Shown: positions 1-64,000 of the stretch, piece by piece
How the letters are laid out: the number at the start of each line of letters is the position of its first letter
How positions within the stretch are numbered: position 1 is the stretch's first letter
Source of the DNA: Chitinophagales bacterium
GTDB taxonomy: Bacteria; Bacteroidota; Bacteroidia; Chitinophagales; Saprospiraceae
Length of the DNA: 64,000 bases
NCBI GenBank assembly: GCA_038226035.1
Contig: JBBRQS010000003.1
Location: forward strand, 61,351-125,350
Direction: 5' to 3'
Notes under the pieces: model-generated
Told to the model about the DNA's origin: nothing
What the model saw: the letters and a program-made list of their open reading frames with translations, nothing else
Databases searched by the model: none
Position numbers and translations under genes: made by a program

Positions 1-1
1 T

Positions 2-1294
2 GACAACAACCAACAAAATTTAAGTTCAATGCAAGTTCAACCTATTCTTATTCCATTCACGAATTTGTTGTCTAACGCATTGAGTCAATCCTTAAAAAAA
101 CCACTTGCTTATTTTACCGTGAATGGTCAATGGCTATATGCTAAAAACACGCTTAAAGTTTCTGACTATTTTGGTGCCGTTTTTAAAAATGAAAATTTTA
201 ATTCCAGCTTGTCTGCACAATTTCAAAATTTAGCTGAAACATTGCCCGATTCTTTTCAAAATAATTTTACTTATAAACAAGCAAATTATTATATTGGGGT
301 GAATATAAAAGAAGAATGGCAAGGTATTCAGTGGTTCTCGGATGTTTCAGGAGGTTATTACATAGTTAAATCCAATACATCCATTAATAAAGATAATTTT
401 TATGCTGTTCCAGTAATCGGTTTTAAAAAAGTAATTAATAAACATACGCTGTTTGGAACTTATGCCTATAATTATAGTCTGCCCCAATCAATTGATGTAG
501 CAAACGGTTTTATCTTGACTGATTACAGATATATTATTCGGGGCAGTTCAATATTTATTCCGTCGAATAGTTATACGGAAATATTAAATTATACTTATGG
601 GAATTTTGATGATGAATTTCTCGGACATTTCAATATTATCCACTCGATAAATGCACAAGGTTATATAAGCAATTTAGATATCAATCCGTTTTTCTATATT
701 TCAAGTAAAACAAAAAATATCTTTCCTACTAAAACCACGAATATATCAGCAAGTTTTGAAAGATATTTTCCGAAATTCTATTTTCGTTTAAAAGTGCGTC
801 CGTCTTTAACATTAGGGAATTATTACAATACCTTAAATGGTTCGAATATCAGAGAAACTTCAACAACGAATGGTGCAGTTGATATTTCAATACGTTCGGC
901 ATATTTAAAATGGTTTAATTTTCATTTTGGTACTACAATAACTCAATCTAATTCCCGAACTTTTACTGAAAATTTATCTTATAATACTAATAGCAACTCT
1001 GCGGGTTCTTTTTTAGATTTTTATTTAAAATTTAGCGATAAATTTTCCGGTAGAATAGCGAATGAATTATTTTATTTCAAACAGCAAAGCAATTTGGGCC
1101 AAAATTATTTTTTTGCAAATGCTTATATTGACTACAATATTATCCGTTCAAGTTTATCTGTTTCATTATCAATCAATAATATTTTTAACACAAATGCCTT
1201 CATTACTTCAACTGTAAACGATTATTCAACCCAAATAAATAAAATTCGTTTATTACCACGTTATGCACTTTTGGAAATCAATTTCCGGTTTTAA
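2..1294 (+). CDS. outer membrane beta-barrel family protein, C-terminal part (5' end outside window)
   Basis: Frame is open from base 2, with no in-frame stop before the Met at 29. N/S/T/Y-rich alternating beta-strand pattern. Ends ...LLEINFRF with a terminal Phe, typical of OM barrels (TonB-receptor-like / OMP_b-brl_3 type). Confidence 0.6.
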   Translation, partial: DNNQQNLSSMQVQPILIPFTNLLSNALSQSLKKPLAYFTVNGQWLYAKNTLKVSDYFGAVFKNENFNSSLSAQFQNLAETLPDSFQNNFTYKQANYYIGVNIKEEWQGIQWFSDVSGGYYIVKSNTSINKDNFYAVPVIGFKKVINKHTLFGTYAYNYSLPQSIDVANGFILTDYRYIIRGSSIFIPSNSYTEILNYTYGNFDDEFLGHFNIIHSINAQGYISNLDINPFFYISSKTKNIFPTKTTNISASFERYFPKFYFRLKVRPSLTLGNYYNTLNGSNIRETSTTNGAVDISIRSAYLKWFNFHFGTTITQSNSRTFTENLSYNTNSNSAGSFLDFYLKFSDKFSGRIANELFYFKQQSNLGQNYFFANAYIDYNIIRSSLSVSLSINNIFNTNAFITSTVNDYSTQINKIRLLPRYALLEINFRF

Positions 1295-1463
1295 ATTTTA
1301 AACCCGATAATACATTTTTTATATTTTTCACTCAAAAAAATAAATTAACGGATATCTTTTTGCCGGAAGTTTAATCGTTCATGCTTTCATTAAAAAAAAT
1401 TAAACCTTCAATACTTTTCTGCGTAAAATGTGATAGAGAAATTATAACTTTATCTTTATTACC

Positions 1464-2705
1464 ATGAGTCGTTTTAAAATTTTAATAGTTTTATTTGCAC
1501 TAACCATTTGTAGTATTTCATTTTGCACCGCGCAATGCGTGGAGGGAGATTGTGTAAACGGGTTCGGAAAGCGGTGGTTTACTAAACACGATACGGTTTT
1601 ATACACCGGGCAATTCAAAAATAAATATCCGGACGGCAACGGTATTGCTACTTACAGAAACGGAAAAAGCTATGACGGTACGTGGTGGCATGGTATGTGG
1701 CAAGGCAATGGAAAATTAACTTTGAGTGACGGACAAATCATTTCGGGTGAATGGGAAAACAGCCGACTGAAGCACGCTAAAGAATTAATAGCCGCGCCTA
1801 ATGCCGATAAGACTTTACTTGCATTCGAGGCAAATACTTCGGCAATTACGATGCCGACTAAAGATAATAATCGGGGTTTTGAAGAACCGCATTACCGAAC
1901 CAATGTTCCCGTGAAACCGATGCTTGGTAATCCGACTAATTCGAATATAGATATAAAATTACCAAAAATTTGGGCGTTGGCTGTAGGTGTGGCAGAATAT
2001 CAAAATTCAAGTATACAAACTTTAAGATACCCGGATAATGATGCTTTTCTCATGTTCGCATTTTGGATGTCGCAACAAGGTGGCGGACTTGATGATGAAC
2101 ACGCCCGAGTTATTGTAGATGATGCTGCCACAAAAAAAATGGTTCTGAATAATATGGACGAGCTTTTTTCTAAAGCAGATGCCGATGATTTGGTGATATT
2201 TTTCTTTTCCGGTCACGGTTTAGCGGGTTCATTTCTTACGACGGATTACGACGGTGCAGACGTACAATTGCGCCATCGCGAAATAAATACAATGATGGCA
2301 AAATGTCCGGCGCGGCATAAATTGATAATCGCCGATGCTTGTTTTGCGGGCAGTTACGTTACATCGAAAGGATTAAAATCGAAACCGATGGCGGCGGAAA
2401 TGTCGGATAGGTTTTACGGAGAATTACAAAAATCTGAAACCGGTACGGCGTATTTTTTATCCTGCGCGCCGGAAGAAGAATCTTTGGAGGTCAATACGTT
2501 TCACGACAGTGTTTTTACGCATTTTATCCTGAAAGGTTTGAAAGGTGCCGCTAATACTAACGGCGATAAAATAATTACGCTGCAAGAGTTATTCGATTAC
2601 GTCCATAAAAACGTAACGGTGTATGCTGCAAGTTTGGGAAAATCGCAAACACCCATAATGAAAGGTAATTACGATCCGAATATGCCCGTAGCGGTTTTGA
2701 AATAA
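1464..2705 (+). CDS. exported MORN-repeat / caspase-fold (peptidase C14) protein
   Basis: Signal peptide MSRFKILIVLFALTICSISFCTAQ. Three MORN-like repeats (YTGQFKNKYPDGNG, YRNGKSYDGTWWHGMWQGNG, LSDGQIISGEWEN). C14 dyad contexts FFFSGHGL and LIIADACFAGS. Confidence 0.75.
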   Translation: MSRFKILIVLFALTICSISFCTAQCVEGDCVNGFGKRWFTKHDTVLYTGQFKNKYPDGNGIATYRNGKSYDGTWWHGMWQGNGKLTLSDGQIISGEWENSRLKHAKELIAAPNADKTLLAFEANTSAITMPTKDNNRGFEEPHYRTNVPVKPMLGNPTNSNIDIKLPKIWALAVGVAEYQNSSIQTLRYPDNDAFLMFAFWMSQQGGGLDDEHARVIVDDAATKKMVLNNMDELFSKADADDLVIFFFSGHGLAGSFLTTDYDGADVQLRHREINTMMAKCPARHKLIIADACFAGSYVTSKGLKSKPMAAEMSDRFYGELQKSETGTAYFLSCAPEEESLEVNTFHDSVFTHFILKGLKGAANTNGDKIITLQELFDYVHKNVTVYAASLGKSQTPIMKGNYDPNMPVAVLK

Positions 2706-2801
2706 ATAATTACGAAAAAGTTGATGGAAGGAATAAAATTAAAGATTTTAAAAGAATTTAAACAAAGTTATTTTCTTTCATTACTTTTTACGTCGAACTT
2801 T

Positions 2802-4631
<1,830 letters not shown>

Positions 4632-4750
4632 AATGCTAAATTTAGTACTTTACATGCAATCTGTTAATATACTTTTCAATGAACAAAATTATATTATTTT
4701 TTTCTGAAAAATAAATTAAAACCCGAATTTTATTAAGTTTTTAAAATTTC

Positions 4751-4778
4751 AAAAAAAAAGCGATACATTATGTATCGC
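4751..4778 (-). terminator. putative rho-independent terminator (minus strand)
   Basis: Perfect 9-bp stem gcgatacat/atgtatcgc preceded on the plus strand by A9, which is a T-run after the hairpin on the minus strand. Confidence 0.4.
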
Positions 4779-5021
4779 GTTCAATAAACAGGATTATGAT
4801 TTTGTTTTTCCGGCAGCCTGAAGACTGTTCAGGTTGCTACCGCCTGTGCAGCGTTTTGAAAACCGGACGTAAATTTTTCATGGTATTTATTCCCTAAAAA
4901 ATTTTTCAATTATTGTACTGCAAAGATGCACCTAAATTTAATCCGGTTTTGAAAAAAAGGGCGAATGGTAGAAAAACATGGATGAATGGTAGAATTTAAC
5001 GGTTAAAGCAAAAATGCGAGC

Positions 5022-5239
5022 ATGAATTATGAATTATGAATTATGAATTATGAATTATGAATTATGAATTATGAATTATGAATTATTTTTCGGAGGTAAT
5101 TCATAATAATTAACTGATGTTACTCAAAGGCGCAGCGCACCGAAATATTAAAAATCAAGGACACGTTTAAGATTTCGTTTCGTTGCGCTTCTATGTTTAA
5201 CATCAATTCATAATTCATAATTCATAACTCATAACTCTG
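5022..5239. repeat. inverted heptamer arrays: (ATGAATT)x9 at 5022-5084 and (AATTCAT)-type x5 at 5205-5239, with about a 120-nt spacer
   Basis: Period-7 tandem repeat read directly. The second array is its reverse complement and starts 2 nt after the stop of the 5242-6657 gene. Confidence 0.9.
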
Positions 5240-5241
5240 TT

Positions 5242-6657
5242 TTATCCTTTAAAAAGTTTGGTTAACATTTCCGGAACTTGAAATGCTTTCAGGTTTTTCG
5301 CCACTATTACATGGTTTGCATCAAGAATATAAATTTCGGGGGTGATATCAATATAATATTTTTCATGGTAACGGCTTTCGAGTTGCGGATCCCAAACATC
5401 CGTCCAATTAATACCGTATTTATCTTCAAACTCCGTCCATTTTTTATGGTCATTCGCATTAGCTGCGATGCTGAACACTTCTAAACCTTTCGGTTTCCAT
5501 TCGTCATAAATTTTGCGCAATTGCGGGGTTTGTTCCTGACAATGTTCGCAATCCGGATTGTAAATAAAAACAATCGTGAACTTCGATTTCAATTCGTACA
5601 AAGATTTATACGCATTGTTTTTGTCGCGTGCGCGCACATCTTGTCCGATTTTACCCATTAAACTCGGTTGAATTTTTGCGGCGGTTTCCTGCAAACCTTT
5701 CATATCGGCAGGCGTTTCCCAATTGACTTTATCGGCGTAATAATATTTTTGAATGAGATGTGCGTATACAGCTTCTCCGTCCATATAGGTCGTTTGTGTC
5801 GGGCGATACTGATAAGTTATCCAACTCAAACAATATTTAAAAACATCGGGGTTGGCTTTGGCGCGTTCGACGATATAATCGGCAGAACTGATGAGCGAAT
5901 CATTGCTTTGAAGCGTTAACTCGAATAAATATTTTTTCAGTTTGTTATGAAAAACGGGCGTATTCATCAGTCTCGAATCGCTGAAATCAAAATCGTTCCA
6001 CCAATCGTTTTTGTAATTGTTCATCGTCGCTACCGTATCCATCGCACCGGTGCTTGTGTTGACGATACGCACTTTCGGATTTTGTCCCGCTAAACGAAAT
6101 TTGGTATAAAACGCGCCGGGTTTTGTTTTTTTCAATTCCACGAATCGGGTATCGCGTTCATCAAGCAAAACTTGTTGTTGTTTTTTTATATCGGCAGCCA
6201 ATGCCGGATTAGCTTTGTATTGATCGTTCAGTGCGTTGAATTTTGCTTCCAATGCCGTCTGATATTTTTGTTCGTTATAGAAAAGCGTATTTTCTTCGGA
6301 ATTTTGAACCGTAATGCTGTTAAGCAAATTATTTTTATCGGCACTAAAAACCGGATTTTCACCGTTAGCAATCAGCAATTGAAAATTTTGTTTATCCGGC
6401 AACAACAAATAATAGTAGCCTTCGGTGTACCCCGCAATTTTATGGAACACTGCCGTACCGTCGGCGGCAATAGTTGCCGAATCCGCTAAATAATTTTGAT
6501 CGGCATATACACCCAATAATTTTGCCGTACCGTTGTTGTAACCGTTGAGATGCAGCGTCACTTGAGTAGATTTTGCCGGCGTTTTTACGGACGGTTGCTG
6601 CGCATTACTGCAAGAGAGCGGAATGAGAAAAAGAAAAGAGAGTTTTAAAAAATTCAT
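5242..6657 (-). CDS. TlpA/AhpC-like thioredoxin-fold thiol:disulfide oxidoreductase, exported
   Basis: Start moved to Met46 (MNFLKLSFLFLIPLSCSNAQ signal peptide). CxxC motif in YNPDCEHCQ within a C-terminal thioredoxin-like region. The upstream extension of the ORF is K/F-rich junk. Confidence 0.75.
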   Translation of the reverse strand: MNFLKLSFLFLIPLSCSNAQQPSVKTPAKSTQVTLHLNGYNNGTAKLLGVYADQNYLADSATIAADGTAVFHKIAGYTEGYYYLLLPDKQNFQLLIANGENPVFSADKNNLLNSITVQNSEENTLFYNEQKYQTALEAKFNALNDQYKANPALAADIKKQQQVLLDERDTRFVELKKTKPGAFYTKFRLAGQNPKVRIVNTSTGAMDTVATMNNYKNDWWNDFDFSDSRLMNTPVFHNKLKKYLFELTLQSNDSLISSADYIVERAKANPDVFKYCLSWITYQYRPTQTTYMDGEAVYAHLIQKYYYADKVNWETPADMKGLQETAAKIQPSLMGKIGQDVRARDKNNAYKSLYELKSKFTIVFIYNPDCEHCQEQTPQLRKIYDEWKPKGLEVFSIAANANDHKKWTEFEDKYGINWTDVWDPQLESRYHEKYYIDITPEIYILDANHVIVAKNLKAFQVPEMLTKLFKG

Positions 6658-6881
6658 GGAAAAATTCGGATTTACGATTTTGGATTTTATTTTTTCTTCA
6701 ACGAAATTTTTTTTAAAAAAATGCAAATTTAATCGAAATTTTTTTTTAAAAAACCGATTTTTTAAAAAAAAACAACTTCGCGTTTCCCTCAAATAAAAAT
6801 TGCTTAAAGAAACGTAATTTCTTTAAACAATTTTTATGTATCTCGAAAACAAAATTACTTCATACTTCATATTTTAAAAGA

Positions 6882-7409
6882 TTATCCTTGTTTAACCATC
6901 TCGATATTCAATTGTAATTTTACTTCATCGCTTACGACCAAGCCGCCCACTTCTGTTGGAGCATTCCAAACTAAACCGAATTTGGAGCGGTTGAGTTTAC
7001 CTTCCGCATCGAAACCGGATTTGACTTGCCCGAAACTATCCGTCATCGTGCCATGAAAATCTACCATAAATGAAATAGGGTCGGTTACGCCGTGCATCGT
7101 TAAATTACCTGTGAGCAACAAACTTTTATCATTGTATTTTCTGACGTTGGTAGATTCAAAATTAATTTTAGGATATTTCGCCACGTCAAAAAAATCGGGA
7201 CTTTTCAAATGTTCATCTCTTTGTTCGTTGTTTGTAGAAATACTGTCCACATCAATATCGAAATGTAATTTAGCATCAGAAAAATCCGCTAACGCGCTTT
7301 CCATCGTTGAATTGAATTTACTGAAAATACCCGATACGGTTGAAATCATTAAATGTTTGATTTTGAAATGCACTTCCGAGTGTATCGGATCTAATTTAAA
7401 AGTTGCCAT
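6882..7409 (-). CDS. YceI family (polyisoprenoid-binding) protein
   Basis: N-terminus FKLDPIHSEVHFKIKHLMISTVSGIFSKF and about 175 aa length are typical of YceI-like proteins. Confidence 0.75.
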   Translation of the reverse strand: MATFKLDPIHSEVHFKIKHLMISTVSGIFSKFNSTMESALADFSDAKLHFDIDVDSISTNNEQRDEHLKSPDFFDVAKYPKINFESTNVRKYNDKSLLLTGNLTMHGVTDPISFMVDFHGTMTDSFGQVKSGFDAEGKLNRSKFGLVWNAPTEVGGLVVSDEVKLQLNIEMVKQG

Positions 7410-7566
7410 GATTTTTTTTTTTAAGTTTTAGAAAAATTGAGCTCGATAGGCAAAGATAGTTGATTAATGGTAAATGCAAATTTTCAAATTTCAAATTTAT
7501 AACGCTAAATATTAAGAGTAAAAAACGTGTTTTTGCATTTGAAAATTTACCATTTTGTATTTACCA

Positions 7567-7917
7567 TTAATCAACCTCCCCTTCGATAGAAATATATTCT
7601 GCTTTTCGTTGTCCGTGCAGCCAGACGGCAATTTTTTTATGGAAATAACCGGTTTTTTCGGCATCGTAGTTGATTATAAGTACGCCTTGTTGATGCGGTA
7701 AAGTCGGTGCTTTATCCCAATCGCCGGCAGTGCAACTGCAATCGGTGCGCACATTATCAATTATCAGAGGCAAATCGGAAACATTCGTGAAAGTAAATCG
7801 TTCGGAAACCGGTTTGCCTTTCGGTATCGTACCAAAGTCATGAGCAGTCGGCGATAACCAATGAATTTGTGCCGGTGCGTACAGCGAGAAACAAAAAATA
7901 TAGATGAGTATAAACAT
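7567..7917 (-). CDS. DUF1573 domain protein
   Basis: Signal-like N-terminus. HDFGTIPKGKPVSERFTFTNVSDLPLIIDNVRTDCSCT matches the DUF1573 pattern (F.F.N.G..PL.I..V...C.CT). Confidence 0.65.
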   Translation of the reverse strand: MFILIYIFCFSLYAPAQIHWLSPTAHDFGTIPKGKPVSERFTFTNVSDLPLIIDNVRTDCSCTAGDWDKAPTLPHQQGVLIINYDAEKTGYFHKKIAVWLHGQRKAEYISIEGEVD

Positions 7918-8090
7918 TTTTTAAAACAAATCAACCGGAGAAGGGTAGTTTTTATTTTTATTATAATTTTTGAAACACACGCCGAAAAAATAATACCTGC
8001 TTTCAGACGTTTAACAAAAACAGGTTGAAATCCAAACGCCTCAAAAACATTATGATTCAAAAACGTGCAATACCGAGTTTAAAATATACC

Positions 8091-9326
8091 ATGCAGAAAT
8101 TTATTTTCTTGTTTTTAGTACTTTTAATATTTGTAAATGAAAAATCTGCGGCGCAAATCCCGACGGAAGGTTTGACGATGTATTATGCCTTTGACGGTTA
8201 TCCGTTTGTGGACAGTAGCGGCAACACCAATAAAATTATTTTCAGTTCCGATTCGGCTTTGGTATGCGGAGTAGAAGGGCAAGCACTGAATTTCAACGGT
8301 ATTAATACGCAAGCATTTATTATCGGTCCCGCAGTTTTCGATAATTTTAAAGTCAGCGATTTTACGTTGAGTTTTTATATGAAAGTGAATAATCTGAGTG
8401 GAAATGCTACTTTGGACGTGCTTTCAAAACGTCCGAATTGCAACTTCGACAGTTGTTTTGCTATCCGTTATACGCCGTCATCGAATCAAATCAGTCTTGA
8501 TTTTTCCGAAAATATCAGTCTCGGCTATCACATTGTTCAACGTTTGGATTATAACCGTTGTTGGCAGCACATCGCCATTGTACGCAACTACAATCGGTTA
8601 TTATTGTACGTTAATGGTCGTCTGGTAAACTCGGCAAGCACTAACAAACGTGTGAATATCACGAACAATAAACCTTTAGCGATTGCCGCCGGTCCGTGCC
8701 TTTCTACGACCGATAAAAAATTTAACGGAGCTGTAGACGAATTGCGCATTTACGACCGACCGCTCAGTGCCGATGAAATTAAGGCACTTTATTTCGCACC
8801 GGACAGAATTGCCAACCGCGATACGGTTATTTTTTTGGGTTCAACGGTACTTTTTCGTACCACAAATACCTGTTCAACGGATTTTCAATGGTCGCCGGCA
8901 AATATTATGAGCGATGCGAAAACAATTAATCCGACGGCGCGACCTACTCAGGGCGGTTTTACCACCGTTAAACTCGTTCTGAAAGAATTGCAATGCACGG
9001 CGGTAGATTCCGTGAAAATAAAAGTAATTGACCCGAAAGATTTGGAATGTAACACCGTGTATTTTCCGAAAGCCTTTACGCCTAACGGCGACGAAAGAAA
9101 CGATCTGTTTTTCATTTCTAATCCGTATGCAATTGAAGATTTAACTATTTTTGAAATCTTTGATGGTTTTGGCGGACAAATGTTTTCAACCACCGATAAA
9201 TTCGCGCGCTGGGACGGTACTTTTCACGGTCAACCGCTCAATCCGGGAGTGTACCTTTGGAAAGTGCGTTTCAAATGCCGCGGTCAGGATTTATCGCAAT
9301 TCGGCAGCGTAACGATTTTAAAATAG
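8091..9326 (+). CDS. LamG-like domain protein with T9SS type-B (CHU_C/gliding-associated) C-terminal sorting domain
   Basis: Start moved to MQKFIFLFLVLL (signal peptide). LamG-like core (LDELRIYDRPLSADEI). C-terminus FPKAFTPNGDERNDLF...WDGTFHGQPLNPGVYLWKV is the type-B sorting domain signature. Confidence 0.75.
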   Translation: MQKFIFLFLVLLIFVNEKSAAQIPTEGLTMYYAFDGYPFVDSSGNTNKIIFSSDSALVCGVEGQALNFNGINTQAFIIGPAVFDNFKVSDFTLSFYMKVNNLSGNATLDVLSKRPNCNFDSCFAIRYTPSSNQISLDFSENISLGYHIVQRLDYNRCWQHIAIVRNYNRLLLYVNGRLVNSASTNKRVNITNNKPLAIAAGPCLSTTDKKFNGAVDELRIYDRPLSADEIKALYFAPDRIANRDTVIFLGSTVLFRTTNTCSTDFQWSPANIMSDAKTINPTARPTQGGFTTVKLVLKELQCTAVDSVKIKVIDPKDLECNTVYFPKAFTPNGDERNDLFFISNPYAIEDLTIFEIFDGFGGQMFSTTDKFARWDGTFHGQPLNPGVYLWKVRFKCRGQDLSQFGSVTILK

Positions 9327-9349
9327 TTTTTTGAGATGAAATTTTTATG

Positions 9350-9410
9350 AATAACCGGTATAAAAAAAGCCCGTGAAATAATTTCACGGGCTTTTTTTAT
9401 ACCGGTTATT
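9350..9410. terminator. 61-bp perfect palindrome / bidirectional terminator
   Basis: aataaccggtataaaaaaagcccgtgaaat | a | atttcacgggctttttttataccggttatt. The inner GC stem is flanked by A/T runs. It lies between convergent genes. Confidence 0.7.
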
Positions 9411-9425
9411 AGGGAAGTTATAGAA

Positions 9426-10799
9426 TTATTGGAATTTCCTTTTCAAGAACCAAGTATTATCCGTCAGCGTAAAACCGGCGGAAAAGCGGAAATAATCTTC
9501 ACTTAATTTTACGTTGGTAAGTTTACCGTACTCGAAAGCGAAATTGACGTAACCGGGTTGACTGCCGCGACCGACTTTCATCGGTAAGCAAATACCCGCC
9601 GATGCACCCCATGTATTTATTTGTTCACCCGCCAGCACTCTCGGATCTTTTCCGGTATGAAAACCCAATCGCCAACGCACTTTCGAGTCGTCGGAGCGGA
9701 ATAAACTTTTGTCGGTAATAAATTCGGTACCCAACGTGAATTGCGAAGTGTTGAACATTTGATCTATCACTGCATCTTGTTTGGCGGTATTAAAATAACC
9801 GTCCGTCCAAGCGGTGTATTTATATTCGGCGCCGATTTGAAAGGCATAACCGTTTTTGTAAGATATACCCGCAACCAACTCCGCCGGCAATCTGCCTTTT
9901 CCCTCCACACCGGTAATTGAAGTAATTGTATCTTCTCGAAATCCCGCGATCGTTCGGCGATTAAAAGAGTTTGAAGTCGTACTGAAAGGCGTAGCGCCAT
10001 TGCCGTAAGCACCGATGATTAAACGTTTGCGTCCGCGCAATTTTTCGGCTTGTTTTTTATCGAGTTCCATATCGTATTGGAAACCGACATTGTAAATAAA
10101 TCCGGACAAGGAATAATTGTTGATGAGATAATCATTATACGGATAAATTAAATTGCTGCTTAAAGCGGTTTGTTTGATGTAACTCATCTGACCGAAAACA
10201 ACACCGATATTGGCACCGACGGAAAAGTCTTTGTATTGAACACCGTTACTTATCATTAATTTATAAGTACCGCCACTGCCCAGAAAATAATTAGTAATAG
10301 TCACTGTATCGTTGTTCGGTATTGTGCCGGTTGTGTTGACGTTGTAACCCACTTGATTATAAGGCGTGAGCGAAAAACCGCCTGCCCAACGTAATTGTCG
10401 CGGAGACCTATCCAAAACTTCATTGATAACGCTGTACAACGGAAACCCTAAACCTATGTACGATAAATTTCCGCTCGCACCGGTACCCGAATTACCTTGC
10501 GCATCAGTTGCAGTGGTGGTTTTTGCATACAAACCCACTTCAAAAGAAGTGGTGCGCAAAGCCGGTAGTGATGCCGGGTTAAAAGGATTTAAATTGAGCG
10601 GATCTCGGTAAGCCGCCGTCAAACCGCCCATACCGGCGTTAGCAATATAATATTGCGATAAAATATTGCCTAAACCCAAACGCGATAACGGCGAGTTGTC
10701 TTTCGGTTGAATACTTTTATAAGTATTGTCTACTACTTGCGCCGAAATCGAGAAAATACTCGCGCTTACTAATACGGCGCTGAAAAAGAATTGTCGCAT
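9426..10799 (-). CDS. putative outer membrane beta-barrel protein
   Basis: Signal peptide MRQFFFSAVLVSASIFSISAQ. G/Y/N-rich alternating strand pattern throughout. No specific family recognised. Confidence 0.55.
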   Translation of the reverse strand: MRQFFFSAVLVSASIFSISAQVVDNTYKSIQPKDNSPLSRLGLGNILSQYYIANAGMGGLTAAYRDPLNLNPFNPASLPALRTTSFEVGLYAKTTTATDAQGNSGTGASGNLSYIGLGFPLYSVINEVLDRSPRQLRWAGGFSLTPYNQVGYNVNTTGTIPNNDTVTITNYFLGSGGTYKLMISNGVQYKDFSVGANIGVVFGQMSYIKQTALSSNLIYPYNDYLINNYSLSGFIYNVGFQYDMELDKKQAEKLRGRKRLIIGAYGNGATPFSTTSNSFNRRTIAGFREDTITSITGVEGKGRLPAELVAGISYKNGYAFQIGAEYKYTAWTDGYFNTAKQDAVIDQMFNTSQFTLGTEFITDKSLFRSDDSKVRWRLGFHTGKDPRVLAGEQINTWGASAGICLPMKVGRGSQPGYVNFAFEYGKLTNVKLSEDYFRFSAGFTLTDNTWFLKRKFQ

Positions 10800-10811
10800 A
10801 TTTTTATTTTT

Positions 10812-10865
10812 TAGCCGATAGCTGATAGCGTTTAGCTGATAGCTGTTGGCTGATAGCTATCAGCC
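10812..10865. repeat. heptamer array (AGCTGAT-type) with internal palindrome ggctgatagctatcagcc
   Basis: tagccgatagctgatagcgtttagctgatagctgttggctgatagctatcagcc. It overlaps the last codons and the stop of coaX. Confidence 0.7.
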
Positions 10866-11590
10866 ATAGTCCAATTTAAAATCCTGTTTAACCCGATTAA
10901 TACGAGATCGCGCTCGTAAAATTTATTTTTTATTTTGATGTTTTCGTATAAAAACGCGCCTTCACCACCCGTAAATACGGCTTGCAGCGCAGGATATTGT
11001 TTTTCGTATTGCTTTATCCAACCTTTTACTTCGTGTATAAAACCTTTTTGTACACCGATTGTTAAGCCTGAAATTGTATCGTGCCCGATAAATTCATCGG
11101 CTGTGTTGCCGTCGAAATCCAAGAGCGGCAACCTTGCCGTAAAATAATTCAAAGCCTTGTAACGCATTTTTAATCCTGCCGTAATACAGCCGCCTTGAAA
11201 ACACGCGTCTTCATCTAAAAAATTAAAAGTGAGCGCAGAACCGGCATCAACGACCAAACATGCTTTATCCGGATACAAAAAATGCGCTGCCACAACACCG
11301 GCTAATCTGTCTTTGCCGAGCGTTTCCGGCGTGCAGTAATTATTTTTTATCGGAACCGGTATGTCGTGCGTTAGACGTATGACGTTAAAATGCGCATCAA
11401 GATATTTTTTTACCGCTTCCGGTTCAATACCCGATGCGGAAACGATAACATTTTTTATATCGAACGCGGCACATTTTTCTTTCAAAACCTCTAACGATAA
11501 AGATTCCCATATCGCTTTCCCGATGCGTGTATTTTTTTCAAAAACGGCGCATTTAACTCGCGAATTACCGATGTCGAGTACTAAATTCAT
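10832..11590 (-). CDS. coaX: type III pantothenate kinase
   Basis: MNLVLDIGNSRVKCAVF N-terminus, later DAGSALTF and TGG motifs, about 250 aa. The last ~10 codons (MADSYQPTAIS) are translated from the heptamer array. Confidence 0.85.
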   Translation of the reverse strand: MNLVLDIGNSRVKCAVFEKNTRIGKAIWESLSLEVLKEKCAAFDIKNVIVSASGIEPEAVKKYLDAHFNVIRLTHDIPVPIKNNYCTPETLGKDRLAGVVAAHFLYPDKACLVVDAGSALTFNFLDEDACFQGGCITAGLKMRYKALNYFTARLPLLDFDGNTADEFIGHDTISGLTIGVQKGFIHEVKGWIKQYEKQYPALQAVFTGGEGAFLYENIKIKNKFYERDLVLIGLNRILNWTMADSYQPTAIS

Positions 11591-11784
11591 ATTTTTCAAA
11601 AAATCGGCGAAAGATAGTATTCTTTTTTTGAAATTATTACAAAGTTTTTAAAGATATCGCGGATTTTTGCTTTCCGGATTTTTCAATCTCCTTGAAACAA
11701 AAAAATTTATGCAAATTTTCTTTTATTTTTATCTACCTTTGTGTTGAATTTACACGTCGTACAAGTTGTATATCTTAAAAGGTA

Positions 11785-12153
11785 TTGAAGAAAAAATCAC
11801 TGATATATCCGCCTCGCTTTGCAGTCATCTTTTTGCTGCTTCTTTTTTCGTCTGCTTTCGCGCTGCACGAATGGCATACACTGCATTTTCATGATTCGGA
11901 AAAACTTTCCGATGGTTGTGATACTTCATCAAATACTAAAACGACGCATTGGCACGACGAAAATACCCACCATCATTGCGACGGGTTGTGCGGTACTTTA
12001 TCTTCGAATTTTGAAACGCCGGGCTTGTATTTTTTGCGTTCTTATGAAAAAATAATTCCTCAAAAAAGTTTCTTCTCTTTTCCATTCTGTTTCTCTTCTC
12101 CAGCGTTCTCTTTTTCAAGAGGACGTGCACCGCCGTATGTTTTCATTGCATAG
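11785..12153 (+). CDS. small exported His/Cys-rich protein (uncertain)
   Basis: TTG start and a signal-like N-terminus. HEWHTLHFHD...HWHDENTHHHCDGLCG...RGRAPP. Sits directly upstream of a TonB-dependent receptor. Competing overlapping ORFs lower confidence. Confidence 0.35.
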   Translation: MKKKSLIYPPRFAVIFLLLLFSSAFALHEWHTLHFHDSEKLSDGCDTSSNTKTTHWHDENTHHHCDGLCGTLSSNFETPGLYFLRSYEKIIPQKSFFSFPFCFSSPAFSFSRGRAPPYVFIA

Positions 12154-12248
12154 TTTGAAAAATTAAAATTATAAAGTATAAATCTGAGACGTTGGAGCAC
12201 AAAGTCTCTGCAACGGCTTATTATTTTCATTCAAAAAAAAATCTGTAA

Positions 12249-14762
12249 ATGACAATCATTAAACAACATAAAAATAAAATTTTTACTGTTTTCTTCACTC
12301 TGATTTTTTTTAACGCTCCAAGTTTTGCGGGTGTAGAAAACAGTTCATCTTTCGTCTTTCGTTTTTCATCGTTCTCGAACAAATCCACGTTGTCCGGAAA
12401 AATTTTTGATTCCGAAAATAAAACGTCTTTAATCGGTGCTTCGGTTTATATCCACGATTTAAAACTCGGCGCGGTGAGTGATGTGGACGGTAATTATCAG
12501 TTCATAGAATTACCGGCGGGTACTTTTTTGGTAGAAGTGAGTTTTATCGGTTATAAAACCGTATCCAAAGAAGTAACGATTAAAGACGATACAAAAATGG
12601 ATTTCGATTTGACGGAAACCCCGATTGAACAATCGGAAGTCGTCGTCACCGGTTTGTCGAAAGCGACACAAGTTCGCAGAAGTCCGATACCGATTGTGAC
12701 AATTAAGAAAGAATATATTGATAGTCACGTCGGCACAAATGCTATCGATGCTATCAGTGCGATTCCGGGTGTGTCAGCTGTAACGACCGGTCCGAATGTG
12801 TCGAAACCGTTTATCAGAGGTTTGGGTTACAATCGAATTTTGACTTTGTACGACGGTGTTCGACAAGAAGGACAGCAATGGGGAGATGAGCATGGTGTAG
12901 AAGTGGATCAGTACAGCGTAGATCATTACGAAGTCGTGAAAGGTCCGGCAAGTTTGAGTTACGGATCCGATGCATTGGCAGGTGTGGTGAATTTAATTCC
13001 GACACAACCGCCTACCGACGGTAAAATTATTGGCAATTTACTCGCCGATTATCAATCGAACAACGGTGCGTTCGGCGGTTCGGCGATGTTGAGCGGCAAC
13101 AACAACGGTTTGGAATGGTCGGGACGTTTGTCGCACAAACAAGCGACGAACTACGAAAACAAATTCGACGGTCGCGTGTTCGGCACGGCATTTAATGAAA
13201 CCGATGCTAATGCGTCTGTCGGCATACATAGAAAATGGGGTTACTCGCACTTGAATTTTGTTTTGTACGACAATTTTCAACTGATTCCGGACGGCAGTCG
13301 CGATTCGGCGACCAGAAAATTCACGAAACAAATAACGGAAGCCGATGATTTTCGTCCGATTGTGTCCGACCAAGAATTAACTTCTTACTCCATTACCGAT
13401 AAACCGCATCAGCATATTCAGCATTACCGCGTTTTTTGGAACAATAATTTTGTCATCGGCGATGGTTTATTGACGGCAAATATCGGTTTTCAACGCAGTG
13501 TACGCCAAGAATTTTCGCATCCTGAACGACTCGATATTTCAGGCTTATCTTTGCAACTCAATACATACAATTACGATTTGAAATATGCCTTGCCGGAAAT
13601 TAAAGGTTGGAATGTTTTGCTTGGCGTGAACGGTATGTATCAAAATAATACTGTAACGGGAGGAACAGAATTCGTAATTCCGTCTTATAACCAATTCGAT
13701 TTCGGTCCGTTTGCATTAGTCAAACGCAGTTTCGGCGCGTTGGATATTTCCGGAGGTATTCGATACGACACGCGCTTTTTTAAAAATGATGCACTTTATA
13801 CGGTGCCGAATAAATCAACGGGTTTTGATACACCGGTTTCAAACGATGCCGGCGGAGAGCAACGGTTTTCGGAAAACAGTCATAATTATTCCGGTGCTTC
13901 GGGTAGTTTGGGTTTTACTTATAATTTTTCAAATGCTTTTTCCGTAAAAGCCAACATCGCGCGCGGCTATCGCGCACCGAATGTTTCCGAAATTACTTCC
14001 AACGGTGTGCATCCCGGCACGAATGTCTATCAAATCGGCAGAGCGAATTTTATTCCGGAGTTAAGTACGCAAGAAGATATCGGTATGGTGTATGCTTCAA
14101 AATACGTTACGGCGAGTTTGAGCGTTTTCAATAATAATATCGACAACTATATTTTTAATGAAAAATTGATAAACGTGCACGGTGAGGATTCGGTTATCGT
14201 TGCCGGAAATCAAACTTTTCAATTTCAACAAGGTGCGGCGCGACTTTACGGCGGTGAGTTGAGTTTCGATATTCATCCGATAGCCTCCATTCATTTTGAA
14301 AACGCGCTATCACTCGTAAACGGAGATAATGAAAAACCGATTGTAAGTATTTCGCCTGACAGTTCCAAATATCTGCCGTTTATTCCGCCGCTTCACGGCA
14401 CGTCGGAATTGCGTTTCAGTACCGATTTTAAATCCGCGCACATCTCCAATTTTTTTGTTTACGGACAACTGTCTTATTATGCCACACAAAATCGCGCTTT
14501 TTTAGCTTACGGCACGGAAACGCCGACGCTCGGTTACACGCTCGCCAATATGGGTATCGGTGCTACGTTTACGAATAAAAAAGGTAAAAGTATTTTAAGC
14601 GCAACACTGCTCGGAAATAATATTTTTGATGTAGCGTATCAAAGTGGTTTAAGCCGATTGAAATACTTTGAACCTTACCCGAATAATTTTACGGGCAGAA
14701 ACGGTATTTATAACACGGGCAGAAATATCAGTCTTAAATTGATTGTACCGTTTGAGCGGTGA
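12249..14762 (+). CDS. TonB-dependent receptor with N-terminal carboxypeptidase-regulatory-like domain
   Basis: LSGKIFDSENKTSLIGASVYI...DGNYQF..LPAGTFLVEVSFIGYKT (CarboxypepD_reg). Plug motifs (ISAIPGV, PFIRGLG, LYDGVRQEGQQWGDEHG). Long barrel. Confidence 0.85.
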   Translation: MTIIKQHKNKIFTVFFTLIFFNAPSFAGVENSSSFVFRFSSFSNKSTLSGKIFDSENKTSLIGASVYIHDLKLGAVSDVDGNYQFIELPAGTFLVEVSFIGYKTVSKEVTIKDDTKMDFDLTETPIEQSEVVVTGLSKATQVRRSPIPIVTIKKEYIDSHVGTNAIDAISAIPGVSAVTTGPNVSKPFIRGLGYNRILTLYDGVRQEGQQWGDEHGVEVDQYSVDHYEVVKGPASLSYGSDALAGVVNLIPTQPPTDGKIIGNLLADYQSNNGAFGGSAMLSGNNNGLEWSGRLSHKQATNYENKFDGRVFGTAFNETDANASVGIHRKWGYSHLNFVLYDNFQLIPDGSRDSATRKFTKQITEADDFRPIVSDQELTSYSITDKPHQHIQHYRVFWNNNFVIGDGLLTANIGFQRSVRQEFSHPERLDISGLSLQLNTYNYDLKYALPEIKGWNVLLGVNGMYQNNTVTGGTEFVIPSYNQFDFGPFALVKRSFGALDISGGIRYDTRFFKNDALYTVPNKSTGFDTPVSNDAGGEQRFSENSHNYSGASGSLGFTYNFSNAFSVKANIARGYRAPNVSEITSNGVHPGTNVYQIGRANFIPELSTQEDIGMVYASKYVTASLSVFNNNIDNYIFNEKLINVHGEDSVIVAGNQTFQFQQGAARLYGGELSFDIHPIASIHFENALSLVNGDNEKPIVSISPDSSKYLPFIPPLHGTSELRFSTDFKSAHISNFFVYGQLSYYATQNRAFLAYGTETPTLGYTLANMGIGATFTNKKGKSILSATLLGNNIFDVAYQSGLSRLKYFEPYPNNFTGRNGIYNTGRNISLKLIVPFER

Positions 14763-14839
14763 TTTTTTGTAAATCACCGTGTTACACAAGCGGCAAAGCC
14801 GTGAACTCTTTGTAGAAAATTAAAAATATATTATTTTCA

Positions 14840-14908
14840 GGTGCAGCGCACCAAGCTATTAAATGCTGTCAGAACAATCTTAATAGGTCTGTGCGCTGCA
14901 CTTCTACA
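14840..14908. repeat. hairpin repeat, GCAGCGCAC family (second copy at 5129-5194)
   Basis: Perfect 11-bp arms: gtgcagcgcac at 14841-14851 pairs with gtgcgctgcac at 14891-14901. The ends resemble ggcgcagcgcacc...gttgcgcttctatg at 5129-5194. Confidence 0.6.
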
Positions 14909-14921
14909 TAATATCACTAAA

Positions 14922-15165
14922 AACGTGAGTTCGGAGATTATAAAAGAACCGTAACCTCGACGAATTTTGTAGCAACGGAATTTATTCCGTTGAAAGTGTT
15001 TAAAAAATTGATTCGAGTTCCGTAGGAATGATACATTTCTTAGGTATTATTTGTACTGTTCCTAAGGAACTCGATACAGGTTTCCTTTATTTTACCTTGA
15101 AATAAATTTCGAGGCTACAAAATAACCGAGCCTCTCGTCTCATTTTAAATCTCTGAATTCGCGTT
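14922..15165. mobile_element. MITE-like element with 18-nt terminal inverted repeats (family copy 1)
   Basis: Left end aacgtgagttcggagatt. Right end aatctctgaattcgcgtt matches the reverse complement at 15/18. The interior is a nest of hairpins and has no ORF. Confidence 0.55.
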
Positions 15166-15283
15166 AAAAAAGTTTTCTTCTTCTCAGAATTTTTTTATGC
15201 CGAATTTGTAGGTTCGTCAATTTTATTCAGCGATATTTGTTTAATCTTACACAAGTGTTATTTTTTTATCAAAACTAAATAGA

Positions 15284-17071
15284 ATGAAATATAGAAAACA
15301 ATTTTACTGTCTCGTCTTTCTGCTAATCAGCTTTTTTTCAGCAAACGCACAAAATCTCAATGTCGAACAAAAACTGCAAGGCATTGAGCAAACTATTAAC
15401 CAAATTCTCAAAGATTGGAATGTGCCCGGTTGCGGCATTGGTATTGTCGTAAAAGATAAATTGGTTTTTGCAAAGGGTTACGGTTATCGAAATTTAGAAA
15501 AAAAATTGCCGGTAACACCGAATACTTTGTTCCAAATTGCGTCCAATACAAAACTTTTCACGGCAACAGCAATAGGTTTTTTAGTCAATGACGGCAAATT
15601 GGAATGGGATCAACCGATAAGAAATTTTGTCCCGAAAATCCGGTTTAATACCGATGACTTGAATAAAAACGTGACGATACGCGATATGCTTTCGCATCGC
15701 ACCGGCATTTCGCGGCATGATGGTATTTGGGATAATTCGTCCTTTACAAGACAAGAATTATTTGACAGATTAAAATATTTGGAACCCAGTTTGCCGTTAC
15801 GCCAAGGTTTTTTGTACAATAATTTGATGTACGCAGCTGCCGGACAAATCGTAGAAGATTTATCCGGACAAACTTGGGAAAAATTTGTGGCAAATAAAAT
15901 TTTTGCTCCGCTCAGTATGACTCATTCTATGTTTGTGCCTACAGATATGGCCAAGCAATCTGATTTCATGTCGCCCTATTATGAAAAACGCGACACCGAT
16001 ATTTTACTGCCTTACCCTTTATATACCGAGATGGCCGGGGTTGGACCTTGCGGTTCAATTATTTCGAGCATTAACGATCTTTCAGGTTGGATGATTGCAC
16101 AAATGAACGCAGGGAAATATAATGGACAACAAGTTATTCCGGTAAATATTATCACCGAAACTTTGAAACCTGCGAGCATTCCGTGGTCCGTTCCCGATAA
16201 ATATTTTGAAAATCTCAATGGTTTGTACGGCATGGGACGCGGTATATCAAGTTATAAAGGACATTACAGAACCCAACATAATGGTGCAATCGGCGGCATT
16301 TATTCGCAAATTGCTTATTTACCTACTGACAGTATCGGGATAGTGGTGTATGTAAATGGCGAGCACGGCTCAGCGTTGGTAAATATCATTCCGAATTTAC
16401 TTTTCGATAAACTTTTGGATTTACCACCCACAGACTGGAATAATAGAGGATTGGATGTTTATTTAAAAAATAAAGAAGCCGCTAAAAAATCGCGTCTGAC
16501 TACCAATATTGACCGCATTGCGAACACAAAACCTTCCCATTCTTTATCGGATTATGTCGGCGTTTATGAAGATGCCGCTTACGGTAAATTAGATATTTCA
16601 ATGAAAAATGAGCAACTTCATTATTTTTTCAATAAAGTCTCTTTACCGTTAAATCATTATCATTACGACAGATTTGATTCACCGGATGATGAAATTTACG
16701 GTACTATTTCTATTTTGTTTGATACCGATGCACAAGGCAGTATTCACCAAGCGAAAATCAGTATGGACGAAAAAGAAGTAGTATTTATTAAAAAGCCGGA
16801 TGCCAAGTTAACGGATATGAATTTCTTGAAACGCTTGGAAGGTAAATACGCTTTGAATGAGGACAATGTAAAAGTTCAAATTTTAAATCAAGAACTCGTT
16901 TTACAAAATTCGCCATTACCGCCAATGCACTTAATCGGTTACAAAAACAGTTCATTCAGAATAAAAGAATTTTCCGACTATATTATCGAGTTTATAATGG
17001 ATGCAACCGATAATCCGACCGGATTTAAATGGATTGCAGGGGGTAAAGCAAATATTTACGTAAAACGTTGA
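15284..17071 (+). CDS. serine hydrolase, beta-lactamase/PBP4* family
   Basis: Signal peptide. SxxK motif in FQIASNTKLF. YNN-type second motif (LYNNLMY). Long C-terminal extension, as in DUF3471-containing family members. Confidence 0.8.
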   Translation: MKYRKQFYCLVFLLISFFSANAQNLNVEQKLQGIEQTINQILKDWNVPGCGIGIVVKDKLVFAKGYGYRNLEKKLPVTPNTLFQIASNTKLFTATAIGFLVNDGKLEWDQPIRNFVPKIRFNTDDLNKNVTIRDMLSHRTGISRHDGIWDNSSFTRQELFDRLKYLEPSLPLRQGFLYNNLMYAAAGQIVEDLSGQTWEKFVANKIFAPLSMTHSMFVPTDMAKQSDFMSPYYEKRDTDILLPYPLYTEMAGVGPCGSIISSINDLSGWMIAQMNAGKYNGQQVIPVNIITETLKPASIPWSVPDKYFENLNGLYGMGRGISSYKGHYRTQHNGAIGGIYSQIAYLPTDSIGIVVYVNGEHGSALVNIIPNLLFDKLLDLPPTDWNNRGLDVYLKNKEAAKKSRLTTNIDRIANTKPSHSLSDYVGVYEDAAYGKLDISMKNEQLHYFFNKVSLPLNHYHYDRFDSPDDEIYGTISILFDTDAQGSIHQAKISMDEKEVVFIKKPDAKLTDMNFLKRLEGKYALNEDNVKVQILNQELVLQNSPLPPMHLIGYKNSSFRIKEFSDYIIEFIMDATDNPTGFKWIAGGKANIYVKR

Positions 17072-17414
17072 ATTAGGGATTGTGTAATAATTATGCCGTT
17101 ATGCTTTTGATATTGGCAACTGTGGATTTTCAATACGCCGGAAAACGGAAAAAAATTCGAGTTTCGTCACGAACGGTATATTATTTTGCAAATGCGCCAA
17201 ATATATTGTCCGAAGGGTGTATCACTACAAAGTGTCCGGTACGCTGTACCTTTCTGCTTGCCAACGGTATTTATTTTTAATTTTATAGACCTGATTTCAG
17301 TTACTCTCTAAACAAAAACTATTGTTGAACGTCTAAATAAAAATCTGTGAAAGAAAATCACCGATAATAGTTCAAGATTAGCTATTTTTGCATGGATTAA
17401 AAACTAAAATTAAT

Positions 17415-18263
17415 ATGGCATTAGACCAAGTAGATGTAGATGTAGCGGAAAAAAAACCGGGCGACGAAATGTCTTTCTGGGAACATTTAGAAGAATTGCG
17501 CGCGCGGTTGATAAAAGCGATATTAGCAATTACAGTCGGCGTTGTAGCGGTTTTCGCTTCCGGCGATTGGGTTTTCGAGAAAATTATTTATGCGCCCCGC
17601 AATCCGGGTTTCGTTACGTACCAAATGATGAATTGGCTGTCGGTAAAACTGAATATGCCGAGTTTAGCCATGAAACCGATTCCCGTAAAAATGATAGCGA
17701 TAGAAATGGGCGAACCTTTTTTTAAACAAACACAAGTTGCCATTATTTTAGGTTTAGTGATTGCCAGCCCGTATGTTTTTTGGCAGTTGTGGCAATTCAT
17801 TAAACCCGGATTAAAGGATAAAGAAGCCAAAGCAGCGAGCGGTTTTGTCGGTATTTGTTCCGGATTATTTTTATTCGGGGTTTTGTTCGGTTATTTTATC
17901 ATCGCGCCTTTCGCCATTTCTTTTTTATCGAGCTATACCATCGGCGGTGTAGGTGGCGAAAACGTAACGCTCAACTCTTACATCGGCTACATGACGATGT
18001 TTACTTTACCGATTGGTTTGGTATTTGAACTGCCGATAATTATTTATTTGTTGGCGCGTTTGGGCGTAGTATCTGCAGATTTTCTGAAAAAATATCGCCG
18101 CCAAATGATTGTGATTCTGCTTATCGTAGCCGGTGTTATTACGCCTGGTCCTGATGTGGTATCTCAATTATTGGTTTTTGTACCTTTGTATTCTTTGTAT
18201 GAAATCGGTATTTTGGTAGCAAAACGCGTTCATAAACAAAAACAATTAGAAACAGCAAGTTGA
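17415..18263 (+). CDS. tatC: twin-arginine translocase subunit TatC
   Basis: MSFWEHLEELRARLIKAILA start region, six hydrophobic segments, about 280 aa. ATG at 17415 preferred over TTG at 17388. Confidence 0.85.
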   Translation: MALDQVDVDVAEKKPGDEMSFWEHLEELRARLIKAILAITVGVVAVFASGDWVFEKIIYAPRNPGFVTYQMMNWLSVKLNMPSLAMKPIPVKMIAIEMGEPFFKQTQVAIILGLVIASPYVFWQLWQFIKPGLKDKEAKAASGFVGICSGLFLFGVLFGYFIIAPFAISFLSSYTIGGVGGENVTLNSYIGYMTMFTLPIGLVFELPIIIYLLARLGVVSADFLKKYRRQMIVILLIVAGVITPGPDVVSQLLVFVPLYSLYEIGILVAKRVHKQKQLETAS

Positions 18264-18347
18264 TTTACGATTTTGGATTTACGATTTACGATTCCGACAC
18301 ATTTAAGGCTTCATAAATCCAAAATCATAAATCGTAAATCGTAAATC
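18262..18347. repeat. inverted heptamer arrays (GATTTAC / GTAAATC family)
   Basis: gatttacgattttggatttacgatttacgatt ... aaatccaaaatcataaatcgtaaatcgtaaatcc. The left arm begins inside the tatC stop codon. Confidence 0.85.
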
Positions 18348-18352
18348 CACAC

Positions 18353-18649
18353 ATGGAGCAACAAGAAAAAATTTTACAATCTTTATTCCGGAAGCTGGGT
18401 GAAAAAAAAGAACCGGAAGAAATAGTCGCCGACCCGCGATTAAAGAATGAAGTTTTTACGACCATAGATGCGACTTCTTTAATCGCCGATGTGTTGGACC
18501 TGTTTACTGCCAAATTTCTAGATGCGCAGGCGGAAATTATCAATGTCCTTCCGGGTAGTAACTACGGCAACGATAAACAAAACCTTTTACGCTATTTTGA
18601 AAAAAAATATCAATCAGCTAAAACGACGGACTTTAACGATGAACGATGA
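18353..18649 (+). CDS. hypothetical small protein
   Basis: 98-aa ORF with an ATG start, bracketed by hairpin arrays. Its stop codon lies inside the AACGATG array. No recognisable domain. Confidence 0.45.
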   Translation: MEQQEKILQSLFRKLGEKKEPEEIVADPRLKNEVFTTIDATSLIADVLDLFTAKFLDAQAEIINVLPGSNYGNDKQNLLRYFEKKYQSAKTTDFNDER

Positions 18650-18743
18650 ACAATGAATGTTTTTTAAAAAGTTCATCGTTCATCGTTCATCGTTAAAAAG
18701 GATCATCGTAAAAAAAAAGTTCATCGTTCATCGTTTATCGTTA
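18634..18743. repeat. inverted heptamer arrays (AACGATG / CATCGTT family), three arms
   Basis: taacgatgaacgatgaacaatgaat ... gttcatcgttcatcgttcatcgtta ... gttcatcgttcatcgtttatcgtta. Confidence 0.85.
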
Positions 18744-18750
18744 AAAAAAA

Positions 18751-19581
18751 ATGGGTGAATTAAACAGACTGTGGTATTTATTTACGGAATCTTTACGCGT
18801 TTTCGCGGAAAAATTCAGAGATACCATACCCAATTTATTGGGCGGTATTATTGTGCTGCTGATTGTTTTGTTGTTGGCGCGTTTAATTTCCGGCGGCATT
18901 GAGCGGTTGTTGCGCACGATCTCTTTCGACAAATTCGCGGAGCGCGTACATATCACACGGTTTTTGCAACAAGCCAACATCACTGTATCACCGAGTTTTA
19001 TTATCGGGCGATTTATTTATTGGGTATTTATTTTGCTCATCATTTCCTCTGCTGCCGAAACGTTGAATTGGATTCCCGTCTCGTATCAAATTCAACGTTT
19101 TTTAGAATACCTCCCGCATTTTGTCACCGCCGTGATTATACTCATCGTCGGTTGGTACTTCGCTACCGTGATTCGAGATTTTTTGCGCCGTTCAATGGGT
19201 TCACTCGGCATCAGTGCCGGGCGGGTGCTGAGTACTGCCATTTATTATTTGTTGTTCATCATGATTGCGCTTACAGCACTCGAACAAGCGCGCGTGGATA
19301 CGCGCATTTTATCTACGAATTTGCTTATTATTATAAGTTCGGTGATGTTAGCGGCAGCCATTTCTTACGGTTTTGCTTCGCGCGATGTGCTGTCTAATAT
19401 TTTAGCCGGATTTTTTAACAAACGCACTTTTCAAAAAGGCATGACAATTGAAGTAGATGGTGTACGCGGCGTAATCATGGATGTGACAAACATTTCCATC
19501 ACACTTCAGGTCAATGAAAATGAACGCGTCGTTATTCCGTCGCAAATTCTTTTGAATAATAAAGTAAAAATAATTAGTTGA
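18751..19581 (+). CDS. mechanosensitive ion channel (MscS-like) family protein
   Basis: Several TM helices followed by GMTIEVDGVRGVIMDVTNISITLQ...RVVIPSQ beta-domain, as in MscS-type channels. Confidence 0.7.
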   Translation: MGELNRLWYLFTESLRVFAEKFRDTIPNLLGGIIVLLIVLLLARLISGGIERLLRTISFDKFAERVHITRFLQQANITVSPSFIIGRFIYWVFILLIISSAAETLNWIPVSYQIQRFLEYLPHFVTAVIILIVGWYFATVIRDFLRRSMGSLGISAGRVLSTAIYYLLFIMIALTALEQARVDTRILSTNLLIIISSVMLAAAISYGFASRDVLSNILAGFFNKRTFQKGMTIEVDGVRGVIMDVTNISITLQVNENERVVIPSQILLNNKVKIIS

Positions 19582-19651
19582 TTTACGATTTACGATTTAC
19601 GATTTTTCTAAAAAATTGAATCGTAAATCCAAAATCGTAAATCGTAAATCC
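19580..19651. repeat. inverted heptamer arrays (GATTTAC / GTAAATC family)
   Basis: gatttacgatttacgatttacgattt ... aatcgtaaatccaaaatcgtaaatcgtaaatcc. The left arm begins inside the stop codon of the MscS-like gene. Confidence 0.85.
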
Positions 19652-19658
19652 GGAAACT

Positions 19659-20525
19659 ATGCGCGGAATTATTTTAGCCGGCGGCCTCGGCACCCGATTA
19701 TATCCTTTAACGTTGGCGGTGAGTAAACAAATGATGCCGGTGTATGACAAACCGATGATCTATTATCCGTTGAGTACACTCATGCAAGCGGATATCCGCG
19801 AAATACTCATTATTTCTACGCCATACGATTTACCGCATTTCAAAAAACTGTTCGGTTCGGGTGAAGAAATAGGTGTTAATTTTCATTATAAGGTGCAAGA
19901 AGTGCCTAACGGACTGGCACAAGCGTTTGTTTTGGGCGAAAAATTTATCGGACACGACGACGCAGCACTCATACTCGGCGATAATATTTTTTATGGTGCC
20001 GGTTTGAGCGAACTGATGCAAGCTTCCAATAAACCGAAAGGCGGTGTGGTGTTTGCGTATCAAGTAGCCGATCCGGAACGCTACGGTGTTGTCGAGTTTG
20101 ATAAAAATTTAAAAGCTGTTTCGATAGAAGAAAAACCCGAAAAACCTAAATCGAATTTTGCCGTGCCGGGTTTATATTTTTACGACAATTCAGTGATAGA
20201 CGTTGCCAAAAACTTGCAACCATCGCCGCGCGGAGAATACGAAATTACGGACGTGAATAAATATTATCTCGAAAAAGGTTTATTGCAAGTCGGCGTACTC
20301 GGGCGGGGTATGGCTTGGTTGGATACCGGCACACACGAATCTTTGTTGCAAGCCGGACAATTTATACACACCATCGAAGCGCGTCAAGGTTTAAAAATCG
20401 GTTGTATTGAAGAAATCGCGTGGCAAATGGGTTTTATTACCGACGCTCAATTTGAAAAACTCGGACATAAATACATTAAAAGCGGTTACGGAGAATATCT
20501 TTTGCGATTATTAAAAAATAATTAA
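19659..20525 (+). CDS. rfbA: glucose-1-phosphate thymidylyltransferase
   Basis: [39 protein letters not shown] and the rest of the protein match RmlA/RfbA over the full length. Confidence 0.9.
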
Positions 20526-20528
20526 TTC

Positions 20529-21182
20529 TTGAAAATTAAAGCTGTCGGCATAACGAATTTAACGGACGCCCGGTATTTTGCAGCGCAAGGTGCCGAGTGG
20601 ATGCATTTTGATTTCAGAATCACCTCACCGTTTTATATCGAATCGGCAAATGCGGAAGCAATTATGAATTGGGTAGATGGAATTGATTTTGCGGGAGAAT
20701 GGGCAACGCATGATGTAGATATATTGAATCAGAATTTGCGCGATACACACATCAAAGCCATACAAATCGGAGAAGATTTTCCGATTGAAAACATTCCGCT
20801 CATTGAAGCAGATACCGTTTTCAGAAAAATTTTTGTTTTTGAACATATTGACAGTGCGGCGTTGCAAGCACGTATAGACATCGGGCAATTAAATTCCGAA
20901 ATAAGCCATTCGAAGCGCGTCATTACCGAAATTATTTTTCCGAAAAACGGTTTTCACGGTTGGTTTGGTGGCGATAATCCAACAAATTTTGCGTCATTAA
21001 AACATTTAACCGAAAAATTTTCCGTTTCTTTGGATATTAATTTCAACGAAAATGATTGGGTGCAATTAAAACAGCTCGATTTGTATGCGCTGTGTTTGCA
21101 TGGTGGTGAAGAAGAACAAGTAGGCGTAAAATCTTATGATGCATTGGATAATATTTTTGATGCTTTGTCTGTTTACGATTGA
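20529..21182 (+). CDS. TrpF-like (phosphoribosylanthranilate isomerase family) protein, divergent
   Basis: TTG start. N-terminus KIKAVGITNLTDARYFAAQGAEWMHFDF resembles the PRAI pattern K.CGIT...DA......GAD..GF. The rest is divergent. Confidence 0.4.
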   Translation: MKIKAVGITNLTDARYFAAQGAEWMHFDFRITSPFYIESANAEAIMNWVDGIDFAGEWATHDVDILNQNLRDTHIKAIQIGEDFPIENIPLIEADTVFRKIFVFEHIDSAALQARIDIGQLNSEISHSKRVITEIIFPKNGFHGWFGGDNPTNFASLKHLTEKFSVSLDINFNENDWVQLKQLDLYALCLHGGEEEQVGVKSYDALDNIFDALSVYD

Positions 21183-21361
21183 AAGCGCATTGAGTTTAAA
21201 GGAATTTCGTTACCGGCAAAAGTGCGGTAATAACAGCGCGAAAATAGTTACTATTGCAATTTTGCCGGTGAGAATTATTTGCCGGTTCTGTGTTAATTTT
21301 TTTGTATTTTATTTTTAACGGAATATCTTTACACTGTATTTCAAGTATAAAATTTTAGACG

Positions 21362-21748
21362 ATGAAAAAATTCACCATTTTTACACTTTTCTGCGTTTAT
21401 ACGTTGGTATTGAATGCGCAGATATCCGCCGAATCAACTAATTTTTCGGCACCGACTTCCGGTTCGTTTCTCAATAAATTTGAACGCCGAGAACTTCGCA
21501 TAGCACACACCCTCAAATTAGATGTCGTACAACTCAAATCTTTAGATGATATTAACGATACCTACGTCACGCAAGTAGCCGCGCTGTACGACAACAAAAA
21601 TTTATCCAAGAAAAACAGAAAAGCGGATATTTACAACTTGAAAAAATCGCGCCGCGAAAATTTCGAGATGATGCTTTCTCCCGTTCAATTGCAACAATGG
21701 CAGGAGATGCGCAAATCAAAACAGAAAAAAGTTTTCAGGAGAAAATAA
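21362..21748 (+). CDS. hypothetical exported protein
   Basis: Signal peptide MKKFTIFTLFCVYTLVLNAQ, basic helical remainder, followed by a strong terminator. Confidence 0.5.
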   Translation: MKKFTIFTLFCVYTLVLNAQISAESTNFSAPTSGSFLNKFERRELRIAHTLKLDVVQLKSLDDINDTYVTQVAALYDNKNLSKKNRKADIYNLKKSRRENFEMMLSPVQLQQWQEMRKSKQKKVFRRK

Positions 21749-21797
21749 TTTTTGGGAATAATTTTTTAAAAATTTTTTGTGAAAATTATTTAAGAAT

Positions 21798-21838
21798 AAA
21801 AAAATCCGCGCGAAAATTTTTTCGCGCGGATTTTTTTA
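21798..21838. terminator. bidirectional rho-independent terminator
   Basis: aaaaaaatccgcgcgaaaa tt ttttcgcgcggattttttt between convergent genes. Confidence 0.8.
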
Positions 21839-21885
21839 TTCTTACTAAAAAAAATTCGGTAAAAATTATAAAAAAATTAAAAACA

Positions 21886-22293
21886 TTACTCCTCTTCCGG
21901 TTTAAATATCCGCAGTAATTCGTCGTCAATCCTGCGTAATTTATGTGTGACGGCATCCAATGCTACCCAAACACTTTTAGATTTTACGATCAATTGATTG
22001 TCTGAAACGCGATAAATTTCGCACAAACGTTCCCAAGTGGCAGCGGTATGTTTACCTGCACGCGTCGTTACCAATAAATGATCCCCTAAAACGGCGGGGC
22101 GCAAATAATCAATTTCATGACGACGCACGACCCAAACTACATTTGATCGAAGCGCATCCGGCGCGGCAAACTCCCAATGCGCTACAGCAATATCTTGAAT
22201 ATACTGAACGTACACGACATTATTCACGTGATTGAGCGCGTCAATATCGGTTGCTGCTACTCGGATTTGCAGTTCAAAGGTAGGAACGGACAA
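21886..22293 (-). CDS. acyl-CoA thioesterase, 4HBT/YbgC-like hotdog fold
   Basis: ATDIDALNHVNNVVYVQYIQD motif near the N-terminus and about 135 aa. Confidence 0.75.
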   Translation of the reverse strand: MSVPTFELQIRVAATDIDALNHVNNVVYVQYIQDIAVAHWEFAAPDALRSNVVWVVRRHEIDYLRPAVLGDHLLVTTRAGKHTAATWERLCEIYRVSDNQLIVKSKSVWVALDAVTHKLRRIDDELLRIFKPEEE

Positions 22294-22321
22294 ATTGGAA
22301 ATAATTTATTTAATAAGTTTT

Positions 22322-22933
22322 TTACGATTTTCGCCGATTAATTTCATCTCGGATAAATGCGGCTTGTTCGTAATCTTCGTTTTTCAGCACTTCCGATAGT
22401 TGGCGTTCCAATTCATCGAGCGGTAAACCCGAAAGCGATTCGCGACTTTCCGGTACAGTGCCGCCCGAACTTTGCGGAATTTTCGGATTACTTTTTACGG
22501 GGCGCAATTTCGTGTCATCACTTTCTTCCAAAGCCACGCCGGCTGTTTCCAAAATAAAATCGTAGGTATAAATCGGACAATTGTAGCGTACCGCCATCGC
22601 CAAAGCATCGCTTGAACGGCTGTCAATTTCAAATACTTCACCGTTGCGGACACATACCAATCGCGCGTAAAATACGCCGTCCAACAAATTATTGATAATA
22701 ATTTCGCGCATTTCTATACCGAAAACATCCAAAGTATTTTTCAATAGATCGTGAGTCAGCGGACGGTTCGGCGATATGCGTTCAACGGCGACCGCAATCG
22801 CTTGCGCTTCGAAGGCGCCGATGATAATCGGCAAGCGCCGATTGCCGCGTTGTTCGCCCAGAATTACGGCGTAATTGTGTGTTTGTGTCATACTCGGCTG
22901 TAAGCCGATGATATCCAATGCAATTTTTTTCAT
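22322..22933 (-). CDS. bifunctional nuclease (BFN/DUF151) family protein with UVR motif
   Basis: YAVILGE....RRLPIIIGAFEAQAIA, PLTHDL and the C-terminal EDYEQAAFIRDEI UvrB/C-like motif. Confidence 0.75.
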   Translation of the reverse strand: MKKIALDIIGLQPSMTQTHNYAVILGEQRGNRRLPIIIGAFEAQAIAVAVERISPNRPLTHDLLKNTLDVFGIEMREIIINNLLDGVFYARLVCVRNGEVFEIDSRSSDALAMAVRYNCPIYTYDFILETAGVALEESDDTKLRPVKSNPKIPQSSGGTVPESRESLSGLPLDELERQLSEVLKNEDYEQAAFIRDEINRRKS

Positions 22934-22984
22934 AAAACTTAACAGTGTATCGATAAACGCCGCAAAGTTAATAAAATTAGGTTA

Positions 22985-23635
22985 TTAACCTAAAAATTCT
23001 TCGGGTGTAACTTGCGTATAATTTTCAATCACTTTTATCACCGATGCAAAAGTGGCTGCTATAAATGCCGGATAAGTGGTGGTGAGTATGACGGACCGCA
23101 TACCGCCGTTGAACGCTGCCATGCCGCCGCTCGGCACATCTTCAAATACGATACAGTTTTCGGGTGCAATATCGATTTGTTGCGCCGCTTTCAAAAAAGT
23201 ATCGGGACTGGGTTTGCCGTGTTCTATTTCGTCGGCAGTGACGATAGCAGAAAGTAAAGCGCGTACACCGAGTTTATCCACTATCCAATCGCAATTTTTC
23301 CGGATTGACCCTGTCGCGATGGCTATCGGAATACCCATCGCGCGCGCTTTTTCCATAAAAGGCACTAAACCTTTTACGGGTGCAAAATGAGGCGCGAAAT
23401 ACTGCCGATAACGCGCTTCTTTGTGCAAACCGAAATTTTCGAGTTCTTCATCGGAAGCATCTCTGTTAAAAAAACGGCGATAGGCTTCTCTGTTATTACC
23501 GTAAGCCTTGAATTGTACTTCGTGAAGCGTGCAGTAAATACCGCGTTCGGCTAAAACCGCTTGCCATGCCAATTCGTGGTAATGCATATTATCCACTATA
23601 GTGCCGTCCATGTCTAAAATAAATCCTAAATTCAT
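22985..23635 (-). CDS. HAD-superfamily hydrolase (beta-phosphoglucomutase-like)
   Basis: DMDGTIVDN motif I, ATGS motif II, HGKPSPD and FEDVPSGG motifs III/IV. Confidence 0.8.
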   Translation of the reverse strand: MNLGFILDMDGTIVDNMHYHELAWQAVLAERGIYCTLHEVQFKAYGNNREAYRRFFNRDASDEELENFGLHKEARYRQYFAPHFAPVKGLVPFMEKARAMGIPIAIATGSIRKNCDWIVDKLGVRALLSAIVTADEIEHGKPSPDTFLKAAQQIDIAPENCIVFEDVPSGGMAAFNGGMRSVILTTTYPAFIAATFASVIKVIENYTQVTPEEFLG

Positions 23636-23881
23636 TTCGATATTGATTTTGCGGATATTGTTTTAAGAAAATAATTTTGAAAATTAATTACTACTTTATT
23701 AAAATTTAATTCCTAAGAATCACAAAACTAATATTTTTAAACAAAAACTGTCGTCCGAGTGTTACAATTTTTTAGACAATCAAATTCAGTTACCTGTTTA
23801 TTTCTCTGAAAAAATACGTGTGATTTAATTATTTTTTATATCTTTGCTCTCTTATATTTTCCAACGGATATCTTAAACGCG

Positions 23882-24412
23882 ATGCCAACTCCTTCTTCCG
23901 ACGAATATATTATAGATTTGCTCCGCCATCGGGACACGAAAGGTGTGAGTCTGATGTATGATAAATATGCTTCCGCGCTATTGGGTGTCGTGTTGCGTGT
24001 TGTACAGTCCAAAGAAATTGCAGAAGAAGTTTTGCAAGATGTCTTTTCTAAGTCATGGCGTAACTTCGAGAGTTTCGATACGTCTAAAGGAAAACTTTTT
24101 ACTTGGTTGATAAATATAGCTCGGAACGCTGCAATTGATGCCACCCGATCAAAAGGTTTCAATAGGAAAAACCAAAGTATCGAAAATGTCGTAAATAGTA
24201 TAGACGAACAATACCAGACAATTACTAATCCGGATACAATGGATGTGCGCTTTTTGGCACAAAAACTGTCGTCAGATCAGTATGCGCTCATAGATTTAAT
24301 TTATTTTAAAGGTTTTACGCAAGCCGAGGCATCCGAAGAACTGAATATACCGTTAGGTACAGTAAAAACGCGCGTTCGTACCGCGATAAATGTACTGAGA
24401 ACACTGTTTTAA
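23882..24412 (+). CDS. ECF-type RNA polymerase sigma-70 factor
   Basis: Region 2 (AEEVLQDVFSKSWRN...TWLINIARNAAID) and region 4 (FTQAEASEELNIPLGTVKTRVR). Confidence 0.85.
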   Translation: MPTPSSDEYIIDLLRHRDTKGVSLMYDKYASALLGVVLRVVQSKEIAEEVLQDVFSKSWRNFESFDTSKGKLFTWLINIARNAAIDATRSKGFNRKNQSIENVVNSIDEQYQTITNPDTMDVRFLAQKLSSDQYALIDLIYFKGFTQAEASEELNIPLGTVKTRVRTAINVLRTLF

Positions 24413-24413
24413 A

Positions 24414-24437
24414 AGTATGAAGTATGAAGTATGAAGT
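24414..24437. repeat. heptamer array (AGTATGA)x3 plus a degenerate inverted partner near 24465-24497
   Basis: agtatgaagtatgaagtatgaagt starts 2 nt after the sigma-factor stop. Downstream, ...ctacttcata... is only partly complementary. Confidence 0.7.
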
Positions 24438-24521
24438 TTAAAATCATTAAAGCTTATAGACCATAATTCATAAACTCTACTTCATAATTTATAATTTTTT
24501 AAAGCTGTTTCAGCAATTACT

Positions 24522-25310
24522 ATGACTGTTCAAGATCTTATAGAATCAGGTTACATAGAGTTATACGTCATGGGTGCGCTTCCTGAGGAGGAAAGTATTC
24601 ATCTGGAACGTATGGCTGCATCGTATCCGGAAGTAAGAGCGGAAATAGAAAAAGTAGAAGCTGCTTTGCACGGGTTGGCTATTAAGCAAGCTGTTACCCC
24701 GCGCCCTTCTTTGAAAGCCGAAATTTTAGAAAATATAGGTGACGGAAATGCAGAAACATACACAACCGGTAATAATTCGGTACACTCGATACCGGTAGCA
24801 CCTGCAAAACCGACGTTGAATTTGGCCCAAGTTCTGCCGTATATGCTGTCATTGATTTTAGGTACGACAGCTTTTTATTTTTATAGCGAGAGAAACAAAA
24901 CTCAAACAGAACAATCAGCTTGTGCTGTTTCGGATAAAACCAAGCAAGAAGAAATTGCGCGCTTGAATCATACTATAGATATTTTGCGCGACCCGAACAC
25001 TAAATTCGTACAATTGAAAGGTTTAAAACTTTCGCCGCAAGCTAAAGTAATGGTATACTGGAACAAAACCACGAAAGAAACTTTCTTGAACATAGCCGAT
25101 TTGCCGCAACCGCCATCGGATAAACAATATCAACTTTGGGCAATCGTGAATACGAAACCCGTCGATGCCGGCGTTTTCGATCTGGATTTTCAGAAAGTAC
25201 AACGCATGAAAGATTTCGATGCTGCCGAAGCATTTGCTGTTACTCTGGAACAAAAAGGCGGAAGCCAAGCACCCAATTTAGATAAAATGTACGCTATGGG
25301 CGCGCTTTAA
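24522..25310 (+). CDS. anti-sigma factor (RskA-like)
   Basis: Directly follows the ECF sigma gene. Central TM helix. C-terminal YQLWAI....VDAGVF....FAVTLE.KGGS..P pattern of the anti-sigma-K/RskA domain. Confidence 0.7.
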   Translation: MTVQDLIESGYIELYVMGALPEEESIHLERMAASYPEVRAEIEKVEAALHGLAIKQAVTPRPSLKAEILENIGDGNAETYTTGNNSVHSIPVAPAKPTLNLAQVLPYMLSLILGTTAFYFYSERNKTQTEQSACAVSDKTKQEEIARLNHTIDILRDPNTKFVQLKGLKLSPQAKVMVYWNKTTKETFLNIADLPQPPSDKQYQLWAIVNTKPVDAGVFDLDFQKVQRMKDFDAAEAFAVTLEQKGGSQAPNLDKMYAMGAL

Positions 25311-25336
25311 AAAATTGCCTCCGAAAGATAACCACT

Positions 25337-26101
25337 ATGGTGAAGTGTTTTTTTATGTTTTTTTTATGTTTTTCCGCAACCGCATTTGCGCAAACTGCCC
25401 ATATAATATTGCGCGAAGCCGATGCGCGATACACCGATAAAAATTACGAGGAAGCCGAAAAAAAATACGCTGAAGCCGCCAAATCGGACCAGAGCGGTAA
25501 AGCTCAATACAACGCCGGCAATGCCGACTTCGAACAACAACATTATGACGATGCAGTGAAAAATTACGAAGACGCCATTGAACGCAGCTCAGACAATATC
25601 AAATCGCGCGCCTTGTACAACTTAGGCAATGCGCAATTAGCAAAAAATGAATTCGATAAAGCCGTAGAAGCCTACAAAAATGCGTTGCGCATCCGACCGA
25701 ATGATGCCGATACCAAAAAAAATTTAGCTTTCGCTAAAAAGCAACAACAACAACAACAACAACAAAAAAACAAAGACGATAAAGAAAAAAACGATAAACA
25801 AAATAAAAATCCGCAACAAAAAGACAAAACGGGCGATAAAAACAATCCGCAATCGCAAAAAAATAATGACCAACCGCAAAACGGGAATAATCAAGACTCG
25901 AAAAATCAACAAAAAAATCCGTCTCAAAACCCGAATGTTAATCCGCAATCGTCAACCGACAATCAACAACCCGCAACAATGAACAAGGACGAAGCCAACC
26001 GAATGTTGCGCATCATGGATGACGAAGAACGAAAAGTTCAGGCGCGCCAAATGAAAAAAAACGGCAAACCGGAGTTCGTACGACCGAAAAAGGACTGGTA
26101 A
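25337..26101 (+). CDS. TPR-repeat protein with Q/N/K-rich low-complexity tail (BatC-like)
   Basis: Signal peptide, three TPR-like units (YNAGNA.., YNLGNAQL..), Q8 run and N/Q/K/D-rich segment, conserved C-terminal DEANRMLRIMDDEERK. Confidence 0.65.
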   Translation: MVKCFFMFFLCFSATAFAQTAHIILREADARYTDKNYEEAEKKYAEAAKSDQSGKAQYNAGNADFEQQHYDDAVKNYEDAIERSSDNIKSRALYNLGNAQLAKNEFDKAVEAYKNALRIRPNDADTKKNLAFAKKQQQQQQQQKNKDDKEKNDKQNKNPQQKDKTGDKNNPQSQKNNDQPQNGNNQDSKNQQKNPSQNPNVNPQSSTDNQQPATMNKDEANRMLRIMDDEERKVQARQMKKNGKPEFVRPKKDW

Positions 26102-26228
26102 GTTTTTTCGTAAAAAATTCCCTGAAAAAGGTTGTGTCTAAAATCCCCTAATAAAATCGTAACTTTGTTTTTTTTTGCGATAATCGGAAAGCACTTTACC
26201 GATGTTGAACGTTTAAACATATTATATT

Positions 26229-27272
26229 TTGCCGGAAATAATTTCTAAATCAGATATACGCGCCCTGTCATTGCCGCAACTCACGGAAAGCATCACCGGG
26301 TTGGGTGAAAAAAAGTTTCGTGCCTCACAAATTCACGATTGGCTCTGGAAAAAATCGGCTGTATCGTTCGGGGAAATGACAAATATTTCCAACGAATTGC
26401 GAATGCAGTTGGAAACCAATTTCATCATCAACACCATCGCCGAAGATAAAATACAGAAAAGTTTCGACGGCACACTCAAAGCGCGTTACCGTTTGCACGA
26501 CGGTTATTTTATAGAAACCGTTCTCATTCCGGTGCCTTTGGATAATCGGTTTACGGTTTGTGTATCCACGCAAGTCGGTTGCAGCCTTACGTGCAAGTTT
26601 TGCGCCACCGGACAAATGGGACGCGTTCGGAATTTGGAACCGGCGGAAATTTACGACCAAGTCGTCGCCATGAATCGTTATGCGATGTCGGTGTACAATC
26701 ATCCGGTCACTAATATCGTGTATATGGGTATGGGCGAACCGTTGCTGACTTACAAAAACACTTTGGAAAGCGTAACGCGCATCAGTGAAGGCTTGACTTT
26801 TTCGCCCAAACGCATAACGGTATCCACTGCCGGTATTGCAAAAATGATAAGAAAATTGGGTGACGATGATGTTAAATTCAATCTCGCATTGTCGCTTCAT
26901 GCTGCCGACGATATGAAACGCAACGAAATTATGCCCATCAACGAGCAAAATAATTTAGACGTTTTGATTGATGCGCTCGAACATTTTTACAATAAAACCC
27001 GCAACCGCATCACTTACGAATACATCGCCTTCAAAGATTTTAACGACGACCTGAATGATGCTGCACGATTAGTGCGCCTGTGCAAAAAATTTCCGGTGCG
27101 CGTGAACATTATTGAATACAACACAGTAGAAGGCTTGGATTTCGTTAAAAGCGACGACAATAAAATAGACACTTTCGCCGCTTATCTCAACGATAAAGGT
27201 ATTGCAGTTACTGTCCGCAAATCGCGCGGAAAAGATATTGATGCCGCTTGCGGACAATTAGCGAATAAATAG
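26229..27272 (+). CDS. rlmN: 23S rRNA (adenine2503-C2)-methyltransferase, radical SAM
   Basis: FRASQIHDWLW, CxxxCxxC cluster CSLTCKFCATG, GMGEPL, C-terminal DIDAACGQL. TTG start. Confidence 0.9.
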   Translation: MPEIISKSDIRALSLPQLTESITGLGEKKFRASQIHDWLWKKSAVSFGEMTNISNELRMQLETNFIINTIAEDKIQKSFDGTLKARYRLHDGYFIETVLIPVPLDNRFTVCVSTQVGCSLTCKFCATGQMGRVRNLEPAEIYDQVVAMNRYAMSVYNHPVTNIVYMGMGEPLLTYKNTLESVTRISEGLTFSPKRITVSTAGIAKMIRKLGDDDVKFNLALSLHAADDMKRNEIMPINEQNNLDVLIDALEHFYNKTRNRITYEYIAFKDFNDDLNDAARLVRLCKKFPVRVNIIEYNTVEGLDFVKSDDNKIDTFAAYLNDKGIAVTVRKSRGKDIDAACGQLANK

Positions 27273-27327
27273 ATTTCATACCTCATTCTTCTGAAATCAT
27301 ACTTAATCAAATTTAAAACACGAATCT

Positions 27328-27795
27328 ATGACACGTACACGCAAAATATTGTTTTTTCCGGCAATGGCACTTTGTTTTGCCGGTACTTTTTATGTTATAC
27401 AATGTCGTCCGAAAGCGGACGATAATAAAACGACGATTACAACTTCACCCGCTACCACTCTTGCAATTGATACACTCTCGGAGTCGGCAGCAACTACATT
27501 AAGAAACGATTCCGTTATGCCGCGTAGCGGTATTGTGGCGAAAAATATTTCCGCGCTCGTGGATACTTTATTTGTCGGTGTAGACTCGGAGGGTATTACA
27601 TATTTGGGTGCAAAAAAACCGGGTGTTGATTTCCTGCGCCGGCAATTGATAGATTCTCTAATAACTTTGAAAAAGCAAACCGGAAAATATCCGAATAAAA
27701 TTAAAGTGCGTACGCGCGGCGACGTGTTGATGGGTGCGCGCGGTGCAGTACAAGATGTGATACAGGAAGCAAAAGACAGTTTAAAAATAAAATAA
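27328..27795 (+). CDS. hypothetical membrane-anchored protein (weak ExbD/TolR-like C-terminus)
   Basis: N-terminal TM helix. C-terminal ...KVRTRGDVLMGARGAVQDVIQEAK is reminiscent of ExbD, but the match is weak. Confidence 0.4.
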   Translation: MTRTRKILFFPAMALCFAGTFYVIQCRPKADDNKTTITTSPATTLAIDTLSESAATTLRNDSVMPRSGIVAKNISALVDTLFVGVDSEGITYLGAKKPGVDFLRRQLIDSLITLKKQTGKYPNKIKVRTRGDVLMGARGAVQDVIQEAKDSLKIK

Positions 27796-27970
27796 GATTT
27801 ACATATTTATCGGAAATTAAATCCGAAATACGGCTTATTCCGTAAATTTATTTCAATAATTGAAACTGTTTTTCAGTTTACACAGAATGATGCCGAAAAT
27901 CTGTAAAAAAGAGTAAGCCGCGATTACCGAAAAGCGCACGAGTAGGTATAGTTTTTTAAAATTTATTAAA

Positions 27971-28408
27971 ATGAAACGTTTTTTACAAACACTTTTACTT
28001 TTTATCGCTCTTTTGAGCGTGCAAACAGGTTTTTCGGCTGCTGTTATTCACCACTACGGAACCGAACTTTCAAGCACGGCACCTGCCATTGATCTCGCCA
28101 CTTTCAAAGTAAAAGACTATGAATTGATGACGGGAAAAAAAATGACATTCAAGGAAAAGATTGTTTTTTATTTTGCCAAACGCGCTTTGGCGCATGTTTC
28201 AAAAACCGTTGATGCCGATACTTTGCAAAAAAAAGTCGGTATGGATTTGAGCGATTTTAGTTTAGGAGGTTTTTTATTAGGCTTGCTTTTCAGTTTATTG
28301 GGCGTTTTGGTTGCACTTTTGTTCGGCGGTAATGCTGTTAAATGGGCTTGGCGCGGATTTTTGGTAGGTCTTCTGATAACGTTGCTTTATTATGTTTTCA
28401 AAAAATAA
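27971..28408 (+). CDS. hypothetical membrane protein
   Basis: Signal peptide plus two C-terminal G/L-rich TM helices. Confidence 0.45.
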   Translation: MKRFLQTLLLFIALLSVQTGFSAAVIHHYGTELSSTAPAIDLATFKVKDYELMTGKKMTFKEKIVFYFAKRALAHVSKTVDADTLQKKVGMDLSDFSLGGFLLGLLFSLLGVLVALLFGGNAVKWAWRGFLVGLLITLLYYVFKK

Positions 28409-28427
28409 TTTATACGATCTCCTTATT

Positions 28428-28580
28428 AACGTGAGTTCGGAGATTTTTCAGTATAAAATGCAACTCTTTTCGCTCCGTTCTCCATTCTTCGGCGCGGAGA
28501 AGCCGAGAATTTCTAGAAAAGAGTTGCGTTTTATATTTCTGTTGGGTGTGGTTTAATGTAAAAATCTACGAACTCACGTT
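28428..28580. mobile_element. MITE-like element with 18-nt terminal inverted repeats (family copy 2)
   Basis: Left end aacgtgagttcggagatt is identical to copy 1. Right end aatctacgaactcacgtt matches the reverse complement at 17/18. The palindromic core differs from copy 1. TATT is present on both flanks. Confidence 0.55.
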
Positions 28581-28605
28581 TATTATATTAAAAAGCAAAT
28601 CGGAA

Positions 28606-28681
28606 TAACAAAAACAGCGATGAACGATATTTTTTTACCGAAAATACGGTAATTAAAAACTTGTTCATCGCTGTTTTTGTT
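28606..28681. repeat. 19-bp perfect inverted repeat with nested hairpin
   Basis: aacaaaaacagcgatgaac ... gttcatcgctgtttttgtt, with an inner accg aaaata cggt hairpin. Confidence 0.6.
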
Positions 28682-28717
28682 AATTCTATTTTTGTTTTAT
28701 AAATTCAATAATCAATT

Positions 28718-29296
28718 ATGCACACCATTAAAATTGCAAAAACACAACACAACGTCCATGAATTTTTCAAAAATCGTTGGAGCCCACTTAGCTATTCCGG
28801 CCAACCTTTGCACGATGAGGATATAATTACATTGATTGAAGCCGCAAGTTGGTCGTTCAGCAGTAATAATATACAACCTTGGCGGTTTATTTACGCACTT
28901 AAAGGCTCCGAAATTTTTCAAAAAATTTTGGATACTTTAATGCCCGGCAATATAACTTGGGCAAAAAACGCCGCAGCTTTTGTAGTCGGTATTACTAAAA
29001 CTAATTTGGATAAAGAAGGAAACCCGCCAAACGGTGCTGCGGAAATGGATTTAGGTTCTGCCTATATGCTGCTGATATTACAAGCACTGACGATGAAAAT
29101 TTATGCGCATCCGATGGGTGGTTTCGATAAAACAAAACTTTCAACTATCTTTGAACTTGACCAATATTTAAAACCGATGGTGGTCATTGCATTGGGTTAT
29201 TTAGATGTAGCCGAAAAACTCAACGAGCCTTATCTCACCAGAGAATTATCGCCGCGTATGCGCAAACCTTTGAGCGAAATAATATTAAAGAAATAA
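28718..29296 (+). CDS. nitroreductase family protein
   Basis: RWSPLSYSGQPL...IIEAASWSFSSNNIQPWRFIY pattern and about 190 aa. Confidence 0.8.
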   Translation: MHTIKIAKTQHNVHEFFKNRWSPLSYSGQPLHDEDIITLIEAASWSFSSNNIQPWRFIYALKGSEIFQKILDTLMPGNITWAKNAAAFVVGITKTNLDKEGNPPNGAAEMDLGSAYMLLILQALTMKIYAHPMGGFDKTKLSTIFELDQYLKPMVVIALGYLDVAEKLNEPYLTRELSPRMRKPLSEIILKK

Positions 29297-29303
29297 TCCG
29301 GAA

Positions 29304-30551
29304 ATGCTGCAAACCACTAAAATTACAATTCTCGGTGCCGGTCCTGCCGGTGCCTGTGCGGCTTTAAAATTAAATAAATTAGGGATTGACGTGGTGTTGA
29401 TAGATAAAGCACAATTTCCGCGCGATAAAATTTGCGGCGACGGCATTAGTCACCGCGTCGTAGATATTATGAAGCGTTGGCTGTATCCTGAACTTTACGA
29501 AAGGTTTTGCGCCGAAAAAAATATTCAACTCGACTCGTGGGGTTTGCGCGTGGAAGGTACGCGCGAAAACAGTTTCGAAATCGGTTATCGCGCCGATTAC
29601 GATATGCAGCACGACGCACCACCCGGATTTATTTGTAAACGCATTTGGTTCGATAATTTTTTGGTAGAAGAAGTTCGCACAGCACCGCGCATTAAATTTT
29701 ACGAAAATACAGAAATTTCTCATTTTGAAAAACACGGCGATGTCTGGCATTTATCGGATAAGTCGGGCGATTTTCAATTAGAAACGTCTTTATTAATTGT
29801 TGCTGATGGTGCGCAATCGCGGTTTGCGCGCAAAATTGCAGGTATCAGCATTGATCCGAAACATTACATGGCGAGCGTGAAGGCTTACTATAAAAATATT
29901 TCCGGTTTCCGGCGCGAACACTTGCTCGAATTTTATTTTCTGGATACTTTTTTACCCGGCTATTTCTGGATTTTTCCATTGCCGAACGGCGAAGCGAATG
30001 TCGGCATAGCAATTGTTGCCGAAACGGTGCAAAAGCGGAAACTCAATTTGCATAAATGTTTGCAGGAAGTCATTGAGTCCGAAAAATTTCGCACACGTTT
30101 TGCCGATGCACAACTTATCGGCGATGTACAAGGTTTCGGTTTACCGTTGGCAAGTAAAAAAAGGAATTTATCCGGCGATGCTTATATGCTCACAGGCGAT
30201 GCGGGTAGTTTGATTGATCCGCTCGCAGGCGAAGGTATTGCGAACGCAATGTTGTCCGGTGTCGTTGCGGCAGAACAAGCGGCAGTGTGTATTCGGGAAA
30301 ATAATTTTTCGGCATCCAAACTCAAAGACTACGATACACGCATTTATCGTATTCGCGGGCAGGAGTTTCAATTCGGTTATTGGTTGCAAAGACGATTTAA
30401 AAGTCAAAGATTTTTTAACAGCTTAGCTTGGTTCGTGAATCGGAATAAACAATTAGCGCGCACCTTAGCATTTGCTTTCAATGATGTGAATTTAACAAAA
30501 CAATTGAGGAGTCCGGCGTATTGGTGGAAAGTATTGCGAAATAAAGCATAA
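29304..30551 (+). CDS. FAD-dependent oxidoreductase, geranylgeranyl reductase family
   Basis: GAGPAGACAA dinucleotide-binding motif, DKAQFPRDKICGDGI, VADGAQS, GDAGSLIDPLAGEGI. Confidence 0.8.
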   Translation: MLQTTKITILGAGPAGACAALKLNKLGIDVVLIDKAQFPRDKICGDGISHRVVDIMKRWLYPELYERFCAEKNIQLDSWGLRVEGTRENSFEIGYRADYDMQHDAPPGFICKRIWFDNFLVEEVRTAPRIKFYENTEISHFEKHGDVWHLSDKSGDFQLETSLLIVADGAQSRFARKIAGISIDPKHYMASVKAYYKNISGFRREHLLEFYFLDTFLPGYFWIFPLPNGEANVGIAIVAETVQKRKLNLHKCLQEVIESEKFRTRFADAQLIGDVQGFGLPLASKKRNLSGDAYMLTGDAGSLIDPLAGEGIANAMLSGVVAAEQAAVCIRENNFSASKLKDYDTRIYRIRGQEFQFGYWLQRRFKSQRFFNSLAWFVNRNKQLARTLAFAFNDVNLTKQLRSPAYWWKVLRNKA

Positions 30552-30570
30552 ACACGAAATAGTTTCATCG

Positions 30571-30642
30571 TGGTCTCGACAGGAATCGAACCTGTATCTA
30601 AAGTTTAGGAAACTTCTATTCTATCCGTTGAACTACGAAACC
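30571..30642 (-). tRNA. tRNA-Arg (anticodon CCT)
   Basis: Reverse complement GGTTTCGTAGTTCAACGGATAGAATAGAAGTTTCCTAAACTTTAGATACAGGTTCGATTCCTGTCGAGACCA folds as a cloverleaf: 7-bp acceptor stem, anticodon loop TTCCTAA, TTCGATT T-loop. CCA is not encoded. Confidence 0.85.
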
Positions 30643-30645
30643 GGA

Positions 30646-30748
30646 GGATTTGCGATTTTGGGTTTTCGATTTAAAAAAATATTTTTTTTGAAATTCTAAT
30701 ATCCCGTTCCAAAAAAAATCCAAAATCTAAAATCCAAAATCGTAAATT
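30646..30748. repeat. inverted heptamer-type arrays between the two tRNA genes
   Basis: ggatttgcgattttgggttttcgattt ... aaatccaaaatctaaaatccaaaatcgtaaatt. Same family as 18262 and 19580. Confidence 0.7.
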
Positions 30749-30751
30749 ATG

Positions 30752-30823
30752 TGGTCTCTATAGGAATCGAACCTATATCTTGGGTTTCGGAAACCCACGC
30801 TCTATCCGTTGAACTAAGAGACC
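30752..30823 (-). tRNA. tRNA-Arg (anticodon CCG)
   Basis: Reverse complement GGTCTCTTAGTTCAACGGATAGAGCGTGGGTTTCCGAAACCCAAGATATAGGTTCGATTCCTATAGAGACCA. Cloverleaf with anticodon loop TTCCGAA. Confidence 0.85.
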
Positions 30824-30986
30824 TGTTTTTATTTCCGGTGCAAAAGTATAATTTTTTCTGAGGCTAAACAAATATAAATGCAATAAGAAATCTTTTTGTA
30901 TTTGAATAATTGTTTAAATTTGTGAAAATTTCGAGTACTGGATAATTCGGTTTTATCTTTTTGCTCACTTGAATAAAAATTTATAA

Positions 30987-32783
30987 ATGCTCACCAAAGA
31001 TTTCTATAATATAATTGATAAAGAACTTGAACAAATCATCGTAGAAAATAAAAACGATGAATTTATTAAGAAATATCACAAGTCAGTTGATAATCAGAAA
31101 TCGTATGCGTTGTTGATTTGGTTTTTGCAATTTTACAGAAAAGCAAACGGTTATTTTAATTCTATAACGGACGGTAATAATGATAAATCTTGCGATATAG
31201 TTTTTGAGCGGCAAAACAATAAAGGCGAAAAAATATTTTATATTGTTCAATCAAAATGGAACAATGCTGCTAATGCCGAAAAAGAAACGAGCAGAGACGA
31301 AATATTGAAAGCATTAATCGAATTTAATACAATACTAAGAAGTGAAAAACTCAATGTCAATGAAAAATTAACAGAGCGTTTAAAGGAATTAGATGTTCAC
31401 TTAAAAGCAAATGGTGAAGTGAAATTTATTTTTCTTTCGTTAGCAAATTACAAAGGTGGTGCGGATGACGATGTAAAAGCATTCATTAAGAGCCACCCTA
31501 AAACCCAATTTGAAGTAGTTGACATCGAAAGATTGAAATCGGATTATATTGATAGAAATTACAAAGATATTTCGCCGATTAATCCTTTAGAAAAACAAGA
31601 AAATGCTGAAACATCACCCATATCACTACTCATTGAACGCTTGAATAAAAATGGTGGCAATATCATTAAAATTGAAAAACCATTTGACGCTTATATTTTT
31701 CTCTTGCGTCCGAAAATGATTCACGAACTTTTTGAAAAATTTAATTTTGGTTTGTTTTTCAAAAACGTCAGAAACCCTTTATTGGAATCACAGTTCAATG
31801 AGCAAATTGAAAAAACGGCGATAGACAATCCTGCTTTCTTTTGGTATTATAACAATGGTATCACTGGCATCACAAGATTTATGCCTGATGAAATTAGAAA
31901 TGAAGCGGTTAGTATTCCATTAACCGGTCTGCAAATTATTAACGGTGCGCAAACTGTTTACGCCATTTATCGCGCTTACGAAAATGCAAGTGAGGTTAAA
32001 CGTTTAGAACTTGATACACAAATGCTTGTTTCGTTAAGATTATTTCAATCCGGCGGAACGGATTTTGATCTTAACGTAACCCGTTTCACCAATTCACAAA
32101 ATCCCGTTACCGACAGAGATTTCCACGCGAACGACGAAGTTCAGATTCGTTTGCAGGAAGAATCTTTTAATACTAAGGTGTGGTATGAGAAAAGGAGAGA
32201 TGAGTTTAGAGTTTTGCCTGGTGAAGTTGAGGTTGTGTCGAATGAAATCTTTGCGATGCAGTATTTAGCCTATCAGTTACAAGATCCACTATCTGTTTAT
32301 AAAAATAATTCTCGAAATAATATTAATTTCATCTCAATCAAAGAAAATGAACGAGGACTATATGAAAAGATATTCAATGAGAAAACTATTTTTGTAGATA
32401 TGCTTTGTGCCCATTATGTCTACAAGATGGCTTTACAGGCTAAAATAGAATTAGCTTACGGATATTTTTATCTGGGGCTAATAAAATTAGTTTTAACTAA
32501 ATATTTTATTTTAAAGCATAAAGACCAAAAAAATATTGATAAAATTAATGTGAACATTAAATTAATTGATCTTTGGGATAAAAAGGATACTAATTTAATT
32601 TTTAAAACTTTCCATTTTATAGCTCATTTATTTGATCAAGAAAAAATGGAATACAAAAATCAAAATCATATAAGTGGAGCTATTACTGATTTAAGGGATT
32701 TAGAAATTGTCTTTTCTATTCTAAAGAAAAAAATAGAATCTTCAAATATTCCAATTGAACAAATCGAAAGCATCCAACTCTAA
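30987..32783 (+). CDS. AIPR (abortive infection phage resistance) family protein
   Basis: N-terminal ITDGNNDKSCDIVF and central FKNVRNPLLESQFNEQI...FWYYNNGITGIT...LQIINGAQT are the AIPR signatures. Visibly more AT-rich than its neighbours. Confidence 0.8.
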   Translation: MLTKDFYNIIDKELEQIIVENKNDEFIKKYHKSVDNQKSYALLIWFLQFYRKANGYFNSITDGNNDKSCDIVFERQNNKGEKIFYIVQSKWNNAANAEKETSRDEILKALIEFNTILRSEKLNVNEKLTERLKELDVHLKANGEVKFIFLSLANYKGGADDDVKAFIKSHPKTQFEVVDIERLKSDYIDRNYKDISPINPLEKQENAETSPISLLIERLNKNGGNIIKIEKPFDAYIFLLRPKMIHELFEKFNFGLFFKNVRNPLLESQFNEQIEKTAIDNPAFFWYYNNGITGITRFMPDEIRNEAVSIPLTGLQIINGAQTVYAIYRAYENASEVKRLELDTQMLVSLRLFQSGGTDFDLNVTRFTNSQNPVTDRDFHANDEVQIRLQEESFNTKVWYEKRRDEFRVLPGEVEVVSNEIFAMQYLAYQLQDPLSVYKNNSRNNINFISIKENERGLYEKIFNEKTIFVDMLCAHYVYKMALQAKIELAYGYFYLGLIKLVLTKYFILKHKDQKNIDKINVNIKLIDLWDKKDTNLIFKTFHFIAHLFDQEKMEYKNQNHISGAITDLRDLEIVFSILKKKIESSNIPIEQIESIQL

Positions 32784-32829
32784 AACAAAAGCGGCTTAAC
32801 TCAATTTCGAGTTAAGCCGCTTTTGTTTT
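32782..32829. terminator. bidirectional rho-independent terminator
   Basis: aaaacaaaagcggcttaactc aatttc gagttaagccgcttttgtttt between convergent genes. Confidence 0.8.
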
Positions 32830-35127
32830 TCAAACTTCACCAATACCTTCTAATACGCCCGAATACAATTTTACTTTTTTATCGCGTATCCACCAACGCA
32901 ATAATATCGGATTAATGAACAAATCGCTCATTAAAGCGGTAACGAGGGTGACGGCGATAATTTTGCCGATAGTAACGGAGGGTGGATGAATGGAAAAAAT
33001 CATAACCAAAAATCCGAAAAATAAAATAATAGTTGTGATGCACACCGGTTTACCGGTTTCTATGAGTGTAGTGTGCAAAGCTTCATCAACGGTTTCGCCT
33101 TTGCCGCGATTGATGTTGAACGTACTTAAAAAATGTATCGTATCATCAATCGCAATGCCGAACACGACGGTAAATATCATGGAAATGCCGGCATCAAGCG
33201 GAACGCCCATGTAACCGACCAAGGCACCCGCAAATATCAACGGGAATAAATTAGGAATCAGGAAAATAAAAATCATGCGCACGTTGCGGAGCATAAACGC
33301 CATAAGCAGCGCAATGAGACCGACTTCCCAAAAAATACCTTCCACTAAATCGGAACGCACGTACATGGCGTTTTTGTCTATGATATAACCGGTACCGGTA
33401 CGGCGGAACGTAGCAATATTTTTATCGGTGTTAGCGGCTATCCAAGCATCAATTTTATCGCCGACTGCCATCACTGAATCGGCTCCCAAATCGAGAATGC
33501 GCGTGGCAATGCGCGCTTTGGTTCCGTCTTTTGATTGTAGAATATTAGCAGTCGCTTTCGGCAATTTTTCAGCCATGCGTTTGAATTCGTTGAATTGCAG
33601 CGAATCGTCGGGCAATTTGTACGCTTCGGCGCGATTGCTGTTGTTCATTAGGTTCAAACTTTTATAGATAATCGTCGGCGAAGTCACCGAGCGAATAGCG
33701 GGTTGTGCCGACAAATAATTTTCTACTTTTTCTACTTGTTTCAAGACTTCTAAATTATCGATATGCCGACCATTTTCAGCAAACACGGCGTATTCGAGCG
33801 GACGAAAGCCGGCAAAAACTTTTTCAAAAAAGCTGAAGTCTTCCGTAATTTTTTGTCCGCGCGGCATATTACCCATAATATTATAGTTGGTCGTGATGCG
33901 GGTAGTGCCGTAAATGCAAATCCCTAAAATCGCAATAGCTACTACGGCAATTGTGCGTGCGCGCGTTTTTGTGAATTGATACACCCATTCCATAAATTTT
34001 TCGATATACGCTGCACCGCTTGACGCTTGTTGCAGTTGTTCGGCGGAAAAATACGGCAACACTGCGGTTGTAAAAAGCAATACGGTTACGTAGGCTACCA
34101 TAACACCGACGGCAGCATTAATACCGAAATCCTGAATCGGCGTGATGCGACTGGTGACCAATGTAGCAAAGCCGACCGCAGTTGTAACGGCGGTCATTAA
34201 AGTTGCCAAGCCGATTTCTTTTACCGTGCGCGCAATCGCTTCATCTTTTGTATGCCCGAACCGGAGTTCATCAATGTACTTGGAAAGCATGTGGATAAAA
34301 TCGGAAGTGCCGATAATTACCATTAACACCGGATACAAAGCTGCCATCGCGCTTAATTCACGTCCCCACAAACCAAGAATACCAAAGAAAAACAGCATCG
34401 AAAAACCGATTGACAGCAAGGCTAAAACCATGGTGCGCCACCGGCGGAACAAAACAATGATGATCAAGGCGACCAAAACGGCAGCAACGGCTGTTGATAC
34501 CGCGACTTCGCGTTTTTCCATCCAGACTAATTCTTTCTGGAAATTAGCGCGACCGAGATAATGATATTCCGAAAAATTAAAAGTACGCATCAACGAATCC
34601 AAGCCTTGCATCATCACTTCCGATTCGGGTAACGATAAACGATCTTTGGTTTTCAGGAAAAGTACGGTAGAGGAAGCATCTTCGGAAATAAAATTTTTCA
34701 CGAAGCGCGGATCGTGTGTAATGCGTTGTTTGTCTTCTTCGTACCGCGACGTATCTTCGATATGCAGAACGGGAATGGCGGAAACACCTAAAAAAGTTTT
34801 TACGGGCAATTGAATTTTCGTCAGCGATTGGTCGTCGTGCACATACGGTAATGCAACGGCGGCTTCGGTGAGTGAATCGAATTTTCTTAAAAAATTTTGC
34901 TCGAAAATATTGCCTTTATTACCTACACCAACCAAAAGAAAATTATCATCGGTTTCAAAATTTTTTATAAAAGATTGAAAAAACTGCAAATCCGGATCTC
35001 CCTGCGGAAAATATTGCTCAAAATCAAAAGAAAAATGAAGCGTTGAAATAAAATAAATCGAAGCAAAAAAAGCTGCCGCGAAAAAAACGATAATTTGTTT
35101 GCGCCAACGGATAAAATGATCAACCAT
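32830..35127 (-). CDS. MMPL/RND-superfamily membrane transporter
   Basis: Two blocks of 5-6 TM helices, each preceded by a large loop. About 765 aa. SSD-like segments (GIAIDDTIHF). Confidence 0.75.
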   Translation of the reverse strand: MVDHFIRWRKQIIVFFAAAFFASIYFISTLHFSFDFEQYFPQGDPDLQFFQSFIKNFETDDNFLLVGVGNKGNIFEQNFLRKFDSLTEAAVALPYVHDDQSLTKIQLPVKTFLGVSAIPVLHIEDTSRYEEDKQRITHDPRFVKNFISEDASSTVLFLKTKDRLSLPESEVMMQGLDSLMRTFNFSEYHYLGRANFQKELVWMEKREVAVSTAVAAVLVALIIIVLFRRWRTMVLALLSIGFSMLFFFGILGLWGRELSAMAALYPVLMVIIGTSDFIHMLSKYIDELRFGHTKDEAIARTVKEIGLATLMTAVTTAVGFATLVTSRITPIQDFGINAAVGVMVAYVTVLLFTTAVLPYFSAEQLQQASSGAAYIEKFMEWVYQFTKTRARTIAVVAIAILGICIYGTTRITTNYNIMGNMPRGQKITEDFSFFEKVFAGFRPLEYAVFAENGRHIDNLEVLKQVEKVENYLSAQPAIRSVTSPTIIYKSLNLMNNSNRAEAYKLPDDSLQFNEFKRMAEKLPKATANILQSKDGTKARIATRILDLGADSVMAVGDKIDAWIAANTDKNIATFRRTGTGYIIDKNAMYVRSDLVEGIFWEVGLIALLMAFMLRNVRMIFIFLIPNLFPLIFAGALVGYMGVPLDAGISMIFTVVFGIAIDDTIHFLSTFNINRGKGETVDEALHTTLIETGKPVCITTIILFFGFLVMIFSIHPPSVTIGKIIAVTLVTALMSDLFINPILLRWWIRDKKVKLYSGVLEGIGEV

Positions 35128-35242
35128 AATATTTTTGTCCTATGATTTGGAAAATACACTGCTTAAATGATTTCTAAGAGAAAAAAGTTCACTGATTGCT
35201 AAAAACAAAGTAGTTTAGCGACTTGTTTCAAAACGATTTATC

Positions 35243-36223
35243 ATGCTGGCATTATTCAGGACAAATCAACTTTTCGGGAATATTTTATTGTTGCTCTACT
35301 TGTGTATAGTTCGGTTGAGTATTTTCATACATTCAGGTACTTTATCTGTCGGCAGTCACGGTTTACTATCGGGGTGGTTGTACAATGAATTGCCGCCGCA
35401 AAGCAAAGCCGCACAATTTACTGCCTTATTTTTAGTTTTTTTTCAAGCCGCTTTCATCAATATTATCGTCATAAAATTTCGTCTCGCGCGCGAAGCCACG
35501 CTCTTACCGGGATTATTCTATTGCTTGTTGTCGAGTATTATACCGGATTTTATGACGCTCTCGACGGTACTTTTGAGCAATACTTTTTTGATACTCTCTG
35601 TATATTATATGCTTGATGTATATAAAGGTAATTCTTCTGTAACGGGTACGGTGTTCGATATTGGTTTTTGGTTGGGTTTGGCAAGTTTGTTTAATTATTC
35701 CTTTATTCTACTGATTATCTGGGCGATAATCGGTTTATCCATTATGCTCGGAGCGCGTTTTCGAGATATTCTGATTTTACTTTTGGGTTTTATTTTACCG
35801 TTTTTTTTATTGGGCGTGTATTTGTTTTGGTATGATAAACTGCCGCTTTTTTTTACGAATTTTTACTCGAATTTCGGTTGGACAAGTTTTACGCCCCAGA
35901 CGAGCAACACCACTTATATTAAATTGGCGGTGATGGGTGTACTCATTTTGACGAGTGTATTCTTGAGTGGGATTTTATTTGCACAAAAAACACTGTCCGT
36001 ACAAAAGTTTTTTACCATCTTGTACGTATTGATGCTGATTAGCGGCTTAACGATATTAGTAGTACCACATCTGGGTTTGGATCATTTATTGGTAGTGGTA
36101 TTGCCGCTCAGTATTTTCATAGCTTTTTTGTTCCAACGTTTGTCGTCCGGAATTGCAGAGGCTTTGCATTTTGCATTAGTTGCCGTTACACTCGTTTTGC
36201 AGTTTGAATATTTGTTAGTTTAA
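35243..36223 (+). CDS. polytopic integral membrane protein, unknown function
   Basis: About 9 hydrophobic helices and no soluble domain. Confidence 0.6.
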   Translation: MLALFRTNQLFGNILLLLYLCIVRLSIFIHSGTLSVGSHGLLSGWLYNELPPQSKAAQFTALFLVFFQAAFINIIVIKFRLAREATLLPGLFYCLLSSIIPDFMTLSTVLLSNTFLILSVYYMLDVYKGNSSVTGTVFDIGFWLGLASLFNYSFILLIIWAIIGLSIMLGARFRDILILLLGFILPFFLLGVYLFWYDKLPLFFTNFYSNFGWTSFTPQTSNTTYIKLAVMGVLILTSVFLSGILFAQKTLSVQKFFTILYVLMLISGLTILVVPHLGLDHLLVVVLPLSIFIAFLFQRLSSGIAEALHFALVAVTLVLQFEYLLV

Positions 36224-36304
36224 AAGACGTTGGACGTTGGATAAGTTTAATTTTTCCAATCTCCACCGTCAAAAATTAAATTCCACCGTCAAAAAATTCA
36301 AAAA

Positions 36305-36805
36305 CTAATTTTCCGGCTTGCGCACCACCATACCCGTTAAAGTCAAAATAGTTTCCGATGGAATGGTGTTGGCTACGACGGTAATGTATTTTATTTGCTT
36401 ATCGTATTTGCCTTCCGTATTAAAATTAATAGAGAGCTCATTTTTTTCGTTCGGTTGAATCGGTGCTTTGTTCCAGGTCGGTACCGTGCAACCGCAAGTG
36501 GTGCGAATATCGGAAATCAGAAGCGGTGCTTTTCCGGTATTTTTATATTTATAAACGTGTTTTACTTGATCACCTTTTTTTACGGTGCCGAAATCGTAAA
36601 CAGTTTCTTCAAATTCTATTTTTGCAGCAGCAGCAGAATCAATAGCTTCGCCGGAAACGGGCATACGGATAATATCCGCGTTGCGGGTTTTATCGTCCAA
36701 ACGAATTTCTTGTAAACCATTATCTTTTTTTTCGGTACTATTTGCACACGAAACAACCAACGCTGTTGTAAGTATAAGAAAGATATATAAATTTCTGTTA
36801 GCCAT
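36305..36805 (-). CDS. DUF1573 domain lipoprotein
   Basis: MANRNLYIFLILTTALVVSC lipobox. YDFGTVKKGDQVKHVYKYKNTGKAPLLISDIRTTCGCTVP. Confidence 0.7.
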   Translation of the reverse strand: MANRNLYIFLILTTALVVSCANSTEKKDNGLQEIRLDDKTRNADIIRMPVSGEAIDSAAAAKIEFEETVYDFGTVKKGDQVKHVYKYKNTGKAPLLISDIRTTCGCTVPTWNKAPIQPNEKNELSINFNTEGKYDKQIKYITVVANTIPSETILTLTGMVVRKPEN

Positions 36806-36871
36806 TATTTTTATTTTTACCTGCATTTCCCAAAACCATTTCCCAAAACATTCAGCACTAGGCTTTAAAAC

Positions 36872-38515
36872 TTAAAACCGCGCCGTTATGCCGCCCAAAA
36901 TATTCATTCCGTAATTCGGATAATACTGCCAACGTTCGCGTTTAATGTTGAGTAAATTGTTGATGTCCAAGAAAGCGCCGATATTTTTTAAAAACCAATA
37001 TTCACCGCCGATATTAATGTCGAACAAGCCGTCTAATCGTTGTGCAATGCCTTTATTATCGCGCACATTTACACCATTTTGCACAAACAATGCTGCTTTC
37101 AGAATCGCTTTTTGGTCGCCTACTTCATAAGCGGTGTATTTTCCGGACAAATTCACATCCAAAGACGGTAAACCCCATGCGGCTTTTTCGCGTGTAAGCG
37201 TGTAAACATTTTGGCTGAGTGTACCGATGATTTCCAATTTTTCTATCGGACGATACGACGCCGAACCGCGAATATTAAAAATATTCACTGTGTCGTACAA
37301 CACATTAAATCGGCGGAAATGATCCGTTGAATCGGATAAATACAACGCCAAATTATTATTATTACTGTAACCGACCTGCGCCGAATAATTTAAATTCGCT
37401 ATTTCGCCTTTTATGCCGCCGTAGTATTCGGTGCGTTCCGTATTTTTTAGCTTGGTTTGAGAAAAAATATACGGATTATAATTCGTGAGTTGGCGGAAAG
37501 TATTTTTGGTTAAATCGCCTTTCCAACCCGCAAAAACGGAGAGTTGTTGTCCGGCAATTTTATAAGACGCTTCAATATCCGGTTTCGGATAAAATACGTC
37601 ATTCGATGAAATTAAATTTGCACCCACACGTACACTCAACTCGTCGGTTTTATAAGTAAAACTCGGTTGAAAATAAATATTATTCAAACTCTGCGTTTTA
37701 CCGCCCGTCGAATCGAAAGAAGTAAACTCGGTTCGCAATACCGCCGTTAACGGGAATTTTTCGGAAAACCATTTTGTTCCTTCCAAACGCACATTGAAGT
37801 CTGTTTCTTGTGCACCGAAATTATCATTCAGTTTATAAAAATTAGCACCTACGCCGTAATTAATATCCGCCACCGTGCGCGCCGAATTATACGCTTTGGT
37901 GCCGGCGTAAAAAGTATTGAAATTTTGTTTCGATGATTCTTTTGTTTCAACCGGATATTTTAAATGATCGTAGCCGTAATAATTACGAACATCGGTGTTA
38001 TAACCTAATGTACCGTCAACAGCTAAACCCAAATCTTTGGCGAAAAAAGTACCGTTGCCTTCTAAATTCAAGTTAGAAAAACTTTGATTCGCAATCGTGG
38101 CATTGTCCATTGCAAAATATTTGACTTTGCCGCCCAAAATAAAATTTCCGGGATCATTGTAACGGTAATTCAACTCTCCGTAAGGCGAATTGGGAAAACC
38201 GTAACCGATTTTGGCGTAACCGTTGTAACCCGGCTCCGTTTTTTTTATGGCAATAGCAATCGGACGCATCTTCGGAGGTTGATATTGCACGGCAATAACT
38301 TTATCCGGCACTGAATACGTTTGTGCTTTTGTAGTCGTATCAATGAGCGGTAAAATCGGATTCATTTTTATTTTTTCCGATTCAATCAAACGCGCATCAA
38401 AATTTTTAATGACATCTTGAGATTGATCATTAATACCGCCAGCCGGTTTTTGTGCGAAGACCGTATTAACTCCAACTAAGACTACAAAAACTGTAAGATA
38501 ATATAAGCGGGTCAT
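36872..38515 (-). CDS. putative outer membrane beta-barrel protein
   Basis: Signal peptide, Y/G/N-rich strands, C-terminal ...GGITARF. Confidence 0.6.
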   Translation of the reverse strand: MTRLYYLTVFVVLVGVNTVFAQKPAGGINDQSQDVIKNFDARLIESEKIKMNPILPLIDTTTKAQTYSVPDKVIAVQYQPPKMRPIAIAIKKTEPGYNGYAKIGYGFPNSPYGELNYRYNDPGNFILGGKVKYFAMDNATIANQSFSNLNLEGNGTFFAKDLGLAVDGTLGYNTDVRNYYGYDHLKYPVETKESSKQNFNTFYAGTKAYNSARTVADINYGVGANFYKLNDNFGAQETDFNVRLEGTKWFSEKFPLTAVLRTEFTSFDSTGGKTQSLNNIYFQPSFTYKTDELSVRVGANLISSNDVFYPKPDIEASYKIAGQQLSVFAGWKGDLTKNTFRQLTNYNPYIFSQTKLKNTERTEYYGGIKGEIANLNYSAQVGYSNNNNLALYLSDSTDHFRRFNVLYDTVNIFNIRGSASYRPIEKLEIIGTLSQNVYTLTREKAAWGLPSLDVNLSGKYTAYEVGDQKAILKAALFVQNGVNVRDNKGIAQRLDGLFDINIGGEYWFLKNIGAFLDINNLLNIKRERWQYYPNYGMNILGGITARF

Positions 38516-38559
38516 GTTTTGTAATTAATAATTAATAATTAAAAATGAAGTAACAATGG

Positions 38560-38617
38560 AATTAATTGCGAATTACGAAATACGGCACATGAAATTTGTA
38601 ATTCGTAATTCGCAATT
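38560..38617. repeat. inverted heptamer-type hairpin (GCGAATT/ACGAATT family)
   Basis: aattaattgcgaattacgaaat ... atttgtaattcgtaattcgcaatt, immediately after the stop of the TPR gene. Confidence 0.75.
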
Positions 38618-38620
38618 ACC

Positions 38621-41600
38621 CTAATTATTTCCGTCATTCTTTTCCATATCCAAAGAATTGGAGGTTGACGGTTTATCTTTCGTTAAACGGCTTTTTACTT
38701 TTTCTTTAGCTTCCAAATTCGCTAATTTTTGTTTAGCTTCGGCTACAATATCCGGAAAACCTTTTACCCCCGAAATAACGGATTCTAAAGCGGCGCGCGC
38801 GCTGAACAAATCATTTTTTTCGGCATAAATATCTGCCTGCAAAATAACGCATCTTGCCGTCCAATTGTCGTAAGGATTATTTTGTGAGGCTTTGTCCGCT
38901 TTGGCAAGCGCGGCATCCAAGTTACGTTTTTTGTACTCCAATGCCGCTTCCAAATAAAGTGCTTCGTAGTATTGTTCGTCTTTGTTGGTGCTTTTACTGA
39001 TAGCAATTTGCAAATCGCTTTGTGCTTCATCTAAACTGTTTTTATCGAAAGCGATTTTACCTAAATAAAAATTTGCAGTAGATATTTGTTCGCTCGTCGC
39101 CAAAGTATTGCCGGCAACTTTTGAGGCATAAACAGCTACTTGATCCGGTTTATTGAGTCGGTAAGCACTGCGCATGGCACCGAGTTCGGCTTCAAAACGT
39201 TTATCGTCGGTGGTAGCGGCTTTATCCAACTTACTGTACAAATCAAAAGATTTTACGAAATCTTGTTTAGAGTTGTAAGCAATAATAGCCCCTTTCTCTA
39301 AAGCTTTTTCATAAAATTTACTCGGACCGCGTTGTGAAGCAGCATCATAATCGTTTAAAGCATTGGAATAATCTTTTTGTGCCGCAAATGATTCCGCACG
39401 ATAATAATATGCCATTACCGTATTGGGCGAATTCGGGAAGCGACTCAAATAATTGGTAAAACCGGTAATCGCTTTCGGATAATTCGCTTGCTCGTATTGC
39501 GCTTCGGCAGAACGATAGGTAATACTGTCTTGCGTTACGTTATCAGCTTTGTAACCCGGAATAGTTTGAAGGAAAGCAAAGTATTCGTCGGGTCTGCCTA
39601 AATCGTTGACATAAATATCCTGTAACCTGTCCAATGCCGACTTCGCATCGGTGGAAGAAGGATTATTATAAAAAACTTGTTTGTAGTAAGAAGCCGCTTG
39701 GTCCGGATTGCCTTTATTCTGTGCTATAAGTCCGAGTTTTAAGAGCGCCTGTACGACCAAATCCGGTTTATTTTTGTAGTTGGTGATGAGTTGCGTCAGA
39801 CTTTGTTGCGCTTTATCGAGTTGATTGATGTTCAGATACGTCGAGCCTGTTTCTAAAAGTGCAAAAGGTGCGTATTCGGAAGTGGAATAATTGTTCGCCA
39901 GCTTTTCTAAGGTAATCAATTTTTCCACGTTATTGCCTTTCAAACCTTGAATAATACCTTTCTGGTACAGGGCATACACAAATCCGGAATATTTATTTTG
40001 AATGGATTCATCGTAATAACGCAAGGCTTCGTCGTACTGATTGGATTTAAAATAACTGTCTCCCAAACGCAAAGTGGCATCGCCCAATATTTGAGTTTTT
40101 ACGACATCGCTCGAAATATAATCATAGTTGGCGCGAATACCGGTTACCGTATTTTTGAAATAAGTGAGGGCGGTTTTGTAATCTTTTTCTTTCAAATAAT
40201 CGTAACCCAATAAATAATTGGCGGAATAGACCGAAGATTCGGAAGGAAGAGTCGTTGAACTTTTAGCGATATTATTGAATGCCATTAAATGCCGCGTACT
40301 TGTGGCGTAATCTTTTTGCTGATTGGCTATATCGCCAAGCCAATATTCTGCTTCGCCACGCGAATTAATATCCGGTGCATCTAAGAGCGAGCGTTCAAAA
40401 TAACTTTTCGCGCCGTTTAAGTCACCGGTTTTATACAATTCCATACCTTTAAACACATTTGCTTTTTGATAACTGACGCGCAATGCCGGTGATTTTTGAG
40501 TCGAGTTGTTCATCACCTTTATAGCTTCATCGAAATCGTGCGTTTGTAAAAGTGTTTCACCGAGCAAACCTTGCGCTTCGTTATAGTATTTGCTGTTGGT
40601 GTGTATCGCTTGCAGTGCATCTGATGCTTCTTGTGTCTGTTTAAGTTCGTAACACAGTTTGGCATAGTTCCAAGACGCTTCTTCTTTCGCGCCGGCATCA
40701 AAATTCATACGCGATGCGGAGGCGAAAGCTTGTTTAGCTTTATTGCGGTCGCCGAGATGCAAATAACAATCGCCGAGCAAATACATCGCGTTTTGTCCGA
40801 CTGCATTATCCGAACGATTGAGGTTTTCCAAATTCGCCGCGGCATCCGCGTAATGTTGGTTGCGGTGTTGTGCCAATCCGAGTTGATAAAAATCTTCCTC
40901 TCGCATAAAGTTGTTCCCATCAGCACCTGTTTTGAGGTAACTTTCTGCGTATTTATAATCTTTTTTCTCGAAATAAGCTTGACCGATGAGTTGATTGATT
41001 TGCGGGATATTTCGGGCTTTCGGATTTTCGATAGCGCGCAAACCATAATTTATCACACTGGAGTAATCTTTTTTGGCGGCGTAAATCTGTATTATATTAT
41101 ACGGCACAACGGCGGCATACTGTTTCGAGTTTTGAACGCGCTGAAAACTTTTGGCGGCTTCATCTAGATTATTATCGAAAAAAGCGCACATACCATAATA
41201 GTAATTCGCCTCGTTGTAATATTTTGAACCTGTTTTCTCTTTTACTTGCGAGAAAAGCGTTTTGGCTTGCGGCAATTTTTTTTGTGTGAAAAGCGAATAA
41301 CCGATTTTGAAATTCAATTCGTCGGCTACATCGCCTGACAAACTACCGGTCGGTACGCTCTGATAAAACTCTAAGGCTTTATCCGGTTTGTTCTGATTGA
41401 AATAAAAATCGCCCATCTCTAATGCGCCTTGCGCGGCGAGCGGATCGGGATAATAATTCCGGATATAATCGAGCATCAATTGTTCCCCGTTCGGTTGACC
41501 GGAACGGACTGCCGATTTCGCTAAATACAATTCGGCTTGCGCGCGCAACAAACGCGCTTCGGGTTCTGCTGCCGGACGAATTTTATTGATAGCGTAAGTA

Positions 41601-41761
41601 AATTCCTGCATCGCCGGACTGTACACGCCTTTGTCGTAAAAATCCATTCCGCGCTTGTAGGCAACGTTGGCTTCGGTATAAATAGTCGTTTCCTGAGCGC
41701 GAACAGCACTCACCGCAAAAAATAAAAAGATTGTAAAAAAAACAGGGAATTTGGAAATCAT
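38621..41761 (-). CDS. large tetratricopeptide-repeat protein, exported
   Basis: Signal peptide and more than 15 TPR-like 34-aa units (A..Y..G..Y....Y..A...F) across 1046 aa. Confidence 0.8.
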   Translation of the reverse strand: MISKFPVFFTIFLFFAVSAVRAQETTIYTEANVAYKRGMDFYDKGVYSPAMQEFTYAINKIRPAAEPEARLLRAQAELYLAKSAVRSGQPNGEQLMLDYIRNYYPDPLAAQGALEMGDFYFNQNKPDKALEFYQSVPTGSLSGDVADELNFKIGYSLFTQKKLPQAKTLFSQVKEKTGSKYYNEANYYYGMCAFFDNNLDEAAKSFQRVQNSKQYAAVVPYNIIQIYAAKKDYSSVINYGLRAIENPKARNIPQINQLIGQAYFEKKDYKYAESYLKTGADGNNFMREEDFYQLGLAQHRNQHYADAAANLENLNRSDNAVGQNAMYLLGDCYLHLGDRNKAKQAFASASRMNFDAGAKEEASWNYAKLCYELKQTQEASDALQAIHTNSKYYNEAQGLLGETLLQTHDFDEAIKVMNNSTQKSPALRVSYQKANVFKGMELYKTGDLNGAKSYFERSLLDAPDINSRGEAEYWLGDIANQQKDYATSTRHLMAFNNIAKSSTTLPSESSVYSANYLLGYDYLKEKDYKTALTYFKNTVTGIRANYDYISSDVVKTQILGDATLRLGDSYFKSNQYDEALRYYDESIQNKYSGFVYALYQKGIIQGLKGNNVEKLITLEKLANNYSTSEYAPFALLETGSTYLNINQLDKAQQSLTQLITNYKNKPDLVVQALLKLGLIAQNKGNPDQAASYYKQVFYNNPSSTDAKSALDRLQDIYVNDLGRPDEYFAFLQTIPGYKADNVTQDSITYRSAEAQYEQANYPKAITGFTNYLSRFPNSPNTVMAYYYRAESFAAQKDYSNALNDYDAASQRGPSKFYEKALEKGAIIAYNSKQDFVKSFDLYSKLDKAATTDDKRFEAELGAMRSAYRLNKPDQVAVYASKVAGNTLATSEQISTANFYLGKIAFDKNSLDEAQSDLQIAISKSTNKDEQYYEALYLEAALEYKKRNLDAALAKADKASQNNPYDNWTARCVILQADIYAEKNDLFSARAALESVISGVKGFPDIVAEAKQKLANLEAKEKVKSRLTKDKPSTSNSLDMEKNDGNN

Positions 41762-41882
41762 GTTTTCCGATTATTGAGTTTTAGTCTTGATGTTTGTTTG
41801 TTAGTTGATTCCTACGTTAGTCAGTCGGTTAAAATTTTCTCAACTAAAAAGTCTCATCAAAAAATAGATTAATTATGGATGA

Positions 41883-41910
41883 AATTAATTGCGAATTGTG
41901 AATTACGAAT
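41883..41910. repeat. heptamer-type array, same family as 38560
   Basis: aattaattgcgaattgtgaattacgaatt. The first 15 nt are identical to 38560-38574. Confidence 0.7.
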
Positions 41911-41914
41911 TGAT

Positions 41915-42007
41915 AAAATAAAAAACGAAAATAAAAAACGAAAATAAAAAACGAAAATAAAAAACGAAAATAAAAAACGAAAATAAAAAACGAAAATAAA
42001 AAAAAAA
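41915..42007. repeat. 13-nt tandem repeat (AAAATAAAAAACG) x6 plus a partial unit
   Basis: Exact period-13 copies counted directly from 41915. Confidence 0.9.
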
Positions 42008-42061
42008 TTTAACATTCGAATCTCAACTTCTTTTTATCTGAAATAAAATAATTATTTAGTT

Positions 42062-42212
42062 TTTGCCGTATCCTTTAGGGCGTGGACATAGTATTAAACA
42101 AATATTTTAGGGCTTTCAGCCCTTTTCAAAGTAATAAGCAGCACGTAAAAAGTGCTTGAGCCCTGAAAAATCTTTTTTTTTCAGTATACCGCGCCCTAAA
42201 GTACACAGCAAA
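42062..42212. mobile_element. palindromic MITE-like element with 24-nt imperfect terminal inverted repeats
   Basis: tttgccgtatcctttagggcgtgg ... ccgcgccctaaagtacacagcaaa, with internal hairpins (gggctttcagccc, agcacgtaaaaagtgct). Confidence 0.5.
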
Positions 42213-42351
42213 TGCAAAACAGTTACAAAATAAAAACGTTAAAATTATTTTTTTATTCCGCAAAGATACGTGAAAAATATTTTTTGAGCTGAACCATCCT
42301 AAAAATTAAACAGAACGATATATAAAGCGTAATAAAAATGTCACAGAAAAT

Positions 42352-42390
42352 AAAACAAAAAAAACAGGGTGCGATAAGATCGACACCCTG
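42352..42390 (-). terminator. orphan rho-independent terminator (minus strand)
   Basis: cagggtg cgataagatcga caccctg preceded on the plus strand by an A-rich run, which is a T-run after the hairpin on the minus strand. There is no annotated gene within 500 nt upstream on that strand. Confidence 0.45.
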
Positions 42391-42850
42391 TATAACCCCA
42401 AAAAACCAAATGAAAACAATCTACATATTAACCCCTAAATGAGGAGATAAAATTCTTTTTACTATTGCTTAAACAACCAAAATTCTTTTATTGTTCAGTG
42501 CTGTTTTTTACTTACGAATATTCAGACGGCATAGTTTTTAAAAGTCACCTACAAGAATGCAAAAATTGAAAAATATTAATCAAAAAAAAATTCAAAATCA
42601 CAACAAAAGGTTTTATTTCTTAAAATGCCAAATAGTTACAATTTTTTTATAAATAACACCCAATTTTCTTGCCAAAATAATTACTGTTTTTTGTAAATTT
42701 TTAAAAATTACGCGCTTCTAACTTTTTCAATCAATTCAACTTATCTTAACAAACAAGAATTCGATATGCCGAATCTTGTTCTGTTTTTCGTTAAACAAAA
42801 TAATTCCTAAAAAGTTTATTACGGCAAGATACAAAACAAATTTGTATTTC

Positions 42851-42892
42851 AAAAAAAAAATCGTTCAACTTAAAAAGTTGAACGATTTTTTT
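42851..42892. terminator. bidirectional terminator after the 570-aa gene
   Basis: aaaaaaaaaatcgttcaac ttaaaaa gttgaacgattttttt. Confidence 0.75.
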
Positions 42893-42929
42893 AAACGCGA
42901 CATAAAAATTCTAAGGAAATCGGCAAAAA

Positions 42930-44642
42930 CTAATCTTCGCCCATAATGGAAATTACTTTCCAGCCCCAGTCCGCTTTTGCTTTATTATAGGATTGCAAAG
43001 CAAGCCCTCTTACGCGCTGACCATCATATAAACGGTATTTTTTCACGATGTCCGGTCCGACATAAATATTACTCGGTTTGAAAAAACCGAAATCGCGACC
43101 GTAAGGTACTTGAATCGTTTCGTCTAAAACTTGACAAATATCTTTAGGAATTTTATCTTTTTCGTAACGTGCGCCTACAACTTTCCAACCTTTCAAATCA
43201 TTTTTCACTTCTTCGCGCAGTTTAAGTGCCAAAATATCGCCGACTTTCACGCGCGACAGTAAACCTTTCACGCCGTGTTTTCCGCCGATTTTTCTGTCTA
43301 CGGCAAAGAAAAACAACCCGCGTTCGGCATCTACGTGCGTAACGATGGCAATTTGTTCGGGTACATCTGCCCATAAAAGTGCGTCGGCACGTCCGGCAAA
43401 ACGGGTATACAACATTTTATTATTGCCCGTAGAGCGGATTAAATCGCTCTTGTACCAATCTTCGTCAGTCAAATCGAACGCATCGTCGCGTTTATTTTTG
43501 GTTTTTTTAATTTTATCTTTTTTATCTCTAGATTTTTCAATCGTTTCTATTTCCGCTTTAGCTTCCGGGTACATCCGTATTTTTGCCAGCAAATGCGCAA
43601 ACGCTTCGCGTACATGAATTGCCAATTCGCCTTGTGTCGGCAACAAAAAGGCTTTGCAATAACTTGCGAGTGCTTCTTGATCCCGATTTTCAATCGCAAA
43701 ACATTCCGCCAAAGATGCCCACGCCCAAAATTGGTTATTTTCCCGTTTCAGTAAATGCACCAACTCCATTTGTACGCGCTGCGTTTTTCCCAATTTCGCC
43801 ATCAAGAGCGAACGGACATAAGGCAGCCATGTATTGCGCGGCAACCTTTCGAAAACGCTTTCCAATTGCGGTAAAAAATCGAGTGCGTATTGTTTAGCTC
43901 TCGATACCGTTTCCGCATCTTTACTGTCCAAAGATTTCATCAATACGCGGCTGTAAGTCAGGAACGCGCGTTCACACAAACTCGGAATAACGGAATTATT
44001 GGAAGTTTTAAACGGTTTGTAATCTTCTTCTCTGAAATGTTCGAAGTTCCAACCGTGCAAGAAATCCAAGAGATGCACACCTTGAACGTCTTTGAAATAA
44101 AGCGCGATGCGCAACATTTGTGCGTGCAGATTACTCGGACCTAAAATTTCAAATCGTTTATAAATATCGAAACATTTGTTCACCAAATCCACATCCGGAT
44201 CGCTTTGCGGTGTCAGTTCGGCGAGCAAACGGTAAAGACACCAACCGACGTTTACATACGCCACTTTGTAATCTTTTATCGTTTTTAAAATTTCTTCATA
44301 AATAGCCAGCGCTTCCAGATTTTTTCCGGATTTACTGAGTTTATTCGCTTCCTGCATCCGCGCAAACTCCGGATGTATACGGCGTTGATATTCTTTAAAA
44401 GCTTCGTGCTGCGGATCTTCTTCCGGCAATTGTAAAGCATAATACTGCCCGTACCATTCGATGGCACCGTCGGAATTACCCGATTCGTGGGCATCTACCA
44501 TTTTGCGATAATAAACTTGCGCTGCAGCCTGCTTGACTTCTACATCTTCGGGTAATTTTTCAAGGGCTTTTTGCACTTTTTTAAGTGCGTCTTCAGTTTT
44601 ACCGGCTTCTAATAGGGTTTGCACTCCTTCTACTGAGTTCAT
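42930..44642 (-). CDS. uncharacterised protein: helical (TPR-like) N-terminal two-thirds, K-rich linker, two OB/cold-shock-like C-terminal modules
   Basis: Long clean ORF. Helical-repeat composition. Linker KSRDKKDKIKKTKNKRDD. C-terminal GLFFFAVD...VKVGDILALKL and GFFKPSNIYVGPDIV...DGQRVRG resemble CSD/S1-like strands. Confidence 0.65.
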   Translation of the reverse strand: MNSVEGVQTLLEAGKTEDALKKVQKALEKLPEDVEVKQAAAQVYYRKMVDAHESGNSDGAIEWYGQYYALQLPEEDPQHEAFKEYQRRIHPEFARMQEANKLSKSGKNLEALAIYEEILKTIKDYKVAYVNVGWCLYRLLAELTPQSDPDVDLVNKCFDIYKRFEILGPSNLHAQMLRIALYFKDVQGVHLLDFLHGWNFEHFREEDYKPFKTSNNSVIPSLCERAFLTYSRVLMKSLDSKDAETVSRAKQYALDFLPQLESVFERLPRNTWLPYVRSLLMAKLGKTQRVQMELVHLLKRENNQFWAWASLAECFAIENRDQEALASYCKAFLLPTQGELAIHVREAFAHLLAKIRMYPEAKAEIETIEKSRDKKDKIKKTKNKRDDAFDLTDEDWYKSDLIRSTGNNKMLYTRFAGRADALLWADVPEQIAIVTHVDAERGLFFFAVDRKIGGKHGVKGLLSRVKVGDILALKLREEVKNDLKGWKVVGARYEKDKIPKDICQVLDETIQVPYGRDFGFFKPSNIYVGPDIVKKYRLYDGQRVRGLALQSYNKAKADWGWKVISIMGED

Positions 44643-45061
44643 AGTTATGCTTAATAATTTAAAATTTGGTATAAAAAAAGCGTTTAATCGTGAGTTAAGT
44701 TAGAAAAAGAAAAAGATCTTTTCCGTAAAAATCAAACGCATTTTCGAGTAAGTTTACTTAATTCAATATTCGGACAAATATAAATCATTCTTTCGGAAAT
44801 AGAAATCTTTTTGCGCTTTGTAATAAAAAAAGTTAAAAAAATTAATATGAGTCTGTGATTTAAATCGAAAATTTAATTTGACGGTGCGCTGTATCTCTAT
44901 TTACAAAGGTCTATAAAATTCGGACAAAGGTTGCATTCAATGTCTATGCATCTTGATTCAATGCTGACTTATACACAATAGAACAAGTTTTTTGACTGAT
45001 AGTTATTTGATTTTTTAAAAAAACATCTACTTTTACCGTTCTGTACAATCAAAACATCAAA

Positions 45062-47098
45062 ATGAAAATTTTGTTAATTACGATTTTTTTTGCCCTTGCA
45101 CACTTTATTATGGATGCTCAGAAAAATTTACCGGTCTATACCGGTACGGATTTAGGCTTGACATATACACCCGAATTTTCTTTCTTCAGAATTTACGCAC
45201 CGAGTGCCGTAAATGTTTCGTTAAACTTCTATAAAAATGGTTTGCCGGATAAAAATACCGCGGCAAATGATCTAATTGAAAAGGTGATAATGGAAAAAGC
45301 AGAAGATGGTACTTGGATTTACCGCGCTGCGGGCAACAGAAAAGGTCAGTTTTATACTTTTCAAGTTACGCAACCCAACAGCATGATAAACGTCGAGGTG
45401 CCGGACCCCTACTCGAAAGCGGTCGGTGTAAATGGTTTGCGCGCTGCCGTAATTGATATGAAAGATACGGAACCGACGGACGTCGGATTTCAAATTTCGG
45501 ATGTCGGAAAAAATCCGGTACCCGAAATTCGAAATCCGACAGATGCTGTGGTATACGAGTTGCACGTGCGCGATGCTTCGATTGCCACTCATTCGGGCAT
45601 AAAAAATAAAGGGAAATTTTTGGGGCTTACTGAAACGCATACAAAAAATATTGCCGGATTGAGTACAGGCTTAGACCATATTAAAGAACTCGGCGTAACA
45701 CATGTGCATTTGTTGCCGTGTTTCGACTATTACACAGTGGATGAAACAAAATGTGCCGACCCTAATTATAAAAAATATAATTGGGGTTACGATCCAATGA
45801 ATTATAATGTGCCCGAAGGTTCGTACTCGACCGATCCGTATGATCCCGTTACGCGCATCAAAGAATTTAAAACGCTGATTCAAGCGATGCACGCCAAAGG
45901 TTTGCGCGTTGTAATGGATGTCGTTTACAATCATACGATGTTTGGAGAAGAATCGAATTTCAATCAAATAGAGCCGCATTATTATTACCGGTTTTTGCCG
46001 GACGGTACGTTTGCTAACGGTTCGGGTTGCAAAAACGAAACGGCTTCGGAAGCACCGATGATGCGGAAATTTATGGTAGAAAGCACGGCGTATTGGGTAA
46101 AAGAATACGGTATTGATGGTTTCCGCTTCGATTTAATGGGTTTGCACGATATAGAAACCATGAATTTAATTTCTAAAACCTTGCACGACATCAAACCCGA
46201 TATTCTTTTATACGGTGAAGGCTGGACGGCAGGTGACACACCGCTTCAATTGGAGCAACGCGCCGTAAAAGCGCACGTACCGCAATTGGATCGCATCGCC
46301 GCTTTTTCCGATGATATGCGCGACGGTATTAAAGGTTCCGTTTTCGACGGACGTGATAAAGGTTTCGCAAGCGGCAAAACAGGTCAGGAAGAAACAATAA
46401 AATTCGGAGTAGTAGCCGCCACTCAGCATCCGCAAGTAGATTATTCGCGCGTTAATTATTCAAAACAATCTTGGGCGACGGAACCGTTTCAGTGTATTAA
46501 TTACGCCGAATGTCACGATAATCATACGCTTTGGGACAGATTACTCAACTCAAATCCGAATGATGATGAACCGACGCGCATAAAAATGCACCTGTTGGCG
46601 CAAACTATTGTACTGACGGCGCAGGGTATTCCGTTTTTACACGCCGGCACCGAATTTTTGCGCACTAAACAAGGTGTTGAAAATTCTTATAATTCGCCCG
46701 ACAGCATCAATGAAATGGATTGGGATAGAAAAACCCGATACTTAAACGTATTTGAATACATCAAACAAATCATTGCTTTGCGCAAAAATCATCCTGCATT
46801 TCGTATGCCTTCAACGGCGATGATCGCCGAAAAATTGATTTTCCGGTCCCCAACCACCGCCGATAATTCCCCCGCAGACAATATTGTGGAGTACACCATC
46901 GGAGAACACGCGAACGGCGATACTTGGAAAAATATTCTCGTCATTTACAACGGTAACAATCGCGATGTGACTTTACAATTACCGGAAGGTAATTGGTGCG
47001 TAAAATTGAACGGTAAAACGGTTGATGAAAAAAATAAAAAAAATATTTCAAAAACCGTCGTCGTACCCGCCATAAGTGCAATGGTTTTGGTAAATTGA
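45062..47098 (+). CDS. pulA: type I pullulanase (GH13)
   Basis: YNWGYDP.NYNVPEGSYSTDP, VVMDVVYNHT, GFRFDLMG, YGEGW and YAECHDN conserved regions. Signal peptide. Confidence 0.9.
   Translation: MKILLITIFFALAHFIMDAQKNLPVYTGTDLGLTYTPEFSFFRIYAPSAVNVSLNFYKNGLPDKNTAANDLIEKVIMEKAEDGTWIYRAAGNRKGQFYTFQVTQPNSMINVEVPDPYSKAVGVNGLRAAVIDMKDTEPTDVGFQISDVGKNPVPEIRNPTDAVVYELHVRDASIATHSGIKNKGKFLGLTETHTKNIAGLSTGLDHIKELGVTHVHLLPCFDYYTVDETKCADPNYKKYNWGYDPMNYNVPEGSYSTDPYDPVTRIKEFKTLIQAMHAKGLRVVMDVVYNHTMFGEESNFNQIEPHYYYRFLPDGTFANGSGCKNETASEAPMMRKFMVESTAYWVKEYGIDGFRFDLMGLHDIETMNLISKTLHDIKPDILLYGEGWTAGDTPLQLEQRAVKAHVPQLDRIAAFSDDMRDGIKGSVFDGRDKGFASGKTGQEETIKFGVVAATQHPQVDYSRVNYSKQSWATEPFQCINYAECHDNHTLWDRLLNSNPNDDEPTRIKMHLLAQTIVLTAQGIPFLHAGTEFLRTKQGVENSYNSPDSINEMDWDRKTRYLNVFEYIKQIIALRKNHPAFRMPSTAMIAEKLIFRSPTTADNSPADNIVEYTIGEHANGDTWKNILVIYNGNNRDVTLQLPEGNWCVKLNGKTVDEKNKKNISKTVVVPAISAMVLVN
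45482..45540. repeat. 59-bp palindromic heptamer-type element lying in frame inside pullulanase
   Basis: gtcggatttcaaatttcgg (45482-45500) pairs with ccgaaattcgaaatccgac (45522-45540) at 18/19. Encodes VGFQISDVGKNPVPEIRNPT. Confidence 0.8.
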
Positions 47099-47190
47099 GG
47101 AAAATACTCTTTTTCTTAAACCAATTCCGGTTGAGTATAATATTGACTGATAATATAAGAAACGTGCATTGCACCGCGCCGTTTGCAGAG

Positions 47191-48219
47191 TTACATATCT
47201 CTTGCCTTCCTACCTTTTCCCAATTTAGCTCCCAAAAAACCGATTTCTTTTTTCAAAATTTTTTGTTCGGCGATCGGTAATTGAATGAAATCGGCACATT
47301 GCAGACAGCAAGTATTTTGGTATCGCGCCGCGCAAGTATCGCACTGAATGAACAATAAATTACAGGCTTCGTTCTCACAATTTTTATGCGTATCGCAAGG
47401 CGCGCCGCATTGATCACATTGCGCCACTATATCATCGGAAATGCGCTCGCTTAAACGTGCATCGAAAACAAAATTAACGCCTTTAAATTTATTAGGCAAG
47501 TTGAGTGCTTTTGTTTCTTTGGTATATTGAATAATACCGCCGTCGAGTTGAAAAACATTTTTAAATCCCTTGTGTTTGAAATACGCACTTGCTTTTTCGC
47601 AACGAATGCCGCCGGTACAGTACATCACGATATTTTTATCTTCCTTCCCTTTCAGTATATCTTCCGCGATTTTTATTTCTTCTCTGAAAGTTTCAGCATC
47701 CGGTCGAATAGCACCTTCAAAATAACCTACTTCCGATTCGTAATGATTGCGCATATCTATCAGTACCGTATCCGTTTTATTTGTCAATGTGTTAAAACCG
47801 GCTGCATTTAAATGTACGCCACTGTCCGCCGCATTGAAAGTATCATCATTCAAACCGTCGGCAACAATTTTTTCTTTTACTTTTATCGCGAGTTTAAAAA
47901 ACGATTTGCCGGTGTCTTCTATCGCCGTATTCAGACGAATATTATCGAGAAAAGAAATTCCGTTTAACGTTTCCCTGAAAAGTTCGACCGAAAAAGTTGG
48001 TACCGAAATTTGCGCATTAATACCTTCGTGCGCCAAATAAACTCTGCCTTTTACGTTTATGGCATCAAGCATCAAATAAAGTGTGTCTCGAAATTGTTCC
48101 GGATTTTCAATGAAACAGTATTTATAAAACGAAATTGTCGTGCGCATTTCCAGGTTGGTATACATTTTTTTTAAAAGCACTTCCCTATTCACGCGGTTTA
48201 TCAACTGTAATTTTTTCAT
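47191..48219 (-). CDS. trhO: rhodanese-domain tRNA U34 hydroxylase (UPF0176/YceA family)
   Basis: ISFYKY N-terminal region, rhodanese active-site loop MYCTGGIRCEKAS, Cys-rich C-terminal tail. The true start may be one of the internal Met codons. Confidence 0.8.
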   Translation of the reverse strand: MKKLQLINRVNREVLLKKMYTNLEMRTTISFYKYCFIENPEQFRDTLYLMLDAINVKGRVYLAHEGINAQISVPTFSVELFRETLNGISFLDNIRLNTAIEDTGKSFFKLAIKVKEKIVADGLNDDTFNAADSGVHLNAAGFNTLTNKTDTVLIDMRNHYESEVGYFEGAIRPDAETFREEIKIAEDILKGKEDKNIVMYCTGGIRCEKASAYFKHKGFKNVFQLDGGIIQYTKETKALNLPNKFKGVNFVFDARLSERISDDIVAQCDQCGAPCDTHKNCENEACNLLFIQCDTCAARYQNTCCLQCADFIQLPIAEQKILKKEIGFLGAKLGKGRKARDM

Positions 48220-48654
48220 TTTTATTTTTTGACCGTTTGCGGGACGGTTATTTAAAACAATGCAAAAATAAGAATTTATACCGAACGCGGAAGCAAACCG
48301 TACGGTCAGCCAAAAAAATTCTTACTATCTCAACCTTCGTAAGGTTTTAAACCCTGCGAGGGTTTTATCAATCATTTAACGGAAAGAAAAAATTCCGTAA
48401 ACACGTCATAAAAATGTAAGCCTGAAAAATCAAAGCATCATTTTTTATGAACGGTATATCTTGAGAGCATAAAAATCGTGAAAAAATTTATATTTTTTGG
48501 ATTTCCGGATCAGGTAATTTCTTTGTCTTTAAATTAATTTAAAATATTTTTCCGAAATTTTTTTATTTTCCGTAACGTTTCTAAATTTTTTAACGTCTTG
48601 TATTTGAAAGTAAAATTAAAAAATATTTTTTTATAACTTTTTAATCATTATACA

Positions 48655-49572
48655 ATGAAGTTTTTCTTAAAATTAAGCAGTTTGTTAGCGGGTTTGTTTT
48701 TTGTTACATCTTGTACCAAAAACGATTCGAGTTATGTAACACCCACATTAGCGACAGACCAATTTATTACTACTGCCGTAACCGGCGGTAACGGACAAGG
48801 TGGCGGACACGATTCCGTTTGCGTCATGTTCGACAAAAACGAATTTCCGCGCGGTGCTCATAAAGACTCTATTGCAGTTTCAGCTTTATTGCCGGCGATT
48901 ACAACTTACTTGACGACTACTTATTCGGGCTACACTTTCACGAAAGCATATAAAATCAGTGACAGTACCGGTGTTTTGAAAGGCTATGTAGTAATAATTA
49001 ACTACAACGGAAAACCTGTGGCTTTATCTTTTGATACAACAGGTATATTTCAAAGTGTGTTGGAACAACGCGAACGCGGTGATGTCGGCGGACCGGATGG
49101 TCACGACGGACCTGGCGGTCACGACGGCGGTAGGTTCGGCGATAGAGGACACGACGGACGCGATACGATTTCGTTAACAGCATTATCGGCTTCGGTTAAA
49201 AGTTATTTAAAAGCGACTTATCCGACCGATACATTAGTGAAAGCGTTCAGCGATAATAATAACACGATCGTAATTACGCAAAACAACGGCTTGTATGTCA
49301 ACACGTTTACGGCTGCCGGTGTTTTTGTATCCCGCGTACTCATCACGCACATTCACGGTATTGAAGTCAGCGTAGCACAAACAGCATTACCCGCAAAAAC
49401 TTTGGCGTATTTAACGGCAACTTATCCGAATTATGTATTCACGGCTGCAGAAAGCGTAACGGTTAACGGTGTTTTGCAAGGTTATGAAGTGGTGATAAAT
49501 GCGAACAATACGCGCTATGCTCTTGAATTCGATGCAACGGGCACATTCATGAGTGTTAAAGTAATTCATTAG
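48655..49572 (+). CDS. PepSY-like (BLIP-like, DUF2874-type) repeat lipoprotein
   Basis: Lipobox LFFVTSC. Repeated LP..I..YL...YP.Y.F.....V...G.L.GYEV units. Central GHDG-rich linker. Confidence 0.6.
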   Translation: MKFFLKLSSLLAGLFFVTSCTKNDSSYVTPTLATDQFITTAVTGGNGQGGGHDSVCVMFDKNEFPRGAHKDSIAVSALLPAITTYLTTTYSGYTFTKAYKISDSTGVLKGYVVIINYNGKPVALSFDTTGIFQSVLEQRERGDVGGPDGHDGPGGHDGGRFGDRGHDGRDTISLTALSASVKSYLKATYPTDTLVKAFSDNNNTIVITQNNGLYVNTFTAAGVFVSRVLITHIHGIEVSVAQTALPAKTLAYLTATYPNYVFTAAESVTVNGVLQGYEVVINANNTRYALEFDATGTFMSVKVIH

Positions 49573-49636
49573 TTCCTTTCAAGGAATGAGTTTTAGTAAG
49601 GTATTAATTTTGGACGGCGCAGTGCGTCGTCCAAAA

Positions 49637-49692
49637 TTTTTTTGGGTTAGTTAAATGTAATTTTTTTGGGTTAGTTAAATGTAATTTTTTTG
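49637..49692. repeat. 24-bp direct repeat x2.3 (TTTTTTTGGGTTAGTTAAATGTAA)
   Basis: Two exact copies plus a partial one, directly after the hairpin ttttggacggcgcagtgcgtcgtccaaaa. Confidence 0.85.
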
Positions 49693-49757
49693 TCAATTCG
49701 CGTATTTTCAAAAACATTTTAGGGTCAATTATTTTTTAAGTCGGAAACAATTTTAAT

Positions 49758-50168
49758 ATGGAAAGAAGAAACTTTTTAGAATCCATTGGTTTGGGTGCAG
49801 CGTTTGTGCTTACCGCAAGTTGCCTGCATTCTTGTACAAGTTCCGCAGCAGGTACGGGTAGCGTAGATTTCACGCTCGACCTTACAACGTCTGCCAACGC
49901 AAATTTAAAAACAAAAGGAAATTACATTGTCACGAATGGGGTAGTGGTTGCACTCGACAACAACGGCAATTACGTGGCAGCTACTCAAGTTTGCTCGCAC
50001 GCAAACAATCCGAATATTTATTTCGACGGACCTTCGAGCCAATTTCGTTGTACGGTACACGGTGCGCAATTTTCCGAAACGGGAGTGGGCTTAAATGCTA
50101 ACGCTTCAAGAGGATTAACGATTTATAATACGGCATTGTCCGGCAATTCTTTGCGCGTGTACGGTTAA
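49758..50168 (+). CDS. small Rieske [2Fe-2S] domain protein with Tat-type signal
   Basis: MERRNFLESIGLGAAF twin-Arg signal. CSH...(17 aa)...CTVHG Rieske ligands. Confidence 0.75.
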   Translation: MERRNFLESIGLGAAFVLTASCLHSCTSSAAGTGSVDFTLDLTTSANANLKTKGNYIVTNGVVVALDNNGNYVAATQVCSHANNPNIYFDGPSSQFRCTVHGAQFSETGVGLNANASRGLTIYNTALSGNSLRVYG

Positions 50169-50284
50169 ATTATTATTATTCAATGGAATTTTTTTGCGGA
50201 TTTAGCATAATAGTTTACTTTTGACAAAAAATAATGCGAGCTTTTTTATTAAGCGTACATTTTTAAATAAAATATTACAAGCCG

Positions 50285-50686
50285 ATGAAAAACCGTTTTT
50301 TAATTGCTTTTCTGTTTATTGCGATCGGAACGTATCTGACGGGTTGTTACAACGATAACGAACAATCGCTCTACGGAAAAGGTAATATCGTCGTATGTGA
50401 TACGACGGCAGCTACTTTTACGGCAGTTATTTCGCCGATAATCGTTCAAAATTGTGCGGTGCCGGGTTGTCATACAAATAGTTCCTATCAATTTAATGGG
50501 GGCATAAATTTGGAGGGATACGCCAACATTCAAAAATTTATTAAAGCCGATAACGGTACCAATTTGTTTGGCACTATTCGGCAATTACCTGGTCATTCAC
50601 CGATGCCTAAAAATGGCATAAAATTGCCGGATTGCACCATTAATAAATTACAGGCTTGGTTTAATCGCGGCTATTTGAATAATTAG
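50285..50686 (+). CDS. small lipoprotein with CxxxxCH motif (possible haem/metal site)
   Basis: Lipobox YLTGC. IVQNCAVPGCHTN....GGINLEGY resembles cytochrome-like PSCyt-type segments. Weak. Confidence 0.45.
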   Translation: MKNRFLIAFLFIAIGTYLTGCYNDNEQSLYGKGNIVVCDTTAATFTAVISPIIVQNCAVPGCHTNSSYQFNGGINLEGYANIQKFIKADNGTNLFGTIRQLPGHSPMPKNGIKLPDCTINKLQAWFNRGYLNN

Positions 50687-50710
50687 AAATAAGATGACAG
50701 ATAAAAAATA

Positions 50711-50757
50711 AAAAAATCCGGATAAAGAAAATTATTTTTCTCTATCCGGATTTTTTT
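50711..50757. terminator. bidirectional rho-independent terminator
   Basis: aaaaaaatccggataaagaaaa ... ttttctctatccggattttttt between convergent genes. Confidence 0.75.
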
Positions 50758-50795
50758 GTAAATTTTTAAAGATTTGAAATTAAAAATTTAGTCTC

Positions 50796-51602
50796 TCATC
50801 TCTTCTCTCTATTTTCTATGGCTTTGCGCACGGAACCGTATTTTTTAATTAAAGTCTTAGCGACTTGTGCGTCAATATTTAATTCATGCATCAACATTTT
50901 TTCGCCGCGTTGAATGAGTTTGTGATTACTCATTTTCATATCCACCATGCGATTGCCTTTTACGCGCCCTTGTTTTATCATCAAAGCAGTTGAAATCATA
51001 TTCAACACTAATTTTGTAGCAGTACCCGCTTTCATGCGCGTTGATCCGGTAACAAATTCCGGTCCGACGATAACTTCTATTGGATTTTGTGCCGCTTGTG
51101 CTATCGCACTGTTCGGGTTACACACAACACAACCTGTCAATAATCCTTTTTTATTAGCTGCATGGATACCGCCGACAACGTAAGGCGTGCTACCGGAAGC
51201 AGCAATACCGACTAAAATATCATTTTCGTCAGGCTCGAATTTTTCTAAATCTTTCCATGCTTGTTCGGCATCGTCTTCGGCAAATTCGGCAGCGTGGCGA
51301 ATCGCTTTATCGCCGCCGGCAATAACGCCGACCACCGAATTGTGAGATACGCCGTAGGTTGGCGGAATTTCACTCGCATCTAAAATACCCAAACGTCCGC
51401 TCGTACCGGCACCGATATAAAATAATCTGCCGCCCTTTTGCATTCTTTCGTATGCTGCCGTAACTAATTTTTCTATTTGCGGTAAAGCGTGTTCGACTGC
51501 GAGCGCAACGGTTTTATCTTCGTCGTTTATCGCGCGCAGTAATTCGGCAACCGATTTTTGTTCCAGATTATCGTGATTCGATACTTTTTCTGTAAAATTC
51601 AT
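50796..51602 (-). CDS. murQ: N-acetylmuramic acid 6-phosphate etherase
   Basis: SIS-domain motifs GAGTSGRLGILDASEIPPTYG, STRMKAGTATK, and full-length match to MurQ. Confidence 0.9.
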   Translation of the reverse strand: MNFTEKVSNHDNLEQKSVAELLRAINDEDKTVALAVEHALPQIEKLVTAAYERMQKGGRLFYIGAGTSGRLGILDASEIPPTYGVSHNSVVGVIAGGDKAIRHAAEFAEDDAEQAWKDLEKFEPDENDILVGIAASGSTPYVVGGIHAANKKGLLTGCVVCNPNSAIAQAAQNPIEVIVGPEFVTGSTRMKAGTATKLVLNMISTALMIKQGRVKGNRMVDMKMSNHKLIQRGEKMLMHELNIDAQVAKTLIKKYGSVRKAIENREKR

Positions 51603-51648
51603 AAATTTAATTTTATAAATTTCCTGACCGGATTGAAAAGTAGTTTGC

Positions 51649-52995
51649 TTAAACCAACATACGAATCGGATCTTCTATAATATCTTTGAGTGTTTGCAAA
51701 AATTGTGCACCTGTTGCACCGTCCACAACGCGGTGATCGCAAGACAAAGTCATTTTCATAACGTGACCGACTACAACCGCGCCGTTTTTCACCACGGGTT
51801 TTTGCATAATGGAGCCTACGGCTAAAATACACGCATCGGGCGGATTGATGATGGCGGTAAATTCTTCGATATCGAACATACCTAAGTTGGATATCGAAAA
51901 AGTATTGCCCTGCATTTCGGGCAGTTGTAATTTGCCTTCTTTCGCTTTACCGGCTAATGCGCGCACTTCGGCGCCGATTTGCGTCAAAGATTTTGTATCG
52001 GCATTTCGTATTACCGGTACAAACAAGCCTTCACCTACGGCGACAGCTACACCGACATTGATGTTGTAATTTTTACGGATAAAATCGCCCATCCACGATG
52101 AATTAATCGCCGGATGTTTTTTCAATGCGGTGGCGGCGGCGCGCACGACTATATCATTATAGGAAATTTTTGCAGGCGCCGCTATTTTATTGAGTTGTTC
52201 GCGCACTTCCATACATTTATCCATCGCTATTTCAATCGTTAAATAAAAATGCGGTGCCGAAAATTTACTTTCACCCAAACGTTTAGCGATTATTTTGCGC
52301 ACATTCGAAAGAGGAATATCTTCGTAACCGGCGTTTTCCGCGCCGTTTGAAACAACTTGAACTTGTTTCTGTACAACGGCAGCCGGCGTGAAAGTCGGTT
52401 GCTGTTGAGGTGCCGCGCTCGGTGCGGGCGTTTTAGCGGCGGCTTTTTCTACATCGCTTTTCACGATGCGCCCGTTATCGCCGGAACCTTGTATAGATTG
52501 TATCGGAATACCCGCGCTTTTCGCCATTTCTTTTGCCAACGGAGATGCTAAAATACGTCCGGCATCGTGTGTTTCCACTTGAGCGGCAGTATCCGAGTGC
52601 GTTTCGGCAGTAACGGGTTGCGAAGTTGTTTTTACCGTTGCAACAACGGCAACTTCGGGTAAAGATTTTGTTTCGGGTACAGCAGTAGGTGCGGCTTCGG
52701 TTTTTGTTTCCGGTGCTGCCGGCGCACCGCCTTTCAATAGATTTTCATAAGCTTCACCCGCTTTACCGATAACAACTAAAGGCGCACCGACTAAAAGTTT
52801 ATCGCCAACTTGCGCACCGATATATAAAAGAATACCTTTTTTCGGACTTTCAAAATCCATTGTTGCTTTATCGGAATTAATTTCGGCGAGTAAATCGCCT
52901 TTTTCTACCGCATCGCCTACTTTTTTGTGCCAAGTTGCCAATTCACCTTCTTCCATCGAGTCGCTCAATCGCGGCATTAATATTACGTCAGCCAT
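51649..52995 (-). CDS. 2-oxoacid dehydrogenase E2 component (dihydrolipoyllysine-residue acyltransferase)
   Basis: Lipoyl domain (EINSDKATMDFES), peripheral subunit-binding domain (ILASPLAKEMAK), catalytic DHRVVDG motif. Confidence 0.9.
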   Translation of the reverse strand: MADVILMPRLSDSMEEGELATWHKKVGDAVEKGDLLAEINSDKATMDFESPKKGILLYIGAQVGDKLLVGAPLVVIGKAGEAYENLLKGGAPAAPETKTEAAPTAVPETKSLPEVAVVATVKTTSQPVTAETHSDTAAQVETHDAGRILASPLAKEMAKSAGIPIQSIQGSGDNGRIVKSDVEKAAAKTPAPSAAPQQQPTFTPAAVVQKQVQVVSNGAENAGYEDIPLSNVRKIIAKRLGESKFSAPHFYLTIEIAMDKCMEVREQLNKIAAPAKISYNDIVVRAAATALKKHPAINSSWMGDFIRKNYNINVGVAVAVGEGLFVPVIRNADTKSLTQIGAEVRALAGKAKEGKLQLPEMQGNTFSISNLGMFDIEEFTAIINPPDACILAVGSIMQKPVVKNGAVVVGHVMKMTLSCDHRVVDGATGAQFLQTLKDIIEDPIRMLV

Positions 52996-53147
52996 TTTTA
53001 TTTTTGTTTTTATTTAATAATTTTCATCAGATAAAAAAATATCGGAAAAAAATTTTTACCGTTAATCCAATACAAACGCAAATATAAAACAAGTTTAACT
53101 ACTCTGCGTTTGCAGATGTTTAATATATTTGCTCGAAAAGTAAATTT

Positions 53148-53759
53148 ATGCAACTCTCTTCTCAATTACTGCAAAATGCCGTGAATGCTTTTGCTTCCTT
53201 ACCGGGTATAGGAAAAAAATCGGCTTTACGTTTGGTGTTGTATTTAGTAAAACAACCGACTGATAAAACCGAAAATTTTGCTAACACAATTGCCGATATG
53301 CGGCAACGCATAAAAATTTGCCGGCGATGCCATAACCTTTCCGACAACGACTTGTGTAGTATTTGCAGCGATTCGCGCCGCGATCAACCTACCGTTATGG
53401 TCGTTGAAAGTATTCGCGATGTAATGGCGATTGAAGAAACTCAACAATATCGCGGTATATATCATGTACTCGGCGGCGTGATTTCGCCGATTGAAGGTAT
53501 CGGACCGAACGATATTCAAGTGATGTCGCTCATTGAGCGCGTTCAGAGCGGAGAAGTGAAAGAAATTATTATGGCTATTTCGCCGACGATTGAAGGCGAA
53601 ACCACTATTTTTTATTTGTCGCGACAACTGCAAATGTATCCCGTCCTGATTTCCACTTTGGCGCGCGGTATTTCTTTCGGCAGCGAACTGGAATATGCCG
53701 ATGAAACAACGCTCGGTCGCTCAATCGCGCAACGTGTACCGTATAAAACAGGTGAATAA
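53148..53759 (+). CDS. recR: recombination protein RecR
   Basis: LPGIGKKSALRL HhH, C4 zinc finger CRRCHNLSDNDLCSIC, Toprim region. Confidence 0.9.
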   Translation: MQLSSQLLQNAVNAFASLPGIGKKSALRLVLYLVKQPTDKTENFANTIADMRQRIKICRRCHNLSDNDLCSICSDSRRDQPTVMVVESIRDVMAIEETQQYRGIYHVLGGVISPIEGIGPNDIQVMSLIERVQSGEVKEIIMAISPTIEGETTIFYLSRQLQMYPVLISTLARGISFGSELEYADETTLGRSIAQRVPYKTGE

Positions 53760-53930
53760 CTCCCTTAAATCCTTTTTTTGACTTTCATTTAACTAAGTTT
53801 AGGAATTTTAAATTAATAATAACGCCGCCTTAAAAGTGCTTAACACCGAATGCGGCGTTCTTTGTATTGTCAATTAAAAATGACATAATTTCAAAAGTTT
53901 AAAAATTTCAATATCCTTTAATTTCTCAAA

Positions 53931-54626
53931 ATGAAAAAGCAAATTTTTTTCGCCGCAACGGCAATCGTTTTCTTTTCAGTAAACACCAATGTACAAGCTC
54001 AAAATTTTGTTGGCGTACGTACGTCTTTAGCATTTCAAAACGTATCGGCACCATCGTTGAACGGTCAAGTTTCTTTCAATACCATTTCTACATATACGGT
54101 CGGTGCGGTCGGCGAATTTGCTTTAGGTCCTAATTTATCCGTTCAACCGGAATTAAATTATGCCGAAAAAGGTTTTAAAGTAAATGCTGATGTAGCTGGT
54201 ATATCTATTTTAGGAACTAATCTCAGCTTAGGCAGTTCAGCAGTTACATCGTTTAAGTATATTGATATGCCGGTTATGTTGAAATATAAATTCGGTGATG
54301 AGGGTGGAATGCGTTGGTATGTAACGGGCGGACCTACATTCGGATACGCCTCAAGCGGTTCATTGAATACTTATGCCGATGTGATTATAAAACTTAAACT
54401 TACATCTACACCGATTGATTTTACGGCAAACGGTTTCAATCAGTTTGAAGTAGGGGGTGCCATCGGCGGCGGTTTAGAAATACCGGTCGGCGACAACAAA
54501 TTTTTCGCTGATGTCCGTTATACGCACGGTTTCACGGATGTTTATACCGTACCTGTAATCGGTGTTGCGGTACGAAATACCGGTTTTGCAATCGGTGTAG
54601 GGTACATGGTCAGTTTCGGTAAGTAA
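53931..54626 (+). CDS. porin-family outer membrane beta-barrel protein (OMP_b-brl_2 type)
   Basis: Signal peptide, about 8 amphipathic strands, YIDMPVMLKY and C-terminal GVGYMVSFGK. Confidence 0.7.
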   Translation: MKKQIFFAATAIVFFSVNTNVQAQNFVGVRTSLAFQNVSAPSLNGQVSFNTISTYTVGAVGEFALGPNLSVQPELNYAEKGFKVNADVAGISILGTNLSLGSSAVTSFKYIDMPVMLKYKFGDEGGMRWYVTGGPTFGYASSGSLNTYADVIIKLKLTSTPIDFTANGFNQFEVGGAIGGGLEIPVGDNKFFADVRYTHGFTDVYTVPVIGVAVRNTGFAIGVGYMVSFGK

Positions 54627-54712
54627 AAATTTAGTCATTTTAATAACAAAAAGAAAGATTATTTCGTTATAGTGATGAGTAATTTTTTTTTATTTTTCAA
54701 AACACTTTTCTT

Positions 54713-55429
54713 ATGAAGCAAACACTGCTTATTGTGGCGGCACTTTTTTTGGTGCTGCTGTCTTTTTCTTCTTCCGATGCGCAAATCGGAATACGTGCCG
54801 AAGCCGTTTTCAGTAAAATTAACGGCGACGATGTTTTTTCAAAATCCTTGACAACATCGAATGGCTCGACCAACATTAATTTCCAAACGGGTTACGGTGC
54901 GGCATTGACGTTTCAGATTCCTATCGGCAATGTTTTCAGTTTTCAACCCGAAATTCATTATATCCGACGCGGGTATAAAATTAACTCAGTTTACGGTTCC
55001 GATACTTCGGTTATCGGAAAAACAAAGGTTGACGGCGGTTTGGTGACTCAATACGTTGATATTCCGTTATTCCTGAAAGTAAACATTGGCAGTCCGTCCA
55101 AAACGCATCTTTTTTTAATGGCGGGTCCGTATTTGGGTTATGCGATTAGCGGCACTTTAAATTCGGTGTCAACCGGTAATCAAACGGTGAGTTCTTCGTC
55201 GGCTTTTGATTTCAATGCCAATAATTACAATCGTTTTGATTACGGTATCGGAGGCGGAATCGGTGTAGGTTTTCCTATCGGCGGCGGTACTTTAACTTTA
55301 GACGGCAGGTACAATCAAGGTATCGGTAACCTGAGTAGATCTTCGAATTCCTCCGCGCCGACGTTTACGAACGGAAAATCCAATAATCAATGGATCAGCA
55401 TTGGTTTAGGTTATGTTTTCGGGTTTTAA
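54713..55429 (+). CDS. porin-family outer membrane beta-barrel protein, paralog of 53931-54626
   Basis: Same architecture (YVDIPLFLKV, ...GLGYVFGF). Confidence 0.7.
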   Translation: MKQTLLIVAALFLVLLSFSSSDAQIGIRAEAVFSKINGDDVFSKSLTTSNGSTNINFQTGYGAALTFQIPIGNVFSFQPEIHYIRRGYKINSVYGSDTSVIGKTKVDGGLVTQYVDIPLFLKVNIGSPSKTHLFLMAGPYLGYAISGTLNSVSTGNQTVSSSSAFDFNANNYNRFDYGIGGGIGVGFPIGGGTLTLDGRYNQGIGNLSRSSNSSAPTFTNGKSNNQWISIGLGYVFGF

Positions 55430-55448
55430 AAATTAAATTTTGTCTAAT

Positions 55449-55500
55449 AAAAACAACCGCCTCGCAAACTTTTTTTGGTTTGTGAGGTGGTTTTTGTTTT
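55449..55500. terminator. hairpin/terminator, copy 1 of a duplicated ~50-70-bp sequence
   Basis: aaaaacaaccgcctcgcaaac ttttttt ggtttgtgaggtggtttttgtttt. A near-identical copy lies at 55917-55969. Confidence 0.75.
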
Positions 55501-55585
55501 AAATTAAGACTCTAAGGAAATAATCCGGCGTTAATTAAATCAAGCCGTTCAAGAATACGGTTAGTATCGTTTAAGTTTAAAATTT

Positions 55586-55852
55586 TTATTGTCGCTTCTG
55601 CAATCTCTGTTTGGACGGTGCTAAACGTAATTTTGCTCGTGACTTGGCAAGTCGCACAATATGCTCTAAAATAAAATAATGATCCAACTCTTCCTGTTCA
55701 CGTGCCGACAGATTTGTTTCTTTTTTCTTTTCAATTAATATTTCAACACGTGTCTGTAAATCTTTGGGGGCATGAAAAGCCAAAACCTTTGCAGCATCCA
55801 AACCCGCTATGAAATCCGCAAGGCTATCGTATATATTTTGATAAGCTACCAT
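55586..55852 (-). CDS. hypothetical 88-aa helical protein (antitoxin-like size, unassigned)
   Basis: ATG start, all-helical charged sequence, bracketed by the duplicated hairpin. No partner gene. Confidence 0.5.
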   Translation of the reverse strand: MVAYQNIYDSLADFIAGLDAAKVLAFHAPKDLQTRVEILIEKKKETNLSAREQEELDHYFILEHIVRLAKSRAKLRLAPSKQRLQKRQ

Positions 55853-55916
55853 TCTCGTAAATTTTAACTAAATTCTATTATTCTACAAAATTACACTTTT
55901 TCGAGAATATTCAAAA

Positions 55917-55969
55917 TAAAACAAAACCGCCTCGCAAACTTTTTTTGGTTTGTGAGGCGGTTTTGTTTT
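55917..55969. terminator. hairpin/terminator, copy 2 of the duplicated sequence
   Basis: aaaaacaaaaccgcctcgcaaac ttttttt ggtttgtgaggcggttttgtttt. Similarity continues about 20 nt further (ttaagtgtttagg vs ttaagactctaagg). Confidence 0.75.
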
Positions 55970-56023
55970 AGTTTAAGTGTTTAGGCAAAAATATGAAAAC
56001 TTCATTGAACAAGCTACACAAAT

Positions 56024-56470
56024 TTACAGCGTATTTTTTTGATGTTTATTAATAATTTGCTTAATTCTTTCCTCTTGCATTTTTAAAGATTTTGCAATTA
56101 TTGGAACAGATACACCATTTTCATAAAAACCAATCACCGCTTCAACCTCCCTTTCTTTAATTGCATTTTCAATATCTAATTTTCCCGCGCGGACAAGCGT
56201 ACCAGTACGCGCCAGCATATTACTGTATTGCTCGTATTGTTCGGGCGTAAAACTGCGCACATCCAATTCTTTAATCGCACTTTCGAGCCATTCTTCCGTA
56301 AAAAAATCAGGTTGCTTTAAGTCCGTCGCGTACTTCGGTAAATTTTTCATCGTAAAAATAAGTTTTTCTAAATCGCTTTATTTGCCGAATGTTGCTTTAA
56401 AGCCATAATCCGAAGTAAATTGAATAAACGGATTGTCAGCAGATTGTTCGTGTATGTTACTTATGATCAT
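56024..56470 (-). pseudogene. remnant of a PD-(D/E)XK Rpn/PDDEXK_2-type nuclease gene: N-terminal ~30 aa and C-terminal 108 aa kept, nuclease core missing
   Basis: N-fragment ...NPFIQFTSDYGFKATFGK* matches the family's D.GFK..FG start. The C-fragment (FTPEQYEQY...GVSVPIIAKSLKMQEERIKQI) matches the family's helical/HTH tail. Only 27 nt separate the fragments. Confidence 0.5.
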
Positions 56471-56719
56471 GGGGCAAAGGTAAAAATTATTTTGTGTATA
56501 AATTTTTTTTGATTGCGGGAGGCGATATTCATTTAGTTTACGACCGCATTTGTAAAAATTGTTTGTCAAAGAATATTAAGACGATGAAAATATATTAAAA
56601 AATTGACTTTTAAAGATTTAATAACGAAAAATTAAATTAATATTATACCGAATTTTCTAACTCAATTAACATAAATAAATCAAAATAGCAATCAAGTTTC
56701 AAATAACTAAAAATAGATT

Positions 56720-57481
56720 ATGATAACAGAAGAAACAATTGTTGATGATATCGAATCAGAAGAAATACCCTATCGATATGAGATTACGAGTTATGGTGCC
56801 GATTATCCCGTTGATAGTATTGTTAAAAGAATAAATGATGATATTATTTATGTACCACCTTTTCAAAGAAAATTTGTTTGGAATATTGCTCAATCATCAA
56901 AATTTATTGAATCCCTAATAATTGGGCTTCCTGTTCCTGGTGTTTTTTTATCTAAAGAAAATTTGACGGGTAAACTTCTTATTGTAGATGGTCAGCAAAG
57001 ACTTATGTCTTTGTATAATTTTTACAAAGGTATATTTAGGGATAAAGAATTTGTATTGAGCGGATTAAACACTTACCCTAACGGATTAAATTCTGATCTA
57101 AATGGAAAAAGTTATAAAACTCTTGATGTTTTAGATAGAATGCGTTTAGATGACTCTATAATTCACGCAACAATTGTTAAACAAGATCAGCCTAACGATG
57201 AAGAAAGTAGCATTTACTTGATTTTTGAAAGGTTGAATACAGGAGGTAATCCTTTAACACCACAAGAGATTAGAGCATGTATTTACTATGGAGAATTTAA
57301 TCAATTTTTAGGTGAATTACAAAAAAATACAGATTGGCGTGCTGTGTTTGGTAAAGAAAATGAACGTCTAAAAGAGCAGGAACTTTTCTTAAGATTTTTT
57401 TCTTTATTTTTTGAAAGGAAAACTTATACCAAGCCGTTGAAAGGTTTGCTAACATCACAATTATTAAAAAAATCTATATAA
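56720..57481 (+). CDS. DUF262 (ParB-like nuclease, GmrSD N-terminal type) domain protein, probably 3'-truncated
   Basis: PPFQRKFVW, GLPVPGVFL and VDGQQRLMSL motifs. The ORF ends at 253 aa directly at a hairpin, with no DUF1524/HNH-type C-terminal half. Confidence 0.7.
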   Translation: MITEETIVDDIESEEIPYRYEITSYGADYPVDSIVKRINDDIIYVPPFQRKFVWNIAQSSKFIESLIIGLPVPGVFLSKENLTGKLLIVDGQQRLMSLYNFYKGIFRDKEFVLSGLNTYPNGLNSDLNGKSYKTLDVLDRMRLDDSIIHATIVKQDQPNDEESSIYLIFERLNTGGNPLTPQEIRACIYYGEFNQFLGELQKNTDWRAVFGKENERLKEQELFLRFFSLFFERKTYTKPLKGLLTSQLLKKSI

Positions 57482-57483
57482 AC

Positions 57484-57529
57484 CAAAAAAAACGCACAAA
57501 GAAAAATAATTTTCTTTGTGCGTTTTTTT
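57484..57529. terminator. hairpin/terminator, copy 1 of a second duplicated sequence
   Basis: aaaaaaaacgcacaaagaaaa ataatt ttctttgtgcgttttttt. A related copy lies at 58389-58434. Confidence 0.7.
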
Positions 57530-57839
57530 AGGCTATTTCAATACCGGTTTTTTTTATTTCATTAATGAATGGATCGCCTATTAAAAAATATTTTGTCGGG
57601 TAGGTATGCGCTTCTATAGTGCTGAATTTCTTATTGACACGCGCAATTAATTTTGCATTTTCCCATTTACTCAATCCGAATTGATCGGACACTAATAAGA
57701 CATCTATATCGGAAAAAGCGTGCGCGTTTCCGGTGACGGTTGAACCGAACAAGATAACTTTATTGAAAACAATATTATTTTCCTCGCAATTTTTAATAAA
57801 ATCCGTTACCGTATTTATTGCAATTTCTCGTGTAAGCAT
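57528..57839 (-). CDS. minimal nucleotidyltransferase (MNT) domain protein
   Basis: LFGSTVTGNAHAFSDIDVLLVSD (GS...DxD pol-beta NTase motif), 103 aa. Confidence 0.8.
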   Translation of the reverse strand: MLTREIAINTVTDFIKNCEENNIVFNKVILFGSTVTGNAHAFSDIDVLLVSDQFGLSKWENAKLIARVNKKFSTIEAHTYPTKYFLIGDPFINEIKKTGIEIA

Positions 57840-58210
57840 TCAAAAAGCAATTGAGTTTGAGCGATAATTTTTTTTGTTTCTTCTTTTTTTACCGTTTTTT
57901 GTAATTGTGCTAAATAGTCCGGATACCTTCCTTCAATTTGAAATGTATTCATTGATTGCAAAAAATCTGTATCATCATCCGATAATTCCAATTTTGTTTT
58001 TCCGAACAGAAAAATCAAATTATGCGTTTTAGGCGGAAAATTTTCGAGATTGTCTTTCACCCAATGTGCTTTCAATATTTTTTCCAGACATAGATGTGCG
58101 AAAAACAAAGCCTGAACATATTTCTTGCCTTTGAATAAGAAGTCAATTGCTTCTAAATCATCAGCTGCTGTCGTTTTCCAATAATCAATAAAATTTCTCT
58201 TATCGTTCAT
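57815..58210 (-). CDS. HEPN domain protein
   Basis: 131 aa, all-helical, KTHNLIFL and EGRYPDY motifs of PF05168-type HEPN. Overlaps the downstream MNT gene by 25 nt. Confidence 0.7.
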   Translation of the reverse strand: MNDKRNFIDYWKTTAADDLEAIDFLFKGKKYVQALFFAHLCLEKILKAHWVKDNLENFPPKTHNLIFLFGKTKLELSDDDTDFLQSMNTFQIEGRYPDYLAQLQKTVKKEETKKIIAQTQLLFECLHEKLQ

Positions 58211-58388
58211 CTGTATTTAAACGATAATGAATTTGCTATGTTTTGCAAGTTGCGTATTAAAATTCTCGTACAATGACAAAAGTAAGTACATTAATATAAG
58301 ATTTTTTTTACAAAGATAAAAATGTTTGCCGACTTTTACAAGAAACATAAATATCCAACACCAAATGCTATGAACTTTCAAGCGTTAA

Positions 58389-58434
58389 CAAAAAAACGCG
58401 CAAAGAAAAATAATTTCTCTGCGCGCTTTTTTTG
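58389..58434. terminator. hairpin/terminator after ftsZ, copy 2 of the second duplicated sequence
   Basis: aaaaaaacgcgcaaagaaaa ataatt tctctgcgcgcttttttt. Confidence 0.7.
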
Positions 58435-58474
58435 TTATTCAAAGTCAATTGTCTAAAGTCCAGAGTCCAATTCC

Positions 58475-59920
58475 TCAATCCACATTATCGTGCAAAAAAG
58501 AATTACCGTTGGTACGGAGCTCATTATTTTCGTCCATCGCCCAATTTGAATTTTGTTGTTCAGATGAATGTTGCACGGCATCTAATTTTACACCGCGACG
58601 CAAATACGCCGGTTCGTTTTCCAATTCTATAATCGTTTGCGGATTATTCAATTTTGTATTGTTAGTCGAGGCGCGCAAACGCTCGCGACGTGCGTTTTCT
58701 TGCGTAGTGCGGCGGCGGCGATCTTCGTCGAGTTGCTCACTTATTTCCGGCTTTTCGGTAAAATGATTGTGTTGTTTCGGCTCCGAAATCTTATTTTTAG
58801 GCAAGCGGTTAGATTCAAATTCTATCACGTTTTTGCTATCATTGAACTCAGAGCCGAGACCGAAAAAATCGTTTTTCTTCGGGGTTTCTTTACGAACGTG
58901 TTTTTCGTCGTCGAGTGAAACAATTATTTTACCGTCCGTTTTCGGTTCAGCGTGCGGATTTTGTGTATGACTTTCAAAACCGGTAGCTATAATCGTAACG
59001 GCTAATTTATCGCCGAGTGTATCATCGTAACAATTACCCCAAATTAAGTTGGCATTTTCACCGGCTTCTTCCTGCACAAATTCGGTGATGGAAAAAATTT
59101 CATCCATCGTTACCTCTTTCGTACCGCTCGTAATATTAAGTAGAATTTGTTTCGCTCTTTGGATATTATTTTCTTCGAGCAACGGCGAAGAAAGTGCCGC
59201 ATCTGCTGCTTTCAAGGCGCGATTATCGCCTTCAGCGATACCGATACCCATGATAGCAACACCGGAACCGCGCATAACGGTACTCACGTCTTCAAAATCC
59301 ACGTTCACGTGACCCGGCACCGTAATTATTTCTGCAATACCTTTTGCGGCAGTTGTCAGAATGTTATCTGCTTGCGCAAAAGCGTTGGTCACGGATAAAT
59401 TACCGAAAATCTGACGCAATTTGTCATTGGAAATAACGATAATAGTGTCCACATTTTTTTTCAAGTCATCTAAGCCTTCATAACCTTGGGTCACCCGTTT
59501 ACGTCCTTCAAAAGTAAAAGGTAACGTAATGATAGCCACGGTGAGAATGCCCATTTCCTGCGCGGTTTTGGCAATTATCGGAGCGGCTCCTGTACCCGTT
59601 CCGCCACCCATACCGGCTGTTATAAACAACATTCGTGTGTCGGTGAGGTAATTTTTTATTTCTTCGATACTTTCCAAGCACGCTTGTTTACCGCGTTGCG
59701 GTTGAGACCCGGCACCTAAACCTTTCGATATTTCTTTACCGAGTTGAATGCGCACGGGTACCGGACTGAGTGCCATGGATTGAATATCGGTATTGCAAAT
59801 TGCGAAATCAACGCCGACGATACCTTGTTTATACATATGTGTGACGGCATTTGAGCCGCCACCGCCGACACCGATTACTTTTATGATGGACGAATCGTCT
59901 TGTTTAAAATTAAAAACCAT
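58475..59920 (-). CDS. ftsZ: cell division GTPase FtsZ
   Basis: [27 protein letters not shown] tubulin signature, long disordered C-terminal linker. Confidence 0.95.
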
Positions 59921-60194
59921 GATCGTTACATTTTGGATATGAGAATTCTAACTCATAATGAATAATGTATGTTTGCTGTTTATTGAATGCCATGTGTGCC
60001 GTTACCGGCACGAAAAAAGTTTCGGTTATTGAAATCCTGTATAAGTTACTGCTCGTGATTGTTACTTTTAATGTTGTTTTGCGCTGTTTTATAAGATTGT
60101 CGGCGTTTTAAATTTCATACAGAAAAATTTTGCCGTATGAAATTTAAAATGCCGTTTCTATATTGCCGTTTTTTCTTTTACCGATCAAAATTTT

Positions 60195-61568
60195 TTATTT
60201 CAAGTCTACGTCAGGTTCGGCTTCAAACCACTCTTTGGTTTTTTTGAAAATACTTTCGAGCCATTTACCGCCGTTCGTATTGTTCAGTTTATCGTTACCG
60301 GACATCATAAAAGCTTCTTTTTGTTTATTATCAACTGTCGCATTTACTTCTGTTGCTTTTATTTCCGCTTTAGGCGTTTCTACGGGTGTTCTTTCCGCTT
60401 CGTGTACAATACCGTTCATCAATAAACCGATGGCGGTAGAGTAAATCGGGCTGGCAACTTGTTCCAGATAGCCGTGCCCGAGATGTTCTACCGGAAAACC
60501 TATGCGCGCACTCATGGCTGTATGAAATTCGCATAATTTTTCGATATCTTTCATCAAAGCTCCACCGCCGGTGAGTACGATACCCGCAATCAGTTTGCGT
60601 TCGTATCCGGAACGTCGAATTTCCCAGACGACATAATCGAAAATTTCTTCCATTCGGGCTTGTATAATACGCGAAAGATTTTTTTCGGAAATTTCTTTAT
60701 AGTCTCTGCCTTTAATGCCCGGAATCGTGATGATGCGATTATCGAAAACTTCATCCGATAAAGCGGAGCCGAATTTTACTTTCAATTGCTCTGCCTGATG
60801 TTGCATAACGGCGCAACCTTCTTTTATGTCTGACGTGATAACATTGCCGCCGAAAGGAATAACGGCTGTATGTCGAATGATGCCTTCGTAAAAAATTGTA
60901 ATATCCGTAGTTCCTCCACCTATATCTACTAAAGCTATGCCGGCTTCTTTTTCTTCGTCACTTAAAACGGCATGTGCGGACGCTATAGGCTCTAAAGTCA
61001 TTGATTCAACTTTCAAACCCGTGCGCTCGACGCATCTGTGTATATTATTGGTTGCGGAAATTTGTCCGGTAATGATATGGAAATTGGCTTCCAAACGCAC
61101 ACCGCTCATACCGATAGGATCTACGATACCTTGTTCGTTGTCTACGGTAAATTCTTGCGGAATGACGTGTAAAATTTTATCACCGGGCGGTAAAACCAAT
61201 TTGAACATATCGTTAATCAAACGTTGAATATCTTTTTGACTGATTTCAGTGTGATCGTTGTCGCGGGTAAGTATACCTCGATGCTGCAAACTTTTGATAT
61301 GCTGACCGGCAATACCGACATGAACGCGCGTGAATTTTGTTTTCGTCATACGCTCGGCTGCAGAAACGGCTTCGTAAATCGCATTTACCGTTTTTTCGAT
61401 ATTGGTAACCACGCCGCGCATAACGCCGACACTGTCTACTTTGCCTACACCGAGAATTTCCAGTTTGCCGTATTCGTTTTTGCGTCCCGCGAGCACGCAT
61501 ACTTTTGTGGTACCGATGTCCAAAGCTACAACAATGTCTGTTGAAGCAGACTTAACTACGTCATTCAT
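60195..61568 (-). CDS. ftsA: cell division protein FtsA
   Basis: Actin-fold motifs ALDIGTTKV, VDIGGGTTD, LTGGGA. Immediately upstream of ftsZ. Confidence 0.95.
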   Translation of the reverse strand: MNDVVKSASTDIVVALDIGTTKVCVLAGRKNEYGKLEILGVGKVDSVGVMRGVVTNIEKTVNAIYEAVSAAERMTKTKFTRVHVGIAGQHIKSLQHRGILTRDNDHTEISQKDIQRLINDMFKLVLPPGDKILHVIPQEFTVDNEQGIVDPIGMSGVRLEANFHIITGQISATNNIHRCVERTGLKVESMTLEPIASAHAVLSDEEKEAGIALVDIGGGTTDITIFYEGIIRHTAVIPFGGNVITSDIKEGCAVMQHQAEQLKVKFGSALSDEVFDNRIITIPGIKGRDYKEISEKNLSRIIQARMEEIFDYVVWEIRRSGYERKLIAGIVLTGGGALMKDIEKLCEFHTAMSARIGFPVEHLGHGYLEQVASPIYSTAIGLLMNGIVHEAERTPVETPKAEIKATEVNATVDNKQKEAFMMSGNDKLNNTNGGKWLESIFKKTKEWFEAEPDVDLK

Positions 61569-61816
61569 AGGTTAAAAAAATGGGCAATTAAAATACATTA
61601 ACTGCGCGTTAAAAATTATAGCGTCTCTTATTAAAATGCCAGAATGTGTCTTATCAAAGTATAAACGTGTTTCAAATAATTCGCAAAAAATGAAATTTAA
61701 AATCATTTTCACAAAATCATACCCACAAAAATATAAATAGTATTTGTTTAATCAAATTTTTCTTTGAATAAAAATGCAAAATGTGAAAAATAATTTAAAA
61801 ATAAATTAAAATTACC

Positions 61817-62620
61817 TTAACCGGCGCGTTTTTTACAGACAATTTGTCCTTTATATTTAACGGAAATGGTTGAATAGGTATTCCAACCTTCATAAGGAAG
61901 TGCTTCTCTGTAAAAAATTTTCAGGCGATTCATTTTATCATCGAGGTCGCCGACATCGCCGATGCGTATTTTTTGGTCGCCGAGTACCGGTATGAGTGTA
62001 AATTCGCCGCCGGCATCCACGCTGATTTGTTGGATCAACGGACGAAAAAAATTATCGTTTTCTAAGGTTTGCACTAAATAAAAAACGTTCCGAAGTATAT
62101 TGTTTTTTTTTAAAAAATCGGGGTCGTACAGCGATATATTACCGGTAATAATCGGCACTCGCGCCGAAAAATGTTTTGATAACGGCATCCGGAAGCCGGT
62201 TTTATCTAAATAATAATTTCCGCCGGCATTATCAATGATGCGGCAAATCGGTTCGCGTTGTTTAACGGTGACACTTAAATTGTTGAGGGCTGTGACGTAA
62301 ACTTGGGCTTTTTCTATAAACGGATCTTGATTCAGTATTTGTTCGATGTGCGCCACATTTAATCTGCCGACTCTTTCGTCTTTTATGTCGCCGTCCAATG
62401 CGTGTTTTAAAATCAACAGCACATCGGCGGAGTCTATGAAATCTTTGTTGCCGTTATCCAAATGCGTTATCTTAACTATTGTGTCGTTTATTTGCGACAC
62501 GTTTTTTTTGCGCGTCATCAGCAACGCCAGCATACCGATAACGACAATCGCCACCGTCCAAATCATTTTCGAACGATCAATTTTATAAACGGCTGAAGAA
62601 ATATTTTGCGTTGAAGTCAC
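61817..62620 (-). CDS. ftsQ: cell division protein FtsQ (POTRA domain)
   Basis: N-terminal TM anchor, POTRA-like region, position upstream of ftsA. Confidence 0.75.
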   Translation of the reverse strand: MTSTQNISSAVYKIDRSKMIWTVAIVVIGMLALLMTRKKNVSQINDTIVKITHLDNGNKDFIDSADVLLILKHALDGDIKDERVGRLNVAHIEQILNQDPFIEKAQVYVTALNNLSVTVKQREPICRIIDNAGGNYYLDKTGFRMPLSKHFSARVPIITGNISLYDPDFLKKNNILRNVFYLVQTLENDNFFRPLIQQISVDAGGEFTLIPVLGDQKIRIGDVGDLDDKMNRLKIFYREALPYEGWNTYSTISVKYKGQIVCKKRAG

Positions 62621-62796
62621 TTTAAAATTTTAATTGAATCTGCTTTTTTTTCTCATGTAAGTTTTTATGCTACAAAAATACTAAAAATATTTATATCGGT
62701 CGGAGAAAAAATAAAATTAAATAAATGCGCATCAAGAAAAATTATTTTTCGTGCAAGATTTTTTTTTATAAATAAAAATATGCGCAAGAAGTTTTT

Positions 62797-62913
62797 CGTA
62801 AATTTTTTTCGTAAATTTTTTTCGTAAATTTTTTTCGTAAATTTTTTTCGTAAATTTTTTTCGTAAATTTTTTTCGTAAATTTTTTTCGTAAATTTTTTT
62901 CGTAAATTTTTTT
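62797..62913. repeat. 13-nt tandem repeat (CGTAAATTTTTTT) x9
   Basis: Nine exact period-13 copies; the C of each unit falls at 62797, 62810, ... 62901. Confidence 0.9.
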
Positions 62914-62940
62914 AATTGTTGTGCTTTCGATTACCATTAA

Positions 62941-63747
62941 TTACTCTTCACAATATTCAAATGAAAAAACAGATTTAAAATGATTTTTCATTTTATTTTT
63001 TATTTCCTGCATATCCACCGGACGATTTAATTCAACGGCAAGCGAAGTCACGGATTTATCAGCCTCATCAATACCGCACGGAATAATATAATCGAAGTAA
63101 GATAAATCGGTGTTCGCGTTAAAAGCAAAACCGTGCATCGTTACCCAACGACTTAAATGTACGCCGATGGCGCAGATTTTTCGGAATCGGCGTTTCGGCG
63201 TTTCGGGATTTTCATCGACTATCCAAACGCCGGTGTAATCTTTTATGCGTATGCCGACCAAACCGTAATCCGAAAGTGTGCGAATGGCGACTTCTTCCAA
63301 ACTCCGGACGTATTTGTGTACGTCGGTAAAAAAACATTCCATATCAAAAATCGGATAACCCGTAATTTGTCCGGGACCATGAAACGTAATATCACCGCCT
63401 CTGTTTATCTTGAAAAACGTGGCGTTGCGTTGCGCAAGTTCCGTTTCGGTGTACAACAAATGCTCAATCGAACCGCTTTTACCGAGCGTGAATACGGGCG
63501 GGTGTTCGCAAAACCATAAATAATGGCGTTGTCGTGCTATGAGTTCTCGACGCTGTGCATCTGTTTTAATTTCGGGTTGCGTTGTGCGGATATTTTTTTT
63601 TCTCTCAATAACGGCGTTCAACAAAACAAACTGCTCTTCCCACGCTTCTGCATAAGGAACAAATACGCCGTCATCTCTGAAAGTAACGCGCGGCAAAATT
63701 ATTTCGGATTTCGGATTTCGGATTTCGGATTTCGGATATTCTGCCAT
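62941..63747 (-). CDS. lipB: lipoyl(octanoyl) transferase
   Basis: FCEHPPVFTLGKSG, RGGDITFHGPGQ and KICAIGV motifs. ATG at 63747 chosen. A TTG at 63696 would give a more canonical N-terminus. Confidence 0.85.
   Translation of the reverse strand: MAEYPKSEIRNPKSEIILPRVTFRDDGVFVPYAEAWEEQFVLLNAVIERKKNIRTTQPEIKTDAQRRELIARQRHYLWFCEHPPVFTLGKSGSIEHLLYTETELAQRNATFFKINRGGDITFHGPGQITGYPIFDMECFFTDVHKYVRSLEEVAIRTLSDYGLVGIRIKDYTGVWIVDENPETPKRRFRKICAIGVHLSRWVTMHGFAFNANTDLSYFDYIIPCGIDEADKSVTSLAVELNRPVDMQEIKNKMKNHFKSVFSFEYCEE
63701..63735. repeat. heptamer array (ATTTCGG)x5
   Basis: atttcggatttcggatttcggatttcggatttcgg, translated on the minus strand as SEIRNPKSEIRNPK inside the long lipB ORF. Confidence 0.9.
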
Positions 63748-63777
63748 TTCCGAATTTAAATTATTCATAAACTTATT

Positions 63778-64000
63778 TTAAAAAAATTTCATCTCTTGTG
63801 TTTCATATTTCATGATTCTCATTTGCGAAGCTGCTTCATACATTGCCACTGCTAAGGCTGTTGCCACATTCATAGACAAACAATAGCCGACGGAAGCGAT
63901 ATGCAAACATTCATCTGCCTCATTCAAAACCTCTTGAGTAATACCTTTTTCTTCGGAACCGACGACGAAAGCGATTTTTTCGTGTAACAAAAAATTATAG
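63778..64000 (-). CDS. SpoU/TrmH-family RNA 2'-O-methyltransferase, C-terminal part (5' end outside window)
   Basis: Frame open to the window edge. AFVVGSEEKGITQEVL....HI......SMNVATALAVAMYE is the SPOUT motif 2/3 region. Confidence 0.6.
   Translation of the reverse strand, partial: YNFLLHEKIAFVVGSEEKGITQEVLNEADECLHIASVGYCLSMNVATALAVAMYEAASQMRIMKYETQEMKFF

Follow-up and report, generated by a model that had tools for sequence, protein, structure and literature searches.

The stretch of DNA analysed here (64,000 nucleotides, referred to as the window) carries tandem arrays of 7-nt units, most of which have an inverted copy nearby with which they can form a hairpin. These heptamer hairpins are the same kind of repeat as those known from cyanobacteria and Xanthomonas. 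On balance, they are probably STRR-type inverted heptamer hairpins that are driven by slippage and tolerated at cistron boundaries, where they perhaps couple translation.

Period-7 arrays in the window

Arrays were located with Tandem Repeats Finder and with our own lag-identity scan, and the two agree on their places. The window contains 14 arrays of period 7 with at least three copies, against 0 to 5 arrays for any other period from 4 to 21. In 30 dinucleotide-preserving shuffles of the window, the mean number of period-7 arrays was 0.13 and the maximum was 1. The arrays are dispersed over at least 12 sites in the 64 kb, and 11 of the 14 are intergenic, although intergenic DNA makes up 15% of the window (binomial p = 2.6e-7). 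A stop codon is found 1-8 nt from the arrays at 5237, 18262, 18635, 19580, 24413 and 38617. The tandem heptamers and their position at gene ends, both noted in a preliminary description of this DNA, are confirmed.

A reverse-complement partner, defined as a match with at most 2 mismatches in 14 at a distance of at most 200 nt, is present for 10 of the 14 arrays. The same description had proposed that the arms can pair in several registers, and this was borne out by a repeat search, with five registers for the pair 5022/5205. Upon folding of the arm pairs, all focal hairpins were far more stable than dinucleotide shuffles (z -2.6 to -7.6, -21 to -37 kcal/mol). The units fall into at least 10 unrelated families within the window, several of which occupy two or three sites each, and hairpin copies do not share related loops. 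The units are AT-rich, with at most three G and no G-tracts. An Rfam scan of the window returned only the two tRNA-Arg genes above the gathering thresholds and no match to a hairpin.

The heptamer hairpins are not an assembly artefact, since a Logan contig of run SRR19962015 is 100% identical to positions 18264-19607 of the window and the same hairpin architecture recurs in assemblies of relatives in ENA, NCBI and Logan.

Hairpins between tatC, orf98, the MscS-like gene and rfbA

As stated in the preliminary description, all three junctions of the series tatC, orf98, MscS-like gene and rfbA hold a heptamer hairpin. At the tatC|orf98 junction, the 5' arm (18262..18293, + strand) consists of 4.6 copies of GATTTAC/GATTTTG units, with the TGA stop of tatC (18261-18263) within its foot. 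The 3' arm (18311..18349, +) is built from GTAAATC/CAAAATC units, and the ATG of orf98 at 18353 follows shortly after it. This hairpin has an MFE of -26.9 kcal/mol (z -5.9).

At orf98|MscS, a single 5' arm is followed by two 3' arms. The former (18634..18657, +; 3.3 copies of AACGATG) overlaps the final codons and the stop of orf98. Both 3' arms consist of 3.4 copies of GTTCATC. The proximal one (18671..18694, +) co-varies with the 5' arm among relatives, and the distal one (18719..18742, +), which lies 9 nt 5' of the MscS ATG at 18751, can act as an alternative pairing partner of the same 5' arm and is retained in the relatives L083 and L085.

At the MscS|rfbA junction, 3.7 copies of GATTTAC (19580..19605, +), with the MscS TGA stop (19579-19581) within their foot, face 4.7 copies of GTAAATC/CAAAATC (19619..19651, +) that end 8 nt 5' of the rfbA ATG at 19659 (MFE -27.8 kcal/mol, z -7.6). 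By direct reading, the three focal 3' arms lie 6-9 nt upstream of the ATGs at 18353, 18751 and 19659. The sequences 3' of the heptamer stems are CCACAC, AAAAAGG and CGGAAAC.

Arrays elsewhere in the window

All places listed in the preliminary description do carry arrays, but the inverted architecture and the location at a gene end did not hold for each of them, and the list was incomplete. At 5022..5237 (-), 9.3 copies of ATGAATT (5022-5086) and 4.3 copies of AATTCAT (5205-5237) form arms about 120 nt apart within the 3' UTR of a thioredoxin-like gene (5242-6792, -), and a canonical terminator at 4778-4760 comes after this hairpin. At 30646..30748 (-), a hairpin of the GATTTTG/GATTTGC family fills the spacer between tRNA-Arg(CCG) and tRNA-Arg(CCT). 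A GCGAATT/ACGAATT hairpin (38564..38617, -; z -5.9) stands right after the stop of a TPR gene (38621), and an array of three TAATTAA units (38522-38542) adjoins the start of the gene that follows. Overlooked before were a hairpin at 7459..7575 (-; z -7.2) with 33-nt arms of partly heptameric, partly 14-mer units (TGGTAAA...), located between a DUF1573 gene (7567-7917, -) and a YceI gene (6882-7409, -), and two short arrays at 6856-6871 and 36226-36241.

Other listed sites turned out to be built differently. The array at 10812..10865 (-), which extends into the end of the pantothenate kinase gene (10832-11599, -) on its 3' side, is a mostly direct array of AGCTGAT/AGCTATC units with a short palindrome, GGCTGATAGCTATCAGCC. 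At 24413..24510 (+), 3.6 copies of AAGTATG right after the stop of an ECF sigma factor gene are paired with a degenerate partner (CATAATT.. ACTTCAT) that precedes the anti-sigma gene, so that a hairpin separates the two genes; with a z of -2.6 it is the weakest of the set. Two further sites are single arrays. The one at 41883..41912 (-; AATTGCG/AATTGTG/AATTACG) lies upstream of a TPR gene and is of the C-rich, G-poor type in the gene sense; the relative L092 has one copy only at the equivalent site. The other, at 63701..63737 (-), has 5.3 copies of ATTTCGG, which is (TCCGAAA)n in the sense of lipB, and, depending on whether the gene starts with the TTG at 63696 or with the ATG at 63747, lies 5 nt upstream of the start or inside an N-terminal extension. 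Finally, the GATTTCG-family hairpin at 45482..45540 (+; MFE -34.7 kcal/mol, z -4.8) does not mark a gene end but lies in frame inside the pullulanase gene, where the encoded loop exceeds that of nine aligned homologues by 7-8 residues.

Polarity and position relative to stop and start codons

The two arms differ in composition in a directional manner. For 31 of 32 hairpins, G outnumbers C in the 5' arm and C outnumbers G in the 3' arm. There are 37 ATG triplets in the 5' arms and 2 in the 3' arms, while stop triplets number 71 and 43, respectively. Most hairpins are located between co-directional genes, which were assumed to form operons, 5-15 nt ahead of the next start. Of 24 co-directional junctions, 22 have a predicted stem whose 5' base is no further downstream than the final nucleotide of the stop codon; in the remaining two, it lies 1 and 2 nt past that nucleotide. 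The sense strand was more stable than the antisense strand in 11 of 23 cases (p = 0.27); the bias that would be expected of a purely RNA-level element is absent. This lack of a sense-strand bias in stability fits a generator that is symmetric at the DNA level.

Distribution and change among relatives

The density of arrays per 10 kb is 2.2 in the window and 3.4 in its own genus, and it declines to 0.76 at 58-67% TatC identity and to 0.24 beyond, in distant members of the family. Inverted partners were found for 10/14, 16/20, 7/9 and 6/26 arrays in these four groups. The heptamer arrays are confined to one Saprospiraceae clade, outside of which their density is about tenfold lower.

Between strains and species, the arrays expand, contract and switch their unit in steps of 7 nt, occasionally of 8 nt. 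Comparison of the window with L083 (~95% nucleotide identity) revealed different copy numbers, as slippage predicts: the arms at MscS|rfbA have 2.5 and 3 units in L083 and 3.7 and 4.7 in the window. At orf98|MscS, the proximal 3' arm reads TTCATAG (five copies) in L083 and TTCATCG (three copies) in the window, and one unit of the 5' arm in L083 is already the compensating AACTATG. Together with the period and the intergenic location, these differences in copy number bear out the view of the preliminary description that the arrays are STRR-like. In other relatives, the units at orf98|MscS (GATGAAC in the 5' arm and GTTCATC in the 3' arm of the window) are GATGAAG and CTTCATC (L090/L002), GATGAAT and ATTCATC (L006), or CAATGAA/AAATGAA and TTCATTG/TTCATTT (L085). 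The complementarity of the arms is kept, as both change together at orthologous junctions.

Whole hairpins are also gained, lost or swapped for another unit family at given junctions. At orf98|MscS, the hairpin is absent in L086-88, where orf98 overlaps MscS by 8 nt. Only 3-4 nt separate rfbA from the next gene in the window, in L083 and in L085, whereas this junction holds a hairpin of 50 nt or 84 nt in L090 and L006. The junction between RlmN and its neighbour is 55 nt long in the window, versus a 189-nt hairpin in L085, and the DUF1573|547aa junction contains a hairpin in L092 only. Since presence and absence differ among close relatives, no single hairpin is essential.

At the 3' end of tatC, a hairpin persists from relative to relative with unrelated units (GATTTAC, GAGCTTT, AAGTGAT, GGATAAT and the 8-mer GCGCAAAG). 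At MscS|rfbA, the hairpin family has been exchanged within the genus for that of tatC|orf98 1.3 kb upstream, including the preceding AGT codon. This outright replacement looks like copying rather than gradual drift and speaks against slippage. The heptamer unit of L009 and L011 is identical to the A-tract/stem-base of a canonical bidirectional terminator core (AAAAGTGCCAAACG..CGTTTGGCACTTTT), which suggests that heptamer hairpins may be seeded from ordinary ones.

Possible origin and role

We infer that self-complementary, hypervariable microsatellite hairpins have proliferated in one Saprospiraceae clade. The putative generator would combine slipped-strand mispairing within each arm with an arm-to-arm correction, the latter by template switching within the hairpin, by selection for pairing, or by both. 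The survivors would be only those configurations that leave the gene boundaries intact. A G-rich, C-poor 5' arm would face incoming ribosomes with numerous stop triplets, which fall in all three frames because the period is 7 nt, and with the real stop in the stem foot. The C-rich, G-poor 3' arm, almost free of ATG, GTG and TTG, would form the leader of the downstream gene. As the insert is self-complementary, it would loop out, and stop and start would stay near in space.

More tentatively, we propose as the likeliest functional effect that the stem in the mRNA may mask the leader of the downstream gene until a ribosome that terminates on the upstream gene melts it. If true, such masking would maintain or impose translational coupling between genes that, in relatives without the hairpin, overlap or lie 3 nt apart. 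Coupling cannot be a general function, because some hairpins lie elsewhere: in L009-L013 they separate two stop codons, and the window has one between a pair of tRNA genes, one in a 3' UTR that precedes a genuine terminator and one within a coding sequence. Where a stem belongs to a 3' UTR or stands at a convergent junction, it would just extend or cap the 3' end of the transcript.

The GATTTAC/GATTTTG family in plasmids and phages

The main rival to slippage is the assumption that the hairpins are miniature mobile palindromic elements (MITE-, REPIN- or PATE-like), which an enzyme encoded elsewhere would move between sites and genomes. Their target would be tight stop/start junctions, with the tandem heptamers as terminal inverted repeats. 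We consider this unlikely, but several observations argue for it. GATTTAC and GATTTTG units occur together, with the same 5'-to-3' polarity, at three sites of the window, on Planktothrix agardhii plasmids (at up to 38 places in one record, as inverted pairs flanking genes) and on two viral contigs of 58% and 64% GC. The phage contig L093 carries a perfect palindrome with 38-nt arms, one arm of which matches window positions 18262-18293 over 32/32 nt. This hairpin, placed as in the window between a stop (that of TerL) and the next gene, is an insertion of about 100 nt at the very position at which the stop and start codons of an 84%-identical phage overlap as TGATG. The exchange at MscS|rfbA with its AGT codon and the occurrence of several families at two or three window sites also point to mobility. 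The identity of the GATTTAC/GATTTTG family across phyla points to horizontal spread or to a sequence-specific role and is not explained by local slippage. Part of the sharing between phages and window may be background, however, because the viral collection yielded 12 arrays of a permuted control heptamer versus 33 of GATTTAC.

A sequence-specific transposase is also hard to fit to the at least 10 unrelated families in 64 kb, with more in relatives, and single-base unit changes sweep in situ at one junction. Of the features that characterise MITEs, presence or absence at junctions was seen, but no consistent target-site duplications and no fixed ends; the number of units per arm varies, and so do the loops, which are unrelated from copy to copy. 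A search of the 52 window proteins against Pfam returned no transposase, of the Y1/RAYT type or otherwise.

Terminators and 3'-end elements

More than 10 canonical terminators (A-run, GC stem, T-run) were found in the window, e.g. at 9350-9410, 21791-21844, 32794-32841, 49606-49638, 50710-50757, 55455-55492, 55920-55967 and 57486-57529, and at least six of its nine convergent gene pairs have one. The stem of the terminator at 21791-21844, the sole one checked in a relative, is retained in L085 (~87% nucleotide identity). As the window carries so many canonical terminators, the heptamer hairpins are not the default gene-end structure, which the preliminary description had proposed them to be in Bacteroidota; their restriction to one Saprospiraceae clade likewise led us to reject this idea. 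Its suggestion that they might be terminators has their anatomy against it: terminator scans of the window returned no heptamer hairpin and no T-run 3' of the stems, and most hairpins are at co-directional junctions close to the next start. With intrinsic terminators they share the stem-loop right after the stop, and the arrays of L009 and L011 flank a canonical terminator core. Unlike terminators, the heptamer stems of the window are AT-rich, 25-40 bp long and interrupted by internal loops, and the next start codon follows at once.

It is quite unlikely that the hairpins are selected 3'-end RNA elements of another sort, be it terminators or attenuators that need no U-tract, or stabilisers that stop 3'-to-5' exonucleases in the manner of the REP sequences in operons of E. 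coli. In favour of such a role, the hairpins start at or a few nucleotides from stop codons, the stems are very stable, the hairpin at the tatC 3' end survives complete sequence turnover, the array stem encloses a canonical-looking terminator core at convergent junctions (L009-L013), and transcript stabilisation has been proposed in cyanobacteria (PMC2670836). These points are countered by the missing T-run, by the conventional terminators elsewhere in the window, including the conserved one and the separate one after the 5022-5237 hairpin, by the hairpin between sigma and anti-sigma genes, which are normally co-transcribed, by the lack of a stability advantage of the sense strand, and by the orthologous junctions of close relatives that have no hairpin.

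An equally doubtful idea is that of a class of junction elements that crosses phyla, with precise stop/start insertion and strict polarity, whose members would be portable coupling or leader modules moved or generated by a putative enzyme; if true, this polarity would place the stop-rich G arm first and the start-free C arm second. In the viral collection, 15 of 29 distinct (GTAAATC)n arrays are followed by a long ORF whose ATG lies at most 40 nt downstream, as against 1 of 29 in the opposite orientation, and the same test gave 6 versus 2 for (TCCGAAA)n and 1 versus 0 for the control heptamer. This orientation bias, the similar placement of the TAACTGA repeats, for which a post-transcriptional regulator has been proposed (PMC4679880), and the constancy of the distal 3' arm beside the MscS ATG while the rest of that hairpin changes would agree with multivalent sites for a heptamer-recognising protein or ribosomal component (S1, Csp or CsrA-like), with the inverted copy as a mere antagonist, but sequence-specific recognition cannot be general when unrelated units freely replace each other at equivalent positions and cross-phylum conservation is seen for the GATTTNN superfamily only, which makes this explanation very improbable.

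Comparison with known repeat systems

The heptamer hairpins can be compared to several repeat systems. The palindromic elements of Rickettsia, reportedly described by Ogata et al. in 2000, are tolerated in frame inside protein-coding genes, in a surface loop. The in-frame hairpin of the pullulanase gene (45482-45540) resembles them in this respect, but the Rickettsia elements are dispersed, conserved sequences of 100-150 nt and not tandem heptamers. A REPIN consists of two inverted repeats that together fold into a hairpin (PMC3116915). REP, BIME and REPIN sequences are intergenic, often intercistronic, hairpin-forming and multicopy, and in E. coli they affect mRNA stability. A given genome has one or a few of these conserved sequences, which measure 20-40 nt, contain no tandem heptamers and are linked to a RAYT gene, whereas the window hairpins belong to many families with an internal periodicity of 7 nt.

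TAACTGA repeats have been described in Beggiatoaceae, cyanobacteria and five Bacteroidetes, where they precede start codons by a few nucleotides in one fixed orientation, termed 'forward' (MacGregor 2015, PMC4679880). Their patchy occurrence across phyla led to the suggestion of horizontal spread, and the Bacteroidetes concerned have other heptamer repeats in the same intergenic regions. Almost all are direct repeats (inverted in 1/170), and hairpins are not part of the description (PMC4679880). The 3' arms and single arrays of the window are placed in the same way 5' of starts, but the unit differs, and Tandem Repeats Finder detected no array of the TAACTGA unit in the window. For the excess of heptamers, slippage has been proposed (Mrazek 2007, as cited in PMC4679880 and PMC4692102).

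The preliminary description knew of no earlier account of inverted heptamer hairpins as the default gene-end structure in Bacteroidota, but there are precedents for such repeats in Xanthomonas and cyanobacteria; our literature search found none for Saprospiraceae. Xanthomonas has 70-75 convergent pairs of GGGAATC arrays per genome that are capable of forming stem-loops or cruciforms, and their single or paired type is conserved between species while the lengths vary (Rehm et al. 2015, PMC4692102). Both there and here, arrays are strongly enriched in intergenic DNA and form convergent pairs (10/14 in the window, 16/20 in the genus). The Xanthomonas genome is high in GC, and its single repeat unit is G-rich and could form G-quadruplexes, in contrast to the many AT-rich families of the window, which have no such potential and whose units turn over in both arms together.

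In cyanobacteria, STRR hairpins between hupS and hupL were proposed to stabilise transcripts or to couple translation (PMC2670836). Strictly speaking, the window arrays differ from STRRs in their host, a member of the Saprospiraceae (Bacteroidota), in their units and in the dominance of the inverted pair. The classical STRR1-3 units of heterocystous cyanobacteria are CCCCAGT, TTGGTCA and CAACAGT. Common to both are 7-nt tandem units, several families per genome, an intergenic or intercistronic location and the capability to form hairpins, and the GATTTAC/GATTTTG family of the window is, in inverted form, literally present on the plasmids of Planktothrix agardhii.

Tandem heptamer arrays and their hairpins

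A lag-identity scan of the 64-kb window yielded 14 arrays with a period of 7 and at least 3 copies. Every other period from 4 to 21 gave 0-5 arrays, and the mean number of period-7 arrays in 30 dinucleotide-preserving shuffles was 0.13. Eleven of the 14 arrays are located outside long ORFs, i.e. in 15% of the window (p = 2.6e-7), and 10 have a reverse-complement partner not more than 200 nt away. The repeats are tandem heptamers of the STRR or long-SSR type, mostly arranged as inverted pairs. A preliminary description had named at least nine sites with such arrays, usually inverted, and Tandem Repeats Finder lists period-7 arrays at all of them. The form of some sites had to be corrected: the array at 10812 is mostly direct rather than inverted, the inverted partner of that at 24413 is degenerate, and those at 41883 and 63701 are single, not paired. 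A hairpin at 7459-7575 had been overlooked.

In the focal stretch (18262-19651), Pfam gives the gene order TatC, a conserved 98-residue protein without family match (orf98), an MscS-like channel and RfbA. All three boundaries (tatC/orf98, orf98/MscS and MscS/rfbA) are occupied by a hairpin, as had been proposed, and an inverted-repeat search bore out the suggestion that the arms can pair in several registers. Upon folding, long stems were obtained for all focal arm pairs, those of other sites in the window included (-21 to -37 kcal/mol, z -2.6 to -7.6 compared to dinucleotide shuffles). At the orf98/MscS junction (18634-18742), a single 5' arm faces two 3' arms, of which the distal one is used in the minimum-energy structure and the proximal one in the centroid. 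In the window and its relatives L083 and L085, covariation links the 5' arm to the proximal 3' arm, and the distal 3' arm, which adjoins the ATG, keeps TTCATCG. An Rfam gathering scan of the window returned two tRNAs and no other family.

The hairpin at 45482-45540, another site of the preliminary description, lies in frame within the type I pullulanase gene (45062-47098). Its site corresponds to a surface loop that joins the CBM48 domain to the catalytic domain and is 7-8 residues longer than in nine aligned homologues and the solved structure 6jeq. A 90%-identical relative has the same loop, encoded by a different heptamer array (AGCYATY x6).

Polarity and placement relative to stop and start codons

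Because it reads identically on both strands, an inverted repeat can be of two kinds. In 31 of 32 hairpins, which belong to at least 15 unit families and are not all independent, many being related by descent, G exceeds C in the 5' arm and C exceeds G in the 3' arm. Since C is absent from stop codons and G is part of every start codon, the 5' arms hold 71 stop triplets and 37 ATG, and the 3' arms 43 and 2, respectively. Single arrays obey the same polarity, with the G-rich type behind the stop codon of the gene that ends at 6882 and the C-rich type ahead of the TPR gene and lipB. For 22 of the 24 co-directional junctions, the stem is predicted to start no later than the final base of the upstream stop codon, and for the other two 1 and 2 nt past the stop. 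Direct reading of the three focal hairpins places the end of the 3' arm 6-9 nt ahead of the next ATG. The stops of tatC, MscS and orf98 are supplied by the first array unit. As a test for selection at the RNA level, we looked for a stability preference of the sense strand and found none (11/23, p = 0.27).

Evolution at orthologous junctions

Contigs for comparison were reached via MscS protein homologues, and L002 and L006 were added to this series. Nucleotide identity to the window is ~95% for L083, 87% for L085, 83-86% for L086-88 and 78% for L090/91. An MscS protein search of metagenome contigs delivered a single distant locus (61% identity), which was unusable for junction comparison.

It had been proposed to compare copy number between related strains, and it does differ between the window and L083: the proximal 3' arm at orf98/MscS has 3 units in the window versus 5 in L083, and the MscS/rfbA arms have 3.7/4.7 versus 2.5/3 units. 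The units themselves also change, in both arms together. At orf98/MscS, the 5' and 3' arms are built from GATGAAC and GTTCATC in the window, GATGAAG and CTTCATC in L090/L002, GATGAAT and ATTCATC in L006, and CAATGAA/AAATGAA and TTCATTG/TTCATTT in L085. L083 is in the middle of such a sweep, with TTCATAG x5 in its proximal 3' arm and one 5'-arm unit now reading AACTATG.

Hairpins are gained and lost precisely at junctions. In L086-88, orf98 overlaps MscS by 8 nt without a hairpin. Between rfbA and the next gene there are 3-4 nt in the window, L083 and L085, and hairpins of 50 nt in L090 and 84 nt in L006. The junction following RlmN measures 55 nt in the window versus a 189-nt hairpin in L085, and L092, a relative of ~87% identity, has a hairpin at one junction that lacks it in the window. 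At MscS/rfbA, the window lineage carries the GATTTAC family, which is also present 1.3 kb upstream; L087 has a CGGTTAGTC-type stem, and L090 and L006 have period-8 arrays of the CGGTTAGTC type. At the tatC 3' end of farther relatives, an inverted-array hairpin persists with unrelated units (GAGCTTT, AAGTGAT, GGATAAT in up to 15 copies, and an 8-mer), and in L009 and L013 it fills the entire gap between two convergent stop codons. The heptamer hairpins are hypervariable, and their arms evolve in concert.

Insertion of a hairpin also alters protein C-termini. RfbA ends in ...LLKNN* in the window (20500-20530) versus ...LLDR* in L006 (2988-3075), where the rfbA stop codon lies inside the array; this comparison also involves L090 (11508-11559). 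The arrays can thus create or change C-terminal tails (rfbA, tatC, orf98) as well as protein loops (pullulanase). In contig L008 (10680-13000), ~2.2 kb of extra DNA separates the first left-arm units of the tatC 3' hairpin from the rest, which looks as if it had been inserted into the array.

To explain the generation and upkeep of the hairpins, we propose that slippage in 7-nt steps would act together with arm-to-arm correction or with selection for pairing. The main rival explanation is a miniature palindromic element that spreads horizontally. Such an element would fit the replacement of one hairpin by another within the genus, but it is at odds with the multitude of unrelated units and with single-base sweeps of units in situ. 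A simple mirror-copy origin of the arms was rejected upon direct reading, as the order of variant units is unmirrored in the window's tatC/orf98 hairpin and at MscS/rfbA of L085. A phage copy of the GATTTAC hairpin (in viral contig L093) differs from both in that its order is perfectly mirrored.

Distribution in the host clade and across phyla

TatC assigns the window to Saprospiraceae, with a top match of 77% to a metagenome-assembled genome. The window contains 2.2 period-7 arrays per 10 kb, and genus-level relatives 3.4 (inverted partner in 16/20). The density is 0.76 in relatives with a TatC identity of 58-67% (7/9 with inverted partner) and 0.24 in more distant Saprospiraceae (1.07 Mb; 6/26). 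The values for relatives, which were sampled as contig fragments, are underestimates because short-read assemblies break at the arrays; contigs L001, L012 and L085 stop within them. By these densities, the trait is that of one Saprospiraceae clade, in which it is enriched, and not of Bacteroidota in general.

To look beyond this clade, we covered viral and plasmid collections. A pattern scan of viral contigs revealed two GATTTAC-family hairpins, in contigs of 64% and 58% GC. The former (L093, GC 0.64) has a perfect 79-nt palindrome at 1821-1899, separating the terminase large subunit gene from the following one; its 38-nt arms include 32 nt identical to 18262-18293 of the window. L173, a phage 84% identical to L093, has overlapping TGATG stop/start codons at that site and no hairpin. 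Direct arrays of three copies in the viral collection numbered 33 for GATTTAC, 25 for TTTCGGA (= GATTTCG) and 6 for GATGAAC, with 12 for a permuted control. Of 29 distinct viral (GTAAATC)n arrays, 15 have a long ATG-initiated ORF that begins not more than 40 nt downstream, compared to 1/29 for the opposite orientation. The inverted GATGAAC pattern had no match in the viral contigs, nor did a BLAST search of the phage collection with the GATTTAC hairpin give any.

In plasmids, BLAST with the GATTTAC hairpin detected Planktothrix agardhii alone, plus one weak partial match in Escherichia coli; the family occurs at up to 38 places in one Planktothrix record. Plasmid searches with the GATGAAC and ACGAATT hairpins gave no match, to which low-complexity masking may contribute. 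In the P. agardhii plasmid NZ_LR882964.1 (L095), (GATTTAC)6(GATTTGG)7 is followed by a loop and (GTAAATC/CAAAATC)n. These arrays flank a gene for a small four-helix-bundle protein; an MmeI restriction-modification gene lies on one side of it and DISARM drmD on the other. At 1950-2120 and 2500-2770 of this plasmid, the inverted arrays consist of GATTTAC, GATTTGG and GATTGGG, one arm type being of the same family as in the window.

The identity of one unit family across phyla and the insertion in a phage also speak for the miniature element; against it, the hairpins have no defined ends or target duplications, and a search of the window for a transposase or RAYT found none. If the sharing of GATTTAC across phyla reflects transfer and not convergence, very small mobile DNA of a new kind would be involved.

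Relation to conventional terminators

The window has more than 10 conventional terminators, consisting of an A-run, a GC-containing stem and a T-run and often bidirectional (e.g. 9350-9410, 21791-21844, 32794-32841, 49606-49638, 50710-50757, 55455-55492, 55920-55967 and 57486-57529). At least 6 of 9 convergent gene pairs have one, and the stem at 21791-21844, the sole terminator compared with a relative, is kept in L085 at ~87% nucleotide identity. Heptamer stems have no T-run and are mostly found between co-directional genes; an ECF sigma factor gene is separated by one from its anti-sigma gene, and two tRNA-Arg genes from each other by another. A separate canonical terminator, at 4778-4760, comes after the heptamer hairpin at 5022-5237. 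The heptamer hairpins are distinct from the terminators of this organism, and we therefore abandon both the view that they are ordinary terminators and the earlier one that they form the default gene-end structure.

The array unit in L009 and L011 has the same sequence as the A-tract together with the stem base of a canonical terminator core, which suggests that ordinary hairpins can seed heptamer arrays.

An assembly or amplification artefact can be ruled out because the structures recur in independent assemblies, including a contig from run SRR19962015 that is identical to 18264-19607 and terminates within GATTTAC arrays, and a CRISPR-like array because spacers are lacking and the units measure 7 nt.

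Other repeats and genes

The stems at 55455-55492 and 55920-55967 are identical (AACCGCCTCGCAAAC...GTTTGTGAGGYGGTT) and flank an 88-residue ORF (55586-55852) without family match. Directly after the terminator at 49606-49638, a perfect 24-mer (AATTTTTTTGGGTTAGTTAAATGT) is repeated x2.4 (49635-49692). Perfect period-13 arrays are located upstream of the TPR gene (41915-42003, AAAATAAAAAACG x6.8) and between lipB and the next gene (62792-62913, TTTTTCGTAAATT x9.4); the former is a recent expansion, since it is absent from L092. Conflict- or defence-type genes (1464-4631, 30987-32783, 42930-44642, 56720-57481) include those for a TOTE-system S1/CSD protein and a GmrSD_N protein. There are two caspase-domain proteins, one with MORN repeats and one with an FGE-sulfatase domain, and an AIPR abortive-infection protein gene adjoins the tRNA-Arg pair. 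A 54% GC Saprospiraceae genome (L068) has, at 2796-3538 and 14331-14458, an ~80-nt higher-order repeat of GAGTAGA/GAGTAGG heptamers and five copies of TTTAGGG, the plant telomere unit; the block has an inverted copy 11 kb away.

Possible function

Polarity and exact placement may represent configurations that spare gene boundaries: the stop-rich 5' arm would meet incoming ribosomes, the start-free 3' arm would form the leader of the next gene, and the self-complementary insert would hold stop and start close in space. The organism belongs to a group without Shine-Dalgarno-led initiation. At co-directional junctions, where we assume operon structure, melting of the stem by ribosomes might couple translation of the two genes. 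We regard such coupling as the leading candidate for a functional effect at these junctions, though on its own as less likely than not. It cannot be general, because other hairpins separate two stops or tRNA genes, or lie in a 3' UTR or in coding sequence.

Comparison with known heptamer repeats

Tandem heptamer repeats were first described in cyanobacteria in 1990. As a kind they are known already, and what is new here is the comparative detail, namely the concerted evolution of arms, the rule on their polarity, gain and loss exactly at junctions, the invasion of a gene in frame, and the presence of one unit family in several phyla. Full-text literature searches for heptamer hairpins in Saprospiraceae found no description. 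STRR hairpins between cyanobacterial cistrons have been proposed to act in transcript stability or translational coupling (PMC2670836), and in Nostoc, heptamer repeats upstream of recF and recO influence expression (bioRxiv 10.1101/2022.06.06.494920). Xanthomonas genomes have 70-75 convergent heptamer pairs each, the single or paired type being kept between species (PMC4692102), and the TAACTGA repeats of Beggiatoaceae, cyanobacteria and five Bacteroidetes are positioned immediately ahead of start codons (PMC4679880). According to PMC4679880 and PMC4692102, which cite Mrazek 2007, no other long SSR is as over-represented as heptamers in many bacteria, and polymerase slippage is the proposed cause. 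Papers of 2009, 2015 and 2022 describe the function of heptamer repeats as unresolved and their proposed origin as speculative (PMC2670836, PMC4679880, PMC4692102, bioRxiv 10.1101/2022.06.06.494920).

The Saprospiraceae clade offers an unusually dense series of junctions (~95%, 87%, 83% and 78% nucleotide identity), in which unit mutations are seen to sweep both arms, hairpins arise where genes overlap or are 3 nt apart in relatives, and stop-rich arms follow stop codons while start-free arms precede start codons. The comparison makes the purpose and origin of STRR testable in this group, with slippage together with correction between the arms, insertion that spares gene boundaries, and translational coupling as candidates.

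Follow-up and report, generated by a model that had tools for sequence, protein, structure and literature searches.

The window analysed here is a stretch of 64,000 nucleotides from a free-living, Saprospiraceae-like member of the Bacteroidota, and it carries a type I pullulanase gene (GH13) at 45062..47098 on the plus strand. The gene is a 678-aa ORF whose product matches PF02922, PF00128, PF21653 and PF11852, and whose closest solved structure is 6jeq_A (E = 1.3e-175 over residues 18-654). It has the parts that define a type I pullulanase: a CBM48 domain at residues 31-118, with a score that barely exceeds the threshold, a catalytic (beta/alpha)8 domain from about residue 160 with regions I-IV, and a C-terminal all-beta domain. 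The GH13 blocks DVVYNH, GFRFDLMG, YGEGW and ECHDNH are invariant across the alignment. Judged from these comparisons, the pullulanase is unchanged outside the linker between CBM48 and the barrel, and the enzyme gene is intact.

Within that linker, at 45482-45540, lies a 59-nt interrupted palindrome in which 25 of 27 positions are paired. Its length is no multiple of three. Sequence, fold and pair counts agree with the initial annotation, which had described 19-nt arms that are 18/19 complementary and a 21-nt spacer with a hairpin of its own. The outer left arm gtcggatttcaaatttcgg (45482..45500, plus strand) pairs with the outer right arm ccgaaattcgaaatccgac (45522..45540, plus strand). In the spacer the fold gives a 7-bp inner stem (45502..45520, plus strand), in which 45502-45508 pairs with 45514-45520 around a 5-nt loop, AAAAA, at 45509-45513; this inner stem is kept in 5/5 variants. 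A single mismatched base at 45521..45521 (plus strand) separates the inner and outer stems in the variant alignments and folds. Variants that are 98% identical have C, A or T at this position, giving a Pro, Thr or Ser codon, and only the T is paired. Folded as RNA, the hairpin reaches -34.7 kcal/mol (z = -5.2), and 0/200 shuffles fold equally well. An Rfam identity was tried and rejected: only miRNA hairpin models were hit, at 14.8-24.6 bits against cut-offs of 51-117 bits, and such hits are meaningless here.

The 59 nt had also been said to be read through in frame, and the frame holds within the ORF: they are read as VGFQISDVGKNPVPEIRNPT, residues 141-160 of the protein. The intact frame and its conservation suggest that this segment is translated. 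Mapping onto a structure model, a check that the initial annotation had proposed, places the repeat-derived segment in a 23-residue linker predicted as low-confidence coil between CBM48 and barrel strand beta-1 (residues 164-168), with a mean pLDDT of 48 and mostly coil over residues 141-150.

Both arms are built from tandem 7-nt units. TRF reports a left array of 4.6 GGATTTC-family units at 45477..45508 on the plus strand (CGGACGT CGGATTT CAAATTT CGGATGT CGGA; L001 1916-1947) and an inverse right array of 4.1 GAAATCC units at 45511..45539, also on the plus strand (AAATCCG GTACCCG AAATTCG AAATCCG A; L001 1950-1978). Going by these arrays, the repeat-derived stretch comes to about 64 nt, slightly beyond the 59 nt first reported. 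The outermost unit of the arms is an exact GGATTTC match, while the inner units are 1-2 nt variants seen elsewhere in the family, such as GGATGTC, and both arms share one rare variant unit. A short direct repeat flanks the element. Its left copy, CCGACGGA at 45473..45480 (plus strand), forms the codons P-T-D; its partner 63 nt downstream, CCGACAGA at 45536..45543 (plus strand), overlaps the end of the right arm. The copies agree at 7/8 nt in the window, and in a lineage with 94% identity (L062) the repeat is CGACAGATGC and agrees at 10/10 nt.

With as many as 3 mismatches allowed, the window has 5 matches to the arm pattern where 0.13 would be expected. Two of these matches are the pullulanase arms, and the other three overlap within one array (63703-63735) adjoining lipB. 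This GGATTTC-family array, (ATTTCGG)x5 at 63701..63735 (C3:125056-125083), adjoins the 5' end of the lipB ORF or lies within it, and reads PKSEIRNPKSE on the minus strand.

The same family is spread over the genome. TTTCGGA is present in 1427 copies where about 261 would be expected, and tandem arrays number 2061 at period 7 but about 600 at each of periods 6, 8 and 9. Loci of the GGATTTC/GAAATCC family with two or more tandem units number 242, of which 34 are inverted; the inverted set comes from a two-unit scan and does not include the pullulanase element. The order 5'-(GGATTTC)n, loop, (GAAATCC)n-3' is found in the pullulanase element and in 33/34 inverted loci. Family copies have 2 to 7 units per arm; they share neither a set length nor a conserved core, and within an array the variant units are uniform. 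The exact 3-unit pattern gave 46 matches here against 0-3 per genome among 24 congeners, and the two closest had none. With its tandem 7-nt arms, inverted order and dispersed lineage-specific copies, the pullulanase element has the features that define the family.

Many of these copies lie inside genes. GGATTTC-family arrays are stop-free in six frames, and 76/132 (58%) lie deep within ORFs, counted on crude longest-ORF gene calls. Heptamer families that contain stops are almost wholly intergenic by the same calls (e.g. 5/96 and 4/75 arrays in ORFs). Sense-strand EIRNPKS is the reading of 41 single-orientation arrays in ORFs, against 8 in the other orientation. The search for other in-frame copies proposed by the initial annotation found dozens inside housekeeping genes of this genome, probably translated given their intact frames. 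Hairpins stand in frame in alaS, sucA, anmK, an acetoacetate-CoA ligase and an AddA-like helicase, and arrays stand in frame in gcvP, all with strong NCBIfam scores. Orthologs at the in-ORF sites have either no array, with 13-24 extra residues here, or another heptamer array at the same site. Sister lineages carry different heptamer arrays in the same protein loop at the pullulanase linker and at 5-6/13 other sites. Hairpins inside and outside ORFs are similarly stable (mean -0.45 vs -0.415 kcal/mol per nt; median z -7.4 for both).

At the pullulanase linker the orthologs differ in kind. The initial annotation had pointed to a G-W segment in homologs, and indeed NPxGWxxDKSPxxxQK stands at this position in 16/20 aligned homologs and is absent from this protein. 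The linker has 23 residues here against 15-16 unrelated residues in orthologs; a homologous counterpart of equal length, which would have refuted the initial annotation, was present in none of those aligned. In the nucleotide alignment with L031, a 90% relative, some 64 nt of this gene stand opposite some 40 nt that cannot be aligned, and the flanks are about 90% identical. The net change in length is +24 nt against L031 and +21 nt against a typical 16-residue linker. L031 itself carries a different period-7 array (unit TAGCCAT) at the same site (TRF; P < 5e-5), and its linker region folds without a hairpin (z = +0.65); as a repeat family, TAGCCAT gave one match only in 26 genomes of relatives. 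These alignments show the element to be a replacement of the ancestral 16-residue GW linker between CBM48 and the barrel, not a clean 59-bp insertion. In the G023 ortholog the linker contains GATGTC...AAAATCC, as does the inner part of the element, which may mean that the element is older at this site or grew there from a seed. A wider comparison of the window with L031 yielded no additional informative array sites, and a metagenome scan for pullulanase relatives retrieved only sequences of 43% identity or less.

The flanking direct repeat allows one reconstruction of this replacement. A hairpin of about 53-55 nt would have been added together with 8-10 duplicated nt from the P-T-D-A codons, making 63 nt, and about 39 nt of the old linker would have been lost, which gives the observed net +24 nt. 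The same arithmetic would suit a discrete mobile unit, similar to a MITE or to a Rickettsia palindromic element (RPE), inserted by a transposase with an 8-10 bp target-site duplication. The 10/10 nt repeat, with copies 63 nt apart around the L062 palindrome, looks like such a duplication, and the genome has nine Y1 (IS200/RAYT-type) transposase genes. Yet direct repeats around the 34 other family hairpins are not enriched and have the same distribution as the control. The absence of a fixed length or core is what slippage predicts, and orthologous empty sites often hold a heptamer-like seed already. The Y1 genes are not flanked by heptamer arrays, and no parent IS of the pullulanase element was found. 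Insertion as a mobile unit is thus distinctly unlikely. Since the repeat is 7/8 nt here and not enriched at the other hairpins, the history of insertion plus deletion is itself one reconstruction among several. RAYT/Y1 transposases were also considered as drivers of the family and rejected, as none of the nine Y1_Tnp genes is flanked by GGATTTC-family arrays; near three of them, and on one side only, there are short A/T-rich arrays of period 7 with 2.0-3.3 units.

Close variants of the gene, taken from a 90% cluster, show how the element changes. It is present in five independent assemblies and is thus no assembly artefact; the four besides this one (ENA, JGI, Logan) have it at identical length. 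Between L062 and the window, 10/54 stem positions differ, while 25/27 and 26/27 pairs are kept in the two lineages. The differences include 3 double compensatory changes, 2 repaired mismatches and 1 G-U wobble turned into G-C, and the L062 hairpin is a perfect 25-bp stem (-47 kcal/mol, z -10). In simulations of this comparison the probability of at least 3 double compensations was 0.002, and that of keeping the pairs was 5e-6 to 5e-4. Over the same stretch 8/20 residues of the peptide differ in L062, in a protein that is 94% identical as a whole, so the encoded peptide changes about seven times faster than the whole pullulanase while base pairing is retained. This indicates maintenance of the palindrome, as DNA or RNA, and not of the peptide.

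A rival reading would have the palindrome arise by chance, or be a native protein linker under selection, and would see its likeness to the repeat family as coincidence. The stretch that joins CBM48 to the barrel does vary in the clade, and the homologs P0002 to P0004 also lack the GW motif. But no shuffle folds as well, the arm motif is present in the window only here and in the lipB array, TRF finds period 7 in both arms, and the peptide changes far faster than the protein while the stem is retained. This reading is refuted for practical purposes.

The compensatory pattern, seen between two diverged lineages, is compatible both with templating of one arm by the other and with selection on a functional hairpin. 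In the second case the hairpin would be an RNA or DNA structure selected at this site, such as a translational pause between domains, an RNase or stability determinant, or a family-wide protein-binding site. The double compensations, the repaired mismatches and the strengthened wobble all speak for it, as does the fact that the mismatched position 45521 is the only freely varying base among the 98% variants. The site also falls exactly on the boundary of CBM48 and barrel, and hairpins within ORFs are as stable as those outside. On the other side, the 90% relative L031 and all other orthologs have no hairpin at the site, and members of the family, differing in copy number and loop, are scattered over dozens of unrelated genes and intergenic sites. 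In alaS of a 95% relative, two one-sided arm changes went uncompensated, and the L062 palindrome is perfect without G-U intermediates, as templating predicts. We consider a hairpin selected for a function here unlikely.

Altogether, the evidence suggests that the pullulanase element is a copy of the lineage's own hairpin-forming GGATTTC/GAAATCC heptamer-repeat DNA, fixed in the gene and carried as a tolerated passenger; we put this at roughly three chances in four. The element is free of stop codons because the heptamer arrays are open in all six frames. The copy would be of no use to the pullulanase and would represent selfish or neutral repeat DNA that the enzyme tolerates. Copies that break genes would be purged by selection, so that the stop-free families, mostly in the hydrophilic EIRNPKS reading, persist in ORFs. 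The palindrome would be preserved at the nucleic-acid level, most likely because one arm would serve as template for the other when the DNA is replicated or repaired (fold-back template switching). Such copying would account for the rare unit shared by both arms and for the paired changes between lineages.

A more elaborate origin is suggested by the PF05635 genes. All six in this genome lie between heptamer arrays (6/6), inverted in at least 3 cases, and so do most of 30 in six relatives, so heptamer-armed hairpins with a gene in the loop coexist with hairpins that have none. The hairpins might then descend, by loss of the gene, from an element like the 23S rRNA intervening sequences (IVS) that carry a PF05635 (S23p, Avd-like) gene in their loop, and an active sequence-specific process, maybe with the PF05635 protein, might write, copy and homogenise the arrays and keep the arms complementary. 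This would unite the heptamer families peculiar to each lineage, the bracketing of nearly every PF05635 gene in the genus by heptamer arrays, the swapped arrays in sister loops and the perfect but changing palindromes. An IVS element of this type, however, has its gene in the loop, and the loop of the pullulanase copy is only 5 nt. Nor do GGATTTC arms surround any PF05635 gene found in this assembly; the arms of the six belong to other heptamer families. We treat the derivation as possible but doubtful. A reverse transcriptase was considered as the array writer and rejected. The single RT gene (345-aa ORF, C1:226926-227963), whose YADD and VTG motifs we read as retron-like, does not neighbour a PF05635 gene, and the array near it is at chance level.

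Under the preferred reading of a tolerated heptamer-repeat copy, the locus is one case of a 7-nt repeat family that has colonised dozens of working genes (pullulanase, alaS, sucA, gcvP) in a free-living member of the Bacteroidota, unlike the intergenic published families. The same protein loops are rebuilt with different heptamers in sister lineages, and the palindrome is preserved while the peptide drifts. Such in-frame heptamer segments inflate and confuse alignments and domain models. The in-ORF sites mark permissive loops that are potentially useful in protein engineering. The data also offer a tractable system in which to ask what sets 7-nt repeats apart in bacteria and whether PF05635 proteins play a part.

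Several known systems resemble the element in part. REP elements are extragenic. Like REP/BIME elements and MITEs, the heptamer hairpins are short dispersed palindromes in genome-specific sequence families. They differ from REP/RAYT systems in that the nine Y1-transposase genes here are unassociated with heptamer arrays, and from MITEs in that the GGATTTC family as a whole appears to lack the architecture of conserved terminal inverted repeat plus target-site duplication.

In construction the element resembles heptanucleotide repeats, known as STRR in Calothrix and Nostoc and as GGGAATC and GGGGATT in Xanthomonas and Nostoc (PMC4692102). TAACTGA repeats are described from Beggiatoaceae, Cyanobacteria and some Bacteroidetes (PMC4679880); the Mrazek et al. 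2007 set of long simple-sequence repeats, as cited in that literature, can also be likened to the heptamer family. Common features are the 7-nt unit, several unrelated families per genome, the excess of period 7, a copy number and sequence that shift fast between close relatives, and inverted pairs that can form hairpins. Published heptamer families are, however, 89-93% intergenic and under-represented in coding regions (PMC4692102), and TAACTGA arrays hold stop codons in one orientation (PMC4679880), whereas the dominant family here is stop-free and has more than half of its arrays deep in ORFs.

No description of in-frame translated hairpin repeats in a Saprospiraceae-like group was found in the literature. 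In-frame translated repeat DNA in genes is best known from Rickettsia. The RPE, as summarised in PMC10969869 from Ogata et al. 2000, is palindromic, about 100-150 bp long and in frame in genes, and the initial annotation had likened the pullulanase element to it. The likeness stands for the in-frame, read-through behaviour: going by that summary, both are lineage-wide palindromic families, in frame in unrelated housekeeping or metabolic genes, that leave the protein undestroyed and have no transposase of their own. It does not extend to the family itself. RPE are described there as fixed-sequence families of about 100-150 bp with a conserved encoded peptide, inserted cleanly, in an obligate intracellular alphaproteobacterium. 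The pullulanase element, by contrast, is 59-64 bp of tandem 7-nt units in variable number, replaced an old linker, belongs to a free-living host, and is set apart from the summarised RPE by its length and architecture; kinship in sequence would not be expected either. The pullulanase element is best placed outside the RPE family, as one that behaves like an RPE but is built like a cyanobacterial STRR.

Within the pullulanase gene (ORF 45062-47098, 678 aa), two 19-nt arms at 45482-45500 and 45522-45540 are complementary at 18 of 19 positions, and the spacer between them forms its own 7-bp stem with an AAAAA loop. The whole 59 nt folds into a single interrupted hairpin in which 25 of 27 positions pair, and its RNA fold has an energy of -34.7 kcal/mol vs -19.5 +/- 2.9 in shuffles (z = -5.2; 0 of 200 shuffles were as good). 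Tandem Repeats Finder (TRF) reports the left half as a period-7 array of 4.6 units (45477-45508) and the right half as one of 4.1 units in inverse orientation (45511-45539). Read in frame, the element would be translated as VGFQISDVGKNPVPEIRNPT. The initial annotation had proposed such an in-frame palindrome of heptamer type; its arms, their complementarity, the hairpin spacer and the in-frame reading were all found at 45482-45540, and the interpretation as a whole was supported. With up to 3 mismatches allowed, the arm motif has 5 matches in the window vs 0.13 expected; the arms themselves account for two, and the other three overlap one another in a single array at 63703-63735 beside lipB. 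The (ATTTCGG)x5 array there (63701-63735) is located 35 nt within the longest lipB ORF, where it would read PKSEIRNPKSE.

The ORF encodes a type I pullulanase. Its Pfam matches are CBM48 (residues 31-118), an alpha-amylase catalytic domain and the pullulanase all-beta domain, with a C-terminal domain match below cut-off; the nearest solved structure is 6jeq_A (E = 1.3e-175), and names on relatives include 'type I pullulanase [Saprospiraceae bacterium]'. The enzyme looks intact, judging by its sequence, because the GH13 blocks DVVYNH, GFRFDLMG, YGEGW and ECHDNH do not vary across a 20-sequence alignment. An AlphaFold2 model built from that alignment (mean pLDDT 78, pTM 0.84) gives residues 141-150 a mean pLDDT of 48 and shows them as coil except for one short helical turn, between helix 133-136 and strand 164-168 (AVVYELHVRD, the barrel-opening strand). 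The model thus agrees with the proposed placing of the element in a linker, here the one that joins CBM48 to the catalytic domain. Residues 418-448 and 483-498 also fall below pLDDT 50, though conserved in the alignment, probably as a result of its shallow depth of 20 sequences.

The pullulanase has 23 residues between the invariant T136 and T160. In 16 of 20 homologs this interval holds 16 residues with the consensus NPxGWxxDKSPxxxQK, two relatives at 77-75% (P0003 and P0004) match that length of 16 but lack the GW motif, and the 90% relative (P0002) has 15; a HMMER alignment with 6jeq gives a net 7-residue insertion at the element site. Compared with the DNA of the 90% relative (L031), the flanks are ~90% identical while ~64 nt face ~40 unalignable nt, a net gain of 24 nt, and therefore the event is replacement of the linker rather than a clean 59-bp insertion. 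In L031 exactly the same place is occupied by a period-7 array whose unit is unrelated, (TAGCCAT)x4.4 by TRF, in which 18 of 24 lag-7 comparisons match (P < 5e-5 vs shuffles, any lag 3-12). A direct repeat with copies 63 nt apart, CCGACGGA and CCGACAGA, flanks the palindrome; in the 94% lineage (L062) this repeat is CGACAGATGC, identical at 10 of 10 nt. One history that fits adds 63 nt, made up of the hairpin and a duplication of the P-T-D-A codons, and removes 39 nt of old linker, netting +24 nt. We hold this reconstruction loosely because flanking repeats show no enrichment at 34 other hairpins of the family, and because GATGTC...AAAATCC is common to the element's inner part and to the linker of the ortholog in one of the two closest genomes (G023).

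The element has been in the pullulanase long enough for its sequence to evolve. Four further members of the 90%-identity protein cluster, whose ENA, JGI and Logan assemblies are independent, all have the segment at equal length. Three 98% variants differ within the element only at 45521, which is C, A or T (Pro, Thr or Ser) and pairs with A45501 in the T variants only. Relative to the window, the 94% variant, L062, has substitutions at 10 of 54 stem positions: in three pairs both partners changed (one G-C to C-G, two T-A to A-T), two mismatches were repaired, one G-U wobble became G-C, and one pair was broken. The two lineages keep 25/27 (window) and 26/27 (L062) pairs, and L062 folds as a perfect 25-bp stem (-47 kcal/mol, z = -10). 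When ten random substitutions were placed on the stem in simulation, P was 0.002 for at least three double compensations and 5e-6 to 5e-4 for pairing that equals that of the real stem. Of the 20 peptide residues, 8 differ between proteins that are 94% identical overall; what is maintained is the nucleic-acid palindrome and not the peptide.

Such compensated changes invite the main rival explanation, selection on a functional hairpin, for which two lineages are available for comparison and which we consider unlikely. The L062 palindrome is perfect, with zero G-U intermediates, and both arms contain AATTTC, a rare variant unit with one to three occurrences genome-wide. We favor a reading in which the inverted arm was formed and held complementary through fold-back template switching. 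Arrays, whose variant units are homogeneous within each array, may lengthen and shorten through slippage, and the pullulanase copy would be tolerated selfish or neutral DNA without a role in pullulan hydrolysis. The segment itself is DNA of the heptamer family, in frame, with the linker replaced and the stem conserved.

The genome-wide phenomenon that this copy exposed is of more value than the copy itself. TTTCGGA occurs 1427 times in the genome vs ~261 expected for a random heptamer, with 242 loci of at least 2 tandem units, 34 of them in both orientations. The exact three-unit pattern has 46 matches here, 0-3 in each of 24 same-genus genomes, and none in the two closest genomes or in 16 other genera of the order. 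Period-7 arrays number 2061 vs ~600 each for periods 6, 8 and 9, and split into many unit families. Of the 34 inverted loci, 33 run from a GGATTTC array through the loop to a GAAATCC array; the mirror order is nearly missing, within ORFs and outside alike.

By crude longest-ORF gene calls (3187 ORFs, 84% of the genome), 76 of 132 TRF arrays of the GGATTTC family lie within an ORF, at a depth of at least 60 nt. The heptamer family is filtered by stop-freeness and orientation. The fraction within ORFs tracks the stop-freeness of the unit family: the six-frame-open AAATCCG, AACGTCC and AACAGCC are often within ORFs, and stop-containing families are nearly all intergenic (within ORFs: AAATCGT 5/96, AATAATT 4/75, AATTATG 1/52). 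Of the single-orientation arrays in ORFs, 41 have GAAATCC as the sense reading (EIRNPKS) and 8 the opposite orientation, and 24 inverted arrays encode ...ISDFGFR-loop-EIRNPKS.... Hairpins are equally stable within ORFs and outside them. NCBIfam scores show the carriers to be real genes: alaS (907 bits vs a cut-off of 457), sucA (1167), gcvP (1393), anmK (603) and acetoacetate-CoA ligase (888, the match split at the element), along with an AddA-like helicase, a TonB-dependent receptor, a PepQ-like peptidase, a CcmF/NrfE-like protein, a molybdopterin oxidoreductase and a GHMP kinase. The AlaS protein of this genome has 893 aa, compared with 873-879 aa in most relatives.

Fourteen concatenated 200-aa carrier segments were searched against the two closest genomes, and 13 matched. 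In 6 of the 13 the element amounts to 10-24 extra residues vs orthologs (PepQ-like, alaS, acetoacetate-CoA ligase, two membrane proteins and the TonB receptor); for C32_33433, which is among the six, orthologs have a short GGATTTC-family array that has grown in this genome. At 5 of the 13 (C13:12020, C17:5558, C10:130702, C3:34056, C3:210991; compared with L034, L035, L038, L039, L041, L042, L048 and L054), the orthologs have other heptamer arrays at the same aligned position: ACAACGG with AATACCC, AGTCAGC with AACTTTC, GAGCATT with CTCAAAG, TATGAGC or AGCTGAT, and GATTTTG. In-ORF arrays occur at ~1 per 6 kb of coding sequence, which gives any one site a ~1% chance of having an array no more than 60 nt away, so 5 of 13 far exceeds expectation and suggests either that permissive loops are hit repeatedly or that old arrays are rewritten in place. 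The molybdopterin oxidoreductase orthologs in these genomes (G024 and G023; 1564-1639 of L041/L042) carry, within the gene, an extra AGCTTTG/CAAAGCT hairpin ~200 nt upstream of the shared site; the present genome lacks this hairpin. On a 22-kb contig of a 95% relative the alaS element is present with two uncompensated changes, one intergenic hairpin has been reshaped by indels, and arrays show 8.7% substitutions vs 4.9% elsewhere.

All six PF05635 (23S rRNA IVS protein, Avd-like) genes or pseudogenes of the genome (C12:137937-138245, C19:16993-17301, C15:53465-53770, C22:32875-33165, C21:2714-3029, C13:12997-13292; all outside the window) have heptamer arrays on both sides, 40-170 nt away, and at least three of them show a clear inversion. 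None of these arrays is of the GGATTTC family; each gene has a unit family of its own, and four of these families are abundant in the genome (AAATGGT, AATAATT, AATTATG, AACGATG). Most of 30 PF05635 genes in six relatives (L107-L136) are likewise bracketed, some by arrays of 20-44 units, and by their position these proteins are obvious candidates for a trans-acting partner of the arrays. In another genus of the order (G034 C1:2623805-2624119 plus flanks, L115), two CAATGGG arrays (42-44 units) flank a PF05635 gene in direct rather than inverted orientation. The genome also has nine stand-alone Y1 (IS200/RAYT-type) transposase genes of ~150-190 aa, including C22:43766-44110, C6:100185-100529 and C5:195044-195388. 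None of the nine is flanked by GGATTTC-family arrays; near three of them there are just short period-7 arrays, A/T-rich and confined to one side. The sole reverse-transcriptase gene (C1:226926-227963, a 345-aa ORF), which we take to be retron-type from its YADD and VTG motifs, looks unrelated to the arrays.

No description of translated heptamer hairpins was found in a search of the literature on Saprospiraceae heptamers and Bacteroidetes heptanucleotide repeats. In construction, the element matches heptanucleotide simple-sequence repeats, namely STRR, GGGAATC/GGGGATT and TAACTGA; published accounts place 89-93% of these between genes and describe them as depleted from coding sequence (PMC4692102, PMC4679880). 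Its likeness to Rickettsia palindromic elements, which the initial annotation had drawn, is one of behavior: in frame, palindromic, and in many metabolic genes (PMC10969869).
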